From a virus: a stretch of 64,000 bases of DNA. The first letter of the stretch is position 1. Every line of letters starts with the position of its first letter. Location of the stretch: positions 1 through 64,000 of the IMG/VR virus record IMGVR_UViG_3300035698_026482, one strand, 5' to 3'. The notes under the pieces are model-generated. The model saw nothing but the letters and a program-made list of their open reading frames with translations, was not told where the DNA came from and did not search any database. The translations under genes and the position numbers were made by a program. This document shows, piece after piece, positions 1-64,000 of the stretch.

Positions 1-773
1 CCAACCGTGATAGAACCAGTCTGGCTTACACCGGCGGCGCCTTCATCGGTCCATAGACCGCCTCCACCTCCGCCAGATCCAGTTACGGCGTGAATTGTGA
101 CAGCACCGTTTGAGGCGCTGGTGATGCGTACATTGTCGCCAGCGACGAAAGCGGATGTGCCATCCACCAGGCGCGTATGTGAGCCAGAGAAGCCTAATGA
201 GGCAGATATAAAGCCATCGATGCCAGCGTCGCCGCCAACCGTGATAGATCCCGTTTGACTGACACCGGCGGCGCCTTCATCGGTCCACAAATTTGCATCG
301 CCAGTGTCGACAAAGACGCCAGTTACGGCATGGATTGTGACAGCGCCATTACTGGCGCTGGTGATACGCACATTGTCGCCCGCGACAAACGCAGACGTAC
401 CATCAATGAGGCGTGTAAGTGAACCAGAAAAGCCGAGCGAGGCAGATACAAAGCCGGCGATGCCCGCATCGCCACCGATCGTGATAGAACCCGTTTGACT
501 GACGCCTTGTGTGCCCTCATCAGTCCACAAGCTAGCATCGCCAGGATCAGTGCCTGTGACAGCATGAAATGTCACAGCCCCATTACTTTCGCTGGTAATG
601 CGTATATTATCGCCAGCAACGAATGCAGATGTGCCGTCGGCTAGGCGCGTGTGTGAACCGCTAAATCCAAGGCTTGCAGTGACTACACCTGAAATGTGAA
701 CAGACGCATCTGTTCCTACGACAGTGAATGCCTTGAAACCGAAGTCACTGTTATATTTGATGATAATCGCCAC
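1..773 (-). CDS. Gly/Ser/Thr-rich repeat protein, probable tail fibre or virion protein (runs off window end)
   Basis: Open minus-strand frame from GTG at 773 to the window edge (MAIIIKYNSDFGFKAFTVVGTDASVHISG...). It contains three 78-80 aa repeats: SASLGFSGSxTRLxDGTSAFVAGDNVRITSASNGAVTIHAVTG...LWTDEGAAGVSQTGSITVGG. It is absent from the ORF track because it has no stop in the window. Confidence 0.7.
   Translation of the reverse strand, partial: MAIIIKYNSDFGFKAFTVVGTDASVHISGVVTASLGFSGSHTRLADGTSAFVAGDNIRITSESNGAVTFHAVTGTDPGDASLWTDEGTQGVSQTGSITIGGDAGIAGFVSASLGFSGSLTRLIDGTSAFVAGDNVRITSASNGAVTIHAVTGVFVDTGDANLWTDEGAAGVSQTGSITVGGDAGIDGFISASLGFSGSHTRLVDGTSAFVAGDNVRITSASNGAVTIHAVTGSGGGGGGLWTDEGAAGVSQTGSITV
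7..690. repeat. Three imperfect in-frame tandem repeats (periods 234 and 240 bp)
   Basis: The gtgataga...tgactgac(a/g)cc block recurs at 7, 241 and 481. Confidence 0.9.
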
Positions 774-839
774 GGACCACCCTAACTATTGTGGGCGGCG
801 CTGGCGGTGCCATTTGCTATTCTATTTTAAGTGCTATTC

Positions 840-1034
840 TTATATTTTTGCGCTGCTAAAGACGACGTTGCCGCTTGGGACAGTGAATTTATTAGTTGCC
901 TTAATCAACCAGAGACCTATATGAAAATCGATAGGGGCAGAAACATGAAATTTATATATGTCTGCGATGTGGACGTTGCTGCGTATGAACCACAGCGTAG
1001 ACATATATCGTTTCGGATGTTGAGATTGCTTCAT
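840..1034 (-). CDS. Microprotein, FxS[AC] family (array C)
   Basis: 64 aa; RYMSTLWF near the N-terminus; ends VFSSAKI*. Confidence 0.75.
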   Translation of the reverse strand: MKQSQHPKRYMSTLWFIRSNVHIADIYKFHVSAPIDFHIGLWLIKATNKFTVPSGNVVFSSAKI

Positions 1035-1035
1035 G

Positions 1036-1221
1036 TCATATACTCATGGTATTCGATGAACCAATAGCCGCACTAGAAAAGTGTAGTTGCGCGCCCTGAG
1101 CTCGCCTAGACGCAATAATCCACTTCGCGAAAGTAGCGGTATCATCAGCGATGCTCAGTACGTCCCCGGCGTACTTGCCTAGGCGCCCCATCAACCACAT
1201 GTCATTATAAACAGTCATCAT
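1036..1221 (-). CDS. Microprotein, FxS[AC] family (array C)
   Basis: 61 aa from MMTVYNDMW; ends HFSSAAIGSSNTMSI*. Confidence 0.75.
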   Translation of the reverse strand: MMTVYNDMWLMGRLGKYAGDVLSIADDTATFAKWIIASRRAQGAQLHFSSAAIGSSNTMSI

Positions 1222-1243
1222 GTTCCCATTGTTTATCGACAGG

Positions 1244-1414
1244 TCACTTCGCCCTATTTTTAATGACGGCGCTGACAAAAATAAGCTTCATATGTCCTTC
1301 GATGTGATATCGATGAAGCAACCATCTTACCATTGAATATGCGGAATCGGCATCACAAAATAGAATTCTTGTTTCTGCGCAGATCCATGTAGTATTATAG
1401 CGGATGCGGTGCAT
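1244..1414 (-). CDS. Microprotein, FxS[AC] family (array C)
   Basis: 56 aa from MHRIRYNTTW; ends IFVSAVIKNRAK*. Confidence 0.75.
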   Translation of the reverse strand: MHRIRYNTTWICAETRILFCDADSAYSMVRWLLHRYHIEGHMKLIFVSAVIKNRAK

Positions 1415-1419
1415 TTTTA

Positions 1420-1605
1420 TTAAGGCAATAATGTTGCAAGCGAACAGGATGAAAAGCAACATAACTGTGGATCAACGGACGTTGAATAACTTATGAAGAA
1501 TGCAATTGTTGTAGCATCATCGCTACATGTTATTAGTTTGCAATAATCTGAACTACAGTTTTGTTGTGATGCATTAAACCACATAACGCTATTATAAATT
1601 GTCAT
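1420..1605 (-). CDS. Microprotein, FxS[AC] family (array C)
   Basis: 61 aa from MTIYNSVMW; ends CFSSCSLATLLP*; ATGA overlap with the upstream gene. Confidence 0.75.
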   Translation of the reverse strand: MTIYNSVMWFNASQQNCSSDYCKLITCSDDATTIAFFISYSTSVDPQLCCFSSCSLATLLP

Positions 1606-1778
1606 ATTGACGAACGTCTTCGTAACGGACAGGACGAAAAATAGTACCGATAGCTGTTCTTTACGCCCGGTCTCTTCAAAAACTTTACAAGGGTGTGAGA
1701 ATCATCGTAATCGTATATTATCCCAACGCCTTTATTGACGTTCGTATAAAGCCACATGATATTATCGTAAGATGTCAT
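1602..1778 (-). CDS. Microprotein, FxS[AC] family (array C; below ORF-track cutoff)
   Basis: 58 aa, translated by hand: MTSYDNIMWLYTNVNKGVGIIYDYDDSHTLVKFLKRPGVKNSYRYYFSSCPLRRRSSI*. Confidence 0.75.
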   Translation of the reverse strand: MTSYDNIMWLYTNVNKGVGIIYDYDDSHTLVKFLKRPGVKNSYRYYFSSCPLRRRSSI

Positions 1779-1953
1779 AACATATTACTATTGCTGGTAC
1801 GACAGCCGACACAAAGTAATAAGAACAATCATGAGGGCCTGCCAATTGTTTCGGTGTACTATGATCATTGCGAACGTAAGGCCATGCCGGGGCCGGCCCA
1901 CTGTAATTGTAATACTCATTATCAATGAACCATTGAGTTTTGTACATGACCAT
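1762..1953 (-). CDS. Microprotein, FxS[AC] family (array C)
   Basis: 63 aa from MVMYKTQWF; contains YFVSAVV near the C-terminus. Confidence 0.75.
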   Translation of the reverse strand: MVMYKTQWFIDNEYYNYSGPAPAWPYVRNDHSTPKQLAGPHDCSYYFVSAVVPAIVICYDILR

Positions 1954-1957
1954 AATG

Positions 1958-2113
1958 CTAGAGTTTTGCAGAAATAAATGCATAAAGAGACGATGTAAAC
2001 CCAAGCCATTCAGCCATCTCGCAAGGCAAGTCTTCATCATATATTATAATACATTTATCGGGTTCTTGCGAATCATAGACTCGATGTGCGAACCATTGCG
2101 TTTTGTACTTCAT
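1958..2113 (-). CDS. Microprotein, FxS[AC] family (array C)
   Basis: 51 aa from MKYKTQWF; ends AFISAKL*; ATGA overlap. Confidence 0.75.
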   Translation of the reverse strand: MKYKTQWFAHRVYDSQEPDKCIIIYDEDLPCEMAEWLGFTSSLYAFISAKL

Positions 2114-2283
2114 TGACTTACAATTGTTGCAGACACGAACCATGGCCTACGTTGACCTGTGAGTTGATATGCGTATGTTACCATGACAGCAGCCTCTACG
2201 TTAATTGTCCAGCTGCTGGACGAGCGATGCACGTCGGGCGGAAAGCTAGGTGGGCGAAGGTATTGAATGCGATACGTTTTCAT
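2110..2283 (-). CDS. Microprotein, FxS[AC] family (array C; below ORF-track cutoff)
   Basis: 57 aa, translated by hand: MKTYRIQYLRPPSFPPDVHRSSSSWTINVEAAVMVTYAYQLTGQRRPWFVSATIVSQ*. Confidence 0.75.
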   Translation of the reverse strand: MKTYRIQYLRPPSFPPDVHRSSSSWTINVEAAVMVTYAYQLTGQRRPWFVSATIVSQ

Positions 2284-2285
2284 GT

Positions 2286-2489
2286 TCAACGCTGCGTGAT
2301 CTGATGTATTGGCGCTGAAGAGAATTCAAGATGTGTCGATGAGCCTGTCCTGTAACTGCAGCTCACATAGTAATATAGTAACAGTGAACTTTTACCTGGC
2401 CAAACGTTAGTGGCCCATGTTTTCTTTGCCATACGTTCGTTCCCAGGGCACGAAGACAAAATATCATATATGTGAATATCTCTATTCAT
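2286..2489 (-). CDS. Microprotein, FxS[AC] family (array C)
   Basis: 67 aa from MNRDIHIY, overlapping the endonuclease stop; ends EFSSAPIHQITQR*. Confidence 0.7.
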   Translation of the reverse strand: MNRDIHIYDILSSCPGNERMAKKTWATNVWPGKSSLLLYYYVSCSYRTGSSTHLEFSSAPIHQITQR

Positions 2490-3525
2490 ACACGCCTGCT
2501 TTGAGCTCGCCGATGAAGTGAACACCGGGTGTGGGATTCGAGATGATGTCGTAGAGTTTACCCACGCATTCGCCCCTGAATCTACCGCGCTGCAGCCATT
2601 GATCGTATGAAATGCGAATTAGGCAATACCCTAACCGTGGTAATGTCACGTTTAGTTCATGATCTTTTAATTGATTCTTTTCTAGCTTTTGATTTTTGAA
2701 TATGGCTTTAAAATGATGTTGGCCGTCATATTCAATAACAATTTTTAATTGTTCGCTACAAATGTCAAAATAGCGACGTTGTGAACTGACTGATTTAAAC
2801 GATGCATGCTTTTTTCGCACATTAAGCCGAAAATCAGCCGCATCAATTAGCGCATTAACTAAACGATGCAATTCAATTTGAGGTTTTGATGTATGCACAC
2901 CCGTTTTCTGCATTGCATCAATGCATTTAGCAAATTCTTCTGGATTCTCTTCACGCCAACGCTTAAGATTCGTCGACCGTTGAGCTTGAATTTCTGGCCG
3001 CATTGATGTAATTTTTGCGACCCTAGAACTACGTTGGCGCGCTGTATCAGTTTGGTTAAGTTCACCTAACAATTTGGATCGGCGATCTCGTTCGTCGGGA
3101 TTCGACATAATCGCATCAGATACTGTCTGACCCATCTTTACGCGATATTCTGTTAAATCATCGCCATTTGCTTTGGCTCGATTAATCCAGTCGCTATTAT
3201 ATTTGTTTTGTTCGCTGTATCGCTCTGTAGTTGCAGCACACTTTATTGGACCATAGGCTTCAATATACTCATCTTTTGCAAGTCCATGTTCACGTTTAAC
3301 ATGCGCTGTCAGGCTTTTTGCGGCGAGATTACAAATTGCGCAGCGCACAAAATCAACGCCTTCAATGCGTCCCTTGAACTTGCATTTCGGTTCATGCGTC
3401 CTTAGCGCGCCTAGGACGTTGTATTGCTTTCCGCAATGCTGACAACATCCAGGTCTTGACGGACGATCTTCCTGATCGGAAGCATTTGTCCGCATGTCGT
3501 TCTGAACTTGTGATTCGGTGTGCAT
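2482..3525 (-). CDS. Zinc-finger plus Vsr/DUF559-like putative homing endonuclease
   Basis: N-terminal CxxC..H zinc fingers; C-terminal FDI...KIVIEYDGQHHF...GYCLIRISY. Follows an IntN-bearing dnaE fragment. The start may be ATG 3495. Confidence 0.75.
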   Translation of the reverse strand: MHTESQVQNDMRTNASDQEDRPSRPGCCQHCGKQYNVLGALRTHEPKCKFKGRIEGVDFVRCAICNLAAKSLTAHVKREHGLAKDEYIEAYGPIKCAATTERYSEQNKYNSDWINRAKANGDDLTEYRVKMGQTVSDAIMSNPDERDRRSKLLGELNQTDTARQRSSRVAKITSMRPEIQAQRSTNLKRWREENPEEFAKCIDAMQKTGVHTSKPQIELHRLVNALIDAADFRLNVRKKHASFKSVSSQRRYFDICSEQLKIVIEYDGQHHFKAIFKNQKLEKNQLKDHELNVTLPRLGYCLIRISYDQWLQRGRFRGECVGKLYDIISNPTPGVHFIGELKAGVYE

Positions 3526-4103
3526 TCTATCGTGCTCCCATCGTCGAAGGTGTATTTGATAACCTCGAGTGTGCCATGGTCATGTAATGCCTTGACCTCA
3601 ACAAAGATATCTTTGCCTGTTGTTTCATCTCGTGACCGAACATATTCACCGGCATTCATATCAATTATACTACGGGTTGCAACGTATGTACCACTAGAGT
3701 CATATGTATTTATACGCGCAGAAGCCGTGACCGACCGATTGAAGCCGTAGCCACTAAAAAACTGCATCTTATCCCAGAGCTCTTCGACCTGATGATCTGT
3801 AAGCCCCATTTCCATTGCGCCCTTCTTAAATTCAGCCTTGATTCGAAAGCCTTCTGCGGCCTTTTTAGAGTTAACGTCAGTACCAATCGATTTCTTCACG
3901 AGAATACTGCGAAGTCTATCGCAATCGTCCCAACTAAGCCCAAACTCCTTTCCGATAAGCATAAAACTTTCCTGGAAGCAGTTGTGAACAACAATGTCGT
4001 TTGCAATGAAATTCGAATTATTTTTAATTGTTAAATCGTAAACACGTTGTGGCGCTTTCAATTTTTTGATTGATGAAAGTCGTAATGTCTTTGTTTTTTG
4101 CAT
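3411..4103 (-). CDS. dnaE: DNA polymerase III alpha fragment 4: IntC (3981-4103), 82-aa DnaE extein, IntN (3411-3734)
   Basis: VYDLTIKNNSNFIANDIVVHN|CFQESFML (the DnaE YQEQ region) ... FSGYGFNR|SVTASARI...IECTPNHKFRT (intein block B). Confidence 0.88.
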   Translation of the reverse strand: MQKTKTLRLSSIKKLKAPQRVYDLTIKNNSNFIANDIVVHNCFQESFMLIGKEFGLSWDDCDRLRSILVKKSIGTDVNSKKAAEGFRIKAEFKKGAMEMGLTDHQVEELWDKMQFFSGYGFNRSVTASARINTYDSSGTYVATRSIIDMNAGEYVRSRDETTGKDIFVEVKALHDHGTLEVIKYTFDDGSTIECTPNHKFRTTCGQMLPIRKIVRQDLDVVSIAESNTTS

Positions 4104-4959
4104 ATGTTTTAAGTTCCGTTAAGAAGTGCTGCGATTCAGAATGCCAAACTCTTATAATATTGAATCCGCAATTTATTGCATGTGTCGTGTATCGCCTATC
4201 AATGTGATATTGTGCTTTCATGCGAGGAGATAATGCGTATAATTTCGGGTTGCCGTGCCAATAGTCTCCATCGAACTCAATAATCAAATTAAACTCAGGT
4301 ATAAAAATATCGTATTGGTGTCCACACGCATCGATCATATACCCTTGCTTGACTGTAAAATCAGTAAACTTCTCTAGAGCTCCGACAAATTCACATTCTG
4401 CAATAGAAACGCTCTCTTGTTTTTTCCTGGTCGCAGCGGCTGCTTTCGCAATTTGGCTATATTCTTCACGCTTTTTAGTATTGCAATGAATTCGCGTTTT
4501 GTGAACCTTGAGTCCTCGGGCGCTATATGTTTTTTTTGTATCGCATAGCTCGCATACCGTGCGAGGCTTATTATTATCAGTCGATGAGCAGTACGACTTA
4601 TGGGCTTTAAGCGATGTGTTTTTCGAAAAAACCTGTTGGCATTTACCACATTTGAACTCGCCAAATTTTACAACATTTTTGTACTGCTTCGATTCATTTT
4701 GATTTGCTATCCATGCGTCTGTTAATTTCCTGCCTGCGTACCTGGCACTGAGGCCCTTATCTCTACATTCGTATGAGCAATATTTTGCGCTTTCGCGACC
4801 CGCTTTAAATTGCTCATTACAAACGGGGCAATTAAAATCATTTTTCTTTTTTGTTTGATTTATGCCTCGTAATTTAGCTCCGCAGGCGGTCGAGCACGTT
4901 TTATTTCTGCGCGATGAAAATAGGCTGTTACAAATTGGGCAATGCTCTTGGAGTATCAT
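4024..4959 (-). CDS. Zinc-finger plus Vsr/DUF559-like putative homing endonuclease
   Basis: CSxxC and C2H2 motifs; YDIFIPEFNLIIEFDGDYWHG...GFNIIRVW. Lies between the two halves of a split intein. Confidence 0.8.
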   Translation of the reverse strand: MILQEHCPICNSLFSSRRNKTCSTACGAKLRGINQTKKKNDFNCPVCNEQFKAGRESAKYCSYECRDKGLSARYAGRKLTDAWIANQNESKQYKNVVKFGEFKCGKCQQVFSKNTSLKAHKSYCSSTDNNKPRTVCELCDTKKTYSARGLKVHKTRIHCNTKKREEYSQIAKAAAATRKKQESVSIAECEFVGALEKFTDFTVKQGYMIDACGHQYDIFIPEFNLIIEFDGDYWHGNPKLYALSPRMKAQYHIDRRYTTHAINCGFNIIRVWHSESQHFLTELKTYAKNKDITTFINQKIESATTCLRFNN

Positions 4960-5615
4960 GTGCCGATAAGTATATGTTCGGTTGTTAATGCCCTAGCCTC
5001 AATCCACCCAATGGTAGTGAGAATAGGATGATCTTCTGTGCATTTCAATGTGCGACCATCATCAAAGCACAATTCAATTACATTTTTTAGTCCATTATCA
5101 TGCCATCCAATAATCGTATCACATTCGAACGAGCTTAATTCTGTGTTATAAGATAAAACTTCGTAAGGCTTTCTTGACTCAACCAGATCGCTAATTTTCT
5201 TTTTTTCCCCAGATGCAAGTGTCACAAAAGTATCACCAGTGATACACATATGTCCATACGTGTCACCAAGCACCTTTTCGATTGCCGGGTGAATATACTC
5301 TAGCTTTTCGCCGGCCTCAACTCTTTCCTTATCAGTGACGTAGGCCTTGTCAACGCCTGCGCTTAGCGGTCCTGGACGATAAATCGAAGATAGAGCAGCA
5401 AGATCGACAATCGAGCGAGGCTTAGCTTTTTGCATGAGATTTTGCATGCCTCTCTCTGTCGCCTGAAACACTGCGGCCCATTTACCATCATGAAAGACGT
5501 TTTCATACACACGCTGATCATTAAGATCGCAAGATTCGGCGTCTAGATTTTCATTGAACCACGCCTTGATATCCGTAAACTCAGGCACAATCTTTTTTGT
5601 AATCTTGGGCTTCAT
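4956..5615 (-). CDS. dnaE: DNA polymerase III alpha fragment 3: DnaE extein plus IntN (4956-5246)
   Basis: VFQ...DLAALSSIYRPGPL...LGDTYGHM|CITGDTFVTLASG...LKCTEDHPILT. Confidence 0.9.
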   Translation of the reverse strand: MKPKITKKIVPEFTDIKAWFNENLDAESCDLNDQRVYENVFHDGKWAAVFQATERGMQNLMQKAKPRSIVDLAALSSIYRPGPLSAGVDKAYVTDKERVEAGEKLEYIHPAIEKVLGDTYGHMCITGDTFVTLASGEKKKISDLVESRKPYEVLSYNTELSSFECDTIIGWHDNGLKNVIELCFDDGRTLKCTEDHPILTTIGWIEARALTTEHILIGT

Positions 5616-5624
5616 ATATCTATT

Positions 5625-7247
5625 TTACATCTGGTTGTCATAAATGTACGCCAGATTATGCATTCCCCATATCTTAACAACACCATTGACTTCGGCAACC
5701 TGTGCTTCTGTTAACCCACCCGGTTTATCTGCACGATATTTGAATCGATTAAATCGTTGTGAAAAGTCTGTCCACCAAAATCGAAGTTGCGGTCTTAAAT
5801 CGACCTTCGCGAATCCTGATTTCTCGTATCCAATGCCAGATCCGCCTAGACGTGTGTCAACATACGTTATAAGTGATCCGTGTGATTTGCAGCGTGATAA
5901 AAGCTTGCTCATGCCGCCGACGACCTGCGTGTTAAGTTGAAATGCTATTCTGGCGACTTCTGTGTAGTTTTTCCACTTTTTGTGAAATGGTCTTCTCAAT
6001 GTGGCGGCGCCAACGAGCTGGTCTTCGCAATATAGTCCATATGCATGTGAACAAGGTGTAGATCCGCCTATATGTGTTTCATTCAAAAATGCATGAGCGA
6101 GCTTATTTTCGATCTTTTTTATTGTGCAATGACGAGCGTAAATTCGTTTAGAATTTCCTAAGCGATGCGCGATCATCGATTTAATGATGGGTTGCTTAAA
6201 TTTCCATTCATCTTCGAAAATCTGAAATAGGCTCACATGCTTTTCTTTGCATGCTTTCCATTTTTGAATGTGAGCGTCTTGGTCAATTCGCAATTCATTA
6301 TGCCAATAAAGTCCATGACATTCAATTGCAAACTGTTTTGATTCGACCCATATATCAAGTTCTTTGGGCGATATAACTGTTCGATCATCAAGCACGGCGT
6401 TGTGCGTCAAGCAAACGTAATCATAAACGTCTCGTTGCCATTTACTGCTTGGTGTACATTTCGGACATGCATCGTCAGTGAATAATGCAGATAATGCTCG
6501 CTTCATTTGTGCATTGCAATTACGACATTTGATGTCAACACGCTGTGTTACACAGTTATATTGACGAACTATTTCATTGCTGTCAAACTCGAATAGTTCG
6601 TATGCTGATGCTAAACGCTCTAGGATAACGCCTTCATTCAGCTTTCTTTTTTCGCTTATTTTTTGTTTGATCTCATCAGCATTTTTGCCATGCGTCCAAT
6701 GAGATCCAGATAAAAGCGTCTTACTAATTGCTTTGCCCAATGTTACAAGGCCATCATGTGTACTTTTATCATGACCAGCATGCCATTGTGTTCTTTTACC
6801 GCTAGCGAATTTTTGCTTCATCGATATTGAGCGTTTAATTGCTGCAAGGGCAATATTTTCATGCGTTTCCTTTGTGCGTCCAGCGTTCCAATGACCACCG
6901 CGTTCAACAATATTCTTTTTTATCGCTTTTGATATTTTTGCGACGCTGACATTGTTATCTTTTGTAAGCCCCGCATTCCACGCTGGCTTATAATTTTTCT
7001 TACGTGAAATAGCGGCTTTTTCTGCGCCCCATATTTTTGAACAAGGCAGACAATATGGCTGGTAGCCCTTTTGCAACGTTACAAATTTAGTGGCTGTCTT
7101 ACATTTGCCGCATGAGCCCATATCGGGAAATAACGCATCATAAACATTTTGTGATGTTAGACCATGTGCTCGAGAAGCGTGAATCCGCAATGAATTGTAT
7201 GATTTACAATTCTTTCCACAGTCCGGGCACTTCAACAATGTCGTCAT
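5625..7247 (-). CDS. Putative homing endonuclease (C2H2 finger, WNxG repeats, Vsr-like nuclease, C-terminal GNAT-like domain)
   Basis: DRTVISPKELDIWV...FAIECHGLYWH; IYARHC; EVARIAF...VVGGMSKLL. Confidence 0.75.
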   Translation of the reverse strand: MTTLLKCPDCGKNCKSYNSLRIHASRAHGLTSQNVYDALFPDMGSCGKCKTATKFVTLQKGYQPYCLPCSKIWGAEKAAISRKKNYKPAWNAGLTKDNNVSVAKISKAIKKNIVERGGHWNAGRTKETHENIALAAIKRSISMKQKFASGKRTQWHAGHDKSTHDGLVTLGKAISKTLLSGSHWTHGKNADEIKQKISEKRKLNEGVILERLASAYELFEFDSNEIVRQYNCVTQRVDIKCRNCNAQMKRALSALFTDDACPKCTPSSKWQRDVYDYVCLTHNAVLDDRTVISPKELDIWVESKQFAIECHGLYWHNELRIDQDAHIQKWKACKEKHVSLFQIFEDEWKFKQPIIKSMIAHRLGNSKRIYARHCTIKKIENKLAHAFLNETHIGGSTPCSHAYGLYCEDQLVGAATLRRPFHKKWKNYTEVARIAFQLNTQVVGGMSKLLSRCKSHGSLITYVDTRLGGSGIGYEKSGFAKVDLRPQLRFWWTDFSQRFNRFKYRADKPGGLTEAQVAEVNGVVKIWGMHNLAYIYDNQM

Positions 7248-7968
7248 TTTCAGTTAGCTCCTTCACAGACTTTGTAGTGCCATCAGATAGATTCACCACT
7301 GAATTACCTAACAGGTTGAATGTTTGTTCGCCTAGTTTAATTTCAAACATGTCGCCTTCCTTTTTCCATTTGCGTCTAAGAATCAGGTCGATTGCACGAT
7401 CAATTACGCGTAATGTCTTAAGACCCAAAAGGTCGAATTTGATCCAACCAAATTTCTCAAGGTGCCTATAGTGCAGCCCCTCTGTCCAGGGAGTTTGAAT
7501 CTCGCCGCGAATTTTAATAACAGGCATTCTTGCTTGAATGTTCTCCGATACAATAACACCACCTGCATGACGACCGATCGCCTTATTTTGCTTGAACAGA
7601 ACCTTGATGTGTTCACCAACTTGCGGATACTTTTCGATATATTCTCGGAAGCCCTTTGAATGCGCCATGGCATCATCAAAGCGTAGCACGAAAACGTTCT
7701 TGTCATCGCCCTTCTTTTGCGTTGCCCGCATGACCTCACGCTCAACACCCTTGGTCGCTTGGTTCGTCTCGGAGAAATCAATGCCATAAAACTTTGAAAT
7801 ATCCTTTACCAGCGACTTCAGTTGTAGTGTATTATAGTTAGAAATCGGCACAACGTTTTCAGTGCCAAATTTATCACGAAGCAAGTGCTTTAATTTGTCA
7901 TTATCGGCAACATCGGAATTATGCGATGCTATTGACAACCCTTGTTTCAAAAAAGAATGACGAATCAT
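7204..7968 (-). CDS. dnaE: DNA polymerase III alpha fragment 2: 17-aa IntC plus DnaE palm region
   Basis: MIRHSFLKQGLSIASHN|SDVAD...GRHAGGVIV...KFDLLGLKTL. The start at 7968 is supported by a consensus promoter immediately upstream; the ORF track starts at 8007. Confidence 0.88.
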   Translation of the reverse strand: MIRHSFLKQGLSIASHNSDVADNDKLKHLLRDKFGTENVVPISNYNTLQLKSLVKDISKFYGIDFSETNQATKGVEREVMRATQKKGDDKNVFVLRFDDAMAHSKGFREYIEKYPQVGEHIKVLFKQNKAIGRHAGGVIVSENIQARMPVIKIRGEIQTPWTEGLHYRHLEKFGWIKFDLLGLKTLRVIDRAIDLILRRKWKKEGDMFEIKLGEQTFNLLGNSVVNLSDGTTKSVKELTENDDIVEVPGLWKEL

Positions 7969-9576
7969 ATGAGTATTATACATCACGATAACTTCATTTG
8001 TCAACATTGCGATTATAGCTCGGCGTCAGCACGAGGATTTGCGCAACATAATAAGAAAAAGCATAATATCGAAAGTGAATCATTGTTTTGCAATGTATAT
8101 GAAACACACGCCCAATTACACAAATGCGCCGGATGCAATGCCCAATCGAAATTTGTCGGTTTTACGCATGGATACGAGCAGATTTGTGGGAAGTGCAAAA
8201 GAAAAAAAGCTTTCGAAAAATTGACGCCGTGGAACAAGGGTTTAACAAAATCAACTAGTGGAAAGGTTAAAAAAGCTGCGGCGTCAATGCGTAAGCATTA
8301 CGATAAAAATAAGCACTGGTCGAAGGGTCTAAAAAAAGAAACATCAAGCATTATTGCATCGCGAAGTCATGCTGTATCGAAATCATTAAAAAAATATTAT
8401 GATGAGAACGAACATTGGTCAACGGGACTAACAAAACATACGCATACAGGGATTGCAAAGAGAAGCATTACAAACGCCGCCGTGCAAAAAGGGAAAAAGT
8501 TTTCCAAAGCGCATAAGCTTAAGCTTTCTAATGCGAAAATACTAAGCGAAAAAATTGTCGACTATCGGTTGCATGAGCATGGATTCAATCGATTAGCAGC
8601 GTATGAACATTCGCAAAAGAAGTTGCTTGTCGAGTGCATCAAATGCGAAACGCAATTTGAAAAAACATACGGCAACATTATAAACAGCGGTGGACGATGC
8701 ACAATATGTGACCCAGCATATCAAAACCAATCGTCGAAATGGCAAACAGAAATCTACGATTTCATTATTTCACAGTTCTCGGGTGATGTTATTTTAAACG
8801 ATCGTACATTATTGGGCGGTTATGAATTGGACATTTTTATCCCTTCGCTTAATTTCGCCATTGAATGTCATGGAATATATTGGCATAGCGAAGCAGCGGG
8901 AAGGTTTGATAAAAACTATCATCAAATGAAGTATCAACTTGCTCGTGAACATGGCGTTGAATTATTTCAAATTTATGAGGACGAATGGACTCAAAAAAGT
9001 GAACTTATTAAGGCGATGATTCTGCATCGACTAGGTCATAGCACGCATGTATATGCAAGAAAGCTTAATTTGCAAATCGATACGCCAAACAAAAAAGACG
9101 TTGATGATTTTATTAACAGCAATCATCTAGATGGCTCAACACGATGTCGTCATAGAATTGTACTCAGTGATGCTAATGATGAAATCTTCGGGGCCTTGAC
9201 GTTACGAAAAATCAGCTGGGGCAAATTTAAGGGTGAATTTGAAATTGCGCGCATGTGTTTCAAGCGCGGAACCAAGGTCATTGGCGGAAGCGCGCGCTTG
9301 ATCGCACACGCCAAACATCTACTTCCTGGGGACAAACTTATAACGTATGCTGATAATCGCCTTGGCGGACGGCATCATTGCTATAAAAGTAATGGCTTCG
9401 TATATTCACATTCGACGACGCCTCGATGGTGGTGGACAAATCTTACTGATCGGATGGATCGATTTCATGTTCGTGCAGATAAGGCACGTGGGCTATCAGA
9501 AAATGAAAACGCCGCATTACACGGCGTTGTCAGGATTTATGGATGTAGCAACGAATGTTACATTTATAATCCTTAG
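7969..9576 (+). CDS. Putative homing endonuclease (same family as 5625-7247), antisense to dnaE
   Basis: CQHC..H finger; PWNKGLTK repeats; DRTLLGGYELDIFIP...FAIECHGIYWHS; YARKL; EIARMCF. ATG 7969 is back-to-back with ATG 7968; ATG 7957 is an alternative start. Confidence 0.75.
   Translation: MSIIHHDNFICQHCDYSSASARGFAQHNKKKHNIESESLFCNVYETHAQLHKCAGCNAQSKFVGFTHGYEQICGKCKRKKAFEKLTPWNKGLTKSTSGKVKKAAASMRKHYDKNKHWSKGLKKETSSIIASRSHAVSKSLKKYYDENEHWSTGLTKHTHTGIAKRSITNAAVQKGKKFSKAHKLKLSNAKILSEKIVDYRLHEHGFNRLAAYEHSQKKLLVECIKCETQFEKTYGNIINSGGRCTICDPAYQNQSSKWQTEIYDFIISQFSGDVILNDRTLLGGYELDIFIPSLNFAIECHGIYWHSEAAGRFDKNYHQMKYQLAREHGVELFQIYEDEWTQKSELIKAMILHRLGHSTHVYARKLNLQIDTPNKKDVDDFINSNHLDGSTRCRHRIVLSDANDEIFGALTLRKISWGKFKGEFEIARMCFKRGTKVIGGSARLIAHAKHLLPGDKLITYADNRLGGRHHCYKSNGFVYSHSTTPRWWWTNLTDRMDRFHVRADKARGLSENENAALHGVVRIYGCSNECYIYNP
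7975..8004 (-). promoter_or_regulatory. Consensus sigma70 promoter for dnaE fragment 2 (probably leaderless mRNA)
   Basis: Minus strand TTGACA-N18-TATAAT, followed by 6 nt and then ATG at 7968. Confidence 0.75.
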
Positions 9577-11894
9577 TTTTTCATATACCCAAGCGTATGT
9601 TCAATCGTGTTTGAATCATCGTATTCAATTACATCGAATGGTACAACGTTGAATGTATGTGATCCCTCAACTGAGATGTCGACAAATTCTGTTTCTGTAT
9701 CTAGTGTGTCGACGGACACAACTCTTGCATTACCCTGCATTGATTTTAAATCAATGCCTGCTGCCAGATCTTTCGCAAAAACAACATTATTATCGATATC
9801 TAAAAAACGATGCTTTTCAACGCAAGCAATGCCTCCAAGACATCCATTAAGCTCAATTGTAATCAGTAGCGGCACATCGGTTTTATTTTCCCTAAGCTGA
9901 ACATGCGTAACGCATCTGGGAGTACCATCGGCGTCAAGCACCTCATCACCCTTACCAATGTCACCGATCGGGCTGTATGACCCGTCAGCCATCACAACCA
10001 TATGGTTACTTGCAATACAATCAATATCGGGATATGACGAACGTGCCAGAGAGATAAACCTAGCGAACAACAAATTGTACTTAATAGGATCTACATGTGT
10101 GATGTATAACACGTAACACAATAGTGATCCTGCCGCGGAATTATGAACTGCTTTTCCTTCAATGTTATAAGTGTGTGAAGGCTCAACACATAAGTCAATA
10201 ACCTTGCCTTGATAAGGCCTAATTGTTCTTTTTATTAGTTTGCTATCATCGTGTTTGGCGACGCCAACAACATCATCTAAATCTGTTAGATTTTGTGCCT
10301 CGACCCATCCTCGATTTGACGTTAAAAATTCATGATCAAGTGTACACGTAATTGTTTTACCATCATCGAATTCAAGATCAATTACATCCTCATTGATATC
10401 ATAAGTAAAAACATCAGTGACTTGTCCGATATTGTCATATGCATCAATGACGTCTTCGCCTATTGTAATTGTATCAAGGCGTTTAGGTCCATCAGACGTA
10501 AGCACATTTGATTCAGGAACAAAACACCCTCTACCGGGGCCCACCAGCATATTTTCGTTGGCAAGCTCCATGATTGACTTCATTGTCAAAAAGTAGAGCG
10601 AGAAGTTCTTTTGCTTAATAACCTCAAGTTCTTCCTCTATGCGAGCAACATATTCCGGCTTATCTGCCAGTCCGCGTTTGGTCAGTCCCTCATACGCTGC
10701 GCTTGTAAGTGCTTCATGTTCGCCTTGACCCTTTGGAACAACATACGATGGAAGCTTCACAGAGACGTTTGGACTCGTGTCACCAATCATATCATGGGCA
10801 ATATCATAAGTGCGCTCGATTGCATCAGCAACCAGCTGATCGTCGTAAAAGCTAAGCGACATCTTAGCATTGCGCCCCCTAAGCATGCGCTTTCCGTCCT
10901 TATACGCACCCCACATCTGCTCTGCATTTTTTGGATATAGCTCGCACTCAAGCTCGTCGATAGACTGGGGCAATGCTCCAGGTTCAAATTTATCTTTGCT
11001 TACCCATCCCAGCTTTTTATACATCTCACGATCCTTCCACAGATGTGGTCCAGGATAATGCGAGTCTGCAGTTGCAATGAGCGGCAATTGCGTTCTTTTG
11101 GCTAACTCAATCAAGTGCATGTTGACGAGGTGTTGCGGGCCTAACTTATTGAACTGTAGCTCAAGAAAGAAGTTCTCGCGACCGACTGCGTGCACAATAC
11201 TATCAGTCGTATTCGCCAGATCACGCTGGATTGCTTCAAATGTCTTTTGATCACCTACGCCAGGAACCATTTGATCCCATGTCAAATGCTGGTGGTGTCG
11301 CATTACGTCGTAACTTAGCGGACCTGCCAAACATGCAGAATTTACCACCAGACCCTCTGAGTGTAACTTTAGCAGCTTATAGTCAATTCTTGGGAATCTG
11401 TAGAACCCGTCGCTGTAGCTTTTTGAGACCAATGCGAAAAGATTTTCTAATCCCTTTTGTGACTTGGCAACAACAACAAGATGATGACGACGTCGAACAG
11501 GATCATACCACTTCGTCTGTTTTGATTCTTCCTCATTTTCGATAACGCTGCCGGCATCGTCGTCTGATACCTCTACGAGTCCTCGCTTGTTTTTTGCTTT
11601 TCGTTCGCGGGAAGCGTCATATTCGATTTTCCACTGCGTCAAGTCAGGATGAACATAAAACTCTACTCCTGGTATGAATTTAAACGCGCGGCCGAGCTTA
11701 TCCAATTCCCATTGATGGGATTGCGCATGTGAATATGAATTCATATGGCCGTGATCAGTTATGGCCATTGCGTTCATGCCATTTTCTAAAGCAAAATCAA
11801 AATGCTCTTTGGGATATCCAAGGCCATCATAGGTGCTAAAACCGGAATGTCCATGAAGTCCGACAAATCGTTTTGGCGGTCTTACAATGGACAC
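9573..11894 (-). CDS. dnaE: DNA polymerase III alpha fragment 1: PHP domain, cis mini-intein (10140-10526), IntN (9573-10019)
   Basis: FVGLHGHSGFSTYDG, AITDHG, ATADSHY; GPGRG|CFVPES...VHN|SAAGSL; YPDID|CIASNH... Confidence 0.95.
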   Translation of the reverse strand: MSIVRPPKRFVGLHGHSGFSTYDGLGYPKEHFDFALENGMNAMAITDHGHMNSYSHAQSHQWELDKLGRAFKFIPGVEFYVHPDLTQWKIEYDASRERKAKNKRGLVEVSDDDAGSVIENEEESKQTKWYDPVRRRHHLVVVAKSQKGLENLFALVSKSYSDGFYRFPRIDYKLLKLHSEGLVVNSACLAGPLSYDVMRHHQHLTWDQMVPGVGDQKTFEAIQRDLANTTDSIVHAVGRENFFLELQFNKLGPQHLVNMHLIELAKRTQLPLIATADSHYPGPHLWKDREMYKKLGWVSKDKFEPGALPQSIDELECELYPKNAEQMWGAYKDGKRMLRGRNAKMSLSFYDDQLVADAIERTYDIAHDMIGDTSPNVSVKLPSYVVPKGQGEHEALTSAAYEGLTKRGLADKPEYVARIEEELEVIKQKNFSLYFLTMKSIMELANENMLVGPGRGCFVPESNVLTSDGPKRLDTITIGEDVIDAYDNIGQVTDVFTYDINEDVIDLEFDDGKTITCTLDHEFLTSNRGWVEAQNLTDLDDVVGVAKHDDSKLIKRTIRPYQGKVIDLCVEPSHTYNIEGKAVHNSAAGSLLCYVLYITHVDPIKYNLLFARFISLARSSYPDIDCIASNHMVVMADGSYSPIGDIGKGDEVLDADGTPRCVTHVQLRENKTDVPLLITIELNGCLGGIACVEKHRFLDIDNNVVFAKDLAAGIDLKSMQGNARVVSVDTLDTETEFVDISVEGSHTFNVVPFDVIEYDDSNTIEHTLGYMKN

Positions 11895-11930
11895 TCTGGC
11901 GCCTCCTTCTTTTTGCTTAATTTGTTCATA

Positions 11931-12227
11931 TTAGTTCAATTTGCCTTGTTGAAATGCATTAACCCACGCGTAAATTGTCGGGGCATGGCAGCCAAATTCT
12001 TTTGCTAGCGTCGTTGCCGATTCACCAGCGAGTTTTCGTGTAGCCGCAACGACTTTCATATCATTCGTAAATTTTCGTTTTTGTTTAGACCTAGGAACAA
12101 GATCTGCGACCCACTTATGAACTACGGTCGGATTAACGTTTAAAATTTCGCCAACCTTATATGTGCTGTGATGCAGCTCATATAATATTCTCGCTGCTTT
12201 TTTGGTTCGGGCAGTATGACGCCTCAT
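11931..12227 (-). CDS. Tandem helix-turn-helix protein (IS3 OrfA-like HTH repeats), probable regulator
   Basis: KVGEILNVNPTVVHKWV and TLAKEFGCHAPTIYAWV. Confidence 0.7.
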   Translation of the reverse strand: MRRHTARTKKAARILYELHHSTYKVGEILNVNPTVVHKWVADLVPRSKQKRKFTNDMKVVAATRKLAGESATTLAKEFGCHAPTIYAWVNAFQQGKLN

Positions 12228-12409
12228 AATGTCTTATTATACATCACCCTTCGTGAGGAGAACACGCTTTTATTGCGAATCCTTTTTTTGTCTCCGTAAA
12301 GATCACGAGTCCAGCGACGCCAAGACCGGGCAAATTCATATGTCCACGCGGAAGAAAACCCGTACAGCCTGTGCTCTTGCAAAAAATTGTCTGCGGGCAG
12401 GATCCTCAT
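12224..12409 (-). CDS. FSSR-motif microprotein (array A)
   Basis: 61 aa from MRILPADNFL; ends VFSSRRVMYNKTL*; ATGA overlaps at both ends. Confidence 0.8.
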   Translation of the reverse strand: MRILPADNFLQEHRLYGFSSAWTYEFARSWRRWTRDLYGDKKRIRNKSVFSSRRVMYNKTL

Positions 12410-12601
12410 CTGCTTATCCTACGTGAGGAGAACACATGGCTTGTACCCTCGTGGGTTGGATCACCGTAATAATCATTCGTCTTCCAGGCCCATACAAGTT
12501 GACGATCGGGGGGGGAGGTAGCCTCGACGGTGGTTTACTGCCCTGCTGCTATCAATATAAAGGATAAGGTCGCCTAGGAACCATTTCATTGCACGTGTCA
12601 T
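12406..12601 (-). pseudogene. FSSR-motif microprotein frameshifted at a C8 run (array A)
   Basis: Removing one G from G8 at 12508-12515 gives MTRAMKWFLGDLIL...HVFSSRRISR*, with an ATGA overlap into 12409. Confidence 0.75.
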
Positions 12602-12762
12602 GCGCTCACCTTTCGTGAAGACCATTGATTGACTTGATGGGCCGGGGTCGAGCCCATTGTTTTCATCGTCGTGCTCATCCAATAACGTTGCGCTTGATTA
12701 CCCATATAGTTTAAGAGATACATGTCATCACATCGCCATGGCAATTTTTCAACAACCCACAT
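12598..12762 (-). CDS. FSSR-motif microprotein, WSSRK variant (array A)
   Basis: 54 aa from MWVVEKLPWRCDDMYLL; ends QWSSRKVSA*. Confidence 0.8.
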   Translation of the reverse strand: MWVVEKLPWRCDDMYLLNYMGNQAQRYWMSTTMKTMGSTPAHQVNQWSSRKVSA

Positions 12763-12968
12763 TAGCTGCTCACCTTGCGTGATGAGAACATCATGCTGGC
12801 GTAGCTGCAGATCCATGAATAGGGTGAACAAAATGACTCACGCGACCAACCAAGATCCTCTGGGGACGAGCTCGGCTCATCATTTTTTGTGCACCAAGTA
12901 TATGCTTGCGGCTTGAAAAAATCGTCACGAAGCAACTGATCGTATCCGTTCAGCCAAGTTGTTTTCAT
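12762..12968 (-). CDS. FSSR-motif microprotein (array A)
   Basis: 68 aa from MKTTWLNGYDQLL; ends MFSSRKVSS*. Confidence 0.8.
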   Translation of the reverse strand: MKTTWLNGYDQLLRDDFFKPQAYTWCTKNDEPSSSPEDLGWSRESFCSPYSWICSYASMMFSSRKVSS

Positions 12969-13129
12969 ACATTTACCTTGCGTGAAGACCATTGATAGGC
13001 CCGATGGGCCGGGGTCGAGCCCATTGTTTTCAGCACGTTGCTCATCCAATAACGTTGTATTTCATTGCCCATATTACGCAAAAGATACATGTCATCAGGT
13101 CGCCTCGGAAATCCCACAACGGCCCACAT
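12965..13129 (-). CDS. FSSR-motif microprotein, WSSRK variant (array A); paralog of 12598-12762
   Basis: 54 aa from MWAVVGFPRRPDDMYLL; ends QWSSRKVNV*. Confidence 0.8.
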   Translation of the reverse strand: MWAVVGFPRRPDDMYLLRNMGNEIQRYWMSNVLKTMGSTPAHRAYQWSSRKVNV

Positions 13130-13416
13130 TAGTTGGCCACCTTCCGCGATGAGAATATTGAAATACAAAAGGCGCCGCCCGGCATGCCTCTATCAACGCA
13201 ATAAGGCATGCCGCCGCCGGCGTGTTTGGATGAGGCTGTTTCATATTTTGATGCCTTGCATGTATATCTTAAATTCGTGATTATGTAAGAACCGCCCATG
13301 CGATTCTCATGATACTGGAAATATGAATCGTCTACTGCAATGCATGCATATAGATCAGGCCAATGAACATACGGCCAATGTTTTATTTGCCTTGGCGCTG
13401 GATTTACGACCTTCAT
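13129..13416 (-). CDS. FSSR-motif microprotein (array A)
   Basis: 95 aa; ends IFSSRKVAN*; TAATG overlap. Confidence 0.8.
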   Translation of the reverse strand: MKVVNPAPRQIKHWPYVHWPDLYACIAVDDSYFQYHENRMGGSYIITNLRYTCKASKYETASSKHAGGGMPYCVDRGMPGGAFCISIFSSRKVAN

Positions 13417-13637
13417 CTATTCACCCTGCGGCTTGAAAATATAAGCGCCTCTATATGCCCATCATGTAGTGGCGCCGTGTATGTGCATTTATCGTTAAAC
13501 TGCCATCCGCATTGCTTTGCAGTCTGTGTTTTATTATCGAAGTCCCATATACACGCTTGCTGACTTGACAGATGAATTGGTATGTCTAGTGAATAGGGCC
13601 ACCCGCGCAAGAGAATATCACCCGATAACAGTTTCAT
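13413..13637 (-). CDS. FSSR-motif microprotein (array A)
   Basis: 74 aa from MKLLSGDILL; ends IFSSRRVNR*. Confidence 0.8.
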   Translation of the reverse strand: MKLLSGDILLRGWPYSLDIPIHLSSQQACIWDFDNKTQTAKQCGWQFNDKCTYTAPLHDGHIEALIFSSRRVNR

Positions 13638-13837
13638 GTGCTCACCTTCCTGGACGAGAAGATAAGATATTTGTGATACTGTAATCTGTACGCTGCTGCT
13701 TTCGTCGAAGCCGCTTTTGCCTGGGTGGGACTCATTTTTCCTACATCAATATAGTATGCGCGGCGACGGCGGCGGCTGTATATCCACTTGTCATATTGCC
13801 ATTTTTCAATTAGCGCATCCTGAATTTTGTATTTCAT
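13634..13837 (-). CDS. FSSR-motif microprotein (array A)
   Basis: 67 aa from MKYKIQDALI; ends IFSSRKVST*. Confidence 0.8.
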   Translation of the reverse strand: MKYKIQDALIEKWQYDKWIYSRRRRRAYYIDVGKMSPTQAKAASTKAAAYRLQYHKYLIFSSRKVST

Positions 13838-14073
13838 ACATTCACCTTTCGTGAGGAGAAAATGATCATACGTCCATATGGATGGTAATTCGTTGCATCT
13901 AACGACCACGGCGGCAAAATATGATACATTTTATCTGTACTTGTTGGCCAGAATTGATGATCTCCCGCGAGCATATTCATACATTCACCTTTCGTGAGGA
14001 GAAAATGATCATACGTCCATATGGATGGTAATTCGTTGCATCTAACGAGCCCGGCGTCAAAATATGATACATT
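13833..14073. repeat. Near-identical direct repeat of about 98 bp, period 143 bp
   Basis: ttcatacattcacctttcgtgaggagaaaatgatcatacgtccatatggatggtaattcgttgcatctaacga occurs at 13833 and 13976. Confidence 0.95.
13834..13980 (-). CDS. FSSR-motif microprotein (array A; below ORF-track cutoff)
   Basis: 48 aa: MNMLAGDHQFWPTSTDKMYHILPPWSLDATNYHPYGRMIIFSSRKVNV*. Confidence 0.8.
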   Translation of the reverse strand: MNMLAGDHQFWPTSTDKMYHILPPWSLDATNYHPYGRMIIFSSRKVNV

Positions 14074-14117
14074 TCAAACATTTTCAATACCATGTGATCG
14101 TCTAGCTTGAGTTTCAT
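13977..14117 (-). CDS. FSSR-motif microprotein (array A; below ORF-track cutoff)
   Basis: 46 aa: MKLKLDDHMVLKMFEMYHILTPGSLDATNYHPYGRMIIFSSRKVNV*. Confidence 0.8.
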   Translation of the reverse strand: MKLKLDDHMVLKMFEMYHILTPGSLDATNYHPYGRMIIFSSRKVNV

Positions 14118-14335
14118 ATTGTCACCTTGCGTGAAGAAAATGCCCAGGCAATAGTTTCCCCTGCGAAGTCGTTATCATGATTAAGATACGTGGTCTCGTA
14201 AGCAACATGTTCCTCGCCGCGCGAAAGCTTATAGCCTATGCGACGACCGTGCTGCCCGGTCTGACCGTGCATGACAACTGCCTCTACGCGGATTGAATTA
14301 AAAACAACAGCTAAGTCATCGTGATATGCAATCAT
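14114..14335 (-). CDS. FSSR-motif microprotein (array A)
   Basis: 73 aa from MIAYHDDLAV; ends AFSSRKVTI*. Confidence 0.8.
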   Translation of the reverse strand: MIAYHDDLAVVFNSIRVEAVVMHGQTGQHGRRIGYKLSRGEEHVAYETTYLNHDNDFAGETIAWAFSSRKVTI

Positions 14336-14550
14336 CGTGCTACACGCCTTGAAGAAAATGCAGTAATATGCTGATCAGTAACACCCCATCTAATCAGATT
14401 CTTAGTTATGACTAAAGGTAACGACGATGTTTTGGCGCCCGATTTAAATTCTGTAGGATGCTGCCCAAAAAATGCGATTTTTGAATCAGCAATATGAAGT
14501 CTTAAGAAGAAATCACCTTCATGCCAGCGAAATTTAATTTGAGGAACCAT
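14332..14550 (-). CDS. FSSR-motif microprotein (array A)
   Basis: 72 aa containing WHEGDFFL; ends AFSSRRVAR*. Confidence 0.8.
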   Translation of the reverse strand: MVPQIKFRWHEGDFFLRLHIADSKIAFFGQHPTEFKSGAKTSSLPLVITKNLIRWGVTDQHITAFSSRRVAR

Positions 14551-14800
14551 TACCTAGCGATCTGCTTGAAAATACAAGCACTTCATCGATGCTCGGACAG
14601 CCGAATGTCGTGAAATCATTTTGCGGGGACCAAGTGCAATAATTGCACCAGCGCCAGCCGCGTGATTCGGGTGTCACGTAACGATCGCCCATATCAAGCC
14701 ATAATGACGCCGCGCCATACCAGCGTGATTCAAGCGCTTCGGGATTATCGTGTATGTTGCCCTGTATGAGCATGTCGTTGAGCATAATTTTCATCTCCAT
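14534..14800 (-). CDS. FSSR-motif microprotein (array A)
   Basis: 88 aa containing MLNDMLI; ends VFSSRSLGNGSSN*. Confidence 0.8.
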   Translation of the reverse strand: MEMKIMLNDMLIQGNIHDNPEALESRWYGAASLWLDMGDRYVTPESRGWRWCNYCTWSPQNDFTTFGCPSIDEVLVFSSRSLGNGSSN

Positions 14801-14801
14801 A

Positions 14802-14996
14802 CTAAGCGCGCACCTTCCTTGAGGAAAATGTAATGTTGTTTTCTGAATACTTTGAGCCTATCCAGAAAATTGTCGCCATGTGATGTGTCGACGATCCAGG
14901 TGGCGCTGCCCAATGCGTTGGATGCTGTATATACGAATCCTTGTGATTAACGAGCACGTAATCTCCTCGAGCTAAATGCGAAATTGAAATCGTCAA
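14802..14996 (-). CDS. FSSR-motif microprotein (array A)
   Basis: Ends TFSSRKVRA*. The start is either TTG 14996 or GTG 14957, the latter preceded by GAGGAG. Confidence 0.75.
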   Translation of the reverse strand: MTISISHLARGDYVLVNHKDSYIQHPTHWAAPPGSSTHHMATIFWIGSKYSENNITFSSRKVRA

Positions 14997-15180
14997 GGCT
15001 TAAGCAACATCTCCATTCGGCAGTCGCACATTGACTCCAGCCATTGCTTACAGGTGTACTTGGCGTCAACCATTGACAAGGTGTTGCTTCCACGTCGGTC
15101 CATTTATTTGGATAATAATGTAGATTATACATTAGAATATTATCTCCCAAGGCAATAAACGAGACATATCGGCGCTTCAT
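14947..15180 (-). CDS. FSSR-motif microprotein (array A)
   Basis: 77 aa containing IALGDNIL; ends AFSSRRLRAR*. Confidence 0.8.
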   Translation of the reverse strand: MKRRYVSFIALGDNILMYNLHYYPNKWTDVEATPCQWLTPSTPVSNGWSQCATAEWRCCLSLDDFNFAFSSRRLRAR

Positions 15181-15402
15181 CGTGCCACCGACCTCGATGA
15201 AAATTGCCAACAAACATATTCGCTAAAATAAAAAAGCTCTTTGTCATCGTATTTGTGTCCGTATACGATTATGCCTCGAGAAGGACGATTCAAGGCGTCA
15301 AGATGATCACCTCGCATACTTGTGGTGTAACATCGTTTCACATCATCAGTCGCTATCGCATGATCAGTCGCCTATCGCATGATCATTTTGATATACAATC
15401 AT
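15177..15402 (-). pseudogene. FSSR-motif microprotein disrupted by a 19-bp tandem duplication (array A)
   Basis: Removing GATCATGCGATAGGCGACT restores MIVYQNDHAIATDDV...CWQFSSRSVAR*, with ATGA overlaps at both ends. Confidence 0.75.
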
Positions 15403-15590
15403 CCTGTGATTTTCCGTGAGCTAAAAATAATAGAATCACCAATAAAAGCATTGGTATAATGCCGCATGGGGGTGTAGTAAATCGCTACGATCTCGCCGGT
15501 ACGATGAAAACACATATCAACGGTATCATCAGCGTTAACGCGCCGCATAGCAACGTTAACATCAATTGCAGCGCGCCATAACATGTTCAT
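15399..15590 (-). CDS. FSSR-motif microprotein (first gene of array A)
   Basis: Ends IFSSRKITG*; the start may be the second ATG at 15584. Confidence 0.8.
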   Translation of the reverse strand: MNMLWRAAIDVNVAMRRVNADDTVDMCFHRTGEIVAIYYTPMRHYTNAFIGDSIIFSSRKITG

Positions 15591-15599
15591 ATTGTATCA
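15591..15599 (-). promoter_or_regulatory. Candidate extended -10 promoter heading array A
   Basis: TG-A-TACAAT followed by 6 nt and then ATG 15584; no clear -35. Confidence 0.45.
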
Positions 15600-15629
15600 T
15601 ATGCTGACACAGATATACACGTTCAGCGA

Positions 15630-16829
15630 TTATTGATTAAGCCAGAGACCTGCGTTTTTTAACGCATTAATCGTTGTGGGTTCTTTTGTGTAAACCGTGT
15701 CTAAGTCAGCAACACCATACCCGGGACACCCCGAATCGCGCGGTTGGTGATCTTCTGTTTCGTCAGCACCGATTTTGGAAACATCTGCGCGCTTATCAGA
15801 ATAGTGTTTCCATACTGCTTTTGCTTGACCTGAGATTATTTCGCGGTCAGGCATCAAGCCATCGCCCTGTAATGTTGCCCATTCCATCGCCACGTCATAA
15901 ATGAATGGTCCCCATCCCTTAACCGCTGACGCCTCAGCGACGACCCACGCGTCACATTCCTTTGACCACCATATTTTGATCTCGGCAATAGAAGTATCAT
16001 CATTACCTAGCACGAATTCTATGCTTGATGGACGTTTATTGGTCGAGTCGGTCCACCATGTAACATAGAAGCCTTGCTCGATATCATTTATGCTGCGTGC
16101 AGCTTCCACTAGCTCTCGTGCGGGAGATTCGAGTGTAAGCTCTTTTTCTTTTTTGGCATGCGCCGCATCGTACAGCTTCTTAATATACCCATTACGCCGA
16201 AGGGCTTTAAAGGCCAGATTCTCAACAGAAAATTCGCCCGCTGAGTCTAGACCTGCTTGTCGCATTTTCTTGACCTTTTGTTTGGCCACATCAAAGCATG
16301 TATCGCTACAGTCGGGATCATCGAGTGCATAGTCAATCATATTCATCAATGACTCTGCTTTATCATTGATTGATTTTTCATCAATCGTGTGTAATTTACG
16401 TTCAGGACGTATAAGCCATTTATCACGTGAGACATCGTACACACCTGTTGAATGGTGTGGTTCGCTTACGTCTTGGGCGTAAAGTTCGACCTCATATCCC
16501 TTGGCGGTTACTTCAAATTGATCATTCCAGATTGTCTTTTTTGCATTCATCAAATTTCGTACAAGCTCAACGTTGTTTGATACTGCTGCGAAATCTAACA
16601 AAATATGAAGATCAATATCGCTATATTCGCTCCAGTTAAAATTCGCCAATGAACCAGTAAAAATAACACCCACGATTGGGATATCAATTTCTAGGAAGTC
16701 GACAAATTCCTGCGCGATATCAAGCAACGTTGCTCGAACTACCGGATCCAAGCGCATGCCTCGCCAAACGTCAGGACTTAGTTCATCTTTAATTTTGAAG
16801 CTGTCTAAATCAACTGCGCGTGACATCAT
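15630..16829 (-). CDS. Nucleotidyltransferase (Pol beta superfamily) fused to a C-terminal GNAT-like domain
   Basis: FTGSLANFNWSEYSDIDLHI (GS..DxD) and VELYAQD; C-terminal KGWGPFIYDVAME...AKAVWKHY. Confidence 0.7.
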   Translation of the reverse strand: MMSRAVDLDSFKIKDELSPDVWRGMRLDPVVRATLLDIAQEFVDFLEIDIPIVGVIFTGSLANFNWSEYSDIDLHILLDFAAVSNNVELVRNLMNAKKTIWNDQFEVTAKGYEVELYAQDVSEPHHSTGVYDVSRDKWLIRPERKLHTIDEKSINDKAESLMNMIDYALDDPDCSDTCFDVAKQKVKKMRQAGLDSAGEFSVENLAFKALRRNGYIKKLYDAAHAKKEKELTLESPARELVEAARSINDIEQGFYVTWWTDSTNKRPSSIEFVLGNDDTSIAEIKIWWSKECDAWVVAEASAVKGWGPFIYDVAMEWATLQGDGLMPDREIISGQAKAVWKHYSDKRADVSKIGADETEDHQPRDSGCPGYGVADLDTVYTKEPTTINALKNAGLWLNQ

Positions 16830-16840
16830 TACGTCTATTC

Positions 16841-17212
16841 TTATCGGTAAAATGTTTCTAGAAGAACATTATGGATTAATTGACGCACCTTAACTTCTGC
16901 GAGTTGTTGCTCGACGCGCTGACTAAGATATTTCACTTGGTCGTCACTAAATGCTGCATCACCGCCTTGGCCGATAAGGCCAATTGCGGTAAGTAATAGC
17001 GCCCTCAACATGCTTCCCGGAACGCTATGTGTGCGGGAAGCATCTGCCGCCAATGATGGCAAGTTTCGAGCGATAGACCCTGGATCACCCACCCATTTCA
17101 TTTTTGCAATACGAGCAATATGTTTTGCCGCCTTATCGACTTGTGGGTTGGCCTTCGGTTTCGATGGCTCTTTGCGCTTAAGCTTGTTTGGGTCAAATGC
17201 ACTGGGACGCAT
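16841..17212 (-). CDS. Hypothetical protein (C-terminal VRQLIHNVLLE motif)
   Basis: 123-aa ORF that fills the gap in the operon. Confidence 0.7.
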   Translation of the reverse strand: MRPSAFDPNKLKRKEPSKPKANPQVDKAAKHIARIAKMKWVGDPGSIARNLPSLAADASRTHSVPGSMLRALLLTAIGLIGQGGDAAFSDDQVKYLSQRVEQQLAEVKVRQLIHNVLLETFYR

Positions 17213-17228
17213 ATCCCTACATATATCG

Positions 17229-17363
17229 CTATACTAGACGACGTGAGCTAAAACAAAAAACTTCCGGCGAATATCTAATATGCACATCAGAAAATAAACC
17301 GCCAGCTTGCCAATAGCTACAGTTACCACGGTTAATCAGATAATCGTACTTAGTAATCCTCAT
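17229..17363 (-). CDS. Solo FSSR-motif microprotein (below ORF-track cutoff)
   Basis: 44 aa: MRITKYDYLINRGNCSYWQAGGLFSDVHIRYSPEVFCFSSRRLV*. Confidence 0.75.
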   Translation of the reverse strand: MRITKYDYLINRGNCSYWQAGGLFSDVHIRYSPEVFCFSSRRLV

Positions 17364-17799
17364 CTAGGCGCTTATGATTCTTTTCGTTTTTATTCATATA
17401 CGCCGTAATAAGTTCTTCGGGTTGAATACCCACGAAAATCAGCAATTCAAAGGTGTAATGTAACGAGTCGGCGACTTCTTCTAAAAAGGCGGCCTTATCA
17501 AACTCAGGAACGTCAGTATTGCGATGAGGCTTCCAGTTTTTAAAATGCTGAATTGATTCGAACATTTCTTCGACTGATTTTAAGCCAGCTTCGCGACAAG
17601 CTTGTTGATCGCGCTTTGAGCTAATGTCAACCGGCCAGTCGGGCATATAGTATCCCTTTACCGCTGCGCGCGATTTATATCGCTTCATTAGCGCTTCTTG
17701 TAAGGCAAACACGTCACGAAGATCTGTTGTCTGTTGCCTCACCTCTTCTATATCGCTTTCAGCAAGTGCTATTGGTAATGGTGGAGGTGTTCCGCCCAT
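17350..17799 (-). CDS. All-alpha NTP pyrophosphatase (MazG / dimeric dUTPase-like)
   Basis: EEMFESIQHFKNWKPH...FLEEVADSLHY...YMNKNEKNHKR. Confidence 0.75.
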   Translation of the reverse strand: MGGTPPPLPIALAESDIEEVRQQTTDLRDVFALQEALMKRYKSRAAVKGYYMPDWPVDISSKRDQQACREAGLKSVEEMFESIQHFKNWKPHRNTDVPEFDKAAFLEEVADSLHYTFELLIFVGIQPEELITAYMNKNEKNHKRLDEDY

Positions 17800-17800
17800 T

Positions 17801-18127
17801 TTATGCCTTTTTCGAATGCTCGATAATTTCGCCAAATTCAGCACTAGCAGTTGCAGCCCCCTTTTTGGCATCTTTCTCTGCGGCTTCTGCGCGATCTACA
17901 AGGTCATTACAAAATTGCTCAACGCCCCGGGCCGACTTATCAGTAATGAACAAGTATCCATCGTCTTTTTCTTCAAATTGCAACATTCGCATAAGATCAA
18001 GAATATCTGTTCCTGTCATAATTGCTGCATTTACAATTTGCATAAATCCCGCAATTGACGGATCGCTAAGGCGAAATTCTTTGGGTTCAGCTGGTGTTGG
18101 ATTATTTGTTGCTTGATCTTGTGTCAT
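17801..18127 (-). CDS. Hypothetical protein
   Basis: 108-aa ORF, tightly packed in the operon. Confidence 0.7.
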   Translation of the reverse strand: MTQDQATNNPTPAEPKEFRLSDPSIAGFMQIVNAAIMTGTDILDLMRMLQFEEKDDGYLFITDKSARGVEQFCNDLVDRAEAAEKDAKKGAATASAEFGEIIEHSKKA

Positions 18128-18129
18128 GT

Positions 18130-18822
18130 TTATTCTCCGCGCTTGCCTGCATGCTTAATTTTCCATTTTTGCATGTCGATGACGTTATCATAGAGTGTGG
18201 GTGTAAAATCTGTTATGATATCCCAAACTGTGGCGTGCACAGCTTCCATTGTATCACTTGCGTCGACAATGTAAACGCGCTCGCCTTTTGGGCGTGAGCG
18301 CGCCCACTCATCGTATGCATTTCTCACTGCAAGTTGAAATTCATTGTCTTTTTCATAATCATCCAAATCGGTTTTTGGAAATGGGGGACCATCAAGAATA
18401 ATGGTGATATCTGGTTCTGCAACGAGATCCAGTTCGCAGTTAAGCTCTTCGGCCGACAACCCCGACGCTCGACCGTATGCATATGATGATGCATTCCAAC
18501 GATCAAATACAAGCGCGTCATATTTTGTAAGAAAAACGGGTAAATAACGTTCTTGATAAATCAATCGATTTGCAATTTGTAATCCCTGAAACGTCGACGG
18601 GTATTTTTTCGCTCTGCCATCACGTAACATTTCATAGATTCGTGTATGTGTATGTTCATCGCGAATCGGCGTTTCAATGTATGCCGATTCTTCCCATCCC
18701 ACCTGTCCTGATAACGCCTGCGTTAGCAATTTCACTTGTGTCTGTTTGCCAACGCGATCAGGACCTTCTATTGCGATCGTTAAATGACATTTTGGATTGT
18801 CGATTAAGTCTTTAATCTTCAT
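18130..18822 (-). CDS. tmk: Thymidylate kinase
   Basis: IAIEGPDRVGKQTQ P-loop; LVFDRWNASSYAYG; PDITIILD. Confidence 0.9.
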   Translation of the reverse strand: MKIKDLIDNPKCHLTIAIEGPDRVGKQTQVKLLTQALSGQVGWEESAYIETPIRDEHTHTRIYEMLRDGRAKKYPSTFQGLQIANRLIYQERYLPVFLTKYDALVFDRWNASSYAYGRASGLSAEELNCELDLVAEPDITIILDGPPFPKTDLDDYEKDNEFQLAVRNAYDEWARSRPKGERVYIVDASDTMEAVHATVWDIITDFTPTLYDNVIDMQKWKIKHAGKRGE

Positions 18823-18848
18823 GTGTTATTATGCTATCCCTGGATCGT

Positions 18849-19091
18849 CTAGGTTGTCTCGTGAGGGACCTTATTACGTGCTGTGGCATATCCATCGGCA
18901 TACCACCCCTCACCCTTCAAGACGAACGTCGTGCTTCTGGAGAATTGCTTCTCTGGGGAGTTTAACCCACAAGCAGGGCACGTCACATCTGCATATAGGG
19001 ATGCAGGATCAACCTTGACTTTAGCAAGGACCAATTCTTCAAATTCGTGGGCGCACGATTCAGAGACGCATTTAAAATTATAGAGAGGCAC
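18849..19091 (-). CDS. FmdB-family zinc-ribbon protein
   Basis: MPLYNFKC..C...FE...CPACG...FVLKGEGWYADGY. Confidence 0.85.
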   Translation of the reverse strand: MPLYNFKCVSESCAHEFEELVLAKVKVDPASLYADVTCPACGLNSPEKQFSRSTTFVLKGEGWYADGYATARNKVPHETT

Positions 19092-19126
19092 AAGTTAAAT
19101 GTACTCGATACCAGCCCATTTGTTCA

Positions 19127-19336
19127 CTAAGGCAATCCCGTAATCTCTACAATATCGCCGTGCTTTTTAAACACGTCAACAAGTGAATACGGCATTCTCA
19201 CATAATATGCTGCCTTCGTTTCCTTAACGATATTAACGTCGCAGGTCTTGTTGCTTAACGCGCGAATGTATCTACCCACACACTTAAATGCCTCGTCGAA
19301 TTCGTCCTCTCGAACGGTAATCTTATAGTGATTCAT
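19127..19336 (-). CDS. Hypothetical protein
   Basis: 69 aa from MNHYKITV; ATGA overlap with the nrdJ C-fragment. Confidence 0.65.
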   Translation of the reverse strand: MNHYKITVREDEFDEAFKCVGRYIRALSNKTCDVNIVKETKAAYYVRMPYSLVDVFKKHGDIVEITGLP

Positions 19337-20310
19337 CCACATACCTCTGCCCCACAATTGACACACATTTCACATCCACCAATATATTGAACTGTATCTT
19401 TTTGGCCACAAGAAACGCAAATATTGCTTGTTTCCGCACCGTCAGGGATGAATTTCTTAAGCGTGCGAGCCATGACGCTAGCGAAGCTTGACATATCAGC
19501 CTCTTTATCTTTTCTAAGCTGTTCAACGACGTATTGGGCCGGGGTGCCATGTCGTAGCATTGTTGAAAGCAGACGTGTGGCAAGACTATAGTTCGGGTTG
19601 TCGAATTGCCTTACAATATCCTTGATCTTCGTGGGATCATCCTTATCACCGTAAATCAAATCATATTTGCCGCCGTGCTTAAATGATCGCTTGGCAATAA
19701 TTGCTTTCTTAATCTTGCTCGGAATCTCCACGTTCTCAGAAAGGCCGCCAAATACCTCGTATGCACGCCCATCAAGAATACCGACAAACACTGTCCACTC
19801 TTCGCCCTTAATCGATGTTCTGTGAACTTCGCACTGGAGCTCTGCCGGGCGGCGAGGTGCATGATGGTCAGTGAAAATCAGCTCTTCAGTTTCATCCTTA
19901 ACGATGACGCCCGATCTGCATCCGTCTCTATAAATGGTAATACCTTTGCACCCGGTTTCCCACCCCATCATGTAAAGATCCTTGACAACGTCTACTGAAA
20001 TATCTTTTGGCAAGTTTGTTGTGTTATGACAAACTGCACTATTAGCAATATAATTGTGATGCTCTGGCACAGAGAAATCATAAGTCTGTTTTAGGCCGAG
20101 GCTTTTAACTGTCTCAACAATCATATGATCTTTTGCTAATTCCATGTTCGCAAACAGCGGGTATCTAGCCCAGGACGCCAGCGCATATATGTCTGGATTA
20201 ATGACGTTTTCTCTTATGTTTTCTTTTTCGATATTCGACAAAAATGCAATAGCATTTTCTTTTGATGATCTTGGGCCAATTGGAAGTCGTCCTTTTAGTA
20301 GATAATTCAT
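19333..20310 (-). CDS. nrdJ: Class II ribonucleotide reductase C-terminal fragment: IntC (20023-20310) plus extein with zinc ribbon
   Basis: TYDFSVPEHHNYIANSAVCHN|TTNLP...GCKGITIYRDGCR...CVSCG..CVNCG; AGGAGG Shine-Dalgarno before ATG 20310. Confidence 0.9.
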   Translation of the reverse strand: MNYLLKGRLPIGPRSSKENAIAFLSNIEKENIRENVINPDIYALASWARYPLFANMELAKDHMIVETVKSLGLKQTYDFSVPEHHNYIANSAVCHNTTNLPKDISVDVVKDLYMMGWETGCKGITIYRDGCRSGVIVKDETEELIFTDHHAPRRPAELQCEVHRTSIKGEEWTVFVGILDGRAYEVFGGLSENVEIPSKIKKAIIAKRSFKHGGKYDLIYGDKDDPTKIKDIVRQFDNPNYSLATRLLSTMLRHGTPAQYVVEQLRKDKEADMSSFASVMARTLKKFIPDGAETSNICVSCGQKDTVQYIGGCEMCVNCGAEVCG

Positions 20311-20311
20311 T

Positions 20312-21316
20312 TTAATTTCCTCCTGCAATCAATTTCTTGATGTGCTTTACATTTAATTCATTCTCTGTGATTATTACAAATTGGTCGCCAAGGAGTGCAC
20401 GGGCGGCGACGAATTTATCTTGATTAACGACATCGGTGACTTTAAAGGCAGGCTTTATTTCTACGATAATTCTATCGGTACCGATCAATAATTCAAAATC
20501 AGGATAATAGTGTCGCTGTTGAGCCACATCGGACCTGAAGTATTTTATGCGATCGGGCGACGACACGAACTCCAGATTCGTCTCGCCTATTAGGTGATCA
20601 CATATTTCACAGAAATTTATTTCCCAAGAAGATCGACAAAAAAGTTTTTGATCAATGTTTTTGAAGATATACCACTCTTTTTCGGTTCCAAGATACCCAT
20701 TTTGATGGTTTAACATAGAACCCTTAAATCGAATAGAAAGATACTCGGAATATGCTTTTTCGACATCATCAGGGCTAGAGTATTCAAACTCTTGTGGTAG
20801 ATGGGCGCGCTTCCACTTAAGCACGTCTTTGTTGCCAAAGCCGATATCAGAATAATAATTGACAACTAACGTCTGTGTGACTTTATCGATGGGCACATCG
20901 TAGTAGTTGCTTATTTTTAATTTCATTCTTCTTTCATATTCAGCTTGAATGTTTTTGTGTTTTGAATGAATTCCTTTCTTGACTTTTTTGCCATGATCAT
21001 GTGAGCGCATGTTATGTCTTGCATATTCTAATAATTCCTGTGCAGTCCCAGTCTCGCCCATGTTTTTGGACCAGTTTATCATGCCCGCCTGTGCCCTATC
21101 AGAAAACGTTGTGCCCTTGGCATCCATAGATTTCTTCCATTTGGAATAAGCTTTTTTTGTAAAGCCAGATCTTATTTTAGAATAACAAGATTTAAGATCA
21201 TCAATTGGCCACAAGTCTAAATCCTCTCTGGACTTGTGGCTGTTATTGACTATCGTCGTTTTCATGGTTTTAATAAACCGATCAGAATAATTTTTCATAT
21301 CAAGCTCTTTTGCCAT
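20312..21316 (-). CDS. TnsA-like PD-(D/E)XK putative homing endonuclease between split-intein halves
   Basis: CRSSWEINF...YYPDF...IVEIKP...FVIITE. Confidence 0.75.
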   Translation of the reverse strand: MAKELDMKNYSDRFIKTMKTTIVNNSHKSREDLDLWPIDDLKSCYSKIRSGFTKKAYSKWKKSMDAKGTTFSDRAQAGMINWSKNMGETGTAQELLEYARHNMRSHDHGKKVKKGIHSKHKNIQAEYERRMKLKISNYYDVPIDKVTQTLVVNYYSDIGFGNKDVLKWKRAHLPQEFEYSSPDDVEKAYSEYLSIRFKGSMLNHQNGYLGTEKEWYIFKNIDQKLFCRSSWEINFCEICDHLIGETNLEFVSSPDRIKYFRSDVAQQRHYYPDFELLIGTDRIIVEIKPAFKVTDVVNQDKFVAARALLGDQFVIITENELNVKHIKKLIAGGN

Positions 21317-21340
21317 GCTATGTCTAAATATAGCATGGCA
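21311..21340 (-). promoter_or_regulatory. Hairpin sequestering the endonuclease start codon, with an ATATTTAG motif at the loop
   Basis: Perfect 10-bp inverted repeat TGCCATGCTA-N10-TAGCATGGCA; the 3' arm contains ATG 21316. Confidence 0.7.
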
Positions 21341-21344
21341 AGAG

Positions 21345-24300
21345 TTATTTTATAACAACGTCACCTGACACAAGGTCGCCTGCGGTAATCCACACCTGTC
21401 TTTCATCAACAAAGCATGCAATAGGCTCATTCGGCGTGCACTTCAATTCTACGCCGTTAGAAAACTTAATCGATACAACTTCCTTGACGCCGTTATCATA
21501 TGTTTGATCTGGTTTAACAAAATCGCCTGACATTGTTTCTACTTTGGCTGTCCCGTTATAAGCCTGGAAGCCCTGCTGATGATTTTCAACATCAACAATT
21601 TCATCATAATACAGCAAGCCTTGATCAGTTGAAATCAGCGTATCTTTTGGAATACAATTGCTGATCGCATGATCGACCCACTTTTGTGCAACTGACTGTA
21701 ATTTCACTTTTTGACGCCAGTCGATTTCCTGTGAAGTAGCGCCCCAATATGGACTCCCTTCTACACCGTCGTCTGATACGTGATCATTGGCCCATTTTTC
21801 AATATCGCCTTCGCTCCAGTTGTTTGCGTGCATCCATTTGATCACGCCTGGATGAATGACATTGAAATGTTGCCAGGTGTCGCCTGAATCATCAATGGAA
21901 TCAACGCGAACACCAGCATCCTCTGGATTGACTTTCTTTTTTCTAAGATACTTTAGGAAAATCGTTGGCTCGATGCCTGACGTTGTTTGACACAAAATTG
22001 ATACTGATCCACAGGGTGCGGTCGTCGTGTTCGCAATATTTCGCCGACCAAATTTATCCCATTTTGCCTGAACTGGTGCAGGCAATGCATCATATATCCG
22101 ATTAAGAAAAGGATGTTCAGTTTCAAGCGCGCGATCGCACACTGGGAACGCGCCACGTTCCTCAGCCATCGTAATGGACGATGTATAACTTGCAAGGGCA
22201 AGATTCTTGTATAGCTTTTCAACTAGCTTAATCGAATCATCAGAGCCATAAGTTAGATTCACCATCGCGATAGTGTCGCCAACGGCTGTTACGCCAAGAC
22301 CAGTCCGACGACCGTTTTCTGCCTGTAATCGAATCTTATTCCATAACTCAAGTTCTATGCGCTTAACATTATCAGGCTCAGGATCTGCTTTAATTTTTCC
22401 AAGAATTCCATCAATTTTTTCAAGCTCTAGCTCGACGAGATCGTCCATAAGGCGCTGGGCCTTCTGGGCGACTTCATTATATTTCTTCCATTGAAACTTT
22501 GCGTTCGGAGTGAATGCGTCTTTTACAAATGATGCTAGATTAATCACCATCAATCTACAAGAATCATTTGGGCTAAGAATAATCTCGCCGCAATTCCGCG
22601 AATTTATTAATGATATCATAGGCTTACCAAAATCGCTAAGTGATTCTGCGCCTATTATATAGAAGTTGTGAAAATCATCAACAGTCCCGTTGTAAACATC
22701 TTCAATACCATCATCTTCAATTGATATAATTCGGTGATTATGCGTTACTGCTGAAGTCTTGAGCTCGTCCCAGGAATTGAATCCAAATTTTGTACTTTTG
22801 CCTAGACGTCTAGCAATTTTTCGTTCCTTACATAGTGCGCCCCATTCTTTAAGCCGCGGTTCACGATCAAGTGAATGCTTAAGCTCGGTGTATACTTCAA
22901 GTTGTTGAAGCTTCTTACCTTCGGCTTTTGATTCCCACACACGATGAATACCTTCGATACGCTTTTCGTGAATCTTCTTATCGCTATTCACGTATTTCAA
23001 TGAACATGCATGTGAACAAAATCCGGTTTCACGATTATTAACATCTGCTTGAAATTGTGATTCGCAACATTCACATGTTTTTTCAACAAGGATATCTTTA
23101 CCATTAATTGTAAGCGGCAAATCGGTTTGCGTACGCCAAAATTCCATTCGAATGAGTGGGTCTTTTGAAGTTGATGCAACATTTCTACCAGTAACACCTG
23201 CGTGGCGTGCAGCATTAAAAAGAAAATGCGACATATCGGCACCTAGACTTTGTTTTCTAAAATCAACAAAGTACCGAGGCCACGATCGTCGTTGCGCTTC
23301 TGCGATATATTCATTTACTTGCGGAATATAATTTAACTCTTTTATCCACGATGACACCGCATCAAATAATTCATCATTTGTTATATCACAGCCATTGCCA
23401 TTCATTATGCCAGAGCTTGCCTCCGACAACTTTGTTTTATACGCTGCACAGCGAACGGGATCGGCAAGAACCTTGTGAATCGGGTTCTTTGCACCGAGCA
23501 TATCACGACGATGCAGATCATCATGATCAGCTTTTGTCATACATCGTAGATTATCGATAGCATTATTTTTTCCACTATAATCAATATGATGAATCACATT
23601 GCGCTTTGGAATTTCGCCATTAAAATGTTCGTATATAAGACGATGCTCGCTTTTTCCACGTCCTACTCTGTTCCATGAGCGCAGCCACCAATAGTCTTGT
23701 GCATTTTTACCTTTATTTTTGGTTATTTTCGCCTGGTGTTTAATTGCGACATGCATGCTGTCGCCAACTCGCAAGCTTGAAACTTCTTCATATTCGCCTC
23801 TTGCAGTGAGAAATTTGTGATTTTTGGTTGCGCGGAGTATGGTACCGTCATCCAACGTAATCTTAACAATTTCTGCGGCGTGCTTTGTTAGTCTAGGACG
23901 ACGCATTGTTCTGATCGCAATTTTGCCATCGCTATCAACACAATAAACTGGAACATCTGATCCTTCGCTCGCAAGTTGCTTAATCGTTACGGCCGTTCTA
24001 CCGTCTGCAACGGCTACAAGCGTATCACCAGTAATACATGGATTAGTCGACGTCGAACCATAGCCCGAGTGACTATATACGTCAGCCGGCGTCATCCTTG
24101 TACATGTATCCCAAAACAACACGCCCGGCTCGGCTGCTGCGTGCGCATGCTTAATGATGTCGTCCCAAAGGTCTTTTGCGCTGGTCCACTCTTCAACTTC
24201 TGGATTTTCTGTTTCGTCAACAGGCCAACGAAGCTGGACTTGTTCATCATTGCGAACAGCGTTCATGAACTCATCTGACATACGAATCGAAACATTCGCA

Positions 24301-24947
24301 CCAGTCACCTTATCACGATGCGCATATCCGCATTTCTGGCATTTCGTCTTTTGGTCTTTGATCCCAATAAACGTGCGAATCTGAGGATGATGGCAGGAAA
24401 CAGTGAGCATCAATGCTCCTCTGCGACCGCCCTGCGCTACTTCCCGACAAGAATTGCTAAAGCGCTCCATAAACACGCCGATCCCGTCTGTCGTTTGTGC
24501 CGAGTTCGCAGTTGGCAATCCACGAGGTCTAATATGAGAAATATCAAATCCTACGCCGCCTCGACGTTTCATAATTTGAACCTGCTCCTGATCAGTGAGC
24601 ATAATACCACCGTATGAATCATGGGGCGATTCAATGACAAAACAATTCGAAAGCGATTGATGCTTGAATTTATTGCCAATACCAGACATTGGACTACCTT
24701 GCGGGATTACATACTTGAATCCGTCTAGTAACTCAAAGATCTCCTGTTCACTCATCGGGTTTTTGAACTTTGCTTCAGCTCGCGCAAATTCACCCGCAAG
24801 ACGTCGATGCATTCCCTCTGGCGTTAACTCCAGATATCCGAAGCTATCGTCATGCAATGCGTATTTTGAGGCCCAGACATCAGCAGCCATATCGTCGCCG
24901 TCAAAGTAAGTTAACGATGCTTTGTATGCGTCATTTTTAGAATGCAT
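21345..24947 (-). CDS. nrdJ: Class II ribonucleotide reductase N-terminal fragment with a cis HNH intein (22593-24038) and terminal IntN (21345-21656)
   Basis: SLSNCFV, GGVGFDISHIRP, RRGALM, STNP|CITGDT...SRN|CGEI, TTAPCGSVSI, DHAISN|CIPKDT. Confidence 0.95.
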   Translation of the reverse strand: MHSKNDAYKASLTYFDGDDMAADVWASKYALHDDSFGYLELTPEGMHRRLAGEFARAEAKFKNPMSEQEIFELLDGFKYVIPQGSPMSGIGNKFKHQSLSNCFVIESPHDSYGGIMLTDQEQVQIMKRRGGVGFDISHIRPRGLPTANSAQTTDGIGVFMERFSNSCREVAQGGRRGALMLTVSCHHPQIRTFIGIKDQKTKCQKCGYAHRDKVTGANVSIRMSDEFMNAVRNDEQVQLRWPVDETENPEVEEWTSAKDLWDDIIKHAHAAAEPGVLFWDTCTRMTPADVYSHSGYGSTSTNPCITGDTLVAVADGRTAVTIKQLASEGSDVPVYCVDSDGKIAIRTMRRPRLTKHAAEIVKITLDDGTILRATKNHKFLTARGEYEEVSSLRVGDSMHVAIKHQAKITKNKGKNAQDYWWLRSWNRVGRGKSEHRLIYEHFNGEIPKRNVIHHIDYSGKNNAIDNLRCMTKADHDDLHRRDMLGAKNPIHKVLADPVRCAAYKTKLSEASSGIMNGNGCDITNDELFDAVSSWIKELNYIPQVNEYIAEAQRRSWPRYFVDFRKQSLGADMSHFLFNAARHAGVTGRNVASTSKDPLIRMEFWRTQTDLPLTINGKDILVEKTCECCESQFQADVNNRETGFCSHACSLKYVNSDKKIHEKRIEGIHRVWESKAEGKKLQQLEVYTELKHSLDREPRLKEWGALCKERKIARRLGKSTKFGFNSWDELKTSAVTHNHRIISIEDDGIEDVYNGTVDDFHNFYIIGAESLSDFGKPMISLINSRNCGEIILSPNDSCRLMVINLASFVKDAFTPNAKFQWKKYNEVAQKAQRLMDDLVELELEKIDGILGKIKADPEPDNVKRIELELWNKIRLQAENGRRTGLGVTAVGDTIAMVNLTYGSDDSIKLVEKLYKNLALASYTSSITMAEERGAFPVCDRALETEHPFLNRIYDALPAPVQAKWDKFGRRNIANTTTAPCGSVSILCQTTSGIEPTIFLKYLRKKKVNPEDAGVRVDSIDDSGDTWQHFNVIHPGVIKWMHANNWSEGDIEKWANDHVSDDGVEGSPYWGATSQEIDWRQKVKLQSVAQKWVDHAISNCIPKDTLISTDQGLLYYDEIVDVENHQQGFQAYNGTAKVETMSGDFVKPDQTYDNGVKEVVSIKFSNGVELKCTPNEPIACFVDERQVWITAGDLVSGDVVIK

Positions 24948-24965
24948 TATATCAGTGTCCTATTT

Positions 24966-26990
24966 CTACTCAGACGCTACCGGAGCTGAATCGACATTTT
25001 CTGTCTTTGGTAGCGGATTTGTTGGAATTGACTTATCCTTTCGGATTTGGCTCCACTTTTGTCGAAGTGTTTCCTTAAGTGAGCGTTCGTCGCTTTGTTG
25101 CGATTCAAGTAATGATAATGAATCGGCACCTTCGGTTACGCTAATCGTCGATGTTGCAGTATTAATTTTGGCAGGATAAACAATACCATCGCTTCCTGCT
25201 CTGTTTTTTGCAACAAAGAGGCGACCGAGGCCAGATGCTTTTTCTTCTGGCTTACGTGAAAGTGATAGAACAACATCGGCAACCATGGCCTTACCATATG
25301 CTTCCGACATATTTTCTAGGCCAACGACATCAGCGTTTGCTGAATCGCGATTGGCCTGAGAGGCTGTCCAAATCGGGAGATCAAATGTCATAGCCAAATT
25401 GCGGAGCTCTTCATAAATAAGCTTCAACTCGAATCTTGGCGCATCATATTTTCGAGTTGATCGCATAATATCGGCGTAATCAATTAAAAGAACATCAGGT
25501 TTAAGTCCTTGTAAAATACAACGTTCGATATGCGCCCGTAATGTTTGAATTGTCGCCGTCCCAGTTGGGTAACCCTTGACGATAAGCTTTCCAAGCTTCA
25601 TTTCGTCTTCCATCCGCATAACTTCGTCTTTATATTCTGGAATTCTATTACTTTCAATTCCCGTAAGATGCGAATCGTAACGTAAACCAATCGATGTTTC
25701 ACTTAGCTCCATCGTATAATGGATCACGTTTTTTCTTGCTAACAACGCTTCTGCGCCGAAATGCACCAACGCGTGTGAGTTATGCGAAAGAATACCATTC
25801 GAAAGATACGAATGCACATTAGCAACCTGTAGGTCGCAGAGGCGTTCGGGAGGCTTATCAAGCTTTTTAAGTTCGACGATAATTTGTGGACCGTCTTTTG
25901 TTCGAATTTGATCGTGAATTTCAAGCTTTTCGACATAGCGCCAGCCAGGCAGCTGATCGCTTTCGGGTGCACATTCATCTACGTAGACAAGATGTTTATC
26001 AGCACAATCAAGCGAAGTCGAATGAGTGGCGACACGGAGCAAGATTTCTGGCTTAGTCCATCGAATGGCTTCAATTTTATGCCATGCTGGTCCATCATCT
26101 AGAGTTTTAACACGAATATTCAACGTTCTGATATCTCGAACAGTATCACCATCTTGATCCAGATCTGTTGATGTACTCAGGCACCCAAGGTTGGTGAAAA
26201 GCTCACCCATTTGCACTTTTCTTTCAACTGTATTGCGGGCCTCGACGATATGACCCTGTTGGGTTGAAAAATCATCCCATGGATCATACGCTGTTCCGCC
26301 AATGACAATTTGATCATATTGAATGTCGATATAGGTCGTATTCCTCGAACATTTTCCGACGCCAGTGTTGGCAACAACAACGCCCAGTTCACCACGGCCC
26401 AGACCGCCTCGAAGAATTCTTGGGCCATCAATTTCAGGAATTCCCGTTGGCACAGGATGACGTTCGTTTTCGACAAATCGTGCTGCACGATCCGCTGTGA
26501 AATCATGCCCAATACTCTCGCAACAGCCCTTATTGACTGCTCTATTCAGATCATCAACGATCTGATCGTAGTTTGCATCTTCGACTCGATCAACAATACG
26601 TTCGAGCGACTCTTTGATTTCTTGCTTACGACAAAAATCAAGCGTCTTCTCTTTTACGTACGGTAGATCATTTACATTTGGGTTTGAGCGGACCGAAGTT
26701 AGATAGCCGACGACTTGATTTTTGAGAATTTCATCATTATCTTCCTTTAGACTTTCCCGAATTAGCGTAATCAAATTCTCAAATGATGGGAAGCATTTAT
26801 AGCGGTTGTAATAGTCAAAATAGTGTTGCGCAAGATATTGAAGATATCTAAATTCGAAATACTCAACTCGCATTACCTCTTGAACTTGTGATGCCCAACG
26901 GTGATCGACGATTAAAGCTTGTACAATTTTCTCTTGAAATGATTTGCCGTAGCCTGAGAATGTGATAGGTGCTTCTGTACGCTTTTCCAT
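24966..26990 (-). CDS. dnaB: DnaB-like replicative helicase with a cis intein (25779-26351)
   Basis: VVANTGVGK|CSRN...LSHN|SHAL; YTMELS; LLIDYADIM; WTASQANR; KNRAG. Confidence 0.93.
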   Translation of the reverse strand: MEKRTEAPITFSGYGKSFQEKIVQALIVDHRWASQVQEVMRVEYFEFRYLQYLAQHYFDYYNRYKCFPSFENLITLIRESLKEDNDEILKNQVVGYLTSVRSNPNVNDLPYVKEKTLDFCRKQEIKESLERIVDRVEDANYDQIVDDLNRAVNKGCCESIGHDFTADRAARFVENERHPVPTGIPEIDGPRILRGGLGRGELGVVVANTGVGKCSRNTTYIDIQYDQIVIGGTAYDPWDDFSTQQGHIVEARNTVERKVQMGELFTNLGCLSTSTDLDQDGDTVRDIRTLNIRVKTLDDGPAWHKIEAIRWTKPEILLRVATHSTSLDCADKHLVYVDECAPESDQLPGWRYVEKLEIHDQIRTKDGPQIIVELKKLDKPPERLCDLQVANVHSYLSNGILSHNSHALVHFGAEALLARKNVIHYTMELSETSIGLRYDSHLTGIESNRIPEYKDEVMRMEDEMKLGKLIVKGYPTGTATIQTLRAHIERCILQGLKPDVLLIDYADIMRSTRKYDAPRFELKLIYEELRNLAMTFDLPIWTASQANRDSANADVVGLENMSEAYGKAMVADVVLSLSRKPEEKASGLGRLFVAKNRAGSDGIVYPAKINTATSTISVTEGADSLSLLESQQSDERSLKETLRQKWSQIRKDKSIPTNPLPKTENVDSAPVASE

Positions 26991-26996
26991 TTATTC

Positions 26997-27947
26997 CTAT
27001 ATCGAGCACATTGTGTAAAAGAAGGAATCGACGTTAAAATCGCCGAGGCCTAATCCTACGAGCTCTCTAATCAAGTTAATCTTATTCTTAACCGGCTCAA
27101 AAGTATCGAGTGCGAAGTCAGCCTTACGCATTTGTTCTGGTGCCAGCATAGAGTTGTTTAATTCGATCAAGCGCATATTTCGCTTGATCATCTCTTTGGA
27201 TTCTAGAATGGTTTTAAATGCTTTAACTTTTGATGATTCAGAAAGTGTTTTGCATTCAGTCATTAGTGAATCTATATCAAAATCATCATTGCTTGCCATC
27301 GCCGGAAAGCGCTTTGCAATTGTTTTGAATCCTACGCCTTTAACACCAGGAATGTTGTCAGAGGAGTCTCCGCATAACGCCTTTGCTAAAGAAAAGTTGT
27401 TTGGCGAAATGCTAAACTCCTTTACAACGTCTTCACTTGAAACGAATATCTTTTTGCCTGGGCGAAATATTCTTGTCTTGTCATTTAGCAGCTGATAATA
27501 GTCTTTATCAGATGAAACGATTATTTTCTCTTCGTCCTTAAATCTGCCTCTGCAATAATATGCGATAATATCATCAGCTTCGCATTCACCAACATAAATT
27601 TGATTTACTGGCACATGCTTTAAGCAACGCGTAATAGCCTTAATCTGATCATCCCTATTTTCATTGCTATCTGGAATATCTTCACCATAAAATCGATTCA
27701 TTCTTGCAGGCTTGCGTCCAGCCTTATAATCTGGATAAATTTGCTTACGACGAAGTGAACCACCGCCTTCCCAGACAACGATAAGCTTTTTCGCATTTGT
27801 CATCTCAACAAGACTTTTTATCGTATACATAAATCCCACAAATCCTCCCATATGCACGCCAGTTGACGACATTGCAGGATGTGCACAGTAATGGCGAGTA
27901 AAAAGATTCATCGAATCGATTATTAAAATAGGTCTTTCAGTCTTCAT
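26997..27947 (-). CDS. 5'-3' exonuclease / RNase H (FEN / Pol I 5' nuclease family)
   Basis: LIIDSMN, YKAGRK, EADDII, SSDKDYYQL, GDSSDNIPGVKGVG. Confidence 0.92.
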   Translation of the reverse strand: MKTERPILIIDSMNLFTRHYCAHPAMSSTGVHMGGFVGFMYTIKSLVEMTNAKKLIVVWEGGGSLRRKQIYPDYKAGRKPARMNRFYGEDIPDSNENRDDQIKAITRCLKHVPVNQIYVGECEADDIIAYYCRGRFKDEEKIIVSSDKDYYQLLNDKTRIFRPGKKIFVSSEDVVKEFSISPNNFSLAKALCGDSSDNIPGVKGVGFKTIAKRFPAMASNDDFDIDSLMTECKTLSESSKVKAFKTILESKEMIKRNMRLIELNNSMLAPEQMRKADFALDTFEPVKNKINLIRELVGLGLGDFNVDSFFYTMCSI

Positions 27948-27955
27948 TTATCGCC

Positions 27956-28156
27956 TCAAATGCCAGGCCAAAGCTTGCCATAGCGTTTCATGCCAGCCTT
28001 CGTCAGTTCATCGAAAAGTTTTCTATTTGATTTCGGTGCAGGCAGATGCATATCACAAGCGTAGAGGCATGCCTCTAGCCAGCCTTGTGCCTCTGTGGCC
28101 ACGCGGGCGGTATCGACGAGCTGGTCAGCTTTCGATTTAAATCGTGGACCGCCCAT
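27956..28156 (-). CDS. Hypothetical protein
   Basis: 66-aa ORF in the operon. Confidence 0.55.
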   Translation of the reverse strand: MGGPRFKSKADQLVDTARVATEAQGWLEACLYACDMHLPAPKSNRKLFDELTKAGMKRYGKLWPGI

Positions 28157-28159
28157 TAG

Positions 28160-28363
28160 TTAATCTGTTCCATATTCGTTTTGGTTGACATCAGAATTTT
28201 CGTACAGACGAGCAGCCGGCTCTTCGGCATAATCAGCTAAATGAGAAGATGTATAAACCGGTTCATCAGTAACAGCCGTACTCTCATTTATGATGCCAAC
28301 AACTTCGCCTGTTGGCAGCGAATCACGCATTAGTAGATACAGAAATGTTTTTAGTTTACTCAC
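28160..28363 (-). CDS. Hypothetical protein
   Basis: 67-aa ORF with an AGGAG Shine-Dalgarno. Confidence 0.65.
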   Translation of the reverse strand: MSKLKTFLYLLMRDSLPTGEVVGIINESTAVTDEPVYTSSHLADYAEEPAARLYENSDVNQNEYGTD

Positions 28364-28380
28364 TTAATTCTCCTAGAAGC

Positions 28381-28548
28381 TCAGTATTCATCTTCGTCAC
28401 CATCGTCCTCTGGCGGTGGTATCAGCTCTGGGCACGACATGCACGCAATCCAACCAGCGCCCCACGGAATTAGTGAATCCAGGCCGCACTCTGGACAATT
28501 CACGTCACGACGGCGTGGCTGTATTTCATCCTGAACTTCTGCCGTCAT
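28381..28548 (-). CDS. Small zinc-ribbon protein (below ORF-track cutoff)
   Basis: 55 aa: MTAEVQDEIQPRRRDVNCPECG...CMSC...EDEY*. Confidence 0.6.
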   Translation of the reverse strand: MTAEVQDEIQPRRRDVNCPECGLDSLIPWGAGWIACMSCPELIPPPEDDGDEDEY

Positions 28549-28640
28549 CTTCTTCATAATCCTTCACGTTTTGTAATATTAATTCAGCGAAGCGGCGTTG
28601 CCACTCGGGCCATGAAGCCACCCACTTTTCAATATCTAGT

Positions 28641-29120
28641 TTACGCGCCTGAAGAGCCGAATCCTTTTTCACCACGTGTTGATTCCTCTGTTGTTTCTGA
28701 CCATACAAATCCCACGTCATTATCAAATTTCGACTTTGCGATAACAGGATACCACACAATTTGTGCTATACGATCGCCTGGTGTCGCTGTGAACGTTCGC
28801 AGCGTAGAGTTATATAGCACTACACCAATTTCGCCTCTGTATCCTGGGTCAATAATGCCGCCCACAGGCCAAATACCCTCAAGCGCAAGCCCTGATCGCC
28901 CTTCAATTTTAAGCAAAGATCGCAGGTTGGCTATCTTAAAGTCACCTTGCATTGTGTATACGCCCGGGTCTGTGGCTAGCTGTATTCCTGTTTTTACTAC
29001 AGCCGTCATTCCGGCGCCAATTTCAGTCAGTTCAGACGCATAAAGATCAAACCCAACGTCATCAAGCGCCTGTGTCGGCAATATTGCCTGGTCACTAATT
29101 TTCTTGACTGATATCTTCAT
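28641..29120 (-). CDS. dut: Trimeric dUTPase
   Basis: GFDL, GRSGLA, GIIDPGYRGEIGV, GDRIAQ, RGEKGFGSSG. Confidence 0.95.
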   Translation of the reverse strand: MKISVKKISDQAILPTQALDDVGFDLYASELTEIGAGMTAVVKTGIQLATDPGVYTMQGDFKIANLRSLLKIEGRSGLALEGIWPVGGIIDPGYRGEIGVVLYNSTLRTFTATPGDRIAQIVWYPVIAKSKFDNDVGFVWSETTEESTRGEKGFGSSGA

Positions 29121-29290
29121 TTTGTTTCTATAATTCGATTAGAGAAAACAGTGCTAGAATCATCGTAAAATTTATGAGGGTGTGCTCGTCTTGGGTCTAG
29201 CGCAAGATCATAGTCTGTTTTAAATGGCATTGGCTTTTCCCAAAATTCGCCATTTATAATTGCTGCATCATTTAAATTCATTTGTAGCAT
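29117..29290 (-). CDS. Solo FSSR-like microprotein, FSNR variant (below ORF-track cutoff)
   Basis: 57 aa: MLQMNLNDAAII...STVFSNRIIETK*; ATGA overlap into dut. Confidence 0.7.
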   Translation of the reverse strand: MLQMNLNDAAIINGEFWEKPMPFKTDYDLALDPRRAHPHKFYDDSSTVFSNRIIETK

Positions 29291-29295
29291 TTCGT

Positions 29296-30483
29296 TTATA
29301 CCGCCTCTTCACCGATTTGTGCCGCTTTGGCAGCATCTGATTCCAAAAGCTCTTCTGCGTCCATCTCCGATTCAAGCGTTGGGACAACGAACTCCTTAAT
29401 GAATGCCTTATCGAGAAGTTCATCGATATATGGGCGCCACGTTGAGTTTTGTAACACTTGCTCAAATTCATGCTTGTAGAATTTCTTTTGATGAAGCTCT
29501 TTCCCGTCTGGGGAGGTTACCATGAACTCTTTCCATGTGCCGTTGCCACCGCATCGCACCTTCGTTCCGTCCTTAAGCGTAATTTCACCAACTCGATTGA
29601 TATGTGCAAGCAGATATTCATGCTCCTTAATACCAACGCCAAAATGAATTTCAAATTCGGCTTTGCGTCGAGGGGCCGCCACTTTATTTTTCATTGTTGT
29701 GGCAATGACCTTGATACCGATGACGTCCTTTGCGTCATCGCCTGTACCCTTAATTTGTGATCCACTTGTTAGCTTAATTCTAACTGAGGCATGGAACGGA
29801 ATTGCTTTGCCGCCCGGTGTTGTGTCGGGATCGCCGTACAACACGCCAATGGCCGTCTTCATTTGATTCAAGCATACGAGTGTGATATCCTGGTGCCCGA
29901 GCGTCGCGGTTATCTTGCGAAAGCCCTTCGCAAGCGTTCTTGCCTGTAGACCGATAGTTTCCTTGTCATATTCACCTAGCAATTCAGCCTTAGGCGAACA
30001 TGCAGCAACTGAATCCCAGACAATAACGATTGGAATATCTTTGCTCATTTCCTTGGCCCGTGAAATTGCTCGTTCCATAATCATAAAAACGTTTTCAGTG
30101 CACGTTTCTTCAACATAAACAAAGCGCTTTGCAACGTCGACGCCAAGCTGCGCTAGCAAATCTACATTTGTTGCGTTTTCAGAGTCAATATAGATAACCA
30201 TACCGCCCATTGCTTGTGTATTACGTGTAATCTGCAGCGCAAGGTGCGATTTCCCGATTGCTGGTGGCCCGTAAATTTCGATAATGCGACCTTCTGGAAC
30301 GCCTCCATGGCGTCTATTCGAAATTAGATAATCAAGTGCAATTGATCCGGTAGGAATCCACCGCTTGACAATTGTTGGGGCATCTAAATCTGTTGCCAGA
30401 TTATATGCAATGCGTTCGCCTGCTTCTTTATTAAGGGACTTGATTAGATCCGCTGTGAAATCATCTTCTTTTTTCTTTGACAC
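29296..30483 (-). CDS. recA: RecA/UvsX recombinase
   Basis: GRIIEIYGPPAIGKS, YIDSE, VWDSVAA, TPGGKAIPFHASVRI; GTG start with GGAG Shine-Dalgarno. Confidence 0.95.
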   Translation of the reverse strand: MSKKKEDDFTADLIKSLNKEAGERIAYNLATDLDAPTIVKRWIPTGSIALDYLISNRRHGGVPEGRIIEIYGPPAIGKSHLALQITRNTQAMGGMVIYIDSENATNVDLLAQLGVDVAKRFVYVEETCTENVFMIMERAISRAKEMSKDIPIVIVWDSVAACSPKAELLGEYDKETIGLQARTLAKGFRKITATLGHQDITLVCLNQMKTAIGVLYGDPDTTPGGKAIPFHASVRIKLTSGSQIKGTGDDAKDVIGIKVIATTMKNKVAAPRRKAEFEIHFGVGIKEHEYLLAHINRVGEITLKDGTKVRCGGNGTWKEFMVTSPDGKELHQKKFYKHEFEQVLQNSTWRPYIDELLDKAFIKEFVVPTLESEMDAEELLESDAAKAAQIGEEAV

Positions 30484-30562
30484 TTTATCTCCGTATTTTT
30501 TGCACTTCTCAAGTACCGAAACAGGTCGAGGGCACACTTATGCCCTCGACCGTTAAGCATGT

Positions 30563-31369
30563 TTAGCCGTTTAAGAGGCTATCGAACTCATCTTCCAATG
30601 ATGCAGTTTTTGGTGCCGCTGCACCGCCAGCTGCCTGCTCACGTGAGGGCGTTGAGCCTCCACGTGTTACTGCGCGTCCGCTTGGACCGCCATCTACGAA
30701 GCTGTCTAGCGCACCCGATAACTTATCATATGAGCAAATTGGGTAGATCTCATTAAGATCGGGAACGCCGCCAAGAATGGCCTTCAATGTATCTGCATCA
30801 TCTGATAGCGGTGTTTTTGTGGGCTTGCACGTTGCGCTCACATCCCTAATAATCGTACCGTCAGGAAACTTCTTGCCTGAATCGGTGATCTTAACAGTGA
30901 GATCCCTACCTTCTTCGATGTTTGTGATATCGCCCCAGTCAGTATCAACAAGATATCCGAGCAGTTGCTTGTACACGCTTTGGCCAATTGACCAAATTTT
31001 AACTTCGGTGTTGTTGTCACCGTCTCGTATAATAACAGGCACGAATGCCCGCATTTTTGGTCGAAGCTTCTTTGCCAAGGCAAGATTATCTTCGGTTCGA
31101 TCTGCAAAAAGCAGATCGCGTAATTCGCGAACAGGATCCGGTGATCCTAGCGAAGGTGCAACCATTCTTCCGCCGAGTCCGTAATAGAACCAGCGCTCCA
31201 TAAATGGGCGTTCAGGTGCATCAACATCCTCGGGCCAAGGTACAATTCGTACGGTATAGGTTCCATAATCGGGTTTCCAAAGGTGTGATGGGAAATTACC
31301 ACCCTTACCTTTACCCTGGTTGTTCATTTTATCAAGTTTCGCCTTAAGCGCTGCAACGTCAATAGCCAT
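30563..31369 (-). CDS. Single-stranded DNA-binding protein (T4 gp32-like)
   Basis: LWKPDYG..VRIVP, KIWSIGQ, DITNIEEGRD, and an acidic C-tail EDEFDSLL; lies next to recA. Confidence 0.8.
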   Translation of the reverse strand: MAIDVAALKAKLDKMNNQGKGKGGNFPSHLWKPDYGTYTVRIVPWPEDVDAPERPFMERWFYYGLGGRMVAPSLGSPDPVRELRDLLFADRTEDNLALAKKLRPKMRAFVPVIIRDGDNNTEVKIWSIGQSVYKQLLGYLVDTDWGDITNIEEGRDLTVKITDSGKKFPDGTIIRDVSATCKPTKTPLSDDADTLKAILGGVPDLNEIYPICSYDKLSGALDSFVDGGPSGRAVTRGGSTPSREQAAGGAAAPKTASLEDEFDSLLNG

Positions 31370-31506
31370 TATATTTTCCTTTTTCCTTTTTCCTTTTGTT
31401 TTCGACTTTTATTGGTGGTTAATCCCACCTCCATGAGTGCTCGTCGTTGCACCCTAGAATTCCATACCTGTATACCTTAAGCCACAGGCTCGCCTTTGTT
31501 CATATC

Positions 31507-32109
31507 TCAGTCGATATAAGTGCCGCCGCCGAATGACTCGGCATTGCGGATATTTCTCTTTTTGTTGCGCTTTTTGGCTCCGCGCTTATCTGCCTTGGAC
31601 GGATGCGTAGGACCAGTTCCGATGGGTGTAATAACCCCTCTAATGTTTCCAGCTTCAACGCCGGCTCCAGCGCCAGCGGAAACGGCATTCATCTCATAAA
31701 GAGCCTGTCTAATGAATGCTCGAAGAGCTTTTTCTTGACCGTCCCTCATGTTTTCTAAATATAGACGGCCATACCTTTCCGCCCCCATCGACTTGCCCTC
31801 ACGTGATCTCACGGGAGAAAAAGACTCTGCTTGGTGAAATCTTTCAACATCATATCGCGGTGTGTTCCATTCATCCCAATCGGCAATATCGCCGGATTCA
31901 TCTTCACCAGATAATTCATTTGACCATTCATCTTTATTGATCTCGTCGCCGTATGTCTGTGACATAATTGCATCGGCAACTGACCATTTTGCAGTTTGAG
32001 GCTGTCCAGATTGACCGGCCATTGGCACTGGCTGCATCGGGGTGCCTTGGTTCGTACGCGGCGCCGAAAATGCACCCACGCCTAATCCTCTTCCTGATCT
32101 ATACGCCAT
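31507..32109 (-). CDS. Hypothetical protein (LRAFIRQALYE motif)
   Basis: 200-aa ORF. Confidence 0.7.
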   Translation of the reverse strand: MAYRSGRGLGVGAFSAPRTNQGTPMQPVPMAGQSGQPQTAKWSVADAIMSQTYGDEINKDEWSNELSGEDESGDIADWDEWNTPRYDVERFHQAESFSPVRSREGKSMGAERYGRLYLENMRDGQEKALRAFIRQALYEMNAVSAGAGAGVEAGNIRGVITPIGTGPTHPSKADKRGAKKRNKKRNIRNAESFGGGTYID

Positions 32110-32115
32110 TATCTT

Positions 32116-32868
32116 CTAACTATCTTCGACGCTGTTATACAATATGTCGGCATGCGTGAATGTTGGATGTTTCGGCCGAGTTGAAAATTCGCCACACGCA
32201 CATTCAAGTGCCTGCGCGGTCACACGCATTCTATGACCCTGATCATAGGTGAATCTTGTCGCATATGATAGATCAGCGGGGTACATTATGTTGTCAATAT
32301 CATCAGAGTGCCCTAATCCAAGGGCATGTCCTGTTTCATGTGCCAATAGCTCGCCGGAGTCTATTGAAACTGATAGCATTATGCGATTGCACCAATCATT
32401 GTTTGCAGACGAAAAGAAGCCACCATATTTTGAGTCATCATCAAAGTCGCCAATTTTCTCAACGATAAAAAGGTGCAGACTGCAAACGCTATTATGTTCT
32501 TCGCCTAGCATTAGAAATTCACCGAGCTGGGCGCCGACATCAACGGCTTGATAAAAATCTTCATGCACCACAATTGAATCAATAAACAAACTGATTCCGT
32601 GTTCGCCAAGATATTGATTTGCAGCAGCAAAGGTTGAATCAAGTGATCGCCTTTCAATTGTTCGATCGACAACGTGAACAACGACGGGAATATCAAAGGC
32701 TGAATGATTATCTAATTCTGCTTCAAGGGCCGCATTTATTTTTCCTGTAATAAACACGCCGCAGAAAATGAATACGAAAAAACAGGCGACAACGATAGTC
32801 CAGCCTATAATCCCCATATGACTAAATACACCACAGATATAAAACAGCGGGTGCCAAATTAAGGGCAC
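32116..32868 (-). CDS. Membrane-anchored matrixin-like zinc metalloprotease
   Basis: HETGHALGLGH (HExxHxxGxxH) plus NIMYP Met-turn; N-terminal hydrophobic helix. Confidence 0.85.
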   Translation of the reverse strand: MPLIWHPLFYICGVFSHMGIIGWTIVVACFFVFIFCGVFITGKINAALEAELDNHSAFDIPVVVHVVDRTIERRSLDSTFAAANQYLGEHGISLFIDSIVVHEDFYQAVDVGAQLGEFLMLGEEHNSVCSLHLFIVEKIGDFDDDSKYGGFFSSANNDWCNRIMLSVSIDSGELLAHETGHALGLGHSDDIDNIMYPADLSYATRFTYDQGHRMRVTAQALECACGEFSTRPKHPTFTHADILYNSVEDS

Positions 32869-32890
32869 CCGCTGTTAAATTTAAGCCAAA

Positions 32891-33262
32891 TTAAAGTGTT
32901 TCGTCGCTAGATTCATCTGTGCCGTCAAGCTCAGATTTGGCGCTAAAAACAGCAGCGCGTTCTTCGACGGCCTTTTCAAAGCCCGCTATCAGATCTGTGC
33001 ATTTCTCTTGCATGTCTTCAAATTCATGAATTGAACCATCAATCATGCCTCTAAATTTGCCATCACCAACGTAAATAGCGAGACCCTGGGATTGAATCTC
33101 ACCCACTGCGGCGCACCAAAGCAGCGACTGTGACTCTAGACGAGCCACTTCAGCCTGCAAATCAGTGACCTGGGATTCCAGTTCTGCTTGATGCGCGCAT
33201 CCTCCTGTCAACAGCGCTGCAGATAAACATGCGGCAACCAAAAAATTATTGTTCTTCTTCAT
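32891..33262 (-). CDS. Predicted lipoprotein with a coiled coil
   Basis: MKK-hydrophobic stretch-LTGG|C lipobox. Confidence 0.7.
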   Translation of the reverse strand: MKKNNNFLVAACLSAALLTGGCAHQAELESQVTDLQAEVARLESQSLLWCAAVGEIQSQGLAIYVGDGKFRGMIDGSIHEFEDMQEKCTDLIAGFEKAVEERAAVFSAKSELDGTDESSDETL

Positions 33263-33416
33263 TTATATCCTCTGTGTCCTTTATATCGAGTGATGTCAAT
33301 TTACTACGACGTGAGTGTTTGATTATCCATGTTACGGCACCTGCGCAAAATATGGCAGCAAACAGTATCAGCGTCAATGATGCAAGAAACATGTTCCAAA
33401 ATTCTAGGTCAGCCAT
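33246..33416 (-). CDS. Small single-pass membrane protein (below ORF-track cutoff)
   Basis: 56 aa: MADLEFWNMFLASLTLILFAAIFCAGAVTWIIK...; TAATG overlap. Confidence 0.6.
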   Translation of the reverse strand: MADLEFWNMFLASLTLILFAAIFCAGAVTWIIKHSRRSKLTSLDIKDTEDINEEEQ

Positions 33417-34054
33417 TAATATTCCATATCTTTTTCCATCTCGCAGGCAAGACGATCAGCCATATGAATTAAAATCGCAAGTTTTGGTTCCTTCATTCCA
33501 TATGCCTTGTTTTCTTGTGCATACGGGCCGTCATTGAGGCGAATGCCTAGATACTCTTCTTCAGTCGCCTTAATACCGTAGTGAATAAGAATATTCATCG
33601 TATGATCAACATTTGTCATGTATTGAATATTCTCGTTCGTCTTATAAAATTGTCCTAGCTTTTCGCGATGCCAATCAGATTCTTGCGTAATGTAATAGTC
33701 GGCACCGTTCGGACCAGGTTGACCCACTTTGCCGAAATCGTGAAAAATTGCCGCAAAAATAACGCTTTCATTTGACAACCCATCAAAAACATCGAATGTG
33801 TTTCGTAGCGTTAACGCATTTTTGCATACTCGTAACGTATGATCAACAAGCCCACCAGGATATGCCGCATGAAAATCTTTTCGTGATGATGCAGGTGCAG
33901 TTGCAATGCGAACGCCCATTTCATCGAGCATCACCTTAATTGCAGGTGATCGATCGCCAAGACGACTACATAAATCTTCCAGCTTGCTAAAGTTTGTAGT
34001 AATCTGCTCCTGTGTAAGATAATCATTGTCGCTCATATTATTTTTCCCAAGCAA
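33416..34054 (-). CDS. HD-domain phosphohydrolase (YhaM-like)
   Basis: HAAYPGGLVDHTLRV...IFHDFGKVG...IHMAD. Confidence 0.85.
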   Translation of the reverse strand: MLGKNNMSDNDYLTQEQITTNFSKLEDLCSRLGDRSPAIKVMLDEMGVRIATAPASSRKDFHAAYPGGLVDHTLRVCKNALTLRNTFDVFDGLSNESVIFAAIFHDFGKVGQPGPNGADYYITQESDWHREKLGQFYKTNENIQYMTNVDHTMNILIHYGIKATEEEYLGIRLNDGPYAQENKAYGMKEPKLAILIHMADRLACEMEKDMEY

Positions 34055-34076
34055 GCATTACGTCTTATAGCTTAAA

Positions 34077-34733
34077 TTAAAGTACCTTACGGTTTTTAGA
34101 TTGTTTAGACGTAGCAGATGAAATATTACTTGGGACGAAATCTATGTTGACATCAACGCTAATTTCAAACGTCGGAACATACGTGTGCTGAACCAAATTA
34201 TGGGTCTTCATATCCTGGGCCGTAAGATACCACTCAGCGTGGCCTTTTTCATGAATTAGCTTCAAAAAATAATCGTCGTTATGACCGCAGTTTGCTGCCA
34301 TCATTTTAAACACCTTCTTATTAAGCATATCGGCGTGTTCAGCAGAGGCCTTGAGTTCTTCAACCTTACCTCGAGCATGAGATGAAACATCATGAATCAT
34401 CATTACCGAATCTGGATCTGCAAACCGTAGACCTTCTGCGCCAAATGTTGCAAGAATAGATCCACAAGACATCGCCTTACCTTCAATGATTGTTGCGACG
34501 GGAAGTTCGGCGTGCTTAATAGCCGAAATCATTGTTAATAAGGCGTGAACAGATCCTCCAAATGAGTCAATAACAACGGGAATTACTTTCTGTCCTGTGT
34601 TATGCGCAGTTGAAATTTCTGCTTGAAATAATTTTGCAGACTCAGTAGTAAAATCGTTTACACGGACGACGACTGGCGGGGCTGAGAATTCAAGCTTATG
34701 AATGAGATGCGAAATGTTTTGTTTGATTTTCAT
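34077..34733 (-). CDS. clpP: ClpP-like serine protease
   Basis: IDSFGGSV, GKAMSCG, MMIHDVS, WYLTAQ. Confidence 0.85.
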   Translation of the reverse strand: MKIKQNISHLIHKLEFSAPPVVVRVNDFTTESAKLFQAEISTAHNTGQKVIPVVIDSFGGSVHALLTMISAIKHAELPVATIIEGKAMSCGSILATFGAEGLRFADPDSVMMIHDVSSHARGKVEELKASAEHADMLNKKVFKMMAANCGHNDDYFLKLIHEKGHAEWYLTAQDMKTHNLVQHTYVPTFEISVDVNIDFVPSNISSATSKQSKNRKVL

Positions 34734-35953
34734 ACGTCGTCTCTAAGGTTTGTTGTATTAATCGGAAACTCAATATCGAAATTGTCAATCCCTGATCCCG
34801 CAGCCTCCATTAGTGGAACATACATCTTCTCGTCAGGATGTACATCAAGGATTAGCGCATCGTGCAACACAAAAAGAGGTTTCGTCTGGAGATCTTCTTT
34901 TTTAATATAGTCTACAATTTTGGTGAATCCCAAAAGAGCTACATCGACACCAGATGATTGCATGTACGAGTTATAAAGAATATGATCGACGTTTAGGCTT
35001 TCGACGCGACGCCCGTAACAATTGCGTATAAACCCATCATTTTCTTCATGTTCAGATCTCAACTTGTTCGTGAAGCCTGTCACATCAAAATGGTCACGAA
35101 GGCGATCAACTAGCCAATCTGCAGATCCGGGTTCAACGTGCTCGCTTAGCATTTTTGCGCCGCCACCGTAAATCGTTGCAAGTACAGCAAGTTTAGCAAT
35201 TTGACGAGGTACATCGCCCAGTACATGCGTTCCTATATCTGTATAAATGTCAGAAGCTGGCTTAAGACCTGCTTCATATGCAGCTATTCTTGCCTCAAGC
35301 GACATATAATCAAGCATGAGGATTTCACCATGTTCCCATCTTGATTGAATTACTTGACGATGGTCTTTTCGCAACGTTAAAATATTGGGTCCCTCGGATA
35401 CAACAAGACGACCCGTACGGGTACCGAGCTGATTATATTTGATTTGCTTGGCATATCCATCATCTAATGGACAAAACGATTTCAATGCTTCGGTGTTTCT
35501 ACTGGCAATATCAACATATTTCCACCATTTACCTTCATCGATTTTTGCCCTTACCAGAGATCCCAGGAGACGTTGTGAGGGCTCAAAGACAGAGACATAG
35601 TAACCTATATCATTACCGCTTAAAGCCCTCTTGACGTCACCAATGAGCTCGTGCAGTAGCTCACGATAGCGATCACCAGGGATAACGCGCCACCACGGTA
35701 CGTCTGCAGGCAATGCACCCAACACAGACATCGCTTTTATGTGAGGCTCATCAGGAAAAGTTGAATCAAGTCCAGATAAGCTCAGCAGCGAATCAATGCT
35801 TTTTGCGTATTCAGGACCAGCCCCAAGGATCCACGCGCCATCATCTGGAATTTTTGCCGATCGAAGCTTGCCTGTATCTAAATCCGCGACAACGTATTGT
35901 GGCGCGCCGACGGCTTGAGGCGATAGCCAAACTTCCATTCTCAAATGGTACAA
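34730..35953 (-). CDS. Compact family-A DNA polymerase (polymerase domain only)
   Basis: TRTGRL, motif A LDYMSLEARI, motif B RQIAKLAVLATIYG, motif C LHDALILDV. Confidence 0.8.
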   Translation of the reverse strand: MYHLRMEVWLSPQAVGAPQYVVADLDTGKLRSAKIPDDGAWILGAGPEYAKSIDSLLSLSGLDSTFPDEPHIKAMSVLGALPADVPWWRVIPGDRYRELLHELIGDVKRALSGNDIGYYVSVFEPSQRLLGSLVRAKIDEGKWWKYVDIASRNTEALKSFCPLDDGYAKQIKYNQLGTRTGRLVVSEGPNILTLRKDHRQVIQSRWEHGEILMLDYMSLEARIAAYEAGLKPASDIYTDIGTHVLGDVPRQIAKLAVLATIYGGGAKMLSEHVEPGSADWLVDRLRDHFDVTGFTNKLRSEHEENDGFIRNCYGRRVESLNVDHILYNSYMQSSGVDVALLGFTKIVDYIKKEDLQTKPLFVLHDALILDVHPDEKMYVPLMEAAGSGIDNFDIEFPINTTNLRDDV

Positions 35954-35970
35954 AACATGTAGAACGTTTT

Positions 35971-38943
35971 TTAGCTTTTCATTAGTTCTGCCAATTCGGC
36001 GAGAGCGGCCTCAGTTCTATTGACTGAAGATTCATAGCGGCCGTATCCTTGAAGCGGTGTCATTTGAAACGCAGATTTGAACGCGCCTGGCTCAAGTGTA
36101 TGTTGCAGCGACGTTATTGCATACAAATTATCTAAATCGGTGCCTGTTTGCGCATCGACGAAGAACTGTTGTGTAAATGCCAAAAGAGGACAGCCCATTG
36201 TTGTTACACTCAGCTCTGCCGGCACTGTCTTTAGCGGTACACCACCTCGACCAGACCCTTCTGGTGTAATAGATCCCGCGCGGTCTGTTCGAAGCATGTT
36301 GACAGTAGACAATGCTGGGTTTTGCATTGACTGTAATCCTAGCTGCTCGACGGCAGTGTTTTGTGCGCCGTAAATAATATTTGGAGCTGTTGAGCGCACA
36401 AAATCCTTTACCGCCCGAGGGCCGCCAACAAGGCGATAATGTGTATAACGAGGGCCTTCTGGATCATTATCCGATGCTTCTGTTCCTGGCACACCTTCAA
36501 GTATACCAGTTGCAACGCCTGCCTTCACGTAAACGTTAGCCCTTAGCTGTTGCATACCCATATCTTTTTTGTCAACGCTATCTGTGAAACTAATCGCGCT
36601 TAAATCAGAATCTCTTGACGCCGCCAGCATTTGACCTTGTGTTTCATACGCCGTAGCAGCCTTGTCAAATACATGAATACGCAAAATTGTTTTTTCATCT
36701 GCAGTATGAAGATTTTGGTTTATTGATGCATCTAGCACACGGGCAGGCAGTGTTTCCATGTGGAGATCAATTTGAGGCATCTTAAAAACGCCATCTGATA
36801 CACCCATCTTGATTAACTTTTGTTCTGAATCAGTAGCCGCTCTTGCGTCTTTATCTTTGCCACGATACTTCGATGAATTTGGGCTAACTTTGCCCTCTTT
36901 ATCTTTTTTATAGATCGTCGACATACCATAGCTTATTGCAGCCATATTGTCAAGAAATGTTTGTGTGATGAAATTCATAAATTCACCAACTGCGATGCCT
37001 GCGCCACGACGCTCCATAACAAACGTGTCAAATTCTCTTCTTAATTCATCTTTGCGAATCAAAAATCCAGCAACAGACGTATTGCGAGCTGCGCCTGCTG
37101 ACGCATTTAGCGGATAGAATAATATCTGAATATCGTCGAACCTGAGCGTGTTCGCAAGCGGCGCACCCACAAATGCCATGATAACTTTGCCTAGCGAAAC
37201 ATATTCAGACTGCTCGTCTAAAATCGTCGAATACTCGCCGACGGTAAGATTTGATACGCTCTCAAAAAAATATGGATCAACTAGCGCGCCAAAATCAGGG
37301 TTCTCAATTGATTGAAATTTTTTGTTTATGACACCAGCAATCGAAGTGCGTAGTCGTTTAACAGCACTGCCTTCACCGGATTTTCCGCTACCGTATAAAT
37401 CCTTAAGCGTGGTCGACAATTCATCTGCATCATTTGATCCAAGACTTTCAAGGCGCTTAATCGTTGACGCAAGTTGCCGGCGTAATTTGGGATCTAAATC
37501 TGGACTGCCGTTTGTTGATTGCGCAGAGTCTAATACCTGGCTGCCAAGCACGCTCTTTGTACCTGCAGATCCGCCGCCTTTTTTCGAAGTTAAAGAATCT
37601 CTAAGATCTGTGACTCGTTCTTGCAATTCTGCAATATGATCAGCTGCTCTTTGTGTTTCCATATCGCTACCAATCATTGTTGAGCGATATTCATTGATGC
37701 CCTTCATTGCAAGTTCAAGCGTTATCTGAACTGATCCATCGTCTTGCAAATTAAAACTAGAGTTGACAATACCGTACTTTTCCTTGACGCGCATCGCGTT
37801 TAATAATGCGCCCCACGGATTTTGTAAATAATCATGAGGACTTTGGCTTGACATCGGGTGATGCCATCCGTACTCAAGCAGAAACTCAGTTTTTCCGTAT
37901 AAATCCGGCTTAACAAAGTCGGCGACCTCATGCAAGCGCGATCGATCATGTACAGTTAATGTAACCTGCGCAGTTTTAAAACTCATGAAGCCCGTTGTTG
38001 CCGCGACGTTGATATTAACACGTTCTAGTGACATCAACGGACGAAACGGATCTAGAATATCAGTGGGACGCAGCGAAGGTGCATTTATCTCCTGGAAATT
38101 GCCCGACGGGCCAACTGGTGCCATTGTTTGTGGCGCAAGAAATAGCTCCATACCTGCCACACCAGTCGCATCATTTCCTTCGTCAATAGTATCGTTTCCC
38201 GCAGACGCCATACTATGATCGGGAGTATCACCATTTATGGTTGCAGAACCTAAAACGAATTTGAGTGAAGAAGGTGCGCTCAGACGACCGTCGGCGCTTA
38301 AGGCGGATCGGCCAGTTTGCATTGTTAATTCAACGTAGGGAACTGCCCTGGAAAACTCAATCGCTGGAATAGCATTCATAAACAGCGTTAGCGCGGCAAC
38401 GTTTTTTGTGCCCGGTGATATGCCAATCGGATGAACCATCAATGAAGAGAGACCCGGTGTCAGCCGCGTAGGTTCTTTCGCATTGATAAATTCATCTGAA
38501 ATGTTTAGCATTTCATTTACGGACTCGACGCTGCCTACTTGTAGTTCTTTATTCGCAATATCTTTTGATGAGTTAATAGCTATTACGCGAAGAAGATTTT
38601 CTTCTGCCTGCGTTTTTTCATCACCCTCAAGACCCGTCATCTGTTCTTCAATATGTCGAACAAGATCCCGCGTTGTATATGCACCTTTTATCGTATCAAG
38701 TACAGCACGCTTAACAATATCATGAATTGCTCCCACGCCAAGGGCATCTTTATTTGCTTGCGCAGTTATAGGATCCAGCGCATTTTCAGAGCTGTCGACA
38801 ACAGATGCAATTAAATCATCGGGTGTACCAAGACTAAAAAATGGCGCTAGTCCAGTTCCGCCTTCTTGTCCTGGATTACCGCCAACGATAATGTTTAGGA
38901 TTGATTCGCGTGAATTTAAATCACCTGATTTACCTGATCCCAT
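35971..38943 (-). CDS. Large virion protein, probable baseplate hub or tail-associated
   Basis: 990 aa in the tail cluster; LLEYGW, KYGIVN..F and C-terminal MGCPLL..QQFFVD...YAITSLQHTL resemble hub-like folds. Confidence 0.55.
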   Translation of the reverse strand: MGSGKSGDLNSRESILNIIVGGNPGQEGGTGLAPFFSLGTPDDLIASVVDSSENALDPITAQANKDALGVGAIHDIVKRAVLDTIKGAYTTRDLVRHIEEQMTGLEGDEKTQAEENLLRVIAINSSKDIANKELQVGSVESVNEMLNISDEFINAKEPTRLTPGLSSLMVHPIGISPGTKNVAALTLFMNAIPAIEFSRAVPYVELTMQTGRSALSADGRLSAPSSLKFVLGSATINGDTPDHSMASAGNDTIDEGNDATGVAGMELFLAPQTMAPVGPSGNFQEINAPSLRPTDILDPFRPLMSLERVNINVAATTGFMSFKTAQVTLTVHDRSRLHEVADFVKPDLYGKTEFLLEYGWHHPMSSQSPHDYLQNPWGALLNAMRVKEKYGIVNSSFNLQDDGSVQITLELAMKGINEYRSTMIGSDMETQRAADHIAELQERVTDLRDSLTSKKGGGSAGTKSVLGSQVLDSAQSTNGSPDLDPKLRRQLASTIKRLESLGSNDADELSTTLKDLYGSGKSGEGSAVKRLRTSIAGVINKKFQSIENPDFGALVDPYFFESVSNLTVGEYSTILDEQSEYVSLGKVIMAFVGAPLANTLRFDDIQILFYPLNASAGAARNTSVAGFLIRKDELRREFDTFVMERRGAGIAVGEFMNFITQTFLDNMAAISYGMSTIYKKDKEGKVSPNSSKYRGKDKDARAATDSEQKLIKMGVSDGVFKMPQIDLHMETLPARVLDASINQNLHTADEKTILRIHVFDKAATAYETQGQMLAASRDSDLSAISFTDSVDKKDMGMQQLRANVYVKAGVATGILEGVPGTEASDNDPEGPRYTHYRLVGGPRAVKDFVRSTAPNIIYGAQNTAVEQLGLQSMQNPALSTVNMLRTDRAGSITPEGSGRGGVPLKTVPAELSVTTMGCPLLAFTQQFFVDAQTGTDLDNLYAITSLQHTLEPGAFKSAFQMTPLQGYGRYESSVNRTEAALAELAELMKS

Positions 38944-38946
38944 AAG

Positions 38947-39240
38947 CTATCCCATCACAAGCAGTACATCGTCAAGCAGCGGGATTCGCAAATATGTGCC
39001 GGGTGGTACTTGCGAGGCCCATCCAATATTACTAGCTGCAGCAATTACCCACCAATAGCGACCATCACCGTATTCATTACCAGCAATTGTATCCAGGCGT
39101 TCGAGCCCTGAAAGCGTTGTTTCTCGAAATTGAATTGTTCCAGAGGCGATGCCAGCCCTGATTGCTTTGATTGCGCTGGAAGTTCCAAAACGCTTTCCCA
39201 GCGCCAGTACTGGAGTCCGGGCATATCTGCTTACAGACAT
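38947..39240 (-). CDS. LysM / tail-X-like baseplate protein
   Basis: RLDTIAGNEYGDGRYWWVIAAASNIG..VPPGTYLRIP. Confidence 0.75.
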   Translation of the reverse strand: MSVSRYARTPVLALGKRFGTSSAIKAIRAGIASGTIQFRETTLSGLERLDTIAGNEYGDGRYWWVIAAASNIGWASQVPPGTYLRIPLLDDVLLVMG

Positions 39241-42165
39241 TTATATACCTCCATTATTGGAGCTTTTATTTTGGTGTTTATCCATAATGGCAGCAGCGTT
39301 TCCATTTACATCGTATACGTCTTCTGCAAATGTGTTCATAACCTGTCCTGTTGGGTAAACAGGCGCTCTATTAAAGCCGTTCGAGTCAAGTCCTGGCGGA
39401 ATATCGTGCACGACAGCAAACGAAATATCAACCCTACAAATTTGTGGCGCACGACTACCGTGTATTCCCGTTGACCATGATCCGTTTGCTGTTGCTTCGT
39501 TCCAATCAAAATTCATTGACGTTATAAATCCAGCCGTGCCTTTGCCTTGCACATTTTTAAACGAACGCACAATTGCATTTGACTGTCCACCGAAGTCGAA
39601 GAACTTTGTTTTATCGTCGCTTGAAGCGGGTGTGTCGGCGCGCTCAATCAGGTCCTTGGCTGTTAACCCCTCTAAATTCGCTGCAACCAGCTCTGCGGTG
39701 AGTTTCAACAAATCACCAGGAATCATCATGTGATATTTGTTTAATTCGTCGTCTGTTGTTACCGGCGATACAACATATAGTTTTGCATGTTCGCCAAGAA
39801 ATTCGCCGACGGTGTCCCTACTTTCTATTTTAACTCTTATTCCGCCCTTTCGAACAATAGCCTCTAATTTTCTTGCAGCTTTTGCGTCGTCAGACTTGCT
39901 TCCAAGGCCTGCAGACAAAACATCTTTTTTAGAAAAGCTTTTCGGGTTAACGGCCTGAAGGTATGCGAATTTACCCGTTTGCCAACCCAGGGTTTCAATT
40001 TCTTTTTTCTGCTTTTCCCACTCTTCGGCGATCTTAACAGTGTCAGGCGCCGGCGCCTTAGATGATAGAAAATCGTCCTCGTCAACGCCGAATAGGCGCG
40101 CTAGCGCAAGGTTCGAATAATTTGACTTAAACAAGTCGCCAAGTCGAAGTCTGCACAACGGTGATGCAGCGGGGATTTGCGAAAATGGTTGTCTAAATTT
40201 GCGACCGTTCGAATCAGTAACCAGACGTCCCTTTGTCCATTGCGGATATACAAGCGTAACAAGCTTATTGATTTTCACGTACATGTCATCAAAGTCTTCT
40301 TCGTTTGTCGCAACGACATGAAATGACAGACTAAATGTTCTTGCAGTGTTCACATACGTCATGATTGGGTCTACGCGACCATATGGTGACATCGTATTAT
40401 AGTTCGGCGCATAGCTTTCATTGACGCTGGCTATGAAAGCATGAAACGCTACAAACTCGTTTGTGCGAAGATCATGAAAGTAGAATGGCACGTATTCTGA
40501 ATCCAGTGCCGCTTCAATTGTCTCTGCATCCTCCTGAGAAAGTCTTGGCTTATTAAAAATTGACTTTTGTAGACCCTGTAAGTCAGGCCCCAACATCCGC
40601 TGGTGGGCGATGCCTAGGGTATTAATGCCCCTTCGCTTGCCAATATTAACGCCAGCAGTGAACATTGATCGTGGCATAATAAGCGCAGCCGGTGCTGAAC
40701 CCTGTCGCCATGCAAGCGCATTTTGGGCGGTTTGATCCCTACTTTTTCCTTGACGCGTTGTCGGATTCGTTGCTAAGGCATCAACAAGCGAACCGCGAGG
40801 CGCAATTTTTTTGCCATCGATCTTTTCAATGCCGCGCTCTTCCGCAGTCAATGCTCGATCACCAATTTGCGCAATGATATTAAGAAACGCGATGATCTTA
40901 GACGTTCTCAGGATGTCCACAAGACCCAGGACGGACTGTGCGCCGGCGACTATATTACCACCACTAATCTTCTTGAATGCATCCACGATGGACGTGATGA
41001 TTCGTGCGCCTGACTGGATTATCACTCGAACCATATTGGCATAAAAGCCAGGGCTTCTTGTTACCCTGCGAAAACTGGTGCCATCAAAGTCAAAAAAGAC
41101 CTTAAGCCCCGTCTTTGCAGCTTCGTTATAATCGCGATCGAGATGAATTATTCCAATATCAGTTAGTGAAATTAGGGCGCCCTTTTGATTATTGCTACGG
41201 CCATACTCGCCCATCGTTAATTTGTCGACCGATGATTTTACGGGTCGGCGGCCGGCGCGCGCTGCGCCGATCAATGAAAATATTCCCAAAAGCGCACGTG
41301 TTGCTAATTGCAATGCAATAATGAGAATTACTGCGAGGCCCGTCATGCCAAGCGGTAAAAAGCCGTCAAATGGCTCATTACAACTATTCATTTGACCAAA
41401 TGATGCATGTCCAGACCCGATAATATCACGAAGTCTTGAGCGACGGCCTCTAGCGCCAAGGCCAACACCCGGTGCGCCAGGCACATCTTCGGCATACATG
41501 CTGGTGCCATCTATTCGCCCGCCCAACTGTGCTTGTCCAGGAAGTAGTGATGCTAATGACACGCCAGGACTAGTCGGATCACCTTCAATAAATTCGCCCG
41601 TGGCCCTGAGCATGAGGGATAACCCGACCTTACGAAGCTCTTCGAACTGCGCGGGTGCACCCGGTTCCGACGTTCCAAATCCTCTGGGCATTACTGCAAA
41701 GGTGTCTGGAATTTTGCCATCCTTAAAGAAATGATTGCCTGGCGAAAAGCGGTTCGTTTTCAGAACGGCTGACGTGGCATTCACAATTGTCTCTGCAGTC
41801 GGATCATCTTCAGGTCTTGCGACGTCGACAATTGTCCCATTAGTGTCTGGCGAAGCACCCTTAATCGCAGACAATATGTCTAACGCTGTGACGTCTGTCG
41901 ACGTCGTTGTTTGTAGAATTTCTTGAAGTTTTGTGAACTCTGCAACGGATAAATTGCGATAAAACTCACCAAGCTCATGCTTTTCAATTTGTTCTTGTGT
42001 GGCGAATGTTTCATCGTCAAGATACTTGTTCCCTGTATCGACGTCTGTTTGTTGCTTTCGCAAAAAATCAGCTAACGTTTTCTTAACAGGTCTAATAAAA
42101 TCATCGCCATCCTTGACGTGACCTTCATTTCCTGTTTTGGTAAGCTCTGGAACAAGTTTTGGCAC
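39241..42165 (-). CDS. Large tail or baseplate protein (tube-initiator-like domain)
   Basis: PFYFHDLRTNE...YGRVDPIMTY.NT.RTFSLSF...LVYPQW...PLCRLRLGDL; lies between the tape measure and the LysM gene. Confidence 0.55.
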   Translation of the reverse strand: MPKLVPELTKTGNEGHVKDGDDFIRPVKKTLADFLRKQQTDVDTGNKYLDDETFATQEQIEKHELGEFYRNLSVAEFTKLQEILQTTTSTDVTALDILSAIKGASPDTNGTIVDVARPEDDPTAETIVNATSAVLKTNRFSPGNHFFKDGKIPDTFAVMPRGFGTSEPGAPAQFEELRKVGLSLMLRATGEFIEGDPTSPGVSLASLLPGQAQLGGRIDGTSMYAEDVPGAPGVGLGARGRRSRLRDIIGSGHASFGQMNSCNEPFDGFLPLGMTGLAVILIIALQLATRALLGIFSLIGAARAGRRPVKSSVDKLTMGEYGRSNNQKGALISLTDIGIIHLDRDYNEAAKTGLKVFFDFDGTSFRRVTRSPGFYANMVRVIIQSGARIITSIVDAFKKISGGNIVAGAQSVLGLVDILRTSKIIAFLNIIAQIGDRALTAEERGIEKIDGKKIAPRGSLVDALATNPTTRQGKSRDQTAQNALAWRQGSAPAALIMPRSMFTAGVNIGKRRGINTLGIAHQRMLGPDLQGLQKSIFNKPRLSQEDAETIEAALDSEYVPFYFHDLRTNEFVAFHAFIASVNESYAPNYNTMSPYGRVDPIMTYVNTARTFSLSFHVVATNEEDFDDMYVKINKLVTLVYPQWTKGRLVTDSNGRKFRQPFSQIPAASPLCRLRLGDLFKSNYSNLALARLFGVDEDDFLSSKAPAPDTVKIAEEWEKQKKEIETLGWQTGKFAYLQAVNPKSFSKKDVLSAGLGSKSDDAKAARKLEAIVRKGGIRVKIESRDTVGEFLGEHAKLYVVSPVTTDDELNKYHMMIPGDLLKLTAELVAANLEGLTAKDLIERADTPASSDDKTKFFDFGGQSNAIVRSFKNVQGKGTAGFITSMNFDWNEATANGSWSTGIHGSRAPQICRVDISFAVVHDIPPGLDSNGFNRAPVYPTGQVMNTFAEDVYDVNGNAAAIMDKHQNKSSNNGGI

Positions 42166-42174
42166 TATCTGTTA

Positions 42175-42453
42175 TTATCCCTTTTTGATTATATCTACGC
42201 GCTCGGGATCGCGCTCTGCCATCACACCTAGAAATGCTTCAATAAAATCTGGCTTTTCAATCATTTCCAAAATGGGCTCAATTGCACCAGACTGCATTCC
42301 TGTAACAAAATCAAGTGCAAGTGACTCAACTTTTTCGCGTTGATCTTCCGGAAGGGACGCACAAATCTGCTTGTACATCGGATCATTTTTTAGCATCTTA
42401 CGAAGATCACTAATGTCCAATTTTTCTAATTGCTTTTTAATTGCGGGATCCAT
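42175..42453 (-). CDS. Hypothetical protein
   Basis: 92-aa ORF downstream of the tape measure. Confidence 0.7.
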   Translation of the reverse strand: MDPAIKKQLEKLDISDLRKMLKNDPMYKQICASLPEDQREKVESLALDFVTGMQSGAIEPILEMIEKPDFIEAFLGVMAERDPERVDIIKKG

Positions 42454-42468
42454 TTGTATTCCTATCTA

Positions 42469-45400
42469 TTATGGTCGTGCCTTAGGCGCGCCCTTTCCAC
42501 TAGATCCATCGATCTTAAACCAACGGCCCTTATGAATTTGTGCTGCAATATCCTCTGTGTCCATTTTAACGTCAAGCTTGATGTTAATATTGACTTTATC
42601 ATTGGTGATTGTAAACTTATCCTTGACGCCCATTGACTTTGCCAGCGCCTTAAGCTTAGGCTTGATGTCTACGGTTTGTATATTTGCCAATGATTTGTTA
42701 GTGATGTTGACTGATTCAACCATCGAACTAACAACGGTCGCAATACCTGTGTACTTGTCCTTCACCTTGTCCAGGATTTTATACACATTATCAACTGACA
42801 TTGAAGCATTTGACATGCTAGTAATTGCATCATCTCCGAACTTCGGTAACTCCATTATCGAAAATGCATCATTGATAATGATTAGGCGTCCGTTAACGCC
42901 TTCAATGCTCGCAACCGTTTCATCTGTAATCTGACCCGTGGTTTTACCAAAGTCTACAATTGTCGTGACAAATGATCCGTATGGTGCTAGCCAATCGTTG
43001 ATCACCTTAGCGTCAACTTGACCCCTAGCTAAGATCATTTTGCCGATCGTGTCAGTTGAGTTTCTTATGACCCTGAATAGGCCCTCAAGTTTGCCGAATG
43101 CCTCAGTCAGCGCTCCTGCATCCAGCGTCTTGGTTTCGGTAAGAATGCTATTGAGTGCCTTAGGCACCAATGCGAACCCGTTAATCGTGTCTGTCAACTT
43201 TTCGAACCCAACGACATCAGTCGTTTTAAACGCGTCCATAACAGTTTCCATATGCTTTTGAATTTTAAGTAATGCAGGCTTGAGCGTTGACTCGAATGTC
43301 GACTCCATCTCTTTAAGTTTTTCTGGATCGATAGCCGTAATTTCGTTAAGAAATCCTAGATCCTTAGGACCAACAGAATCCTTTACACCCTTCAACGTCG
43401 CATCATTTATTTCTGCTGTTATTTTGCCTACGCGCTCACCAATTATTTTAGGATCGATAAACGAACCACCCATTTCGGACTGCAGTTGCGCAGCGGCTTG
43501 CTTACGAAATTCTGCGCTTTTAGCGAGGGCATCGTCACCCCGGAGCTTTGAAAAATCTGTGCCGCTATCTTTTGCGAGCTTTGCAGCTCTAGCATTCATT
43601 AGATCATCTTGCTTGCGTTGCTGGCTTTGTAGCGCAATCTTTTCATCTTCAATCGCGATTGTTACGCCCTGCGCTCGTAGTTTATTAATTTCATTTAACG
43701 CGTTGATTTCGCCTGACTGCAATTTACCTGCCAGTTCGCGATTTGTGATTTTTGCAAACTGCTCTTCGTCGAGCGCCTTCATTCGCGCGTCGTGTTGTTG
43801 GGCAATTTCCTTATTAATCTTAGCTGTCTGACCAAAGAAAACGTCAAGCTTTTCAGCCATCCATCCTGAAATGTTGAAATATTTGTCGAGTAATAGACCT
43901 ATGCCTATTCCGCTGAGCGCAGCGGTTAAAATTCCGCCAATTAATGCAGCCCCCGTAGCGCCGACGGCAGCGGCACCGATACCGATGGCCGTCGTCGCAG
44001 CTTTTTTCAAGCCCGACACAAGTACAGACCCTAAGCGCTTAATCCAGCCAGGCTTAATGACGCCGCCATTCAGGCCTTCAGCTATACCTTTTGCGCCAGC
44101 GAGGCCAACGCTTTTCGTTGCATTAAATAATATTTTTGAGGCACCCTGCAGCGCTGATACTGATAGCCCTGCAATAATAGCTTTTGTTAGCCCAGCCAAT
44201 AAAATTTTCTCAGCGACCCATGGCCACCACTCGTTAAAGAAGGCTATCATTGGCGGCTTAATTTTTTCCCACGCAGTTTCAATCATGAGCATGAAAGCGC
44301 TGGTTAATTGCCCGATGACTGGGCCTGTAAATGCATCAATTATAGGTTGGAGGAATTCTTGTATTGGCCCAGCGGCATCAATTTTGGGTAATGCGCCATC
44401 CTTAATCCAGTTCGCTATGAACATGAACGTATCACGTAGACCCTCAAGTGCCATTTTCGCCATGCCGGCGATGATATTGACCATCGCCTTACCGAATGTC
44501 TTGAGACCATTTAGGAATTTTGAACCAGCGCCGGCCCTGGAATCGAAAAAATCGAAGAACTTCTCCTTTAATTTCGCCATTAGCGTTGGAAAAGAGTTGG
44601 CTGCATCATCTCCCCCAACATCTTTGAAGAATTGCTTGAAAATGCCTACGATACCTGATGTCAGTTCTTTGAACTTCTTGGTATCAAACATCTCGCGAAG
44701 GCCCTTAACCATATCGGCGACGCCAGGAAATGCCTCAACAAAGGTTCGTCCGAGCTCCATACCAGCGTGTCGTGTGATACGAAGGGCTTTTCTAATATCC
44801 CACATCAGTCCGCGGAAATCTTTCGACCATTTGACGCCGCGCTCAAATCCCTTGAAGAATTGGGTAAAGAAGCCACCTTGCATGCTACCGGTTTTAACAA
44901 GACGTTCAATTGAATCTGCAAGTTTACCCATGGCCTCTTGTTGAGTCATGGTCTTTTTCTGGTTATTGCCTTGCTGCTTCTCGATCTGGGACATGGACAT
45001 GCCCTGATTCTTCAACGAGAATGCCATTTTTGTTGCAGACTCATCAAGGCCGGTTTGCTGGGAAAGAAGCTTTAATTCTTGGCGTGAAAGCTTTTCTGCG
45101 TCAATGCCCGCCATCGCCATTGACTTGCGAAGCATATCAACGCGCTTCGTGGGATCCTGCTCACGCATCATCTCCATTGCATCAACATTTGCACCAAAGC
45201 TTTGGGCGAGCATTGCTGCACCACGCGCCGCGTCTTCAAAGTTATCATATGCGTCGATGACGCCGATGACATCCTTAATTTCAAGGCCCAACTTACGCAC
45301 GTATACTGACGCACGAGACATCTCGTGTGCAGTCATATTGCCAAAATGGGAAACATCCTCAGTCATCTCAGTAATGTCTCTCGCGATCACCTTGTGGCTC

Positions 45401-46338
45401 ATGCCAAACGCGTCGCCCATTCCTGTCGATGCAACTGTAATTTCATTAAGGACGTCGGTCATCGTACGCCCTTGTGCTTTGGCAGTGATGCCAATGGCCT
45501 TCATTTGATCTTCAGAAATGCCAAGACCTTTCTGATAAGCTATAATAGCCTCTGCATTTTGAACAAGCTCTTCACCAAATAGATGAAAGGTGTTACCCAT
45601 ACCCTTAGCAATATCATGAACAGCCGTTAAACGCTCGGCCCAGTTGCCAAGAACGCGATAAACGCTTAAGCCAGTTTCCGCAAGCTGACCGCCGACCTCT
45701 TGATACATTCCACGAATATTCTTCGAAATATCGTCTGAGAATGATCCGAAATCTTTTCTAATCGCTTCACGAGCCCTCTGGAATTCACCGCCGCCGGGCA
45801 TTGAGTTGGCCATGTCGACCAATCCGCCAAGCATTTTAAACGGCAATGATATAATAGATTTGCCGACCTCGAATAATGCGCCAGCTATTCCCATAATTGA
45901 ACTAACAGCAGCCTGCCCAATTCCAATAATTCCGCTAAATGCGCTGGTGATGCCTGATAATCCTGCGACTACCATCGTTGTAGCAGTTGGAAACTTATCT
46001 GCAAAAATACCAGACAGTTCATTAACCGTGCTCTTGAACCCCTTGGCAGGCATCTTACCTTTCGAAAGCTCGTCAGCCAATTTTTTCACAGAATCAGTAG
46101 CTGTTTTGGATTTATCGCCTAGACCACTTGATGCTTCTGCGGCGCCCTCAAGCGCCTTATTCATTTTACCGATATCAGAAACAATCTTATCTAACTCAAC
46201 CCCCTCATGCACGCCTTGAAGGGCCTGTGCAATAGAGAGCTGGTTTTTCAGATCGTTAGTGATTTTAGCTTGATTGCGTTGCTGTGATGCAATCGCCTTA
46301 TTTAATTCAAGCTGTATTTTAAGATTATCTACGGCCAC
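42469..46338 (-). CDS. Tail tape measure protein
   Basis: 1289 aa, Ala/Gly/Lys-rich and helical with hydrophobic segments; lies downstream of the tail chaperones. Confidence 0.8.
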   Translation of the reverse strand: MAVDNLKIQLELNKAIASQQRNQAKITNDLKNQLSIAQALQGVHEGVELDKIVSDIGKMNKALEGAAEASSGLGDKSKTATDSVKKLADELSKGKMPAKGFKSTVNELSGIFADKFPTATTMVVAGLSGITSAFSGIIGIGQAAVSSIMGIAGALFEVGKSIISLPFKMLGGLVDMANSMPGGGEFQRAREAIRKDFGSFSDDISKNIRGMYQEVGGQLAETGLSVYRVLGNWAERLTAVHDIAKGMGNTFHLFGEELVQNAEAIIAYQKGLGISEDQMKAIGITAKAQGRTMTDVLNEITVASTGMGDAFGMSHKVIARDITEMTEDVSHFGNMTAHEMSRASVYVRKLGLEIKDVIGVIDAYDNFEDAARGAAMLAQSFGANVDAMEMMREQDPTKRVDMLRKSMAMAGIDAEKLSRQELKLLSQQTGLDESATKMAFSLKNQGMSMSQIEKQQGNNQKKTMTQQEAMGKLADSIERLVKTGSMQGGFFTQFFKGFERGVKWSKDFRGLMWDIRKALRITRHAGMELGRTFVEAFPGVADMVKGLREMFDTKKFKELTSGIVGIFKQFFKDVGGDDAANSFPTLMAKLKEKFFDFFDSRAGAGSKFLNGLKTFGKAMVNIIAGMAKMALEGLRDTFMFIANWIKDGALPKIDAAGPIQEFLQPIIDAFTGPVIGQLTSAFMLMIETAWEKIKPPMIAFFNEWWPWVAEKILLAGLTKAIIAGLSVSALQGASKILFNATKSVGLAGAKGIAEGLNGGVIKPGWIKRLGSVLVSGLKKAATTAIGIGAAAVGATGAALIGGILTAALSGIGIGLLLDKYFNISGWMAEKLDVFFGQTAKINKEIAQQHDARMKALDEEQFAKITNRELAGKLQSGEINALNEINKLRAQGVTIAIEDEKIALQSQQRKQDDLMNARAAKLAKDSGTDFSKLRGDDALAKSAEFRKQAAAQLQSEMGGSFIDPKIIGERVGKITAEINDATLKGVKDSVGPKDLGFLNEITAIDPEKLKEMESTFESTLKPALLKIQKHMETVMDAFKTTDVVGFEKLTDTINGFALVPKALNSILTETKTLDAGALTEAFGKLEGLFRVIRNSTDTIGKMILARGQVDAKVINDWLAPYGSFVTTIVDFGKTTGQITDETVASIEGVNGRLIIINDAFSIMELPKFGDDAITSMSNASMSVDNVYKILDKVKDKYTGIATVVSSMVESVNITNKSLANIQTVDIKPKLKALAKSMGVKDKFTITNDKVNINIKLDVKMDTEDIAAQIHKGRWFKIDGSSGKGAPKARP

Positions 46339-46393
46339 GTGAATGCGTCCTGGTTACGCTTTAATACGTATCAAACAAGTCGCACTCTCGGAA

Positions 46394-46693
46394 TTACATT
46401 GGCCACGGAATTCCGGTCATTGCTTCAAAGTCTTTCGCCGAAGCGTTTTTAAGACCAAGTTTTTGAATAACACTTTGCGCAGTAGCACCTTCACGCCCTA
46501 ATTCGTGCTGGAACTTCTTTGAAGCAACCATTGCCGTAGCAAGCTTTTCAATCTCTTCACGATTGCCACGAATTTTAAGCCGGGTCTTTTGACCAACAAG
46601 CCACGCCGCCACGCCTGCAATAAAAAGTTTGCCAGTTGTGGACAAACGGTAAAAATGCCTTTCGTCAAGGCGTGGTGCGTCTTCTTGTTTCAT
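46394..46693 (-). CDS. Hypothetical protein
   Basis: 99-aa ORF. Confidence 0.7.
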   Translation of the reverse strand: MKQEDAPRLDERHFYRLSTTGKLFIAGVAAWLVGQKTRLKIRGNREEIEKLATAMVASKKFQHELGREGATAQSVIQKLGLKNASAKDFEAMTGIPWPM

Positions 46694-46710
46694 GCTACTA
46701 AATATACCGA

Positions 46711-46962
46711 TTATGTGAAGCGTCTTAAGCGAGCTGGTGCATGAGGTCGTTGACCTCTAAAGTTACGTTCTGATGGTGAATTATCATGCGTGCCCTTCGT
46801 ATACGCCTGTCCATCCTCACTATTTTCCGAGTGTTTTTGTATCTCTCTGTTAATTCGATTGATAAACCACCCGCGATGCTGTAGTGGTAACTTCCTCACA
46901 TCTTGGTGTGTAAAGCCAAGGTAATACATTAACAAAAATTCCTGTTCGAGTTGAACGTTCAC
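46711..46962 (-). CDS. Tail assembly chaperone, second ORF (possibly made only as a frameshift fusion)
   Basis: FLLMYYLGFT...LP...RGWFINRI; its frame is open upstream through the T7 run of the preceding gene. Confidence 0.65.
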   Translation of the reverse strand: MNVQLEQEFLLMYYLGFTHQDVRKLPLQHRGWFINRINREIQKHSENSEDGQAYTKGTHDNSPSERNFRGQRPHAPARLRRFT

Positions 46963-46984
46963 AATATAGTCAGCACCATGCCCG

Positions 46985-47875
46985 TTATGCGTCAGGCCAA
47001 AAAAACGTGGTCCCGATAGGGACCTCTACCTCGTTTGTCTCTCCGCAGGCGCCACATGTAAAGTCAGCTTTCATGTCGATGCCTGGTTGATACTGTTCAA
47101 TGTGATTTCGCAAGACGCGTGAGTCGCGGACAGGCATATTATTGATGAACTTAGTAATATACATCCTGTCAGTTTTGCCGTCGACTGACACAATCAAGCG
47201 TGCCAACTGAGAGGTTATAATATTATCAACAGCGGTCTGCAACTTCTTTTTGCGTTGTTCTGCGTCACGCGACAGCTCTTCTTCATCTCGACCAGTAAGA
47301 AAGCGAAACTGGATTCTCTTCTTTGATACTGGTAGATCAAGTGAGAATAGATTTTCGCCAGGAGCTTCTGGCGTAAGTTCGAGCCATTTGATCGGTAGTT
47401 CATTCAAATCGAATTCGCTCGTCTCACGGTTGTTACAATCTGGACACCCAACTTCAATCGCGTACTCGGCGCCGTAACCTGTAATTCGAAGTGCCACCAT
47501 TAATGCGTTACGATCGGCAAGTAGAAGATCATTTGGATTGATTTTCTTATTGCTTAAGCATGATCGCAAAAGATGAGTAATAACAGTACCCTTTTTAATC
47601 AGGGCTCTTGACGTAAGGATATCTTCATCCTTGGCTGTCATTGCCCTAATTTCAAGACCTTCGCAGTTGTGCAAAAGGCTGTCGGCGCCGTATACAAAGC
47701 CTCTGGAGGGTAGTGGCACAACATCGATAGGAATCTCATATCCAAAATCATCGCCGCTGGGCGTGCCTGCATGCATTCCTGGGATGTTTGTTGGTGGTGT
47801 ATGTTGCTGCTCTTGTCCTGGGGGTGGTGTCCCGCCCTGGAAAACCTTATTAGCGCCGCGTGTATCACTAGTCAT
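46985..47875 (-). CDS. Tail or baseplate assembly chaperone (T4 gp26/gp51-like)
   Basis: LPSRG..Y, IRAMTAKDEDIL, LRITGYG, CPDC and CGAC zinc motifs, FFWP end. Confidence 0.75.
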   Translation of the reverse strand: MTSDTRGANKVFQGGTPPPGQEQQHTPPTNIPGMHAGTPSGDDFGYEIPIDVVPLPSRGFVYGADSLLHNCEGLEIRAMTAKDEDILTSRALIKKGTVITHLLRSCLSNKKINPNDLLLADRNALMVALRITGYGAEYAIEVGCPDCNNRETSEFDLNELPIKWLELTPEAPGENLFSLDLPVSKKRIQFRFLTGRDEEELSRDAEQRKKKLQTAVDNIITSQLARLIVSVDGKTDRMYITKFINNMPVRDSRVLRNHIEQYQPGIDMKADFTCGACGETNEVEVPIGTTFFWPDA

Positions 47876-47979
47876 ATAATAGTTCCTTGAGTCGCCTCTC
47901 AGTAGATCCTACCAAAACAGGCGATACGCGTACATATAGCCTCATCTAAAACATGGACAAGACGCGTACAAATTCGAAA

Positions 47980-48678
47980 CTAGTTATTAGAATTAGGAAT
48001 ACGCTTTAGCGCAGTCGCAATTAGTTGCTTATGATTTTTGTCTTTGGTTTTTTCAACCTGCTGCTTAAAATAGTTTCTATTTTTATTAAACCAGCGTACA
48101 AATCGTTCATCGCCACGTAACGCGGTCTCAAGCCATTCAAGTTCGTCTTTTTTATCTTCTTTACTGAATTTCTTGCTTTTTCGATGGCGCTTGAATTGTT
48201 GCGCACCGCCTGCGATAAGAAGAAAGGGCAATGCAAGTATTGTCATCGATCCGTGAACAATGTTCTCTAGACCAGAATAAAGCTCTTCAGACGTATTAAT
48301 CCACTCTTCGCCAGCACGACTTGATTGACGCTCTTCCATATCATGTTTGATATGTTTAGAGATAGGCTCTAATTCATCCTGTAGCTCACCCATCAACATT
48401 TTTTGTAGATTTGCATCAGCCAAATCAATGTCGTGATCATTTGCATATGAAGCAAGTGATTGTTGCAGCTTTTTTAGTTTCTCACTCTTGACGAGCTTAA
48501 CAGCCTCTGCTGGATCCATCTTGAACGTTTGCTTGCAAATAGAAAGCAGTTGACCGATGATGCTATCCCATTCGTCAGATTTGACGATCTCTAAGGCATC
48601 TTCCTTAGATTCATTGATACGAAGACGAATTTCTTCGCGAATAATTTCGCGTGCTCTATGTTCAGTCAACTTTGTCAT
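47980..48678 (-). CDS. Hypothetical protein with an N-terminal IIREE motif
   Basis: MTKLTEHRAREIIREEIRLRINE. Confidence 0.7.
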   Translation of the reverse strand: MTKLTEHRAREIIREEIRLRINESKEDALEIVKSDEWDSIIGQLLSICKQTFKMDPAEAVKLVKSEKLKKLQQSLASYANDHDIDLADANLQKMLMGELQDELEPISKHIKHDMEERQSSRAGEEWINTSEELYSGLENIVHGSMTILALPFLLIAGGAQQFKRHRKSKKFSKEDKKDELEWLETALRGDERFVRWFNKNRNYFKQQVEKTKDKNHKQLIATALKRIPNSNN

Positions 48679-48865
48679 TCTTCTTTTCTTCCAATGCAAA
48701 ATGGGCCGCTGCAGACTTGCAATTACTAAACGCCATAAAAATGCGGCGTCGGGCCAATTTCAAATCATATTTCGTGTCGTCAGACGATTCACCAATAGCG
48801 TCGAGCTCTTGATTTGCACGAATTAGATGCTTGCACGCCTCTAAAAGGCGTATCCTCGGATCCAC
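48662..48865 (-). CDS. Hypothetical protein
   Basis: 67-aa ORF with a GTG start. Confidence 0.5.
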   Translation of the reverse strand: MDPRIRLLEACKHLIRANQELDAIGESSDDTKYDLKLARRRIFMAFSNCKSAAAHFALEEKKNDKVD

Positions 48866-48942
48866 TTTTTTTGGCTCTTTGCGGCCAAAAATTAGATCCC
48901 AAAGTCTCGGTAAGGTTTTCCCAATGTCGATACCCTCCCATG

Positions 48943-49692
48943 CTAAAAGCTAAGAATCCTTCTGTGAACGTCATAGAGAACTTCCTCAAGAGTGGTGCCC
49001 GGAATGCCTACACGATTCTTGTTTTCCTCAATCCACGTTCTAAGATTATTACGTTCGGGCTCACCCATTTCACGAAGGGTGATATTAATTGCCTCATTGT
49101 ATGTGGCGTAGCTTCCATCCCACATATGTGCTAGTTCATCAATTCTAGCGATTGTCTGATTCGAAACATTTGCATCCAAATCACCTGCCACCTCAAATCG
49201 TCGTTCTGCATACACGTCATAGTTTGGGTCTAGACCAGGTGTACCGCCAAAACCGACGCCTGAAAGCATGCCTACGGTGATATTTCCGCCGGCGCCGTAA
49301 TTCGGGTTTGTAATTTGCGTAATTTTGCCGCCGACGTGCTCTGTTAGGCGTGTAACGAGCCCCTTGGCAAAATCAGCGCGCTTCTTATTATAGACGCCGT
49401 CAATATCTTCAAAGACAATTTTTACGTTGCCATCCTTGGCGTTAATATAAAAATCAGCTTCAAAACCAGCTTCTGATAATACGTCGACGCAGACGCCACC
49501 GAAATCAGACAGTTCATTTTCTGTATGAACTCGCTTGGATTCTTTTAACAATGACCTTTTTGTTCGATCAGACGTTTCCGTCATAATCTTAGTGGCAGCC
49601 TCTGATCCATCGCCGCCTGATTCACCAATAGCCCAATCGAAAAGATGAACTGGTAGATCGCTGCTGGCGCTTTCGTTATATGAATTATTCAT
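48943..49692 (-). CDS. Hypothetical acidic protein
   Basis: 249-aa ORF. Confidence 0.7.
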   Translation of the reverse strand: MNNSYNESASSDLPVHLFDWAIGESGGDGSEAATKIMTETSDRTKRSLLKESKRVHTENELSDFGGVCVDVLSEAGFEADFYINAKDGNVKIVFEDIDGVYNKKRADFAKGLVTRLTEHVGGKITQITNPNYGAGGNITVGMLSGVGFGGTPGLDPNYDVYAERRFEVAGDLDANVSNQTIARIDELAHMWDGSYATYNEAINITLREMGEPERNNLRTWIEENKNRVGIPGTTLEEVLYDVHRRILSF

Positions 49693-49741
49693 GAGGTCTC
49701 TCGTACCCCAGTAAGTATCAAGAAGAATCGTCTTTCTTCAG

Positions 49742-50689
49742 CTAGGGAACGTTGGGACTGGGCAGGTTATTGCACGCAGTATCAATAACCATTAACGCAT
49801 CTTCGAAAAACTGCTCATATGATGGTGCGCAGATGTCGCCGATAAACCCGTTTGTGAACATATTCGTGAACTGTGTAAGAATAGGCGCTTGTGCCATCCA
49901 CGTATTTTCACAGTCTGGCGAATCAGGTACACTGATTAACGACAAAATGACAACATTCTTTTCATCTTGTTCTAGATACAACATATGCTCAAACGAAATT
50001 GCGGCATTTTGCTGTGATGCAGCATCCTCATCGGTAATAATAACCACTACGAGTAATGCATCATCGCGATTAAAGCCTTCATTACATTGACCTGGTGAAT
50101 TTAAGAAGCCCTCTAGCGCTGCAATCGTTGCAGAAATAGGCTCTTCAAGACCACTGCCTGTGGCACCCACATTCGCTGCACATGTAAACGCAGAACTAAT
50201 ATCATCATCCTGCGTCATGTAATTATTACCTGCGACATATGGACCACATGTCGAGGTGCTTGTTGTTGTTACTAATGCACCAAGCTTTTGACATGGTCCA
50301 GGATTATCATCAAAATCGTCTGTGGTGACAACTCCAAGATGAATGCTTTCGAGTTCGACGATATAATTTTCAATCTGATTTGCAAATGCCGGAAATGACT
50401 CAATGAGCTTTTGTTGATTATCAAACATGGATCCAGAATTGTCGATCACAAAAAGAAAATCAACGTTCTTGCACGTTAATAGATTCCCGTCTGGATCAAC
50501 ATTCATGCCACCCGATCCATCGATATCAAGCTTGTCAGCAGGCGCATCGCCGCTTTCGCTTGCTTCGCTTCCAGACATAACATCTGGTTGTTTGCCAACG
50601 CTTAATGCAAATTCGGCATCGTTTGGATTACATGCAAGTGACAATGTAGCAATAATACCAAGCAACGCCGTTTTTAATTTTCTTATCAT
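49742..50689 (-). CDS. vWA-domain lipoprotein of the type common in myxobacteria
   Basis: Lipobox LSLA|C; VDFLFVIDNSGSM (MIDAS DxSxS), LGVVTTDD, GFNRDDALLVVVIITDED. Confidence 0.7.
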   Translation of the reverse strand: MIRKLKTALLGIIATLSLACNPNDAEFALSVGKQPDVMSGSEASESGDAPADKLDIDGSGGMNVDPDGNLLTCKNVDFLFVIDNSGSMFDNQQKLIESFPAFANQIENYIVELESIHLGVVTTDDFDDNPGPCQKLGALVTTTSTSTCGPYVAGNNYMTQDDDISSAFTCAANVGATGSGLEEPISATIAALEGFLNSPGQCNEGFNRDDALLVVVIITDEDAASQQNAAISFEHMLYLEQDEKNVVILSLISVPDSPDCENTWMAQAPILTQFTNMFTNGFIGDICAPSYEQFFEDALMVIDTACNNLPSPNVP

Positions 50690-50891
50690 AGCTATTTCCC
50701 GTGCCTGTATAATAACACTACACAGTTACGGTTCACAGTAAAATAAGTTTATCACATTTCAGCACCAGAGACTCCATATGTTCATGTGAACCATCGTGAT
50801 GCGGCGCGCATCATCTGCCATCGTCTACTGTTCGCTTTTTTTATAACGAATAGGAACGTACGTGGGCAACGTGTAGATGTTAGGGTAGGCT

Positions 50892-51077
50892 TTAAAGCTT
50901 ACGACTAGAAAATATCTGTTGACTTCCAAGTAACATACTTCGTAGTTTTTTATCATACCTGATATGGGGTGCAGCAAAATAGTCCGTGTATATAAGCTGA
51001 CCCTTTAATTTGTCAAGGAAGTAGCGAGAAAAATACATATCGTCTGGGCGAATATAGCTGCTAAATTGAGATGTCAT
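50892..51077 (-). CDS. FSSR-motif microprotein (array B)
   Basis: 61 aa containing IRPDDMYF; ends IFSSRKL*. Confidence 0.8.
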   Translation of the reverse strand: MTSQFSSYIRPDDMYFSRYFLDKLKGQLIYTDYFAAPHIRYDKKLRSMLLGSQQIFSSRKL

Positions 51078-51078
51078 G

Positions 51079-51282
51079 TTATATTTTTCTGCTTGAAAAG
51101 CATGTTTCGCCGCTGTACCATGCATCGCCAAATGTTTCTCGCAAAAATTGACCTGGAAACATAACACGAAAATAGCAAAGGTTAAGCAGTGAACCAAACT
51201 CACCGCGCAAGGAACCGCTATGTTCATTAGAATAAATGTATAAATCGCCCGTAACAACAGGGATTTTGTTATGATTTATCAT
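51079..51282 (-). CDS. FSSR-motif microprotein (array B)
   Basis: 67 aa containing VVTGDLYI; ends CFSSRKI*. Confidence 0.8.
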   Translation of the reverse strand: MINHNKIPVVTGDLYIYSNEHSGSLRGEFGSLLNLCYFRVMFPGQFLRETFGDAWYSGETCFSSRKI

Positions 51283-51541
51283 TTGGCGGACTGGTAAGCA
51301 TTTCAACTAATGCATAAACTGCTTCCTCATTATGTTTAATTAATTCTGTTCTAAGATCGATTTCTGCCCTAATAACATCTCGCGGCGGCTCAGCAGCGAT
51401 TTCATACTGATAAGCTTGTTCGTTCATGCGATGAATAATATGTCTAAGCTTGGCTGTACGAACTAGTTCCCACTCCCACGTTGCGCGACGCCCATGATGA
51501 CTAATATATTTCACCCACGTATATTTTTCTGTTTTTATCAT
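51269..51541 (-). CDS. Hypothetical protein inside array B that lacks the motif
   Basis: 90-aa ORF. Confidence 0.65.
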   Translation of the reverse strand: MIKTEKYTWVKYISHHGRRATWEWELVRTAKLRHIIHRMNEQAYQYEIAAEPPRDVIRAEIDLRTELIKHNEEAVYALVEMLTSPPNDKS

Positions 51542-51544
51542 TTG

Positions 51545-51712
51545 CTAAATCTTTCTTGAGATAAATCTGCGCCATAATGAATAGCCAACATCTGCATAGC
51601 TTAAAATCGTGTTCGGTGGGGCGGTTCTAAATTCAATCTCATGATGCTTCTGTTCATTATAAAACGGCAAGAAAAAGTAGAAATAATGATCTGCAGGCCT
51701 AATTTTCATCAT
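51545..51712 (-). CDS. FSSR-like microprotein, FISRK variant (array B; below ORF-track cutoff)
   Basis: 55 aa: MMKIRPADHYFY...LWRRFISRKI*. Confidence 0.75.
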   Translation of the reverse strand: MMKIRPADHYFYFFLPFYNEQKHHEIEFRTAPPNTILSYADVGYSLWRRFISRKI

Positions 51713-51900
51713 GTGCGCCTTGAACTAAAAATCCATTTGCGCAACATCATTCCGTCAGATGCCAGGTTTTCACCATAACTCGCTCCCTGTGACATAATAT
51801 CGCCGAAATAAGCTTCATCACGCATGTATGAAACATGCATTCCGCTCGTCTGTATCCAATGTATCAAAAAGAAACATGCATCGTTTTTATATGGCCTCAT
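51709..51900 (-). CDS. FSSR-motif microprotein (array B)
   Basis: 63 aa from MRPYKNDACFF; ends IFSSRRT*. Confidence 0.8.
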   Translation of the reverse strand: MRPYKNDACFFLIHWIQTSGMHVSYMRDEAYFGDIMSQGASYGENLASDGMMLRKWIFSSRRT

Positions 51901-52106
51901 ATCGCTAGTTTTCTTGAGCTAAAAACGTACCCAACTGAGAAGAGGTCGTATTTGCAGGCGCCCGTATAGTAGTATGTTCGGTATCTTGCAATTACGTTAT
52001 CAAGTATATCTTGGTAAAAGATAGCGTCATCATAATCCATCCATTCTCTTAGCGACATGTTTCGTTTTGGATTGAGAAGCTGTTTGTATAATTCATTCGC
52101 GCTCAT
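51897..52106 (-). CDS. FSSR-motif microprotein (array B)
   Basis: 69 aa; ends VFSSRKLAI*. Confidence 0.8.
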   Translation of the reverse strand: MSANELYKQLLNPKRNMSLREWMDYDDAIFYQDILDNVIARYRTYYYTGACKYDLFSVGYVFSSRKLAI

Positions 52107-52275
52107 AAATTCGTCTTGATGAAAACACGTCAGATGATATTAGCGTCGACAAATCAGCCCATTGGGTAACATTGCCAGCAGTCCACGTGCGGCGGATTCC
52201 GCCAATATAATCAATTCCCGCTGCAAGCATCACGAAATCGTTATGCTTAATCAATGTGTAATTCATTTGCATCAT
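52093..52275 (-). CDS. FSSR-motif microprotein (array B)
   Basis: 60 aa containing IKHNDFVM; ends VFSSRRIYERE*. Confidence 0.8.
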   Translation of the reverse strand: MMQMNYTLIKHNDFVMLAAGIDYIGGIRRTWTAGNVTQWADLSTLISSDVFSSRRIYERE

Positions 52276-52499
52276 CTATTCACCCTTCGTGATGAGAAAT
52301 AATATGCCACTAATTCATGATATCCCGTACGCAAGACAAAATTAGTACCGTATTTATATTCGTACAGTAGCGGCGCATCACCAAAAAAAGCAATCGCGTC
52401 ATCGTCGGATATCAATTTTTCGACACGACATTTTTCACAGCCACGAGTCATTATTCCTGACATTACATGGATTGAATAGTCATCCTTGTATGCAATCAT
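52272..52499 (-). CDS. FSSR-motif microprotein (array B)
   Basis: 75 aa from MIAYKDDYSI; ends YFSSRRVNR*. Confidence 0.8.
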   Translation of the reverse strand: MIAYKDDYSIHVMSGIMTRGCEKCRVEKLISDDDAIAFFGDAPLLYEYKYGTNFVLRTGYHELVAYYFSSRRVNR

Positions 52500-52702
52500 T
52501 ATTCGGCTTTTGTTATTATTTTTCGTGACGAGAAAACGTCAAGCATGTGCTCATACGTCCGTAGTCCGAACTTGCCTACGTAATCAGCCTGGAAATAATC
52601 GATAACTGTTCCGACAAAGTAATTGTCGGGATCTGTTACGTCAAGCTTTTCATTGCCATGAAAATAGATGTACAAATCATTAAGTTCTACGGGTACCCGC
52701 AT
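52499..52702 (-). CDS. FSSR-motif microprotein (array B)
   Basis: 67 aa from MRVPVELNDLYI; ends VFSSRKIITKAE*. Confidence 0.8.
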   Translation of the reverse strand: MRVPVELNDLYIYFHGNEKLDVTDPDNYFVGTVIDYFQADYVGKFGLRTYEHMLDVFSSRKIITKAE

Positions 52703-52874
52703 TTGATACCCTTCGCGATGAGAAAACGTAGCAGTAATTGTTGTGTGCATAATGTGATGCGGATCTAGCGGATCTCGTGTATGTTATATGGGTGGTATAT
52801 ACGTTGCACACGTCAGCGAACTGTGGAGGGCTATACCGATACACACACGCTTTATCGCCAGTTCTGGAATTCAT
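52680..52874 (-). CDS. FSSR-motif microprotein (array B)
   Basis: 64 aa from MNSRTGDKAC; ends VFSSRRVSNAGTRRT*. Confidence 0.78.
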   Translation of the reverse strand: MNSRTGDKACVYRYSPPQFADVCNVYTTHITYTRSARSASHYAHNNYCYVFSSRRVSNAGTRRT

Positions 52875-53086
52875 GTTGTGCTAATCTTTCGTGACGAGAA
52901 AGTTTCAATGTGAAAACCCGAAGGCGTCCAGGCACTTAATTGTGGATTGCGTAAGGTCATCGAGTCCTTTGTTAACGGATAATATGAATACCTTGTCCTG
53001 CCGGGTCTTGATGGACATCGCCAGTAGACGATTATTCCATACGTCGGGGTAACCCTGAACACGTGATCAAGTGACGTTGACAGCAT
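52871..53086 (-). CDS. FSSR-motif microprotein (array B)
   Basis: 71 aa containing SLDHVF; ends TFSSRKISTT*. Confidence 0.8.
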   Translation of the reverse strand: MLSTSLDHVFRVTPTYGIIVYWRCPSRPGRTRYSYYPLTKDSMTLRNPQLSAWTPSGFHIETFSSRKISTT

Positions 53087-53088
53087 TG

Positions 53089-53277
53089 TTATCTATTCGC
53101 TTTCCGTGATGAGAAAATATATTCGTCCGTGTACGAACGTTGAACGCTGCGGGACGTAGCATATGCGATATAAGCACCACCGTTCAGCGTGGTAGCAATT
53201 GAACGATCAAGTACACGGAAATTTGAATCTTCGCGTGACCAGGCTATAAAATAGTGATCGTCGAAAACTATAGGCAT
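53089..53277 (-). CDS. FSSR-motif microprotein (array B)
   Basis: 62 aa from MPIVFDDHYF; ends IFSSRKANR*. Confidence 0.8.
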   Translation of the reverse strand: MPIVFDDHYFIAWSREDSNFRVLDRSIATTLNGGAYIAYATSRSVQRSYTDEYIFSSRKANR

Positions 53278-54869
53278 GCATTCCCTTGTAATTCGAATCG
53301 TGCATTAGGACAGCCATAAATTTTAACAAGACCTCGAGCTGCGGCAACAGCCGCTTGCGACAATCCTTGTGTCTTATCTGCAGTAACGTATAATCGCGGA
53401 TATCTGTTTACAAAATCTGTCCACCAAAATCTAGAGCTTGTTAGACCGGTGTAGGTAAATCCAATATTACTATACCCGACACCTAAGCCTATTCGACGAT
53501 CTGCATAAGTCATAATAGATTTTGTATTATCGATATCGTTTCTTGCGTGCTTTAAAAGCTTTGACAATCCGCCGATAACGTATAGATTAAGTGACGTAGC
53601 ATATCGCGCTATTTCCAAGAAATTCTTTTTGTGCGTCTTTGAAATCGGTGTTCGTAACGAAAGCGCAGCAACAATTTCATTGTCATGAATTAAGGCATAT
53701 GCAGCCTTCGCGTTTCCAGTATCACCATCTAAGTGCGTCGAATTAAAAAATGTCTGGCGTTGGGCGCGCGTAAGTTTCTCGATTCGACATTTTCGTGCAT
53801 AAATTTTTGTGCAATCAACCTTTAGACGATTTCTGATCATCGATTTAACAATCTGTTGTTTGTCACGCCACTCGTCTTCAAAGATATGAAACAGGGGTAA
53901 GTCAATTGCTTCACACAACTGCGTTTTATCCCAATGCGCATCATTATTCGTTAATATTTCTTCAGAATGCCAATATAACCCATTAAATTCAATTGCTAAC
54001 GTATTCGGCACAAGTATATCGATTTCTTTAGGTGCTATTGTATTTCTATCGTTTAATATAGCGTCAGGCCTGAGGGCTTTTACGAAGTCATATACTTCCC
54101 TCTCTGATTTCCACTTTGGCATGCATGAAGGGCAATACTGGCGCCGAAGCATGTATTTGTATGTCCGCTCAAATGTTGTATCACATGTCGTGCATTTAAA
54201 TGTCGCTCGTGAATTCACGCCTGCGTATTCGTCAATTGACGAATATAATTCGAATCCTTTCATTTCAGCACATCGTTCAGCAACGACGTTTTTATCAAGC
54301 ATTTGCGACGCGCTTATTTTCGCTGCGCCAATGATCAGTCCGGGTGTATCGTCTTTTGTCTTATTACGATTCCACGGGACAGTTGTTCCATCAGCAAAAT
54401 TAGCCAGTTTTGTTTCTGACATTTGCTTTATTGATGCGCTCGTATCTTTTGTTAGTCCATTTTGCCATGGAACTAGTCTGCCTTCTGCGTATCCGCGCTG
54501 CAATGTCTCTGCAGTTTTCTTTGCGATGGCCCTAACTCTGCTATCTTGCTTTGTTAAACCCTTATTCCACGAGCCATGTATTTTACGATGCTTTGCCGAT
54601 GCTAGCGTCGCTGCTTTTCGAGCCTTGTCGCTGAATCCATTATGACCAACAACAAACTTTGAAAATGCACGATTATCATCTGTCCAGCGTTGTGCCAATG
54701 ATACAGTTTCGCCGCAGCCGCATGAACATGTGGGAACCTCACCATTATGCAACATATCTGCGAAAATTTTCGACCTAGATACATCGCGATGCGCTTTCGT
54801 GATATGACAGGCCATACCGCGCCGCGTTTTTACGATTGCGCAAATAGGGCACTTGTAATCGACTGGCAT
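53268..54869 (-). CDS. Putative homing endonuclease (same family as 5625-7247), inserted in array B
   Basis: CPIC..H, CSCGCG, WNKGLTK repeats, DRNTIAPKEIDI...AIEFNGLYWHS, YARKC, EIARY. Confidence 0.75.
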   Translation of the reverse strand: MPVDYKCPICAIVKTRRGMACHITKAHRDVSRSKIFADMLHNGEVPTCSCGCGETVSLAQRWTDDNRAFSKFVVGHNGFSDKARKAATLASAKHRKIHGSWNKGLTKQDSRVRAIAKKTAETLQRGYAEGRLVPWQNGLTKDTSASIKQMSETKLANFADGTTVPWNRNKTKDDTPGLIIGAAKISASQMLDKNVVAERCAEMKGFELYSSIDEYAGVNSRATFKCTTCDTTFERTYKYMLRRQYCPSCMPKWKSEREVYDFVKALRPDAILNDRNTIAPKEIDILVPNTLAIEFNGLYWHSEEILTNNDAHWDKTQLCEAIDLPLFHIFEDEWRDKQQIVKSMIRNRLKVDCTKIYARKCRIEKLTRAQRQTFFNSTHLDGDTGNAKAAYALIHDNEIVAALSLRTPISKTHKKNFLEIARYATSLNLYVIGGLSKLLKHARNDIDNTKSIMTYADRRIGLGVGYSNIGFTYTGLTSSRFWWTDFVNRYPRLYVTADKTQGLSQAAVAAARGLVKIYGCPNARFELQGNACL

Positions 54870-54894
54870 CTTACATATTATACATATGTTAGAT
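54868..54894 (-). promoter_or_regulatory. Hairpin overlapping the endonuclease start codon, containing TATAAT
   Basis: ATCTAACATAT-GTATA-ATATGTAAGAT|G, an 11-bp stem with 1 mismatch. Confidence 0.6.
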
Positions 54895-54917
54895 CAATAT
54901 GTTTGGTCCAGCCTGCA

Positions 54918-55151
54918 CTATTGTTTAGCAATGCCGAGACGACGGGATGAGAAAACATCGTATTCCCAATATCCCAGTATGCCTCCCGATGTTGAATATT
55001 CATGCGCGGTTGGCCACGTATCAATGAAATGGTCAAGTGGGAGGGCCCAGTGGTTATAATTCGTTAATATTAACATCCTGGATTGTGCCCAATCAGATAA
55101 AGTCACGTCGTCGAGGGCACCAATATGCGTTGCATTCTGCTTTAGTATCAT
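54918..55151 (-). CDS. FSSR-motif microprotein (first gene of array B)
   Basis: 77 aa from MILKQNA; ends VFSSRRLGIAKQ*; starts just downstream of the tube-gene terminator. Confidence 0.75.
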   Translation of the reverse strand: MILKQNATHIGALDDVTLSDWAQSRMLILTNYNHWALPLDHFIDTWPTAHEYSTSGGILGYWEYDVFSSRRLGIAKQ

Positions 55152-55163
55152 AAGCGTTGGCGG

Positions 55164-55205
55164 GACAAAAGAAATCCCCTTACACTGTATTACAGCGAAG
55201 GGGAT
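55164..55205 (-). terminator. Rho-independent terminator after the tail tube gene
   Basis: ATCCCCTT-CGCTGT-AAT-ACAGTG-T-AAGGGGAT followed by TTCTTTTG. Confidence 0.75.
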
Positions 55206-55225
55206 AATGTTCAGTCTTGATACTG

Positions 55226-55245
55226 CAGCCACTTATAAGTGGCTG
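55226..55245. repeat. Perfect 20-bp palindrome
   Basis: CAGCCACTTATAAGTGGCTG, just past the tube stop codon. Confidence 0.9.
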
Positions 55246-55254
55246 TTATTGTTA

Positions 55255-55743
55255 TTAGTACTGCTGGATGGCGTTGTCAAAGCGTAGGGTCAAGGCGATT
55301 TCACAGGCGTCTGGGGCGCTGTAGTCAAGGTCATTGAAGTTTGCGTCCGTGATGAACACACCTTTCAGATCCCATAGCTGCACAACAGTACCGATAGGGT
55401 CAAGCATCTTAATCTGGCAATCACGCTTGTAAAAATCGGCGTAGCCAGCGCGCCCCGAAACAGACTCATGGTGAACGCGAATCCACTCCATGACCTGTTG
55501 CGCGCCAGACGGTGCGATCGGATCATAAAGAGTAACCGACATTGGTTGAAACTCGTTCTTACCTGCAAGGTAACGAATGCTATTAAGCCAATCTATTTTC
55601 ACTTCGCCTTGAGCCATTTGCGGGCGCGCAGCTGTCTTCATAAGATATGCGTCAATACCTTCAATGTTAAAAAGCCATCGATGTTTGCGCAGTGGCTCAA
55701 ACCGATTGGGGATCATCGTTGCGACATCTAATGTTTCTGCCAT
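55255..55743 (-). CDS. Tail tube protein (T4 gp19-like)
   Basis: MAETL..FEP.RKHRW, LYDPIAPSGAQQVMEWIR, GYADFYKRD, WDLKG.F...F..LDY, LTLRFD. Confidence 0.88.
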   Translation of the reverse strand: MAETLDVATMIPNRFEPLRKHRWLFNIEGIDAYLMKTAARPQMAQGEVKIDWLNSIRYLAGKNEFQPMSVTLYDPIAPSGAQQVMEWIRVHHESVSGRAGYADFYKRDCQIKMLDPIGTVVQLWDLKGVFITDANFNDLDYSAPDACEIALTLRFDNAIQQY

Positions 55744-55791
55744 GATGCATATAACTATTAAATCACCGCAACTCTCAAAGTACAATTTGTT

Positions 55792-55820
55792 GCATAAGCT
55801 ATATATTATAGTTAGTATGC
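55792..55820 (+). promoter_or_regulatory. Hairpin covering the start codon of the plus-strand endonuclease, with an ATAGTTAG motif
   Basis: GCATA-AGCTATA-TAT-TATAGTT-AG-TATGC; ATG at 55817. Confidence 0.6.
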
Positions 55821-57442
55821 GCTCAAGTGGCACGAAAAATAATATAGCTGTTTGCCCGTTCTGCGAGTACTCATCAGGTCTATTATCGAAGTTCGAACAA
55901 CATTTATCTCGTGAACATGACACGTCATCAAAGGAATGTTGGGATCAACAAAACGGCGGGCCGGTCAAATGTGGATGTGGGTGTGACAAAGAAACAAAAT
56001 GGTTAAACTGGCACAAGGGATATTCAGAATCTTTTAAGGGTCACTGGAAGCGTGGCAAAACAAAAGAAAGTGATGCGCGTGTTGCTAGCGCCGCTGCGGG
56101 TATCAAAAAAGGCTTTGATGAAGGTAGGATTCCGTGGTCAAAGGGACTAACCAAGAAAACAGATGATCGTATTGCGAAAATGGCAAAGGCGACCAGCGAT
56201 GGTCTTAAGCGTGCATACGCAACAAAACGTCTAAAATCATGGTCAAAGGGTAAGTCTAGGGGCACACACCCCAGTCTGCAAAAAACCTCTACGACCCTAA
56301 GAAAAACATATGCAAATGGAGATCGTGTGCCTTGGGCAAAGGGTCTAACAAAAGATACAGACGATAGGATCGCAGCTCTCGCATCAAGAAACAGGCTTGA
56401 CATTGATAATATTAAGCAACGCATTGAGACGCCAGGTCTATATCAGCTATTAACAAAGCTTGATGATTATGAATCAACGTCAGACATTGTAGACATAATT
56501 TGTACAACGTGTAATTCGGTCGCGTCGAATAAAATTGGTGTGTTCATTCATGGAAATTCGCAACCAAATTGTCAAACGTGTGCACCAACAGGATCATCTA
56601 TTCCTGAACGTGAGCTAGCTGACTTTATCGAATTCGAATTGGGCGTGTCAATTTCTAGAAATGATCAGACCGTTATTAATCCCTACGAACTAGATGTGTA
56701 TGTGTCACAAAGTAACTTCGCCATTGAGTTCAACGGACTATATTGGCATAATTCAGCAAATAAACCAAGCAAAACGACGCATTCGCATAAGACAAAGCTT
56801 TGTAATCTTAGGGGAATAAAGCTGTTACACGTATTCGGTGATGAGTGGCGAGATCGTACAGAAATTGTTAAGTCTATTATTCGTGCAAAATTAGGTGCAG
56901 GCATGTCGCGCATCGACGCAAGAAAGTGTGTAATTCGCGATGTTATGTTACCCGAGCGTAGGGTGTTCTTTAACGATAATCATATTGACGGCGATACCAA
57001 TGCATCATTTGCGCTTGGTCTTTATCACGGTGATGTACTTGTACAATGTATTTCTATTCGCCGACCCATGCAACAAAAATATAGAACAGCGAAGCTACTT
57101 GAAAACGCCCGCAGTTGCTCTATACTGAACACATATGTTCGAGGGGGATTAAGCCGTTTAAGCAAAGTCGCATTGACTCGCGCCAAGGGTATGGGATACA
57201 GCGGACTTATGACCTATACCGACGAACGTCTAGGTAATGATATGGCGTATCAAAGTTCAGGATGGCAGTATACCGATAGAACTAACGATGTACGTTTCTG
57301 GTGGACAGACAATACACGTAGATATCAACGTATGCAATTTAAGGCTGATAAAAAAAGAGGCCTCTCTGAACGTCAAGTTGCAGAAGAGGCCGGTGTTGTG
57401 AAGATCTACGGTTGTTATAACAAGATCTATGTGATTAGATAA
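55817..57442 (+). CDS. Putative homing endonuclease (same family as 5625-7247), divergent from the tube gene
   Basis: CPFC..H, CGCGC, PWSKGLTK repeats, DQTVINPYELDV...AIEFNGLYWH, DARKC, ENARSC. Confidence 0.75.
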   Translation: MRSSGTKNNIAVCPFCEYSSGLLSKFEQHLSREHDTSSKECWDQQNGGPVKCGCGCDKETKWLNWHKGYSESFKGHWKRGKTKESDARVASAAAGIKKGFDEGRIPWSKGLTKKTDDRIAKMAKATSDGLKRAYATKRLKSWSKGKSRGTHPSLQKTSTTLRKTYANGDRVPWAKGLTKDTDDRIAALASRNRLDIDNIKQRIETPGLYQLLTKLDDYESTSDIVDIICTTCNSVASNKIGVFIHGNSQPNCQTCAPTGSSIPERELADFIEFELGVSISRNDQTVINPYELDVYVSQSNFAIEFNGLYWHNSANKPSKTTHSHKTKLCNLRGIKLLHVFGDEWRDRTEIVKSIIRAKLGAGMSRIDARKCVIRDVMLPERRVFFNDNHIDGDTNASFALGLYHGDVLVQCISIRRPMQQKYRTAKLLENARSCSILNTYVRGGLSRLSKVALTRAKGMGYSGLMTYTDERLGNDMAYQSSGWQYTDRTNDVRFWWTDNTRRYQRMQFKADKKRGLSERQVAEEAGVVKIYGCYNKIYVIR

Positions 57443-57446
57443 CGTT

Positions 57447-57710
57447 TTATCCGATTAGCCATTGTCTTCCGTCCCAATGCAACGAAGGGTATCTTGGGTG
57501 GCGACCTTCGTAGCCAGTCTGTGTGATTATCCAATCATAAACATCGGGCTCTTCAGAGTCCCATCCCCGCATGTTAATCAGCTCGTTCCAAGCGCGTTTA
57601 TCGTGCTGAAGAATGTCGTAGTCATCTTCACGAGCGGTCGGCGGATCGTGAATCTCCTTAAGAAGCTCTTCGCGAATAATACGTCGTATTACTGATTTTT
57701 TGGTTCGCAT
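57447..57710 (-). CDS. IIREE-motif protein (candidate internal head protein)
   Basis: MRTKKSVIRRIIREELLKE. Confidence 0.7.
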   Translation of the reverse strand: MRTKKSVIRRIIREELLKEIHDPPTAREDDYDILQHDKRAWNELINMRGWDSEEPDVYDWIITQTGYEGRHPRYPSLHWDGRQWLIG

Positions 57711-57714
57711 TTTC

Positions 57715-57924
57715 TTACTTCTCAGTTACAAGGCCACTTCTAACGCGAAGCAATGGATTACCCTTGACCCACCATTGAACAGCCTTAACATGATCTTCGC
57801 CTGGCTCGTCGCCCAACGCTGAAGTCAGCTTAGAAGCAACATCGTCAATTGAGTTACCGACCACACCAATCTTGCGACCATTGGCTTGTGTATCAAGCAA
57901 TTTATTTGCCGCTGCCGACGGCAC
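57715..57924 (-). CDS. Hypothetical protein
   Basis: 69-aa ORF. Confidence 0.55.
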   Translation of the reverse strand: MPSAAANKLLDTQANGRKIGVVGNSIDDVASKLTSALGDEPGEDHVKAVQWWVKGNPLLRVRSGLVTEK

Positions 57925-58276
57925 GTGAACCCATCTCTCTGATCAACTCTTCACGAACAATACTTCTAATGCGCGATTTTTTTAATTGTGTCTTTTTAGG
58001 GGTACGTTTACCGAGGCGTCGCCTACGTGATTCATTGAGATCATCAGCGTCTTCATCCTCATCTGCCTCATCACCTTCTTCAAATTCTTCGTACATTTCA
58101 TCAATTGCACGCTGCCTTTGTTCATCGGCACGATTATTGTGACGAGTGAGATCGCCTGCGACAATATCTTGGACTTCCTCGAGGTTGAACTCGATACCCA
58201 TAATTTCGTCACGGGATTCCTGCAAAAGCTTTCGAATAACCTTTCGAAACGGGACTGTAATTTCTTTTTTCTTCAT
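57902..58276 (-). CDS. Acidic IIREE-motif protein
   Basis: FRKVIRKLLQE and IRSIVREELIRE. Confidence 0.7.
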   Translation of the reverse strand: MKKKEITVPFRKVIRKLLQESRDEIMGIEFNLEEVQDIVAGDLTRHNNRADEQRQRAIDEMYEEFEEGDEADEDEDADDLNESRRRRLGKRTPKKTQLKKSRIRSIVREELIREMGSRAVGSGK

Positions 58277-58554
58277 GATAACGCTTCCATTATAGCGGTG
58301 GTCAGGGTTTCAGCTTGACGTTCTAGCCCCTTGTTAATTACATTAACCATTCTTGTTTGGGCTTCGGGCTCACGTTTGGCCCCATTATATGCATTGACAC
58401 AACGATGTGCAATATCAGCAACAAGCGCGTCAACGTCTAACGATCCCCATATCGCATTCGATATTGTTTGGACGTCGTCAGTCGAGAGTGTTTTGTTATA
58501 CACCTCTTTAAGTTCTTGCCGAATTGTGGCACGTAGTCGTTGCTCATCGATCAT
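58273..58554 (-). CDS. IIREE-like protein
   Basis: MIDEQRLRATIRQELKE. Confidence 0.7.
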   Translation of the reverse strand: MIDEQRLRATIRQELKEVYNKTLSTDDVQTISNAIWGSLDVDALVADIAHRCVNAYNGAKREPEAQTRMVNVINKGLERQAETLTTAIMEALS

Positions 58555-59984
58555 GCAAATTCCCACTCGCCGTCGACAGACATTTCACCCACTTGAGGCC
58601 TGATCTTTAGACCAACATTTCCGTAGTTTTTTGCGGCCTTTACAATATCTTTAAATGCGTACGGGATTGCCTTAATATCTACTTCATCAAAAGGCTGCCC
58701 GTCAGGACGTCTAATGTTAACAGGCACCTGGACATACAGGTCATATTCAGTTCCTTCCATCCATTGATCAGGGGTGATCCATGGGCGGTTAGAAAGATCC
58801 TCCCCATGAGGTGCATCCTCAGGCTGCCAGCGATCGCGGCGCGATCGACCTGCCCAGATGTTGTCCATCATATACTCGCCCGTTTCGGGATCTTTGTCTG
58901 CAATCAATTCTAAAAGATCGACCTCATCATGGCGATAACCTTCGTGCACACGCTCCCACATATTTCCATCAGGTGACCACACGTCAGGTTCCGCATATTC
59001 GTCATAGTCATCCTCGAATCGAGGGTCGACATACAGATCTTCGTTATTTTCAATGGCTGCAATTGCATCGCCAACAGACATGCCTGCGTGAACCATTTCA
59101 ATTTCATCATCATCCGCATCTAGAATATAGATGTCGTTTTGAAGTTCGTCTGTTTCATTGTAGCCGCCAAGAAAGTTAATGGCATCATCATAAGACATTT
59201 CGTCTGGGTTATTAATGATGCCCTCGTGAACACGACCTTCTGTACGTCGATTGAATTTTAATTCACGTGGACGACCTCGTTGACCCATACTTGAGCCTCT
59301 AGGTAATTTTTCTGCTGGGTGAACTTCTGTGTCCCTAGGCAAACCCTTACTTCGTTTGTAATCCTGAAACTCGTATGTTTCTATATCTGCAAGGTGTTTT
59401 TCATCAGGATCTTCACGCTCAAATGCTGCGTCTTGGCTTGCGTATAGCTCATCCAGCGCTGCTTCAATTTCTTCGATTGGCGCGTCCTTATAATCATGCC
59501 AAATCCATGTAGGCTTAACGCCTTCCAATTCTTTGTATGTGTCAGAATAGATGCTAAGCAATTCGCTTCTGCGTTCATCATCTGATGGCACCTCTGTCGC
59601 GGGCGACATTTGCATTTCTTCAAGACCAGTTGTCTTGTTTGTCAATTTATCCGGCGTTTGATTGATTTCAACGTGACCTGATTCATTTAACGTCTGTTGT
59701 TGAAAATCCTTTGTCTCGTCGAGATATTCACCATCGACTAATTCTTGATGAACAACGCCTCTAATATTAGCGTCAGTTGAATCAAGCGACGCAGTATCCT
59801 GTCCACGACCAACGCTAAGCGTATCTGCAACAACGTTCAAAACAAAATCTATAACGGCAGCAGAATCGTCGCCCTGCGTTGCTTGTGGCATTACATCCCA
59901 CATCGCAAGCTCGTTTTGCTCCAGCCATTTAAGATATTTCTTTACAGCCCCGCGGACTGCACCTGCATCAACTTCTGTCTTCAA
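58551..59984 (-). CDS. Highly acidic 477-aa protein (candidate internal head protein)
   Basis: D/E-rich, with repeated LNE / VHE|G sites. Confidence 0.7.
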   Translation of the reverse strand: MKTEVDAGAVRGAVKKYLKWLEQNELAMWDVMPQATQGDDSAAVIDFVLNVVADTLSVGRGQDTASLDSTDANIRGVVHQELVDGEYLDETKDFQQQTLNESGHVEINQTPDKLTNKTTGLEEMQMSPATEVPSDDERRSELLSIYSDTYKELEGVKPTWIWHDYKDAPIEEIEAALDELYASQDAAFEREDPDEKHLADIETYEFQDYKRSKGLPRDTEVHPAEKLPRGSSMGQRGRPRELKFNRRTEGRVHEGIINNPDEMSYDDAINFLGGYNETDELQNDIYILDADDDEIEMVHAGMSVGDAIAAIENNEDLYVDPRFEDDYDEYAEPDVWSPDGNMWERVHEGYRHDEVDLLELIADKDPETGEYMMDNIWAGRSRRDRWQPEDAPHGEDLSNRPWITPDQWMEGTEYDLYVQVPVNIRRPDGQPFDEVDIKAIPYAFKDIVKAAKNYGNVGLKIRPQVGEMSVDGEWEFA

Positions 59985-60697
59985 TTGATATGATCCCTTG
60001 CATATTCCACTTGTTTCATTAGATCACGAACTTTTTTAATCAGATCTTCAAGCATTTTATGCGATTGCTTAAAATTTACGTCCTGAGCTTCGAATTGCGC
60101 TGATCCCAGCTTAGTCTCAGCCTTGCCTAGTGATACCCAAACATTATCAAGCTGACCACGAATGGCATTATACTTGCTAATTCGCTGTTGTTTGAATTCT
60201 GCGTTGTCTTCGTCAAGCTCTTTTATCGTGCTTTCTTCGTCAGGCAAATCGTCATAACGAGTGTCCATACGCCCGGGTGTCTTAGACATTGCGTTACGTG
60301 ACGCAGCATACCCGCCTGACATCGTTTCTGTGACAGTGTTATTAGCGCGAAACTTTTTTAGGCTTGCCGCTGCTTCTTCGATAGGCTCGTCAACTTCGAA
60401 TTGTGCCTCGTAATCGCGATCATAATCTTCATCCTCTTTATCAAAGTCTGTAAGCATGTCGACATCGGGCTTTTCGCCTATAGGCAATTCATGAAATTCA
60501 TATGTTGCATCGCCATATGACAGCTCAGTATCATCAGCGTAACGATCTGCTTCATCTTCTGAATCAAACGGGCCAATGCCTTCTGCCGTGCCGTTATCAC
60601 TGATAAGAATTATCCACCATTGCATTCCTGCAATGCCTTCATGAAGCATGATTTCTTCACGAATTATTTGTTGAAGGCTTTTATTTGTAGCGTTCAT
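59981..60697 (-). CDS. Acidic IIREE-motif protein
   Basis: SLQQIIREEIMLHEG. Confidence 0.7.
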   Translation of the reverse strand: MNATNKSLQQIIREEIMLHEGIAGMQWWIILISDNGTAEGIGPFDSEDEADRYADDTELSYGDATYEFHELPIGEKPDVDMLTDFDKEDEDYDRDYEAQFEVDEPIEEAAASLKKFRANNTVTETMSGGYAASRNAMSKTPGRMDTRYDDLPDEESTIKELDEDNAEFKQQRISKYNAIRGQLDNVWVSLGKAETKLGSAQFEAQDVNFKQSHKMLEDLIKKVRDLMKQVEYARDHIN

Positions 60698-61143
60698 TTA
60701 AAGCTTCCTGCCTCTTTCCTCATGCCCATTCGATATAGGTTGGAACGAATTGCTTTTGTTTGCTTATCAGAAAGTGTTTTGCCGCGCATAACTTGATCAC
60801 GTACACTTTGAATAAAATCGTTTTCTTTTTCGGCCAATGCAAGATTTAAAATCTGTAATTGTGCTTGGTTAATGCTTGAAGCTGACTTAAGTCCACGTTC
60901 ACGATCATACTGTCCAGGCTTATCACGATATTGTCCACCGCCGCCGGATCGGGCCATATACGGTTTTGCACGTGAATATGTCAATGCTGCATCTTCAGGT
61001 GCATTACCTGTTGCGCGCCCAATATTACCTTCATCGTCCTTATACATCATTTGGCCTTTGCCATCACGATAAAAGTATACTTCCGATTCAGACAAAAGTT
61101 CTTCACGAATCATCTTGCGTAATTGTGATTCAGTGAGTCGCAT
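60694..61143 (-). CDS. IIREE-motif protein
   Basis: MRLTESQLRKMIREELLSE. Confidence 0.75.
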   Translation of the reverse strand: MRLTESQLRKMIREELLSESEVYFYRDGKGQMMYKDDEGNIGRATGNAPEDAALTYSRAKPYMARSGGGGQYRDKPGQYDRERGLKSASSINQAQLQILNLALAEKENDFIQSVRDQVMRGKTLSDKQTKAIRSNLYRMGMRKEAGSFK

Positions 61144-61149
61144 TACAGT

Positions 61150-61488
61150 CTATCCGTAAAAGCCTTCGCCGTGGCCTTGGGGCATATCATCGCCGTCATC
61201 GGCGCCCCTACTATCAGCTAGATCAAGGTAAAACTCTTCAGCACCAGACATAATACCTCTCATCGAATCAGCGTCGCCAGACATTTCGTCGGCCATATAA
61301 TCGACGTACCATTTAATCATAAAATCAGGCCCATCAGATTGATATGCATCACTGGGCATTTCACCTGAGTCATATAGTTGCTGCAAGTTTTCCATATGCC
61401 AATTTTCATCTGGTGTACTTGCGCTACCGATTTCGCGAAGAAGCTCTTCCCGAATGATTTTACGAATTAATGTTTCTGTGAGTTTCAT
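61150..61488 (-). CDS. Acidic IIREE-motif protein
   Basis: MKLTETLIRKIIREELLRE. Confidence 0.75.
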   Translation of the reverse strand: MKLTETLIRKIIREELLREIGSASTPDENWHMENLQQLYDSGEMPSDAYQSDGPDFMIKWYVDYMADEMSGDADSMRGIMSGAEEFYLDLADSRGADDGDDMPQGHGEGFYG

Positions 61489-61499
61489 AATAATCCCTT

Positions 61500-61976
61500 T
61501 TAGAAACTGGACTCAATCCAGTCTTCAACAGCGTCTTGTGCGACACGGTGGCCGGCTTCGTCGTCATCCATTAAATCAAGCGCACCTGAATCAATCATCA
61601 TATCAACGATTCGCGCAGGATTATCAAGTAACCCTTCATCTTCCAGATCATTTATAGTGAAATCCTCTCGATCAAGCCACAAAAATACCTGTTCGCCAAT
61701 TTGATCTGCGCTAGCACCAGATTCAGGCGCGCCCGAAGGCTCTGTAGCGTTGTCCATTTCACTTTGCATTGCTTCCAATGACGCGGCTAGGTCACCAAAT
61801 TTGCTTGCATATGGGTCACCACCTAAAAATGATACAGCGTCCCAGAGCTTATCGATTGCGTCAAGTAAACTTTCAGACGCAGCCACACGATCAGTACCAC
61901 CCTCAAGCGGTCCTTCAGAAATTTTTTCAAAAACCTCACGAAGAAGCCTTTGTTTTTGATGTTGTTGTAACTTCAT
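61500..61976 (-). CDS. Acidic protein with a related N-terminal motif
   Basis: MKLQQHQKQRLLREVFEKISEG. Confidence 0.7.
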   Translation of the reverse strand: MKLQQHQKQRLLREVFEKISEGPLEGGTDRVAASESLLDAIDKLWDAVSFLGGDPYASKFGDLAASLEAMQSEMDNATEPSGAPESGASADQIGEQVFLWLDREDFTINDLEDEGLLDNPARIVDMMIDSGALDLMDDDEAGHRVAQDAVEDWIESSF

Positions 61977-62278
61977 ACTGTTCCGCCCTTCATCTTAGTA
62001 GTAGTATACAAAGCCTGCGAAATTCTTGCAATGTCATCTGATAACTGTTGTATACGCTTTTTAACGTTGTATGGGATTCTATTCGCTAGCGGTTCGTGGC
62101 CAGCATTAAGCGTATGGCTTAAATCAACTGAAATCGTATCAAGCTCACCAGCTAACGCGAGAAGCTTATTACCAATATTTTCATAACCTTCCGTTAATGA
62201 CGGAACATTCCGTTCATGGACAGCTTCTGCAATCGTGCTTCTAATGATGCTACGCAATCTTTCTTTAGTAATCTTCAC
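61973..62278 (-). CDS. IIREE-like protein
   Basis: MKITKERLRSIIRSTIAEAVHE; GTG start with AGGAG Shine-Dalgarno. Confidence 0.7.
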   Translation of the reverse strand: MKITKERLRSIIRSTIAEAVHERNVPSLTEGYENIGNKLLALAGELDTISVDLSHTLNAGHEPLANRIPYNVKKRIQQLSDDIARISQALYTTTKMKGGTV

Positions 62279-62332
62279 GTTGTCTCCTAACGCCTTTTTA
62301 TGTTTACCCTATGTTTCCCAATTGGGTGGGAC

Positions 62333-62369
62333 AAAAGCCCTCACGAAGTCATGTGAGATTCGTGAGGAC
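62333..62369 (-). terminator. Rho-independent terminator after the tail sheath gene
   Basis: GTCCTCACGAA-N11-TTCGTGAGGGC followed by TTTT. Confidence 0.75.
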
Positions 62370-62376
62370 GTGTGAC

Positions 62377-64000
62377 CTAGCTTAATCCGCCCTGGTTGGT
62401 AATTACGAAATCGAGATCAATGAATTCTGCGACCTTCGTAGGCTTGAGGAAGATTTTTCCTCTAATCGTATTATTTTCAATGTCTGCTTGACTGGTTGTC
62501 GTTGCGTCGATAATCACGCGGAATCCGTCGAGACCCTGTTGTTCTTGAACGCGTTGCAGAATTGGGTTTACCAACGCAGAGAATCGACGAAGCGTTTCTT
62601 CACGATTTGGCTCGAATAGGATGCTATTTGAAACTGTGCGCACTTCACGGCGAATTTCAATAAGCAAGCGGCGAACATTGATTCGATCAAGTGAGCTTTG
62701 CGCACGCTTGAGCGTCTTTTGTCCCCATGTTACAATGCCTTCCGATCCTGGAAAGCTAACGATTGGGTTAATATCAACGTCATATAGATCGTCCATATTC
62801 GCACGTGAAAGCTTGACTGCTGTATCAACAGTAGTTTCAAGCACGCCACGTTTATAACCGGCAGGTGCAAACCATGGACGGGCCACGGAGTCGTTCAATG
62901 ACATGGCACCAAGTGCAACAACCGAAGGTGGTACACGGGTCTCTAGACCATTGAATGGATCGATCATTACAACGTCCGGGTAGTACGCGGCTGCAAAGCT
63001 CGAATCAAGTGCGCGAGCCGAGAAAGCATTTGCTGTATTACCAACAGATTGTGGCTGATCAGCCGAGCTCGTGACAACATTGTTGAGGGAATCTCTTTCC
63101 TCAATATCCATGATTGCCAATGCATCAAATCGTGTTTCTGTCGTATTGATCAATTGATCAGTGATGATTTCATGACGCATACCTGGGATTGCAAGAAGCT
63201 TAACATCAACTTCTGTCGTATTACCCATCAGATCAAGGGCCTTAGTATATGCCTTAACAGTTGGGCCTTCGTTCTGGCCGCGGGCAACATATGTCATCTC
63301 CTCATTAACGGCCTTGTCATTCATTGCGGTGGCGTCAGTATCAAAGATATTAACACCATCATATCCGCCTTGAAGAAAGAATGAGAACTTGACAACATTC
63401 TTAACTGCTAGCGAAGCAAGGTCTGTATCTGCTACAAGCGCCCTTGTTTTATTTGCTGCGTTGCTAACAATGCCACCTGCACGTTGATAAGTCCAATCCG
63501 CAAGATACTTTGTTGATGCGAGACCGTCTGTACCTGTAACAACCTGAATGTTTTCAAGCGAAAAGAGATTGTTGTTATACCTGTCTGCGTCGATAATTCC
63601 GTTTGCGGCTGTATCTAGTGCACCCTCGTTATCGCCAACAAGGAAATTCTGCCATGACGCTTGAAAGTCAGGATAGTATTGCGTGTATGTTCCAACTGTT
63701 GGTTCACTTCGCTTGCCAAGATTTGGTTCTGCTGTCGAAATTTGTGCCTCGAAATGTACGCCCCAATAGAAATCTTTATTGGAGTCTTTCTTTTGTCCCG
63801 TTCCAACCGCAATTGTACGTCTATACGGTACTGGAGGCTCTGCGATAGCGTTCAATACACCTGATGTTGCGGCAAGCGAATCTGCATCATTTGCAGACGT
63901 TGCAAGTGGTGCAGACCCAGATAGTGAAAGGTGGCGAGGGCCGCGAAATCCAATTGGAAGCGCGGTTGCATCAATTTCCTTATCATCGACTTCACTTGTA
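62377..64000 (-). CDS. Contractile tail sheath protein (N-terminus outside the window)
   Basis: LQGGYDG, LLAIPG, FAAAYYP, PWFAPAG..RG, INPI..FPG, WGQKTL, LDRINVRRLL, FEPN, EFIDLDF; the frame is open to the window edge. Confidence 0.93.
   Translation of the reverse strand, partial: TSEVDDKEIDATALPIGFRGPRHLSLSGSAPLATSANDADSLAATSGVLNAIAEPPVPYRRTIAVGTGQKKDSNKDFYWGVHFEAQISTAEPNLGKRSEPTVGTYTQYYPDFQASWQNFLVGDNEGALDTAANGIIDADRYNNNLFSLENIQVVTGTDGLASTKYLADWTYQRAGGIVSNAANKTRALVADTDLASLAVKNVVKFSFFLQGGYDGVNIFDTDATAMNDKAVNEEMTYVARGQNEGPTVKAYTKALDLMGNTTEVDVKLLAIPGMRHEIITDQLINTTETRFDALAIMDIEERDSLNNVVTSSADQPQSVGNTANAFSARALDSSFAAAYYPDVVMIDPFNGLETRVPPSVVALGAMSLNDSVARPWFAPAGYKRGVLETTVDTAVKLSRANMDDLYDVDINPIVSFPGSEGIVTWGQKTLKRAQSSLDRINVRRLLIEIRREVRTVSNSILFEPNREETLRRFSALVNPILQRVQEQQGLDGFRVIIDATTTSQADIENNTIRGKIFLKPTKVAEFIDLDFVITNQGGLS

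Follow-up and report, generated by a model that had tools for sequence, protein, structure and literature searches.

Large phages devote a notable share of their genomes to very small genes that belong to expanded families without a match in any database. More than 30 similar genes are arrayed in tandem in the jumbo phages G and 121Q (Hua et al. 2017, PMC5646251). In T4-type phages, hyperplastic regions and PeSL cassettes have been described (Arbiol et al. 2010, PMC2839356; Comeau et al. 2014, PMC4122927). The T-even internal proteins are highly diverse and are united only by a capsid targeting sequence (PMC3012670).

The window analysed here is a stretch of 64,000 nucleotides, positions 1 to 64,000 of the 183-kb IMG/VR virus record IMGVR_UViG_3300035698_026482. 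One block of small genes in it, array B, is a clean case of such a family as truly protein-coding, in which constraint lies on two short terminal strands and all between is free to vary. Judged by sequence comparison, array B consists of 12 diverged paralogues from one microprotein family, which among the collections searched occurs in this phage record alone. We believe, with a probability of about 0.55, that it is a paralogue block in which the constant ends would serve pairing or docking and the variable centres host interaction.

Layout and surroundings of array B

Array B occupies 50892-55151 of the window on the minus strand and contains 12 motif genes, each encoding 55-77 aa. Eleven of them end in F-S-S-R-[K/R] and one (51545-51712) in F-I-S-R-K, and the distance from motif to stop is 1-9 residues. 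Two additional ORFs lie inside the array, one without the motif (51269-51541) and a 533-aa homing endonuclease gene, which separates B1 from the other eleven motif genes. The ORFs are arranged head to tail on a single strand with stop/start overlaps, and all 12 junctions from the endonuclease gene through B12 range from a 38-nt overlap to a 3-nt gap. The 12 motif genes, among them the FISRK variant, and the gene without the motif listed in the original prediction were all present.

B1 (54918-55151) encodes 77 aa from the ATG at 55151, and its ORF is open from a GTG at 55232. The in-frame codon model is the best fit to B1, which has no Shine-Dalgarno (SD) sequence (dG +1.5). It is followed on the same strand by B2 (53089-53277; 62 aa, Asp at residues 6 and 7), B3 (52871-53086; 71 aa, Asp-7) and B4 (52680-52874; 64 aa, Asp-7), whose 9-aa tail gives a 23-nt overlap with the start of B5. 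B5 (52499-52702) encodes 67 aa from its second Met, in an ORF open from 52750, and an SD with dG -4.6 precedes the ATG at 52702. B6 (52272-52499; 75 aa, Asp at residues 6 and 7) is the sole member of array B with a joint of the array A type, and it has the same ending as the gene at 13413. Next are B7 (52093-52275; 60 aa), B8 (51897-52106; 69 aa), B9 (51709-51900; 63 aa, Asp-7) and the F-I-S-R-K variant B10 (51545-51712; 55 aa, Asp-8). The gene without the motif, Bx (51269-51541; minus strand), encodes a 90-aa orphan with no Pfam match and no homologue found, and the in-frame codon model fits it best. B11 (51079-51306) encodes 75 aa from a TTG at 51306 or 67 aa from an ATG at 51282, and the last motif gene, B12 (50892-51077), encodes 61 aa from its start at 51077.

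The upstream neighbour of array B is a gp19-like tail-tube gene (55255-55740, minus strand), which was matched by phrog_4542 (tail tube, E 1.6e-26). Its ORF is approximately 70% identical to its counterpart in hundreds of T4-like IMG/VR contigs, and its score against Pfam PF06841 was under the cut-off. RNA folding placed two hairpins (55164-55245, minus strand) after the tail-tube stop (55255-55257). The folding energy of this region was -41.1 kcal/mol, compared with -21.4 for shuffles (z -5.83). The second hairpin (55205-55174) is followed by a U-rich tail (55173-55164) and resembles an intrinsic terminator. From the U-rich tail to the ATG of B1 there are only 12 nt. The slot of array B has been invaded by the homing endonuclease gene (53268-54869, minus strand), which was matched by phrog_3339 ("homing endonuclease", E 2.7e-71) and phrog_559 (HNH endonuclease, E 6.3e-62). 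A TATAAT lies 7 nt ahead of its ATG, and its stop overlaps the start of B2 by 10 nt. Over its full length it is 35% identical to an ORF on the plus strand (55664-57442) across the tail-tube gene. The original prediction was correct in placing the array behind a terminator and in describing it as split by an endonuclease.

Promoter searches at the locus recognised no promoter for array B. Because there is no promoter space between the terminator and B1 either, array B is probably carried in the minus-strand structural transcripts. B1 would then be reached by read-through of the terminator, and B2-B12 from the same transcript or from the TATAAT before the endonuclease gene. Since all 12 junctions are so tight, ribosomes would hand over from gene to gene along the array.

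Array B lies in a slot, variable among related phages, that has the tail-tube gene on one side and the baseplate genes on the other. At 6 of 80 related T4-like loci, this slot contained 4-7 small genes with a different shared peptide, which is N-terminal. This slot is a recurrent home of end-tagged small genes.

Terminal signatures and selection at the protein level

The 183-kb record contained 31 motif matches, 29 of them no more than 12 aa from a stop, compared with 1.9 ± 1.2 matches in shuffled sequence, an enrichment of approximately 15-fold. The form with R-[K/R] has approximately 30 copies in the record, or approximately 40 when array C is included, and the motif is found in 12 of the 13 array-B genes. 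The phage's in-frame codon model gave the best fit for 12 of the 13 array-B ORFs; for B4 (52680-52874) it does not favour the frame, and the coding signal is ambiguous. In 10 of the 12 B members R-[K/R] is followed by I, L or V, and in 8 of the 12 the motif Phe is preceded by I or V. The extended C-terminal signature is [I/V]-F-S-S-R-[K/R]-[I/L/V], no more than 12 residues from the stop. A skeptical reading, on which these short ORFs would be no genes at all and their pattern would stem from chance or composition, could point to the lack of homologues anywhere searched, the poor structure models and the one ORF without a coding signal. It is refuted by the enrichment, the in-frame codon fits, the head-to-tail packing on one strand with stop/start overlaps and the position-conserved Asp-7, and we give it a negligible chance. 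The ORFs of array B are protein-coding genes, and their motif is selected at the amino-acid level.

Nucleic-acid constraint was also considered as the source of the motif, with the R-[K/R]-V codons serving as SD, spacer and overlapping start of the next gene, which would make the peptide mainly a by-product. The joints of array A do pair well with the anti-SD sequence. GTG follows the motif in 11 of 18 members; 16 of 27 copies have AAG or AGG at motif position 5, and 18 of 27 have TCA for the second Ser. In array B, an SD lies in or beside the motif before B5, B7, B10 and perhaps B3. However, the mean anti-SD pairing before starts in array B (-2.1 kcal/mol) equals that at random positions (-2.2), compared with -4.3 in array A and -3.2 in long ORFs, and only B5 and B7 reach dG -4.6. 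Six codons are used for the first Ser (TCN and AGY) and six for Arg, and Phe is TTT in 14 copies and TTC in 13. For these three residues, synonymous codon use approximates the genome frequencies, including switches between TCN and AGY and between CGN and AGR. The aliphatic residue after the motif is kept in array B through 7 different codons. The motif is also retained in B1 (CGT CGT codons) and B12 despite the lack of a coupled gene downstream; the next gene after B12 is approximately 200 nt away. For array B, the explanation by SD joints is largely refuted, and as a general account of the motif we regard it as very improbable. In array A, the motif codons read as a ribosome-binding site as well, which is not so in array B. 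The signal in the protein can be told apart in array B from the ribosome-binding-site signal, with which it is confounded in array A.

The N-terminus carries a second signature, M-x5-D, followed by a hydrophobic strand. Asp stands exactly at residue 7 in 13 of 29 members (binomial p 2e-8), namely 7 of 16 in array A, 5 of 12 in array B and 1 solo gene. In an alignment of 28 members, an Asp column and the S and R were invariant, and the mean column identity was 15%. The products of array B are mostly basic and rich in Tyr and Trp; in composition, Tyr accounts for 6.7% of residues (2.9% in long ORFs) and Trp for 2.8% (1.2%). AlphaFold predicted four strands for B2 (pLDDT 64.5), the first from residue 8 and the last ending in the motif, and an all-beta model for B6 (pLDDT 54). 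In both of these low-confidence models, strand 1 starts at residue 8 and the last strand ends in or just before the motif. The models suggest that the products of array B are probably all-beta. Fold searches with these low-confidence models gave no fold match (Foldseek E >= 0.4; best VIA-align Z 4.3).

Relatives of the family and kinship of arrays A and B

Searches of 1.84 billion and 5.8 billion proteins, of IMG/VR and metagenome contigs, and of Pfam, PHROGs and the PDB brought up no relative of the FSSR family. The 83-aa form of B5 was the only array-B match of the family profile in the set of 1.84e9 proteins. No Pfam or PHROG family was matched by more than one member, and the best single matches (E 0.007-0.08) were below the cut-offs. 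The PDB profile search of the family gave E >= 1.6. Among the genes flanking array B, no enzyme was matched in Pfam or PHROGs, and hence no RiPP-type maturase.

Within the record, the homology between arrays A and B extends beyond the motif. Asp-7 is shared, and there is a weak profile signal: with a profile built from array B after removal of the motif, array A scored above all 40 shuffles, and the reverse test from array A to array B gave p 0.05. The family link made in the original prediction, which a lack of such homology would have refuted, therefore holds. The N-terminal parallels quoted there are instances of the family-wide Asp-7 signature. All of the quoted peptide strings were found, and the genes at 52272 and 13413 do share an identical 8-aa end, but MIVYQNDHAI belongs to a 12-aa stub at 15402 in array A and not to a full gene.

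These parallels had also been taken to indicate exchange between distant arrays, a proposal that the sequences did not support. Cassettes could recombine between arrays at the conserved joints, so that array B would be built partly from array A genes, and short conserved flanks are known to mediate gene shuffling in T4-type phages (PMC2839356). B6 shares its end with the gene at 13413 over 15 nt and has near-matches of 19-22 nt to three more array-A joints, and in its first ten residues it is similar to the gene at 14114-14335. Two pairs, B12/A13 (z 5.9) and B6/A6 (z 5.6), are outliers in similarity. However, a z of approximately 6 for local alignment scores is borderline among 406 pairs, and the shared 15 nt also encode the SD, spacer and ATGA overlap and are fixed by these constraints as well. 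The longest A-B DNA matches were 15-22 nt, and the best-scoring of them (E <= 0.05) all lay on the motif joint of one gene, at 52272-52299, whereas in array A stretches of 99 nt (97%) and 83 nt (88%) are duplicated internally. By mean pairwise similarity, A and B members are as close to each other (z 0.26) as B members are among themselves (0.28). We consider a part-origin of array B from array A genes quite improbable, and there is no sign of recent exchange between the two. Because no DNA tract exceeds 22 nt and A-B similarity is no higher than B-B similarity, the sequences point to old common descent rather than exchange.

Proposed role and comparison with known systems

Under the reading that we favour, each product of array B would have a constant N-terminal strand, with Asp at residue 7 and then hydrophobic residues, and a constant C-terminal strand, [I/V]-F-S-S-R-[K/R]-[I/L/V], around a centre that is free in sequence and length. 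The two constant ends would meet and either close a small fold or form one shared docking surface. The variable centres may confer different specificities, and array B would in that case supply variant accessory proteins for host interaction.

The motif could instead be an address or handle and not a fold element, that is, a short linear peptide that takes all of the approximately 40 microproteins to one partner. The candidate partners are the prohead interior, as for the T4 capsid targeting sequence, and a host AAA+ protease, as for the MuA degron, which is a C-terminal basic run followed by A-I (PMC8138137). What stays constant is a very short terminal stretch, next to a body that is free in sequence and length, and a terminal short linear motif fits a targeting or degradation signal equally well as a structural strand. 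The T-even internal proteins offer a precedent. Three B members stop one residue past the motif, which gives an R-K-[I/L] C-terminus. Array B also sits among structural genes, in the same slot as the end-tagged small-gene arrays of related phages. Against this, the other B members end 3-9 residues past the motif; with distances of 1-9 residues, conservation does not extend to the very C-terminus, which suits a strict C-terminal degron badly. The N-termini carry no conserved T4-type (I/L)-x-Glu cleavage site, and a different N-terminal helix motif carrying such a site is present in the same genome. Array A lies in the replication module and not in the head module, and no partner gene is adjacent to array B. 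We therefore hold this explanation to be rather unlikely. A bolder form of it, which we think unlikely to be correct, is that the Asp-7 start and the F-S-S-R-[K/R]-hydrophobic end may together form a two-part handle for one phage or host machine acting, for example, in particle loading or controlled turnover. On this view the approximately 40 genes would make up a library of exchangeable cargo or binder proteins, a C-terminal counterpart of T4 capsid targeting, and would belong to a broader class, so far undescribed, of fixed-end microprotein libraries in large phages.

If the ends are a handle for a common partner, array B would be a natural scaffold-plus-variable-body system and would offer a route to finding the function of such arrays in phage-host conflict. 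If they are only a fold clasp, it would be an ordinary though extreme paralogue expansion.

As in phages G and 121Q, where tandem duplication was invoked, kilobases of a large genome are given to head-to-tail copies of one small gene. Unlike those very similar copies, the genes of array B have diverged to near noise with only their ends kept, and the FSSR family is dispersed among two or three arrays that lie apart, in different modules. Array B also resembles the hyperplastic regions of T4-type phages, in which small lineage-specific genes lie between conserved T4-like core genes and the slot is filled differently in relatives. PeSL cassettes are conserved promoter-plus-stem-loop DNA between genes, whereas array B has no intergenic DNA (gaps of no more than 3 nt) and no DNA repeat above 22 nt, and it is the protein sequence that is conserved. 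The 12 consecutive tight junctions are like those of translationally coupled overlapping phage genes (ATGA or TAATG junctions); in array A of the same family the motif doubles as a good SD, but in array B it does not. The closest likeness in protein design is to the T-even internal proteins, which are also diverse small proteins of T4-like phages with only a short terminal peptide in common. The T4 capsid signal is N-terminal, comprises approximately 10 residues and is removed at (I/L)-x-Glu, whereas in array B the stronger signal is C-terminal and has no conserved cleavage site.

Setting and gene content of array B

The record, 182,840 bases long and estimated to be 53% complete, comes from salt-lake samples and belongs to a deep-branching, T4-like myophage; the window is its first 64 kb. 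The tail-tube protein (55255-55740, minus strand; phrog_4542, E 1.6e-26) is encoded by an ORF approximately 70% identical to counterparts in hundreds of uncultured T4-like contigs. The tail sheath (62377-63855) shares at most 38% identity with any cultured phage, and a T4 baseplate protein (PF12322) is located at 46985-47875. Because the tail-tube, sheath and baseplate ORFs surround its position, array B (50892-55151) lies inside the tail module; array A (12224-15590) is approximately 35 kb away, and both points agree with the original prediction. Two hairpins were found 3' of the tail-tube stop; a U-rich tail follows the second (55205-55174). The folding energy of the hairpin segment was -41.1 kcal/mol, compared with -21.4 kcal/mol in shuffles (z -5.8), and only 12 nt separate the U-rich tail from the first ATG of array B. 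No terminator-like fold was detected 3' of the array. The gene that follows it (49742-50689, minus strand) encodes a lipoprotein-like protein of 315 aa with a signal peptide ending in L-A-C and a von Willebrand A-type metal-site motif (D-x-S-x-S). Neither Pfam nor PHROG matched this gene, and searches of IMG/VR and of metagenome contigs gave no relative.

Listing the ORFs and scanning all six frames for the motif confirmed the 12 motif genes of array B. They are minus-strand ORFs of 55-77 aa at 50892-55151 and end in F-S-S-R-[K/R], followed by 1-9 residues and the stop. The predicted F-I-S-R-K variant (51545-51712) and the single gene lacking the motif (Bx, 90 aa, 51269-51541) were both present, and a homologue search with Bx was empty. 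In the whole record the motif was counted 31 times, 29 of them no more than 12 residues from a stop (shuffles, 1.9 ± 1.2). The array is indeed split by an endonuclease: a 533-aa homing endonuclease ORF (53268-54869, minus strand; phrog_3339, E 2.7e-71) stands between B1, the first motif gene, and the remaining eleven. A paralogue, 35% identical, is encoded on the opposite strand (55664-57442, plus), so that the pair brackets the tail-tube gene, and a weak Mom-like C-terminal match was seen in both. From the endonuclease gene to B12, the last motif gene, all 12 junctions range from a 38-nt overlap to a 3-nt gap, and several are ATGA or TAATG. Array B is tightly coupled.

The T4 late promoter TATAAATA occurred at chance level, the TGTAAA-type promoter was absent near array B, and sigma-70-like matches showed no clear enrichment (35 vs 23.5 ± 5.2 in shuffles). 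A TATAAT hexamer is located in 54870-54895 (minus strand), 7 nt before the endonuclease ATG. As a putative promoter it could now drive B2-B12 too, because B2 starts before the endonuclease gene ends. On the best reading, the genes of array B form one coupled polycistronic unit, and the variable slot that it occupies has since been invaded by the homing endonuclease.

Conservation of the FSSR ending

A codon model for which long ORFs of the same phage served as the training set preferred the annotated frame in 12 of 13 array B ORFs. The exception, B4 (52680-52874, minus strand), is the sole ORF of the array without support for its own frame and may be decaying. Among the 27 motif copies scored, Phe was encoded by TTT in 14 and by TTC in 13. 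All six codons were used for the first Ser, with AGY at 6/26, near the genome share, and all six were in use for Arg. Codon skew was limited to the second Ser (TCA, 18/27) and position 5 (AAG or AGG, 16/27). Eight of the 12 array B genes have I or V immediately before Phe, and ten have I, L or V immediately after R-[K/R], encoded there by seven different codons. The varied synonymous codons and the extension of the motif on both sides therefore indicate that it is conserved at the protein level.

Another explanation places the constraint in the DNA: in array A, each protein's tail also spells the Shine-Dalgarno site and the overlapping start of the next gene. This dual coding was tested in both arrays by duplex energies against the anti-Shine-Dalgarno sequence. 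The mean energy was -4.3 kcal/mol at array A starts, -3.2 kcal/mol at the start sites of the phage's long ORFs and -2.2 kcal/mol at random positions, so that the explanation is right for array A. However, array B starts gave -2.1 kcal/mol, a random value, and a good Shine-Dalgarno site lies inside the motif only for the starts of B5 and B7. Moreover, B1 and B12 keep the motif although 48 nt separate B1 from the endonuclease gene and approximately 200 nt follow B12. Array B is thus a natural control, and dual coding does not explain the motif.

Relationship between arrays A and B

All peptide strings cited in the original prediction exist in the sequence, but the third N-terminal parallel (M-I-V-Y-Q-N-D...) is a 12-aa stub in array A and not a full gene. 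In pairwise BLAST of members with the motif removed, significant pairs were found inside array A only (three recent duplicates), and the best A-B pairs reached E 0.005-0.2 in a tiny database. An alignment of 28 members revealed an invariant Asp near the N-terminus, which falls at exactly residue 7 in 13/29 members from both arrays (p 2e-8). A motif-less array B profile scored a mean of 1.85 bits on array A against -0.22 ± 0.54 for shuffles, a score that 0/40 shuffles reached; the reverse profile scored 0.99 against 0.33 ± 0.38 (p 0.05). The arrays therefore share more than the motif, namely Asp-7 and the profile signal.

The family kinship of the two arrays stands, but the predicted exchange between them does not. 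At the DNA level, the longest matches between arrays A and B measured 15-22 nt. Those with the best scores (E ≤ 0.05) fall without exception on a single gene's joint (52272-52299), where a motif end meets the start of the next gene. Within array A, internal duplicates reach 99 nt (97%) and 83 nt (88%). The mean local-alignment z was 0.26 between the arrays and 0.28 within array B. Because the DNA matches are short and A-B similarity equals that within B, we conclude from the sequences that arrays A and B are probably old, diverged branches of one family by common descent rather than exchange, and that the parallels cited in the original prediction are a family signature and not evidence of inter-array traffic.

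The 12-aa ORF (15364-15402, minus strand), with its family-type N-terminus and a stop just upstream of the next array A gene, appears to be left over from a member that was frameshifted or truncated. Array C (840-2525, minus strand) contains nine small ORFs ending in F-[S/V/I]-S-[A/C], several with the N-terminus Y-[N/D]-x-[I/V/M]-M-W, and adjoins another endonuclease gene (2482-3525). It is likely a sister branch without the basic pair. Outside the window, isolated small minus-strand ORFs at record positions 151114 (F-S-S-R-R), 92816 (F-S-S-R-S) and 139354 (F-V-S-R-K) are possible stray members far from the arrays.

Relatives, fold and the slot after the tail tube

A 28-member profile searched against 1.84e9 representative proteins returned only the phage's own B5 and A7 and one spurious repeat protein, and a word-indexed search of 5.8e9 proteins returned only its own A1. 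A degenerate DNA pattern of the joint gave 57 matches in IMG/VR, all single, and at least 120 stretches in metagenome contigs, with one match per locus among the matches listed; none of the loci fetched from these matches had two or more motif genes. No FSSR genes occurred in approximately 1 Mb of sequence flanking the tail-tube gene in 80 related phages. Megablast against GenBank phages gave no match, and a literature search on the motif strings gave nothing relevant. In the search of 1.84e9 proteins, only 2/28 own members passed the E-value threshold. Because most own members fail in a search of that size, the absence of relatives is weak evidence.

Family members are mostly basic and poor in Glu, Gly and Ala, with Tyr at 6.7% (2.9% in long ORFs) and Trp at 2.8% (1.2%). 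AlphaFold models of two different members were of low confidence (pLDDT 54 and 64.5), and both are all-beta. In both, the first strand starts from residue 8, directly after Asp-7, and the last ends in or just before the motif; from these models we infer that the two ends may be in contact. Foldseek searches of PDB and BFVD yielded no match with E below 0.4, the top Z of an exhaustive VIA-align search was 4.3, and ESM Atlas gave no usable lead. A likeness between the N-terminus and the first strand of KOW/SH3-like barrels was set aside, because the fold searches gave it no support. A Portal_T4 match to one array A member only (15.5 bits over a basic stretch, below cut-off) was rejected. On the best reading, the FSSR genes constitute an orphan family of microproteins that has expanded strongly, and in which the terminal strands are constant and the centres are free to vary. 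We prefer to regard the ends as a fold clasp; that they are a handle for a partner is less favoured.

Among the 80 related T4-like loci, the 13 longest have one to ten other ORFs after the tail tube. Six of the 80 (L032:10461-13419, plus strand; L034, L035, L037, L039 and L044) have 4-7 small genes of about 60-170 aa right after the tail-tube gene, which Pfam and PHROGs did not recognise. These genes share one basic helix start of the M-K-I-T-K-R-Q-L-R-R-I-I-K-E-E type, which holds an I-x-Glu site like T4 prohead-protease sites; copies of the helix motif also occur in the genome of array B's phage. Arrays of small end-tagged proteins thus recur in the slot after the tail tube, so a targeting role for the FSSR ending is possible. 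The FSSR family lacks both the N-terminal signal of the T4 type and its cleavage site. Array B is not a new kind of system, because jumbo phages G and 121Q are known to carry >30 similar genes in tandem arrays (PMC5646251), and T4-type phages to have variable regions of small genes (PMC2839356, PMC4122927).
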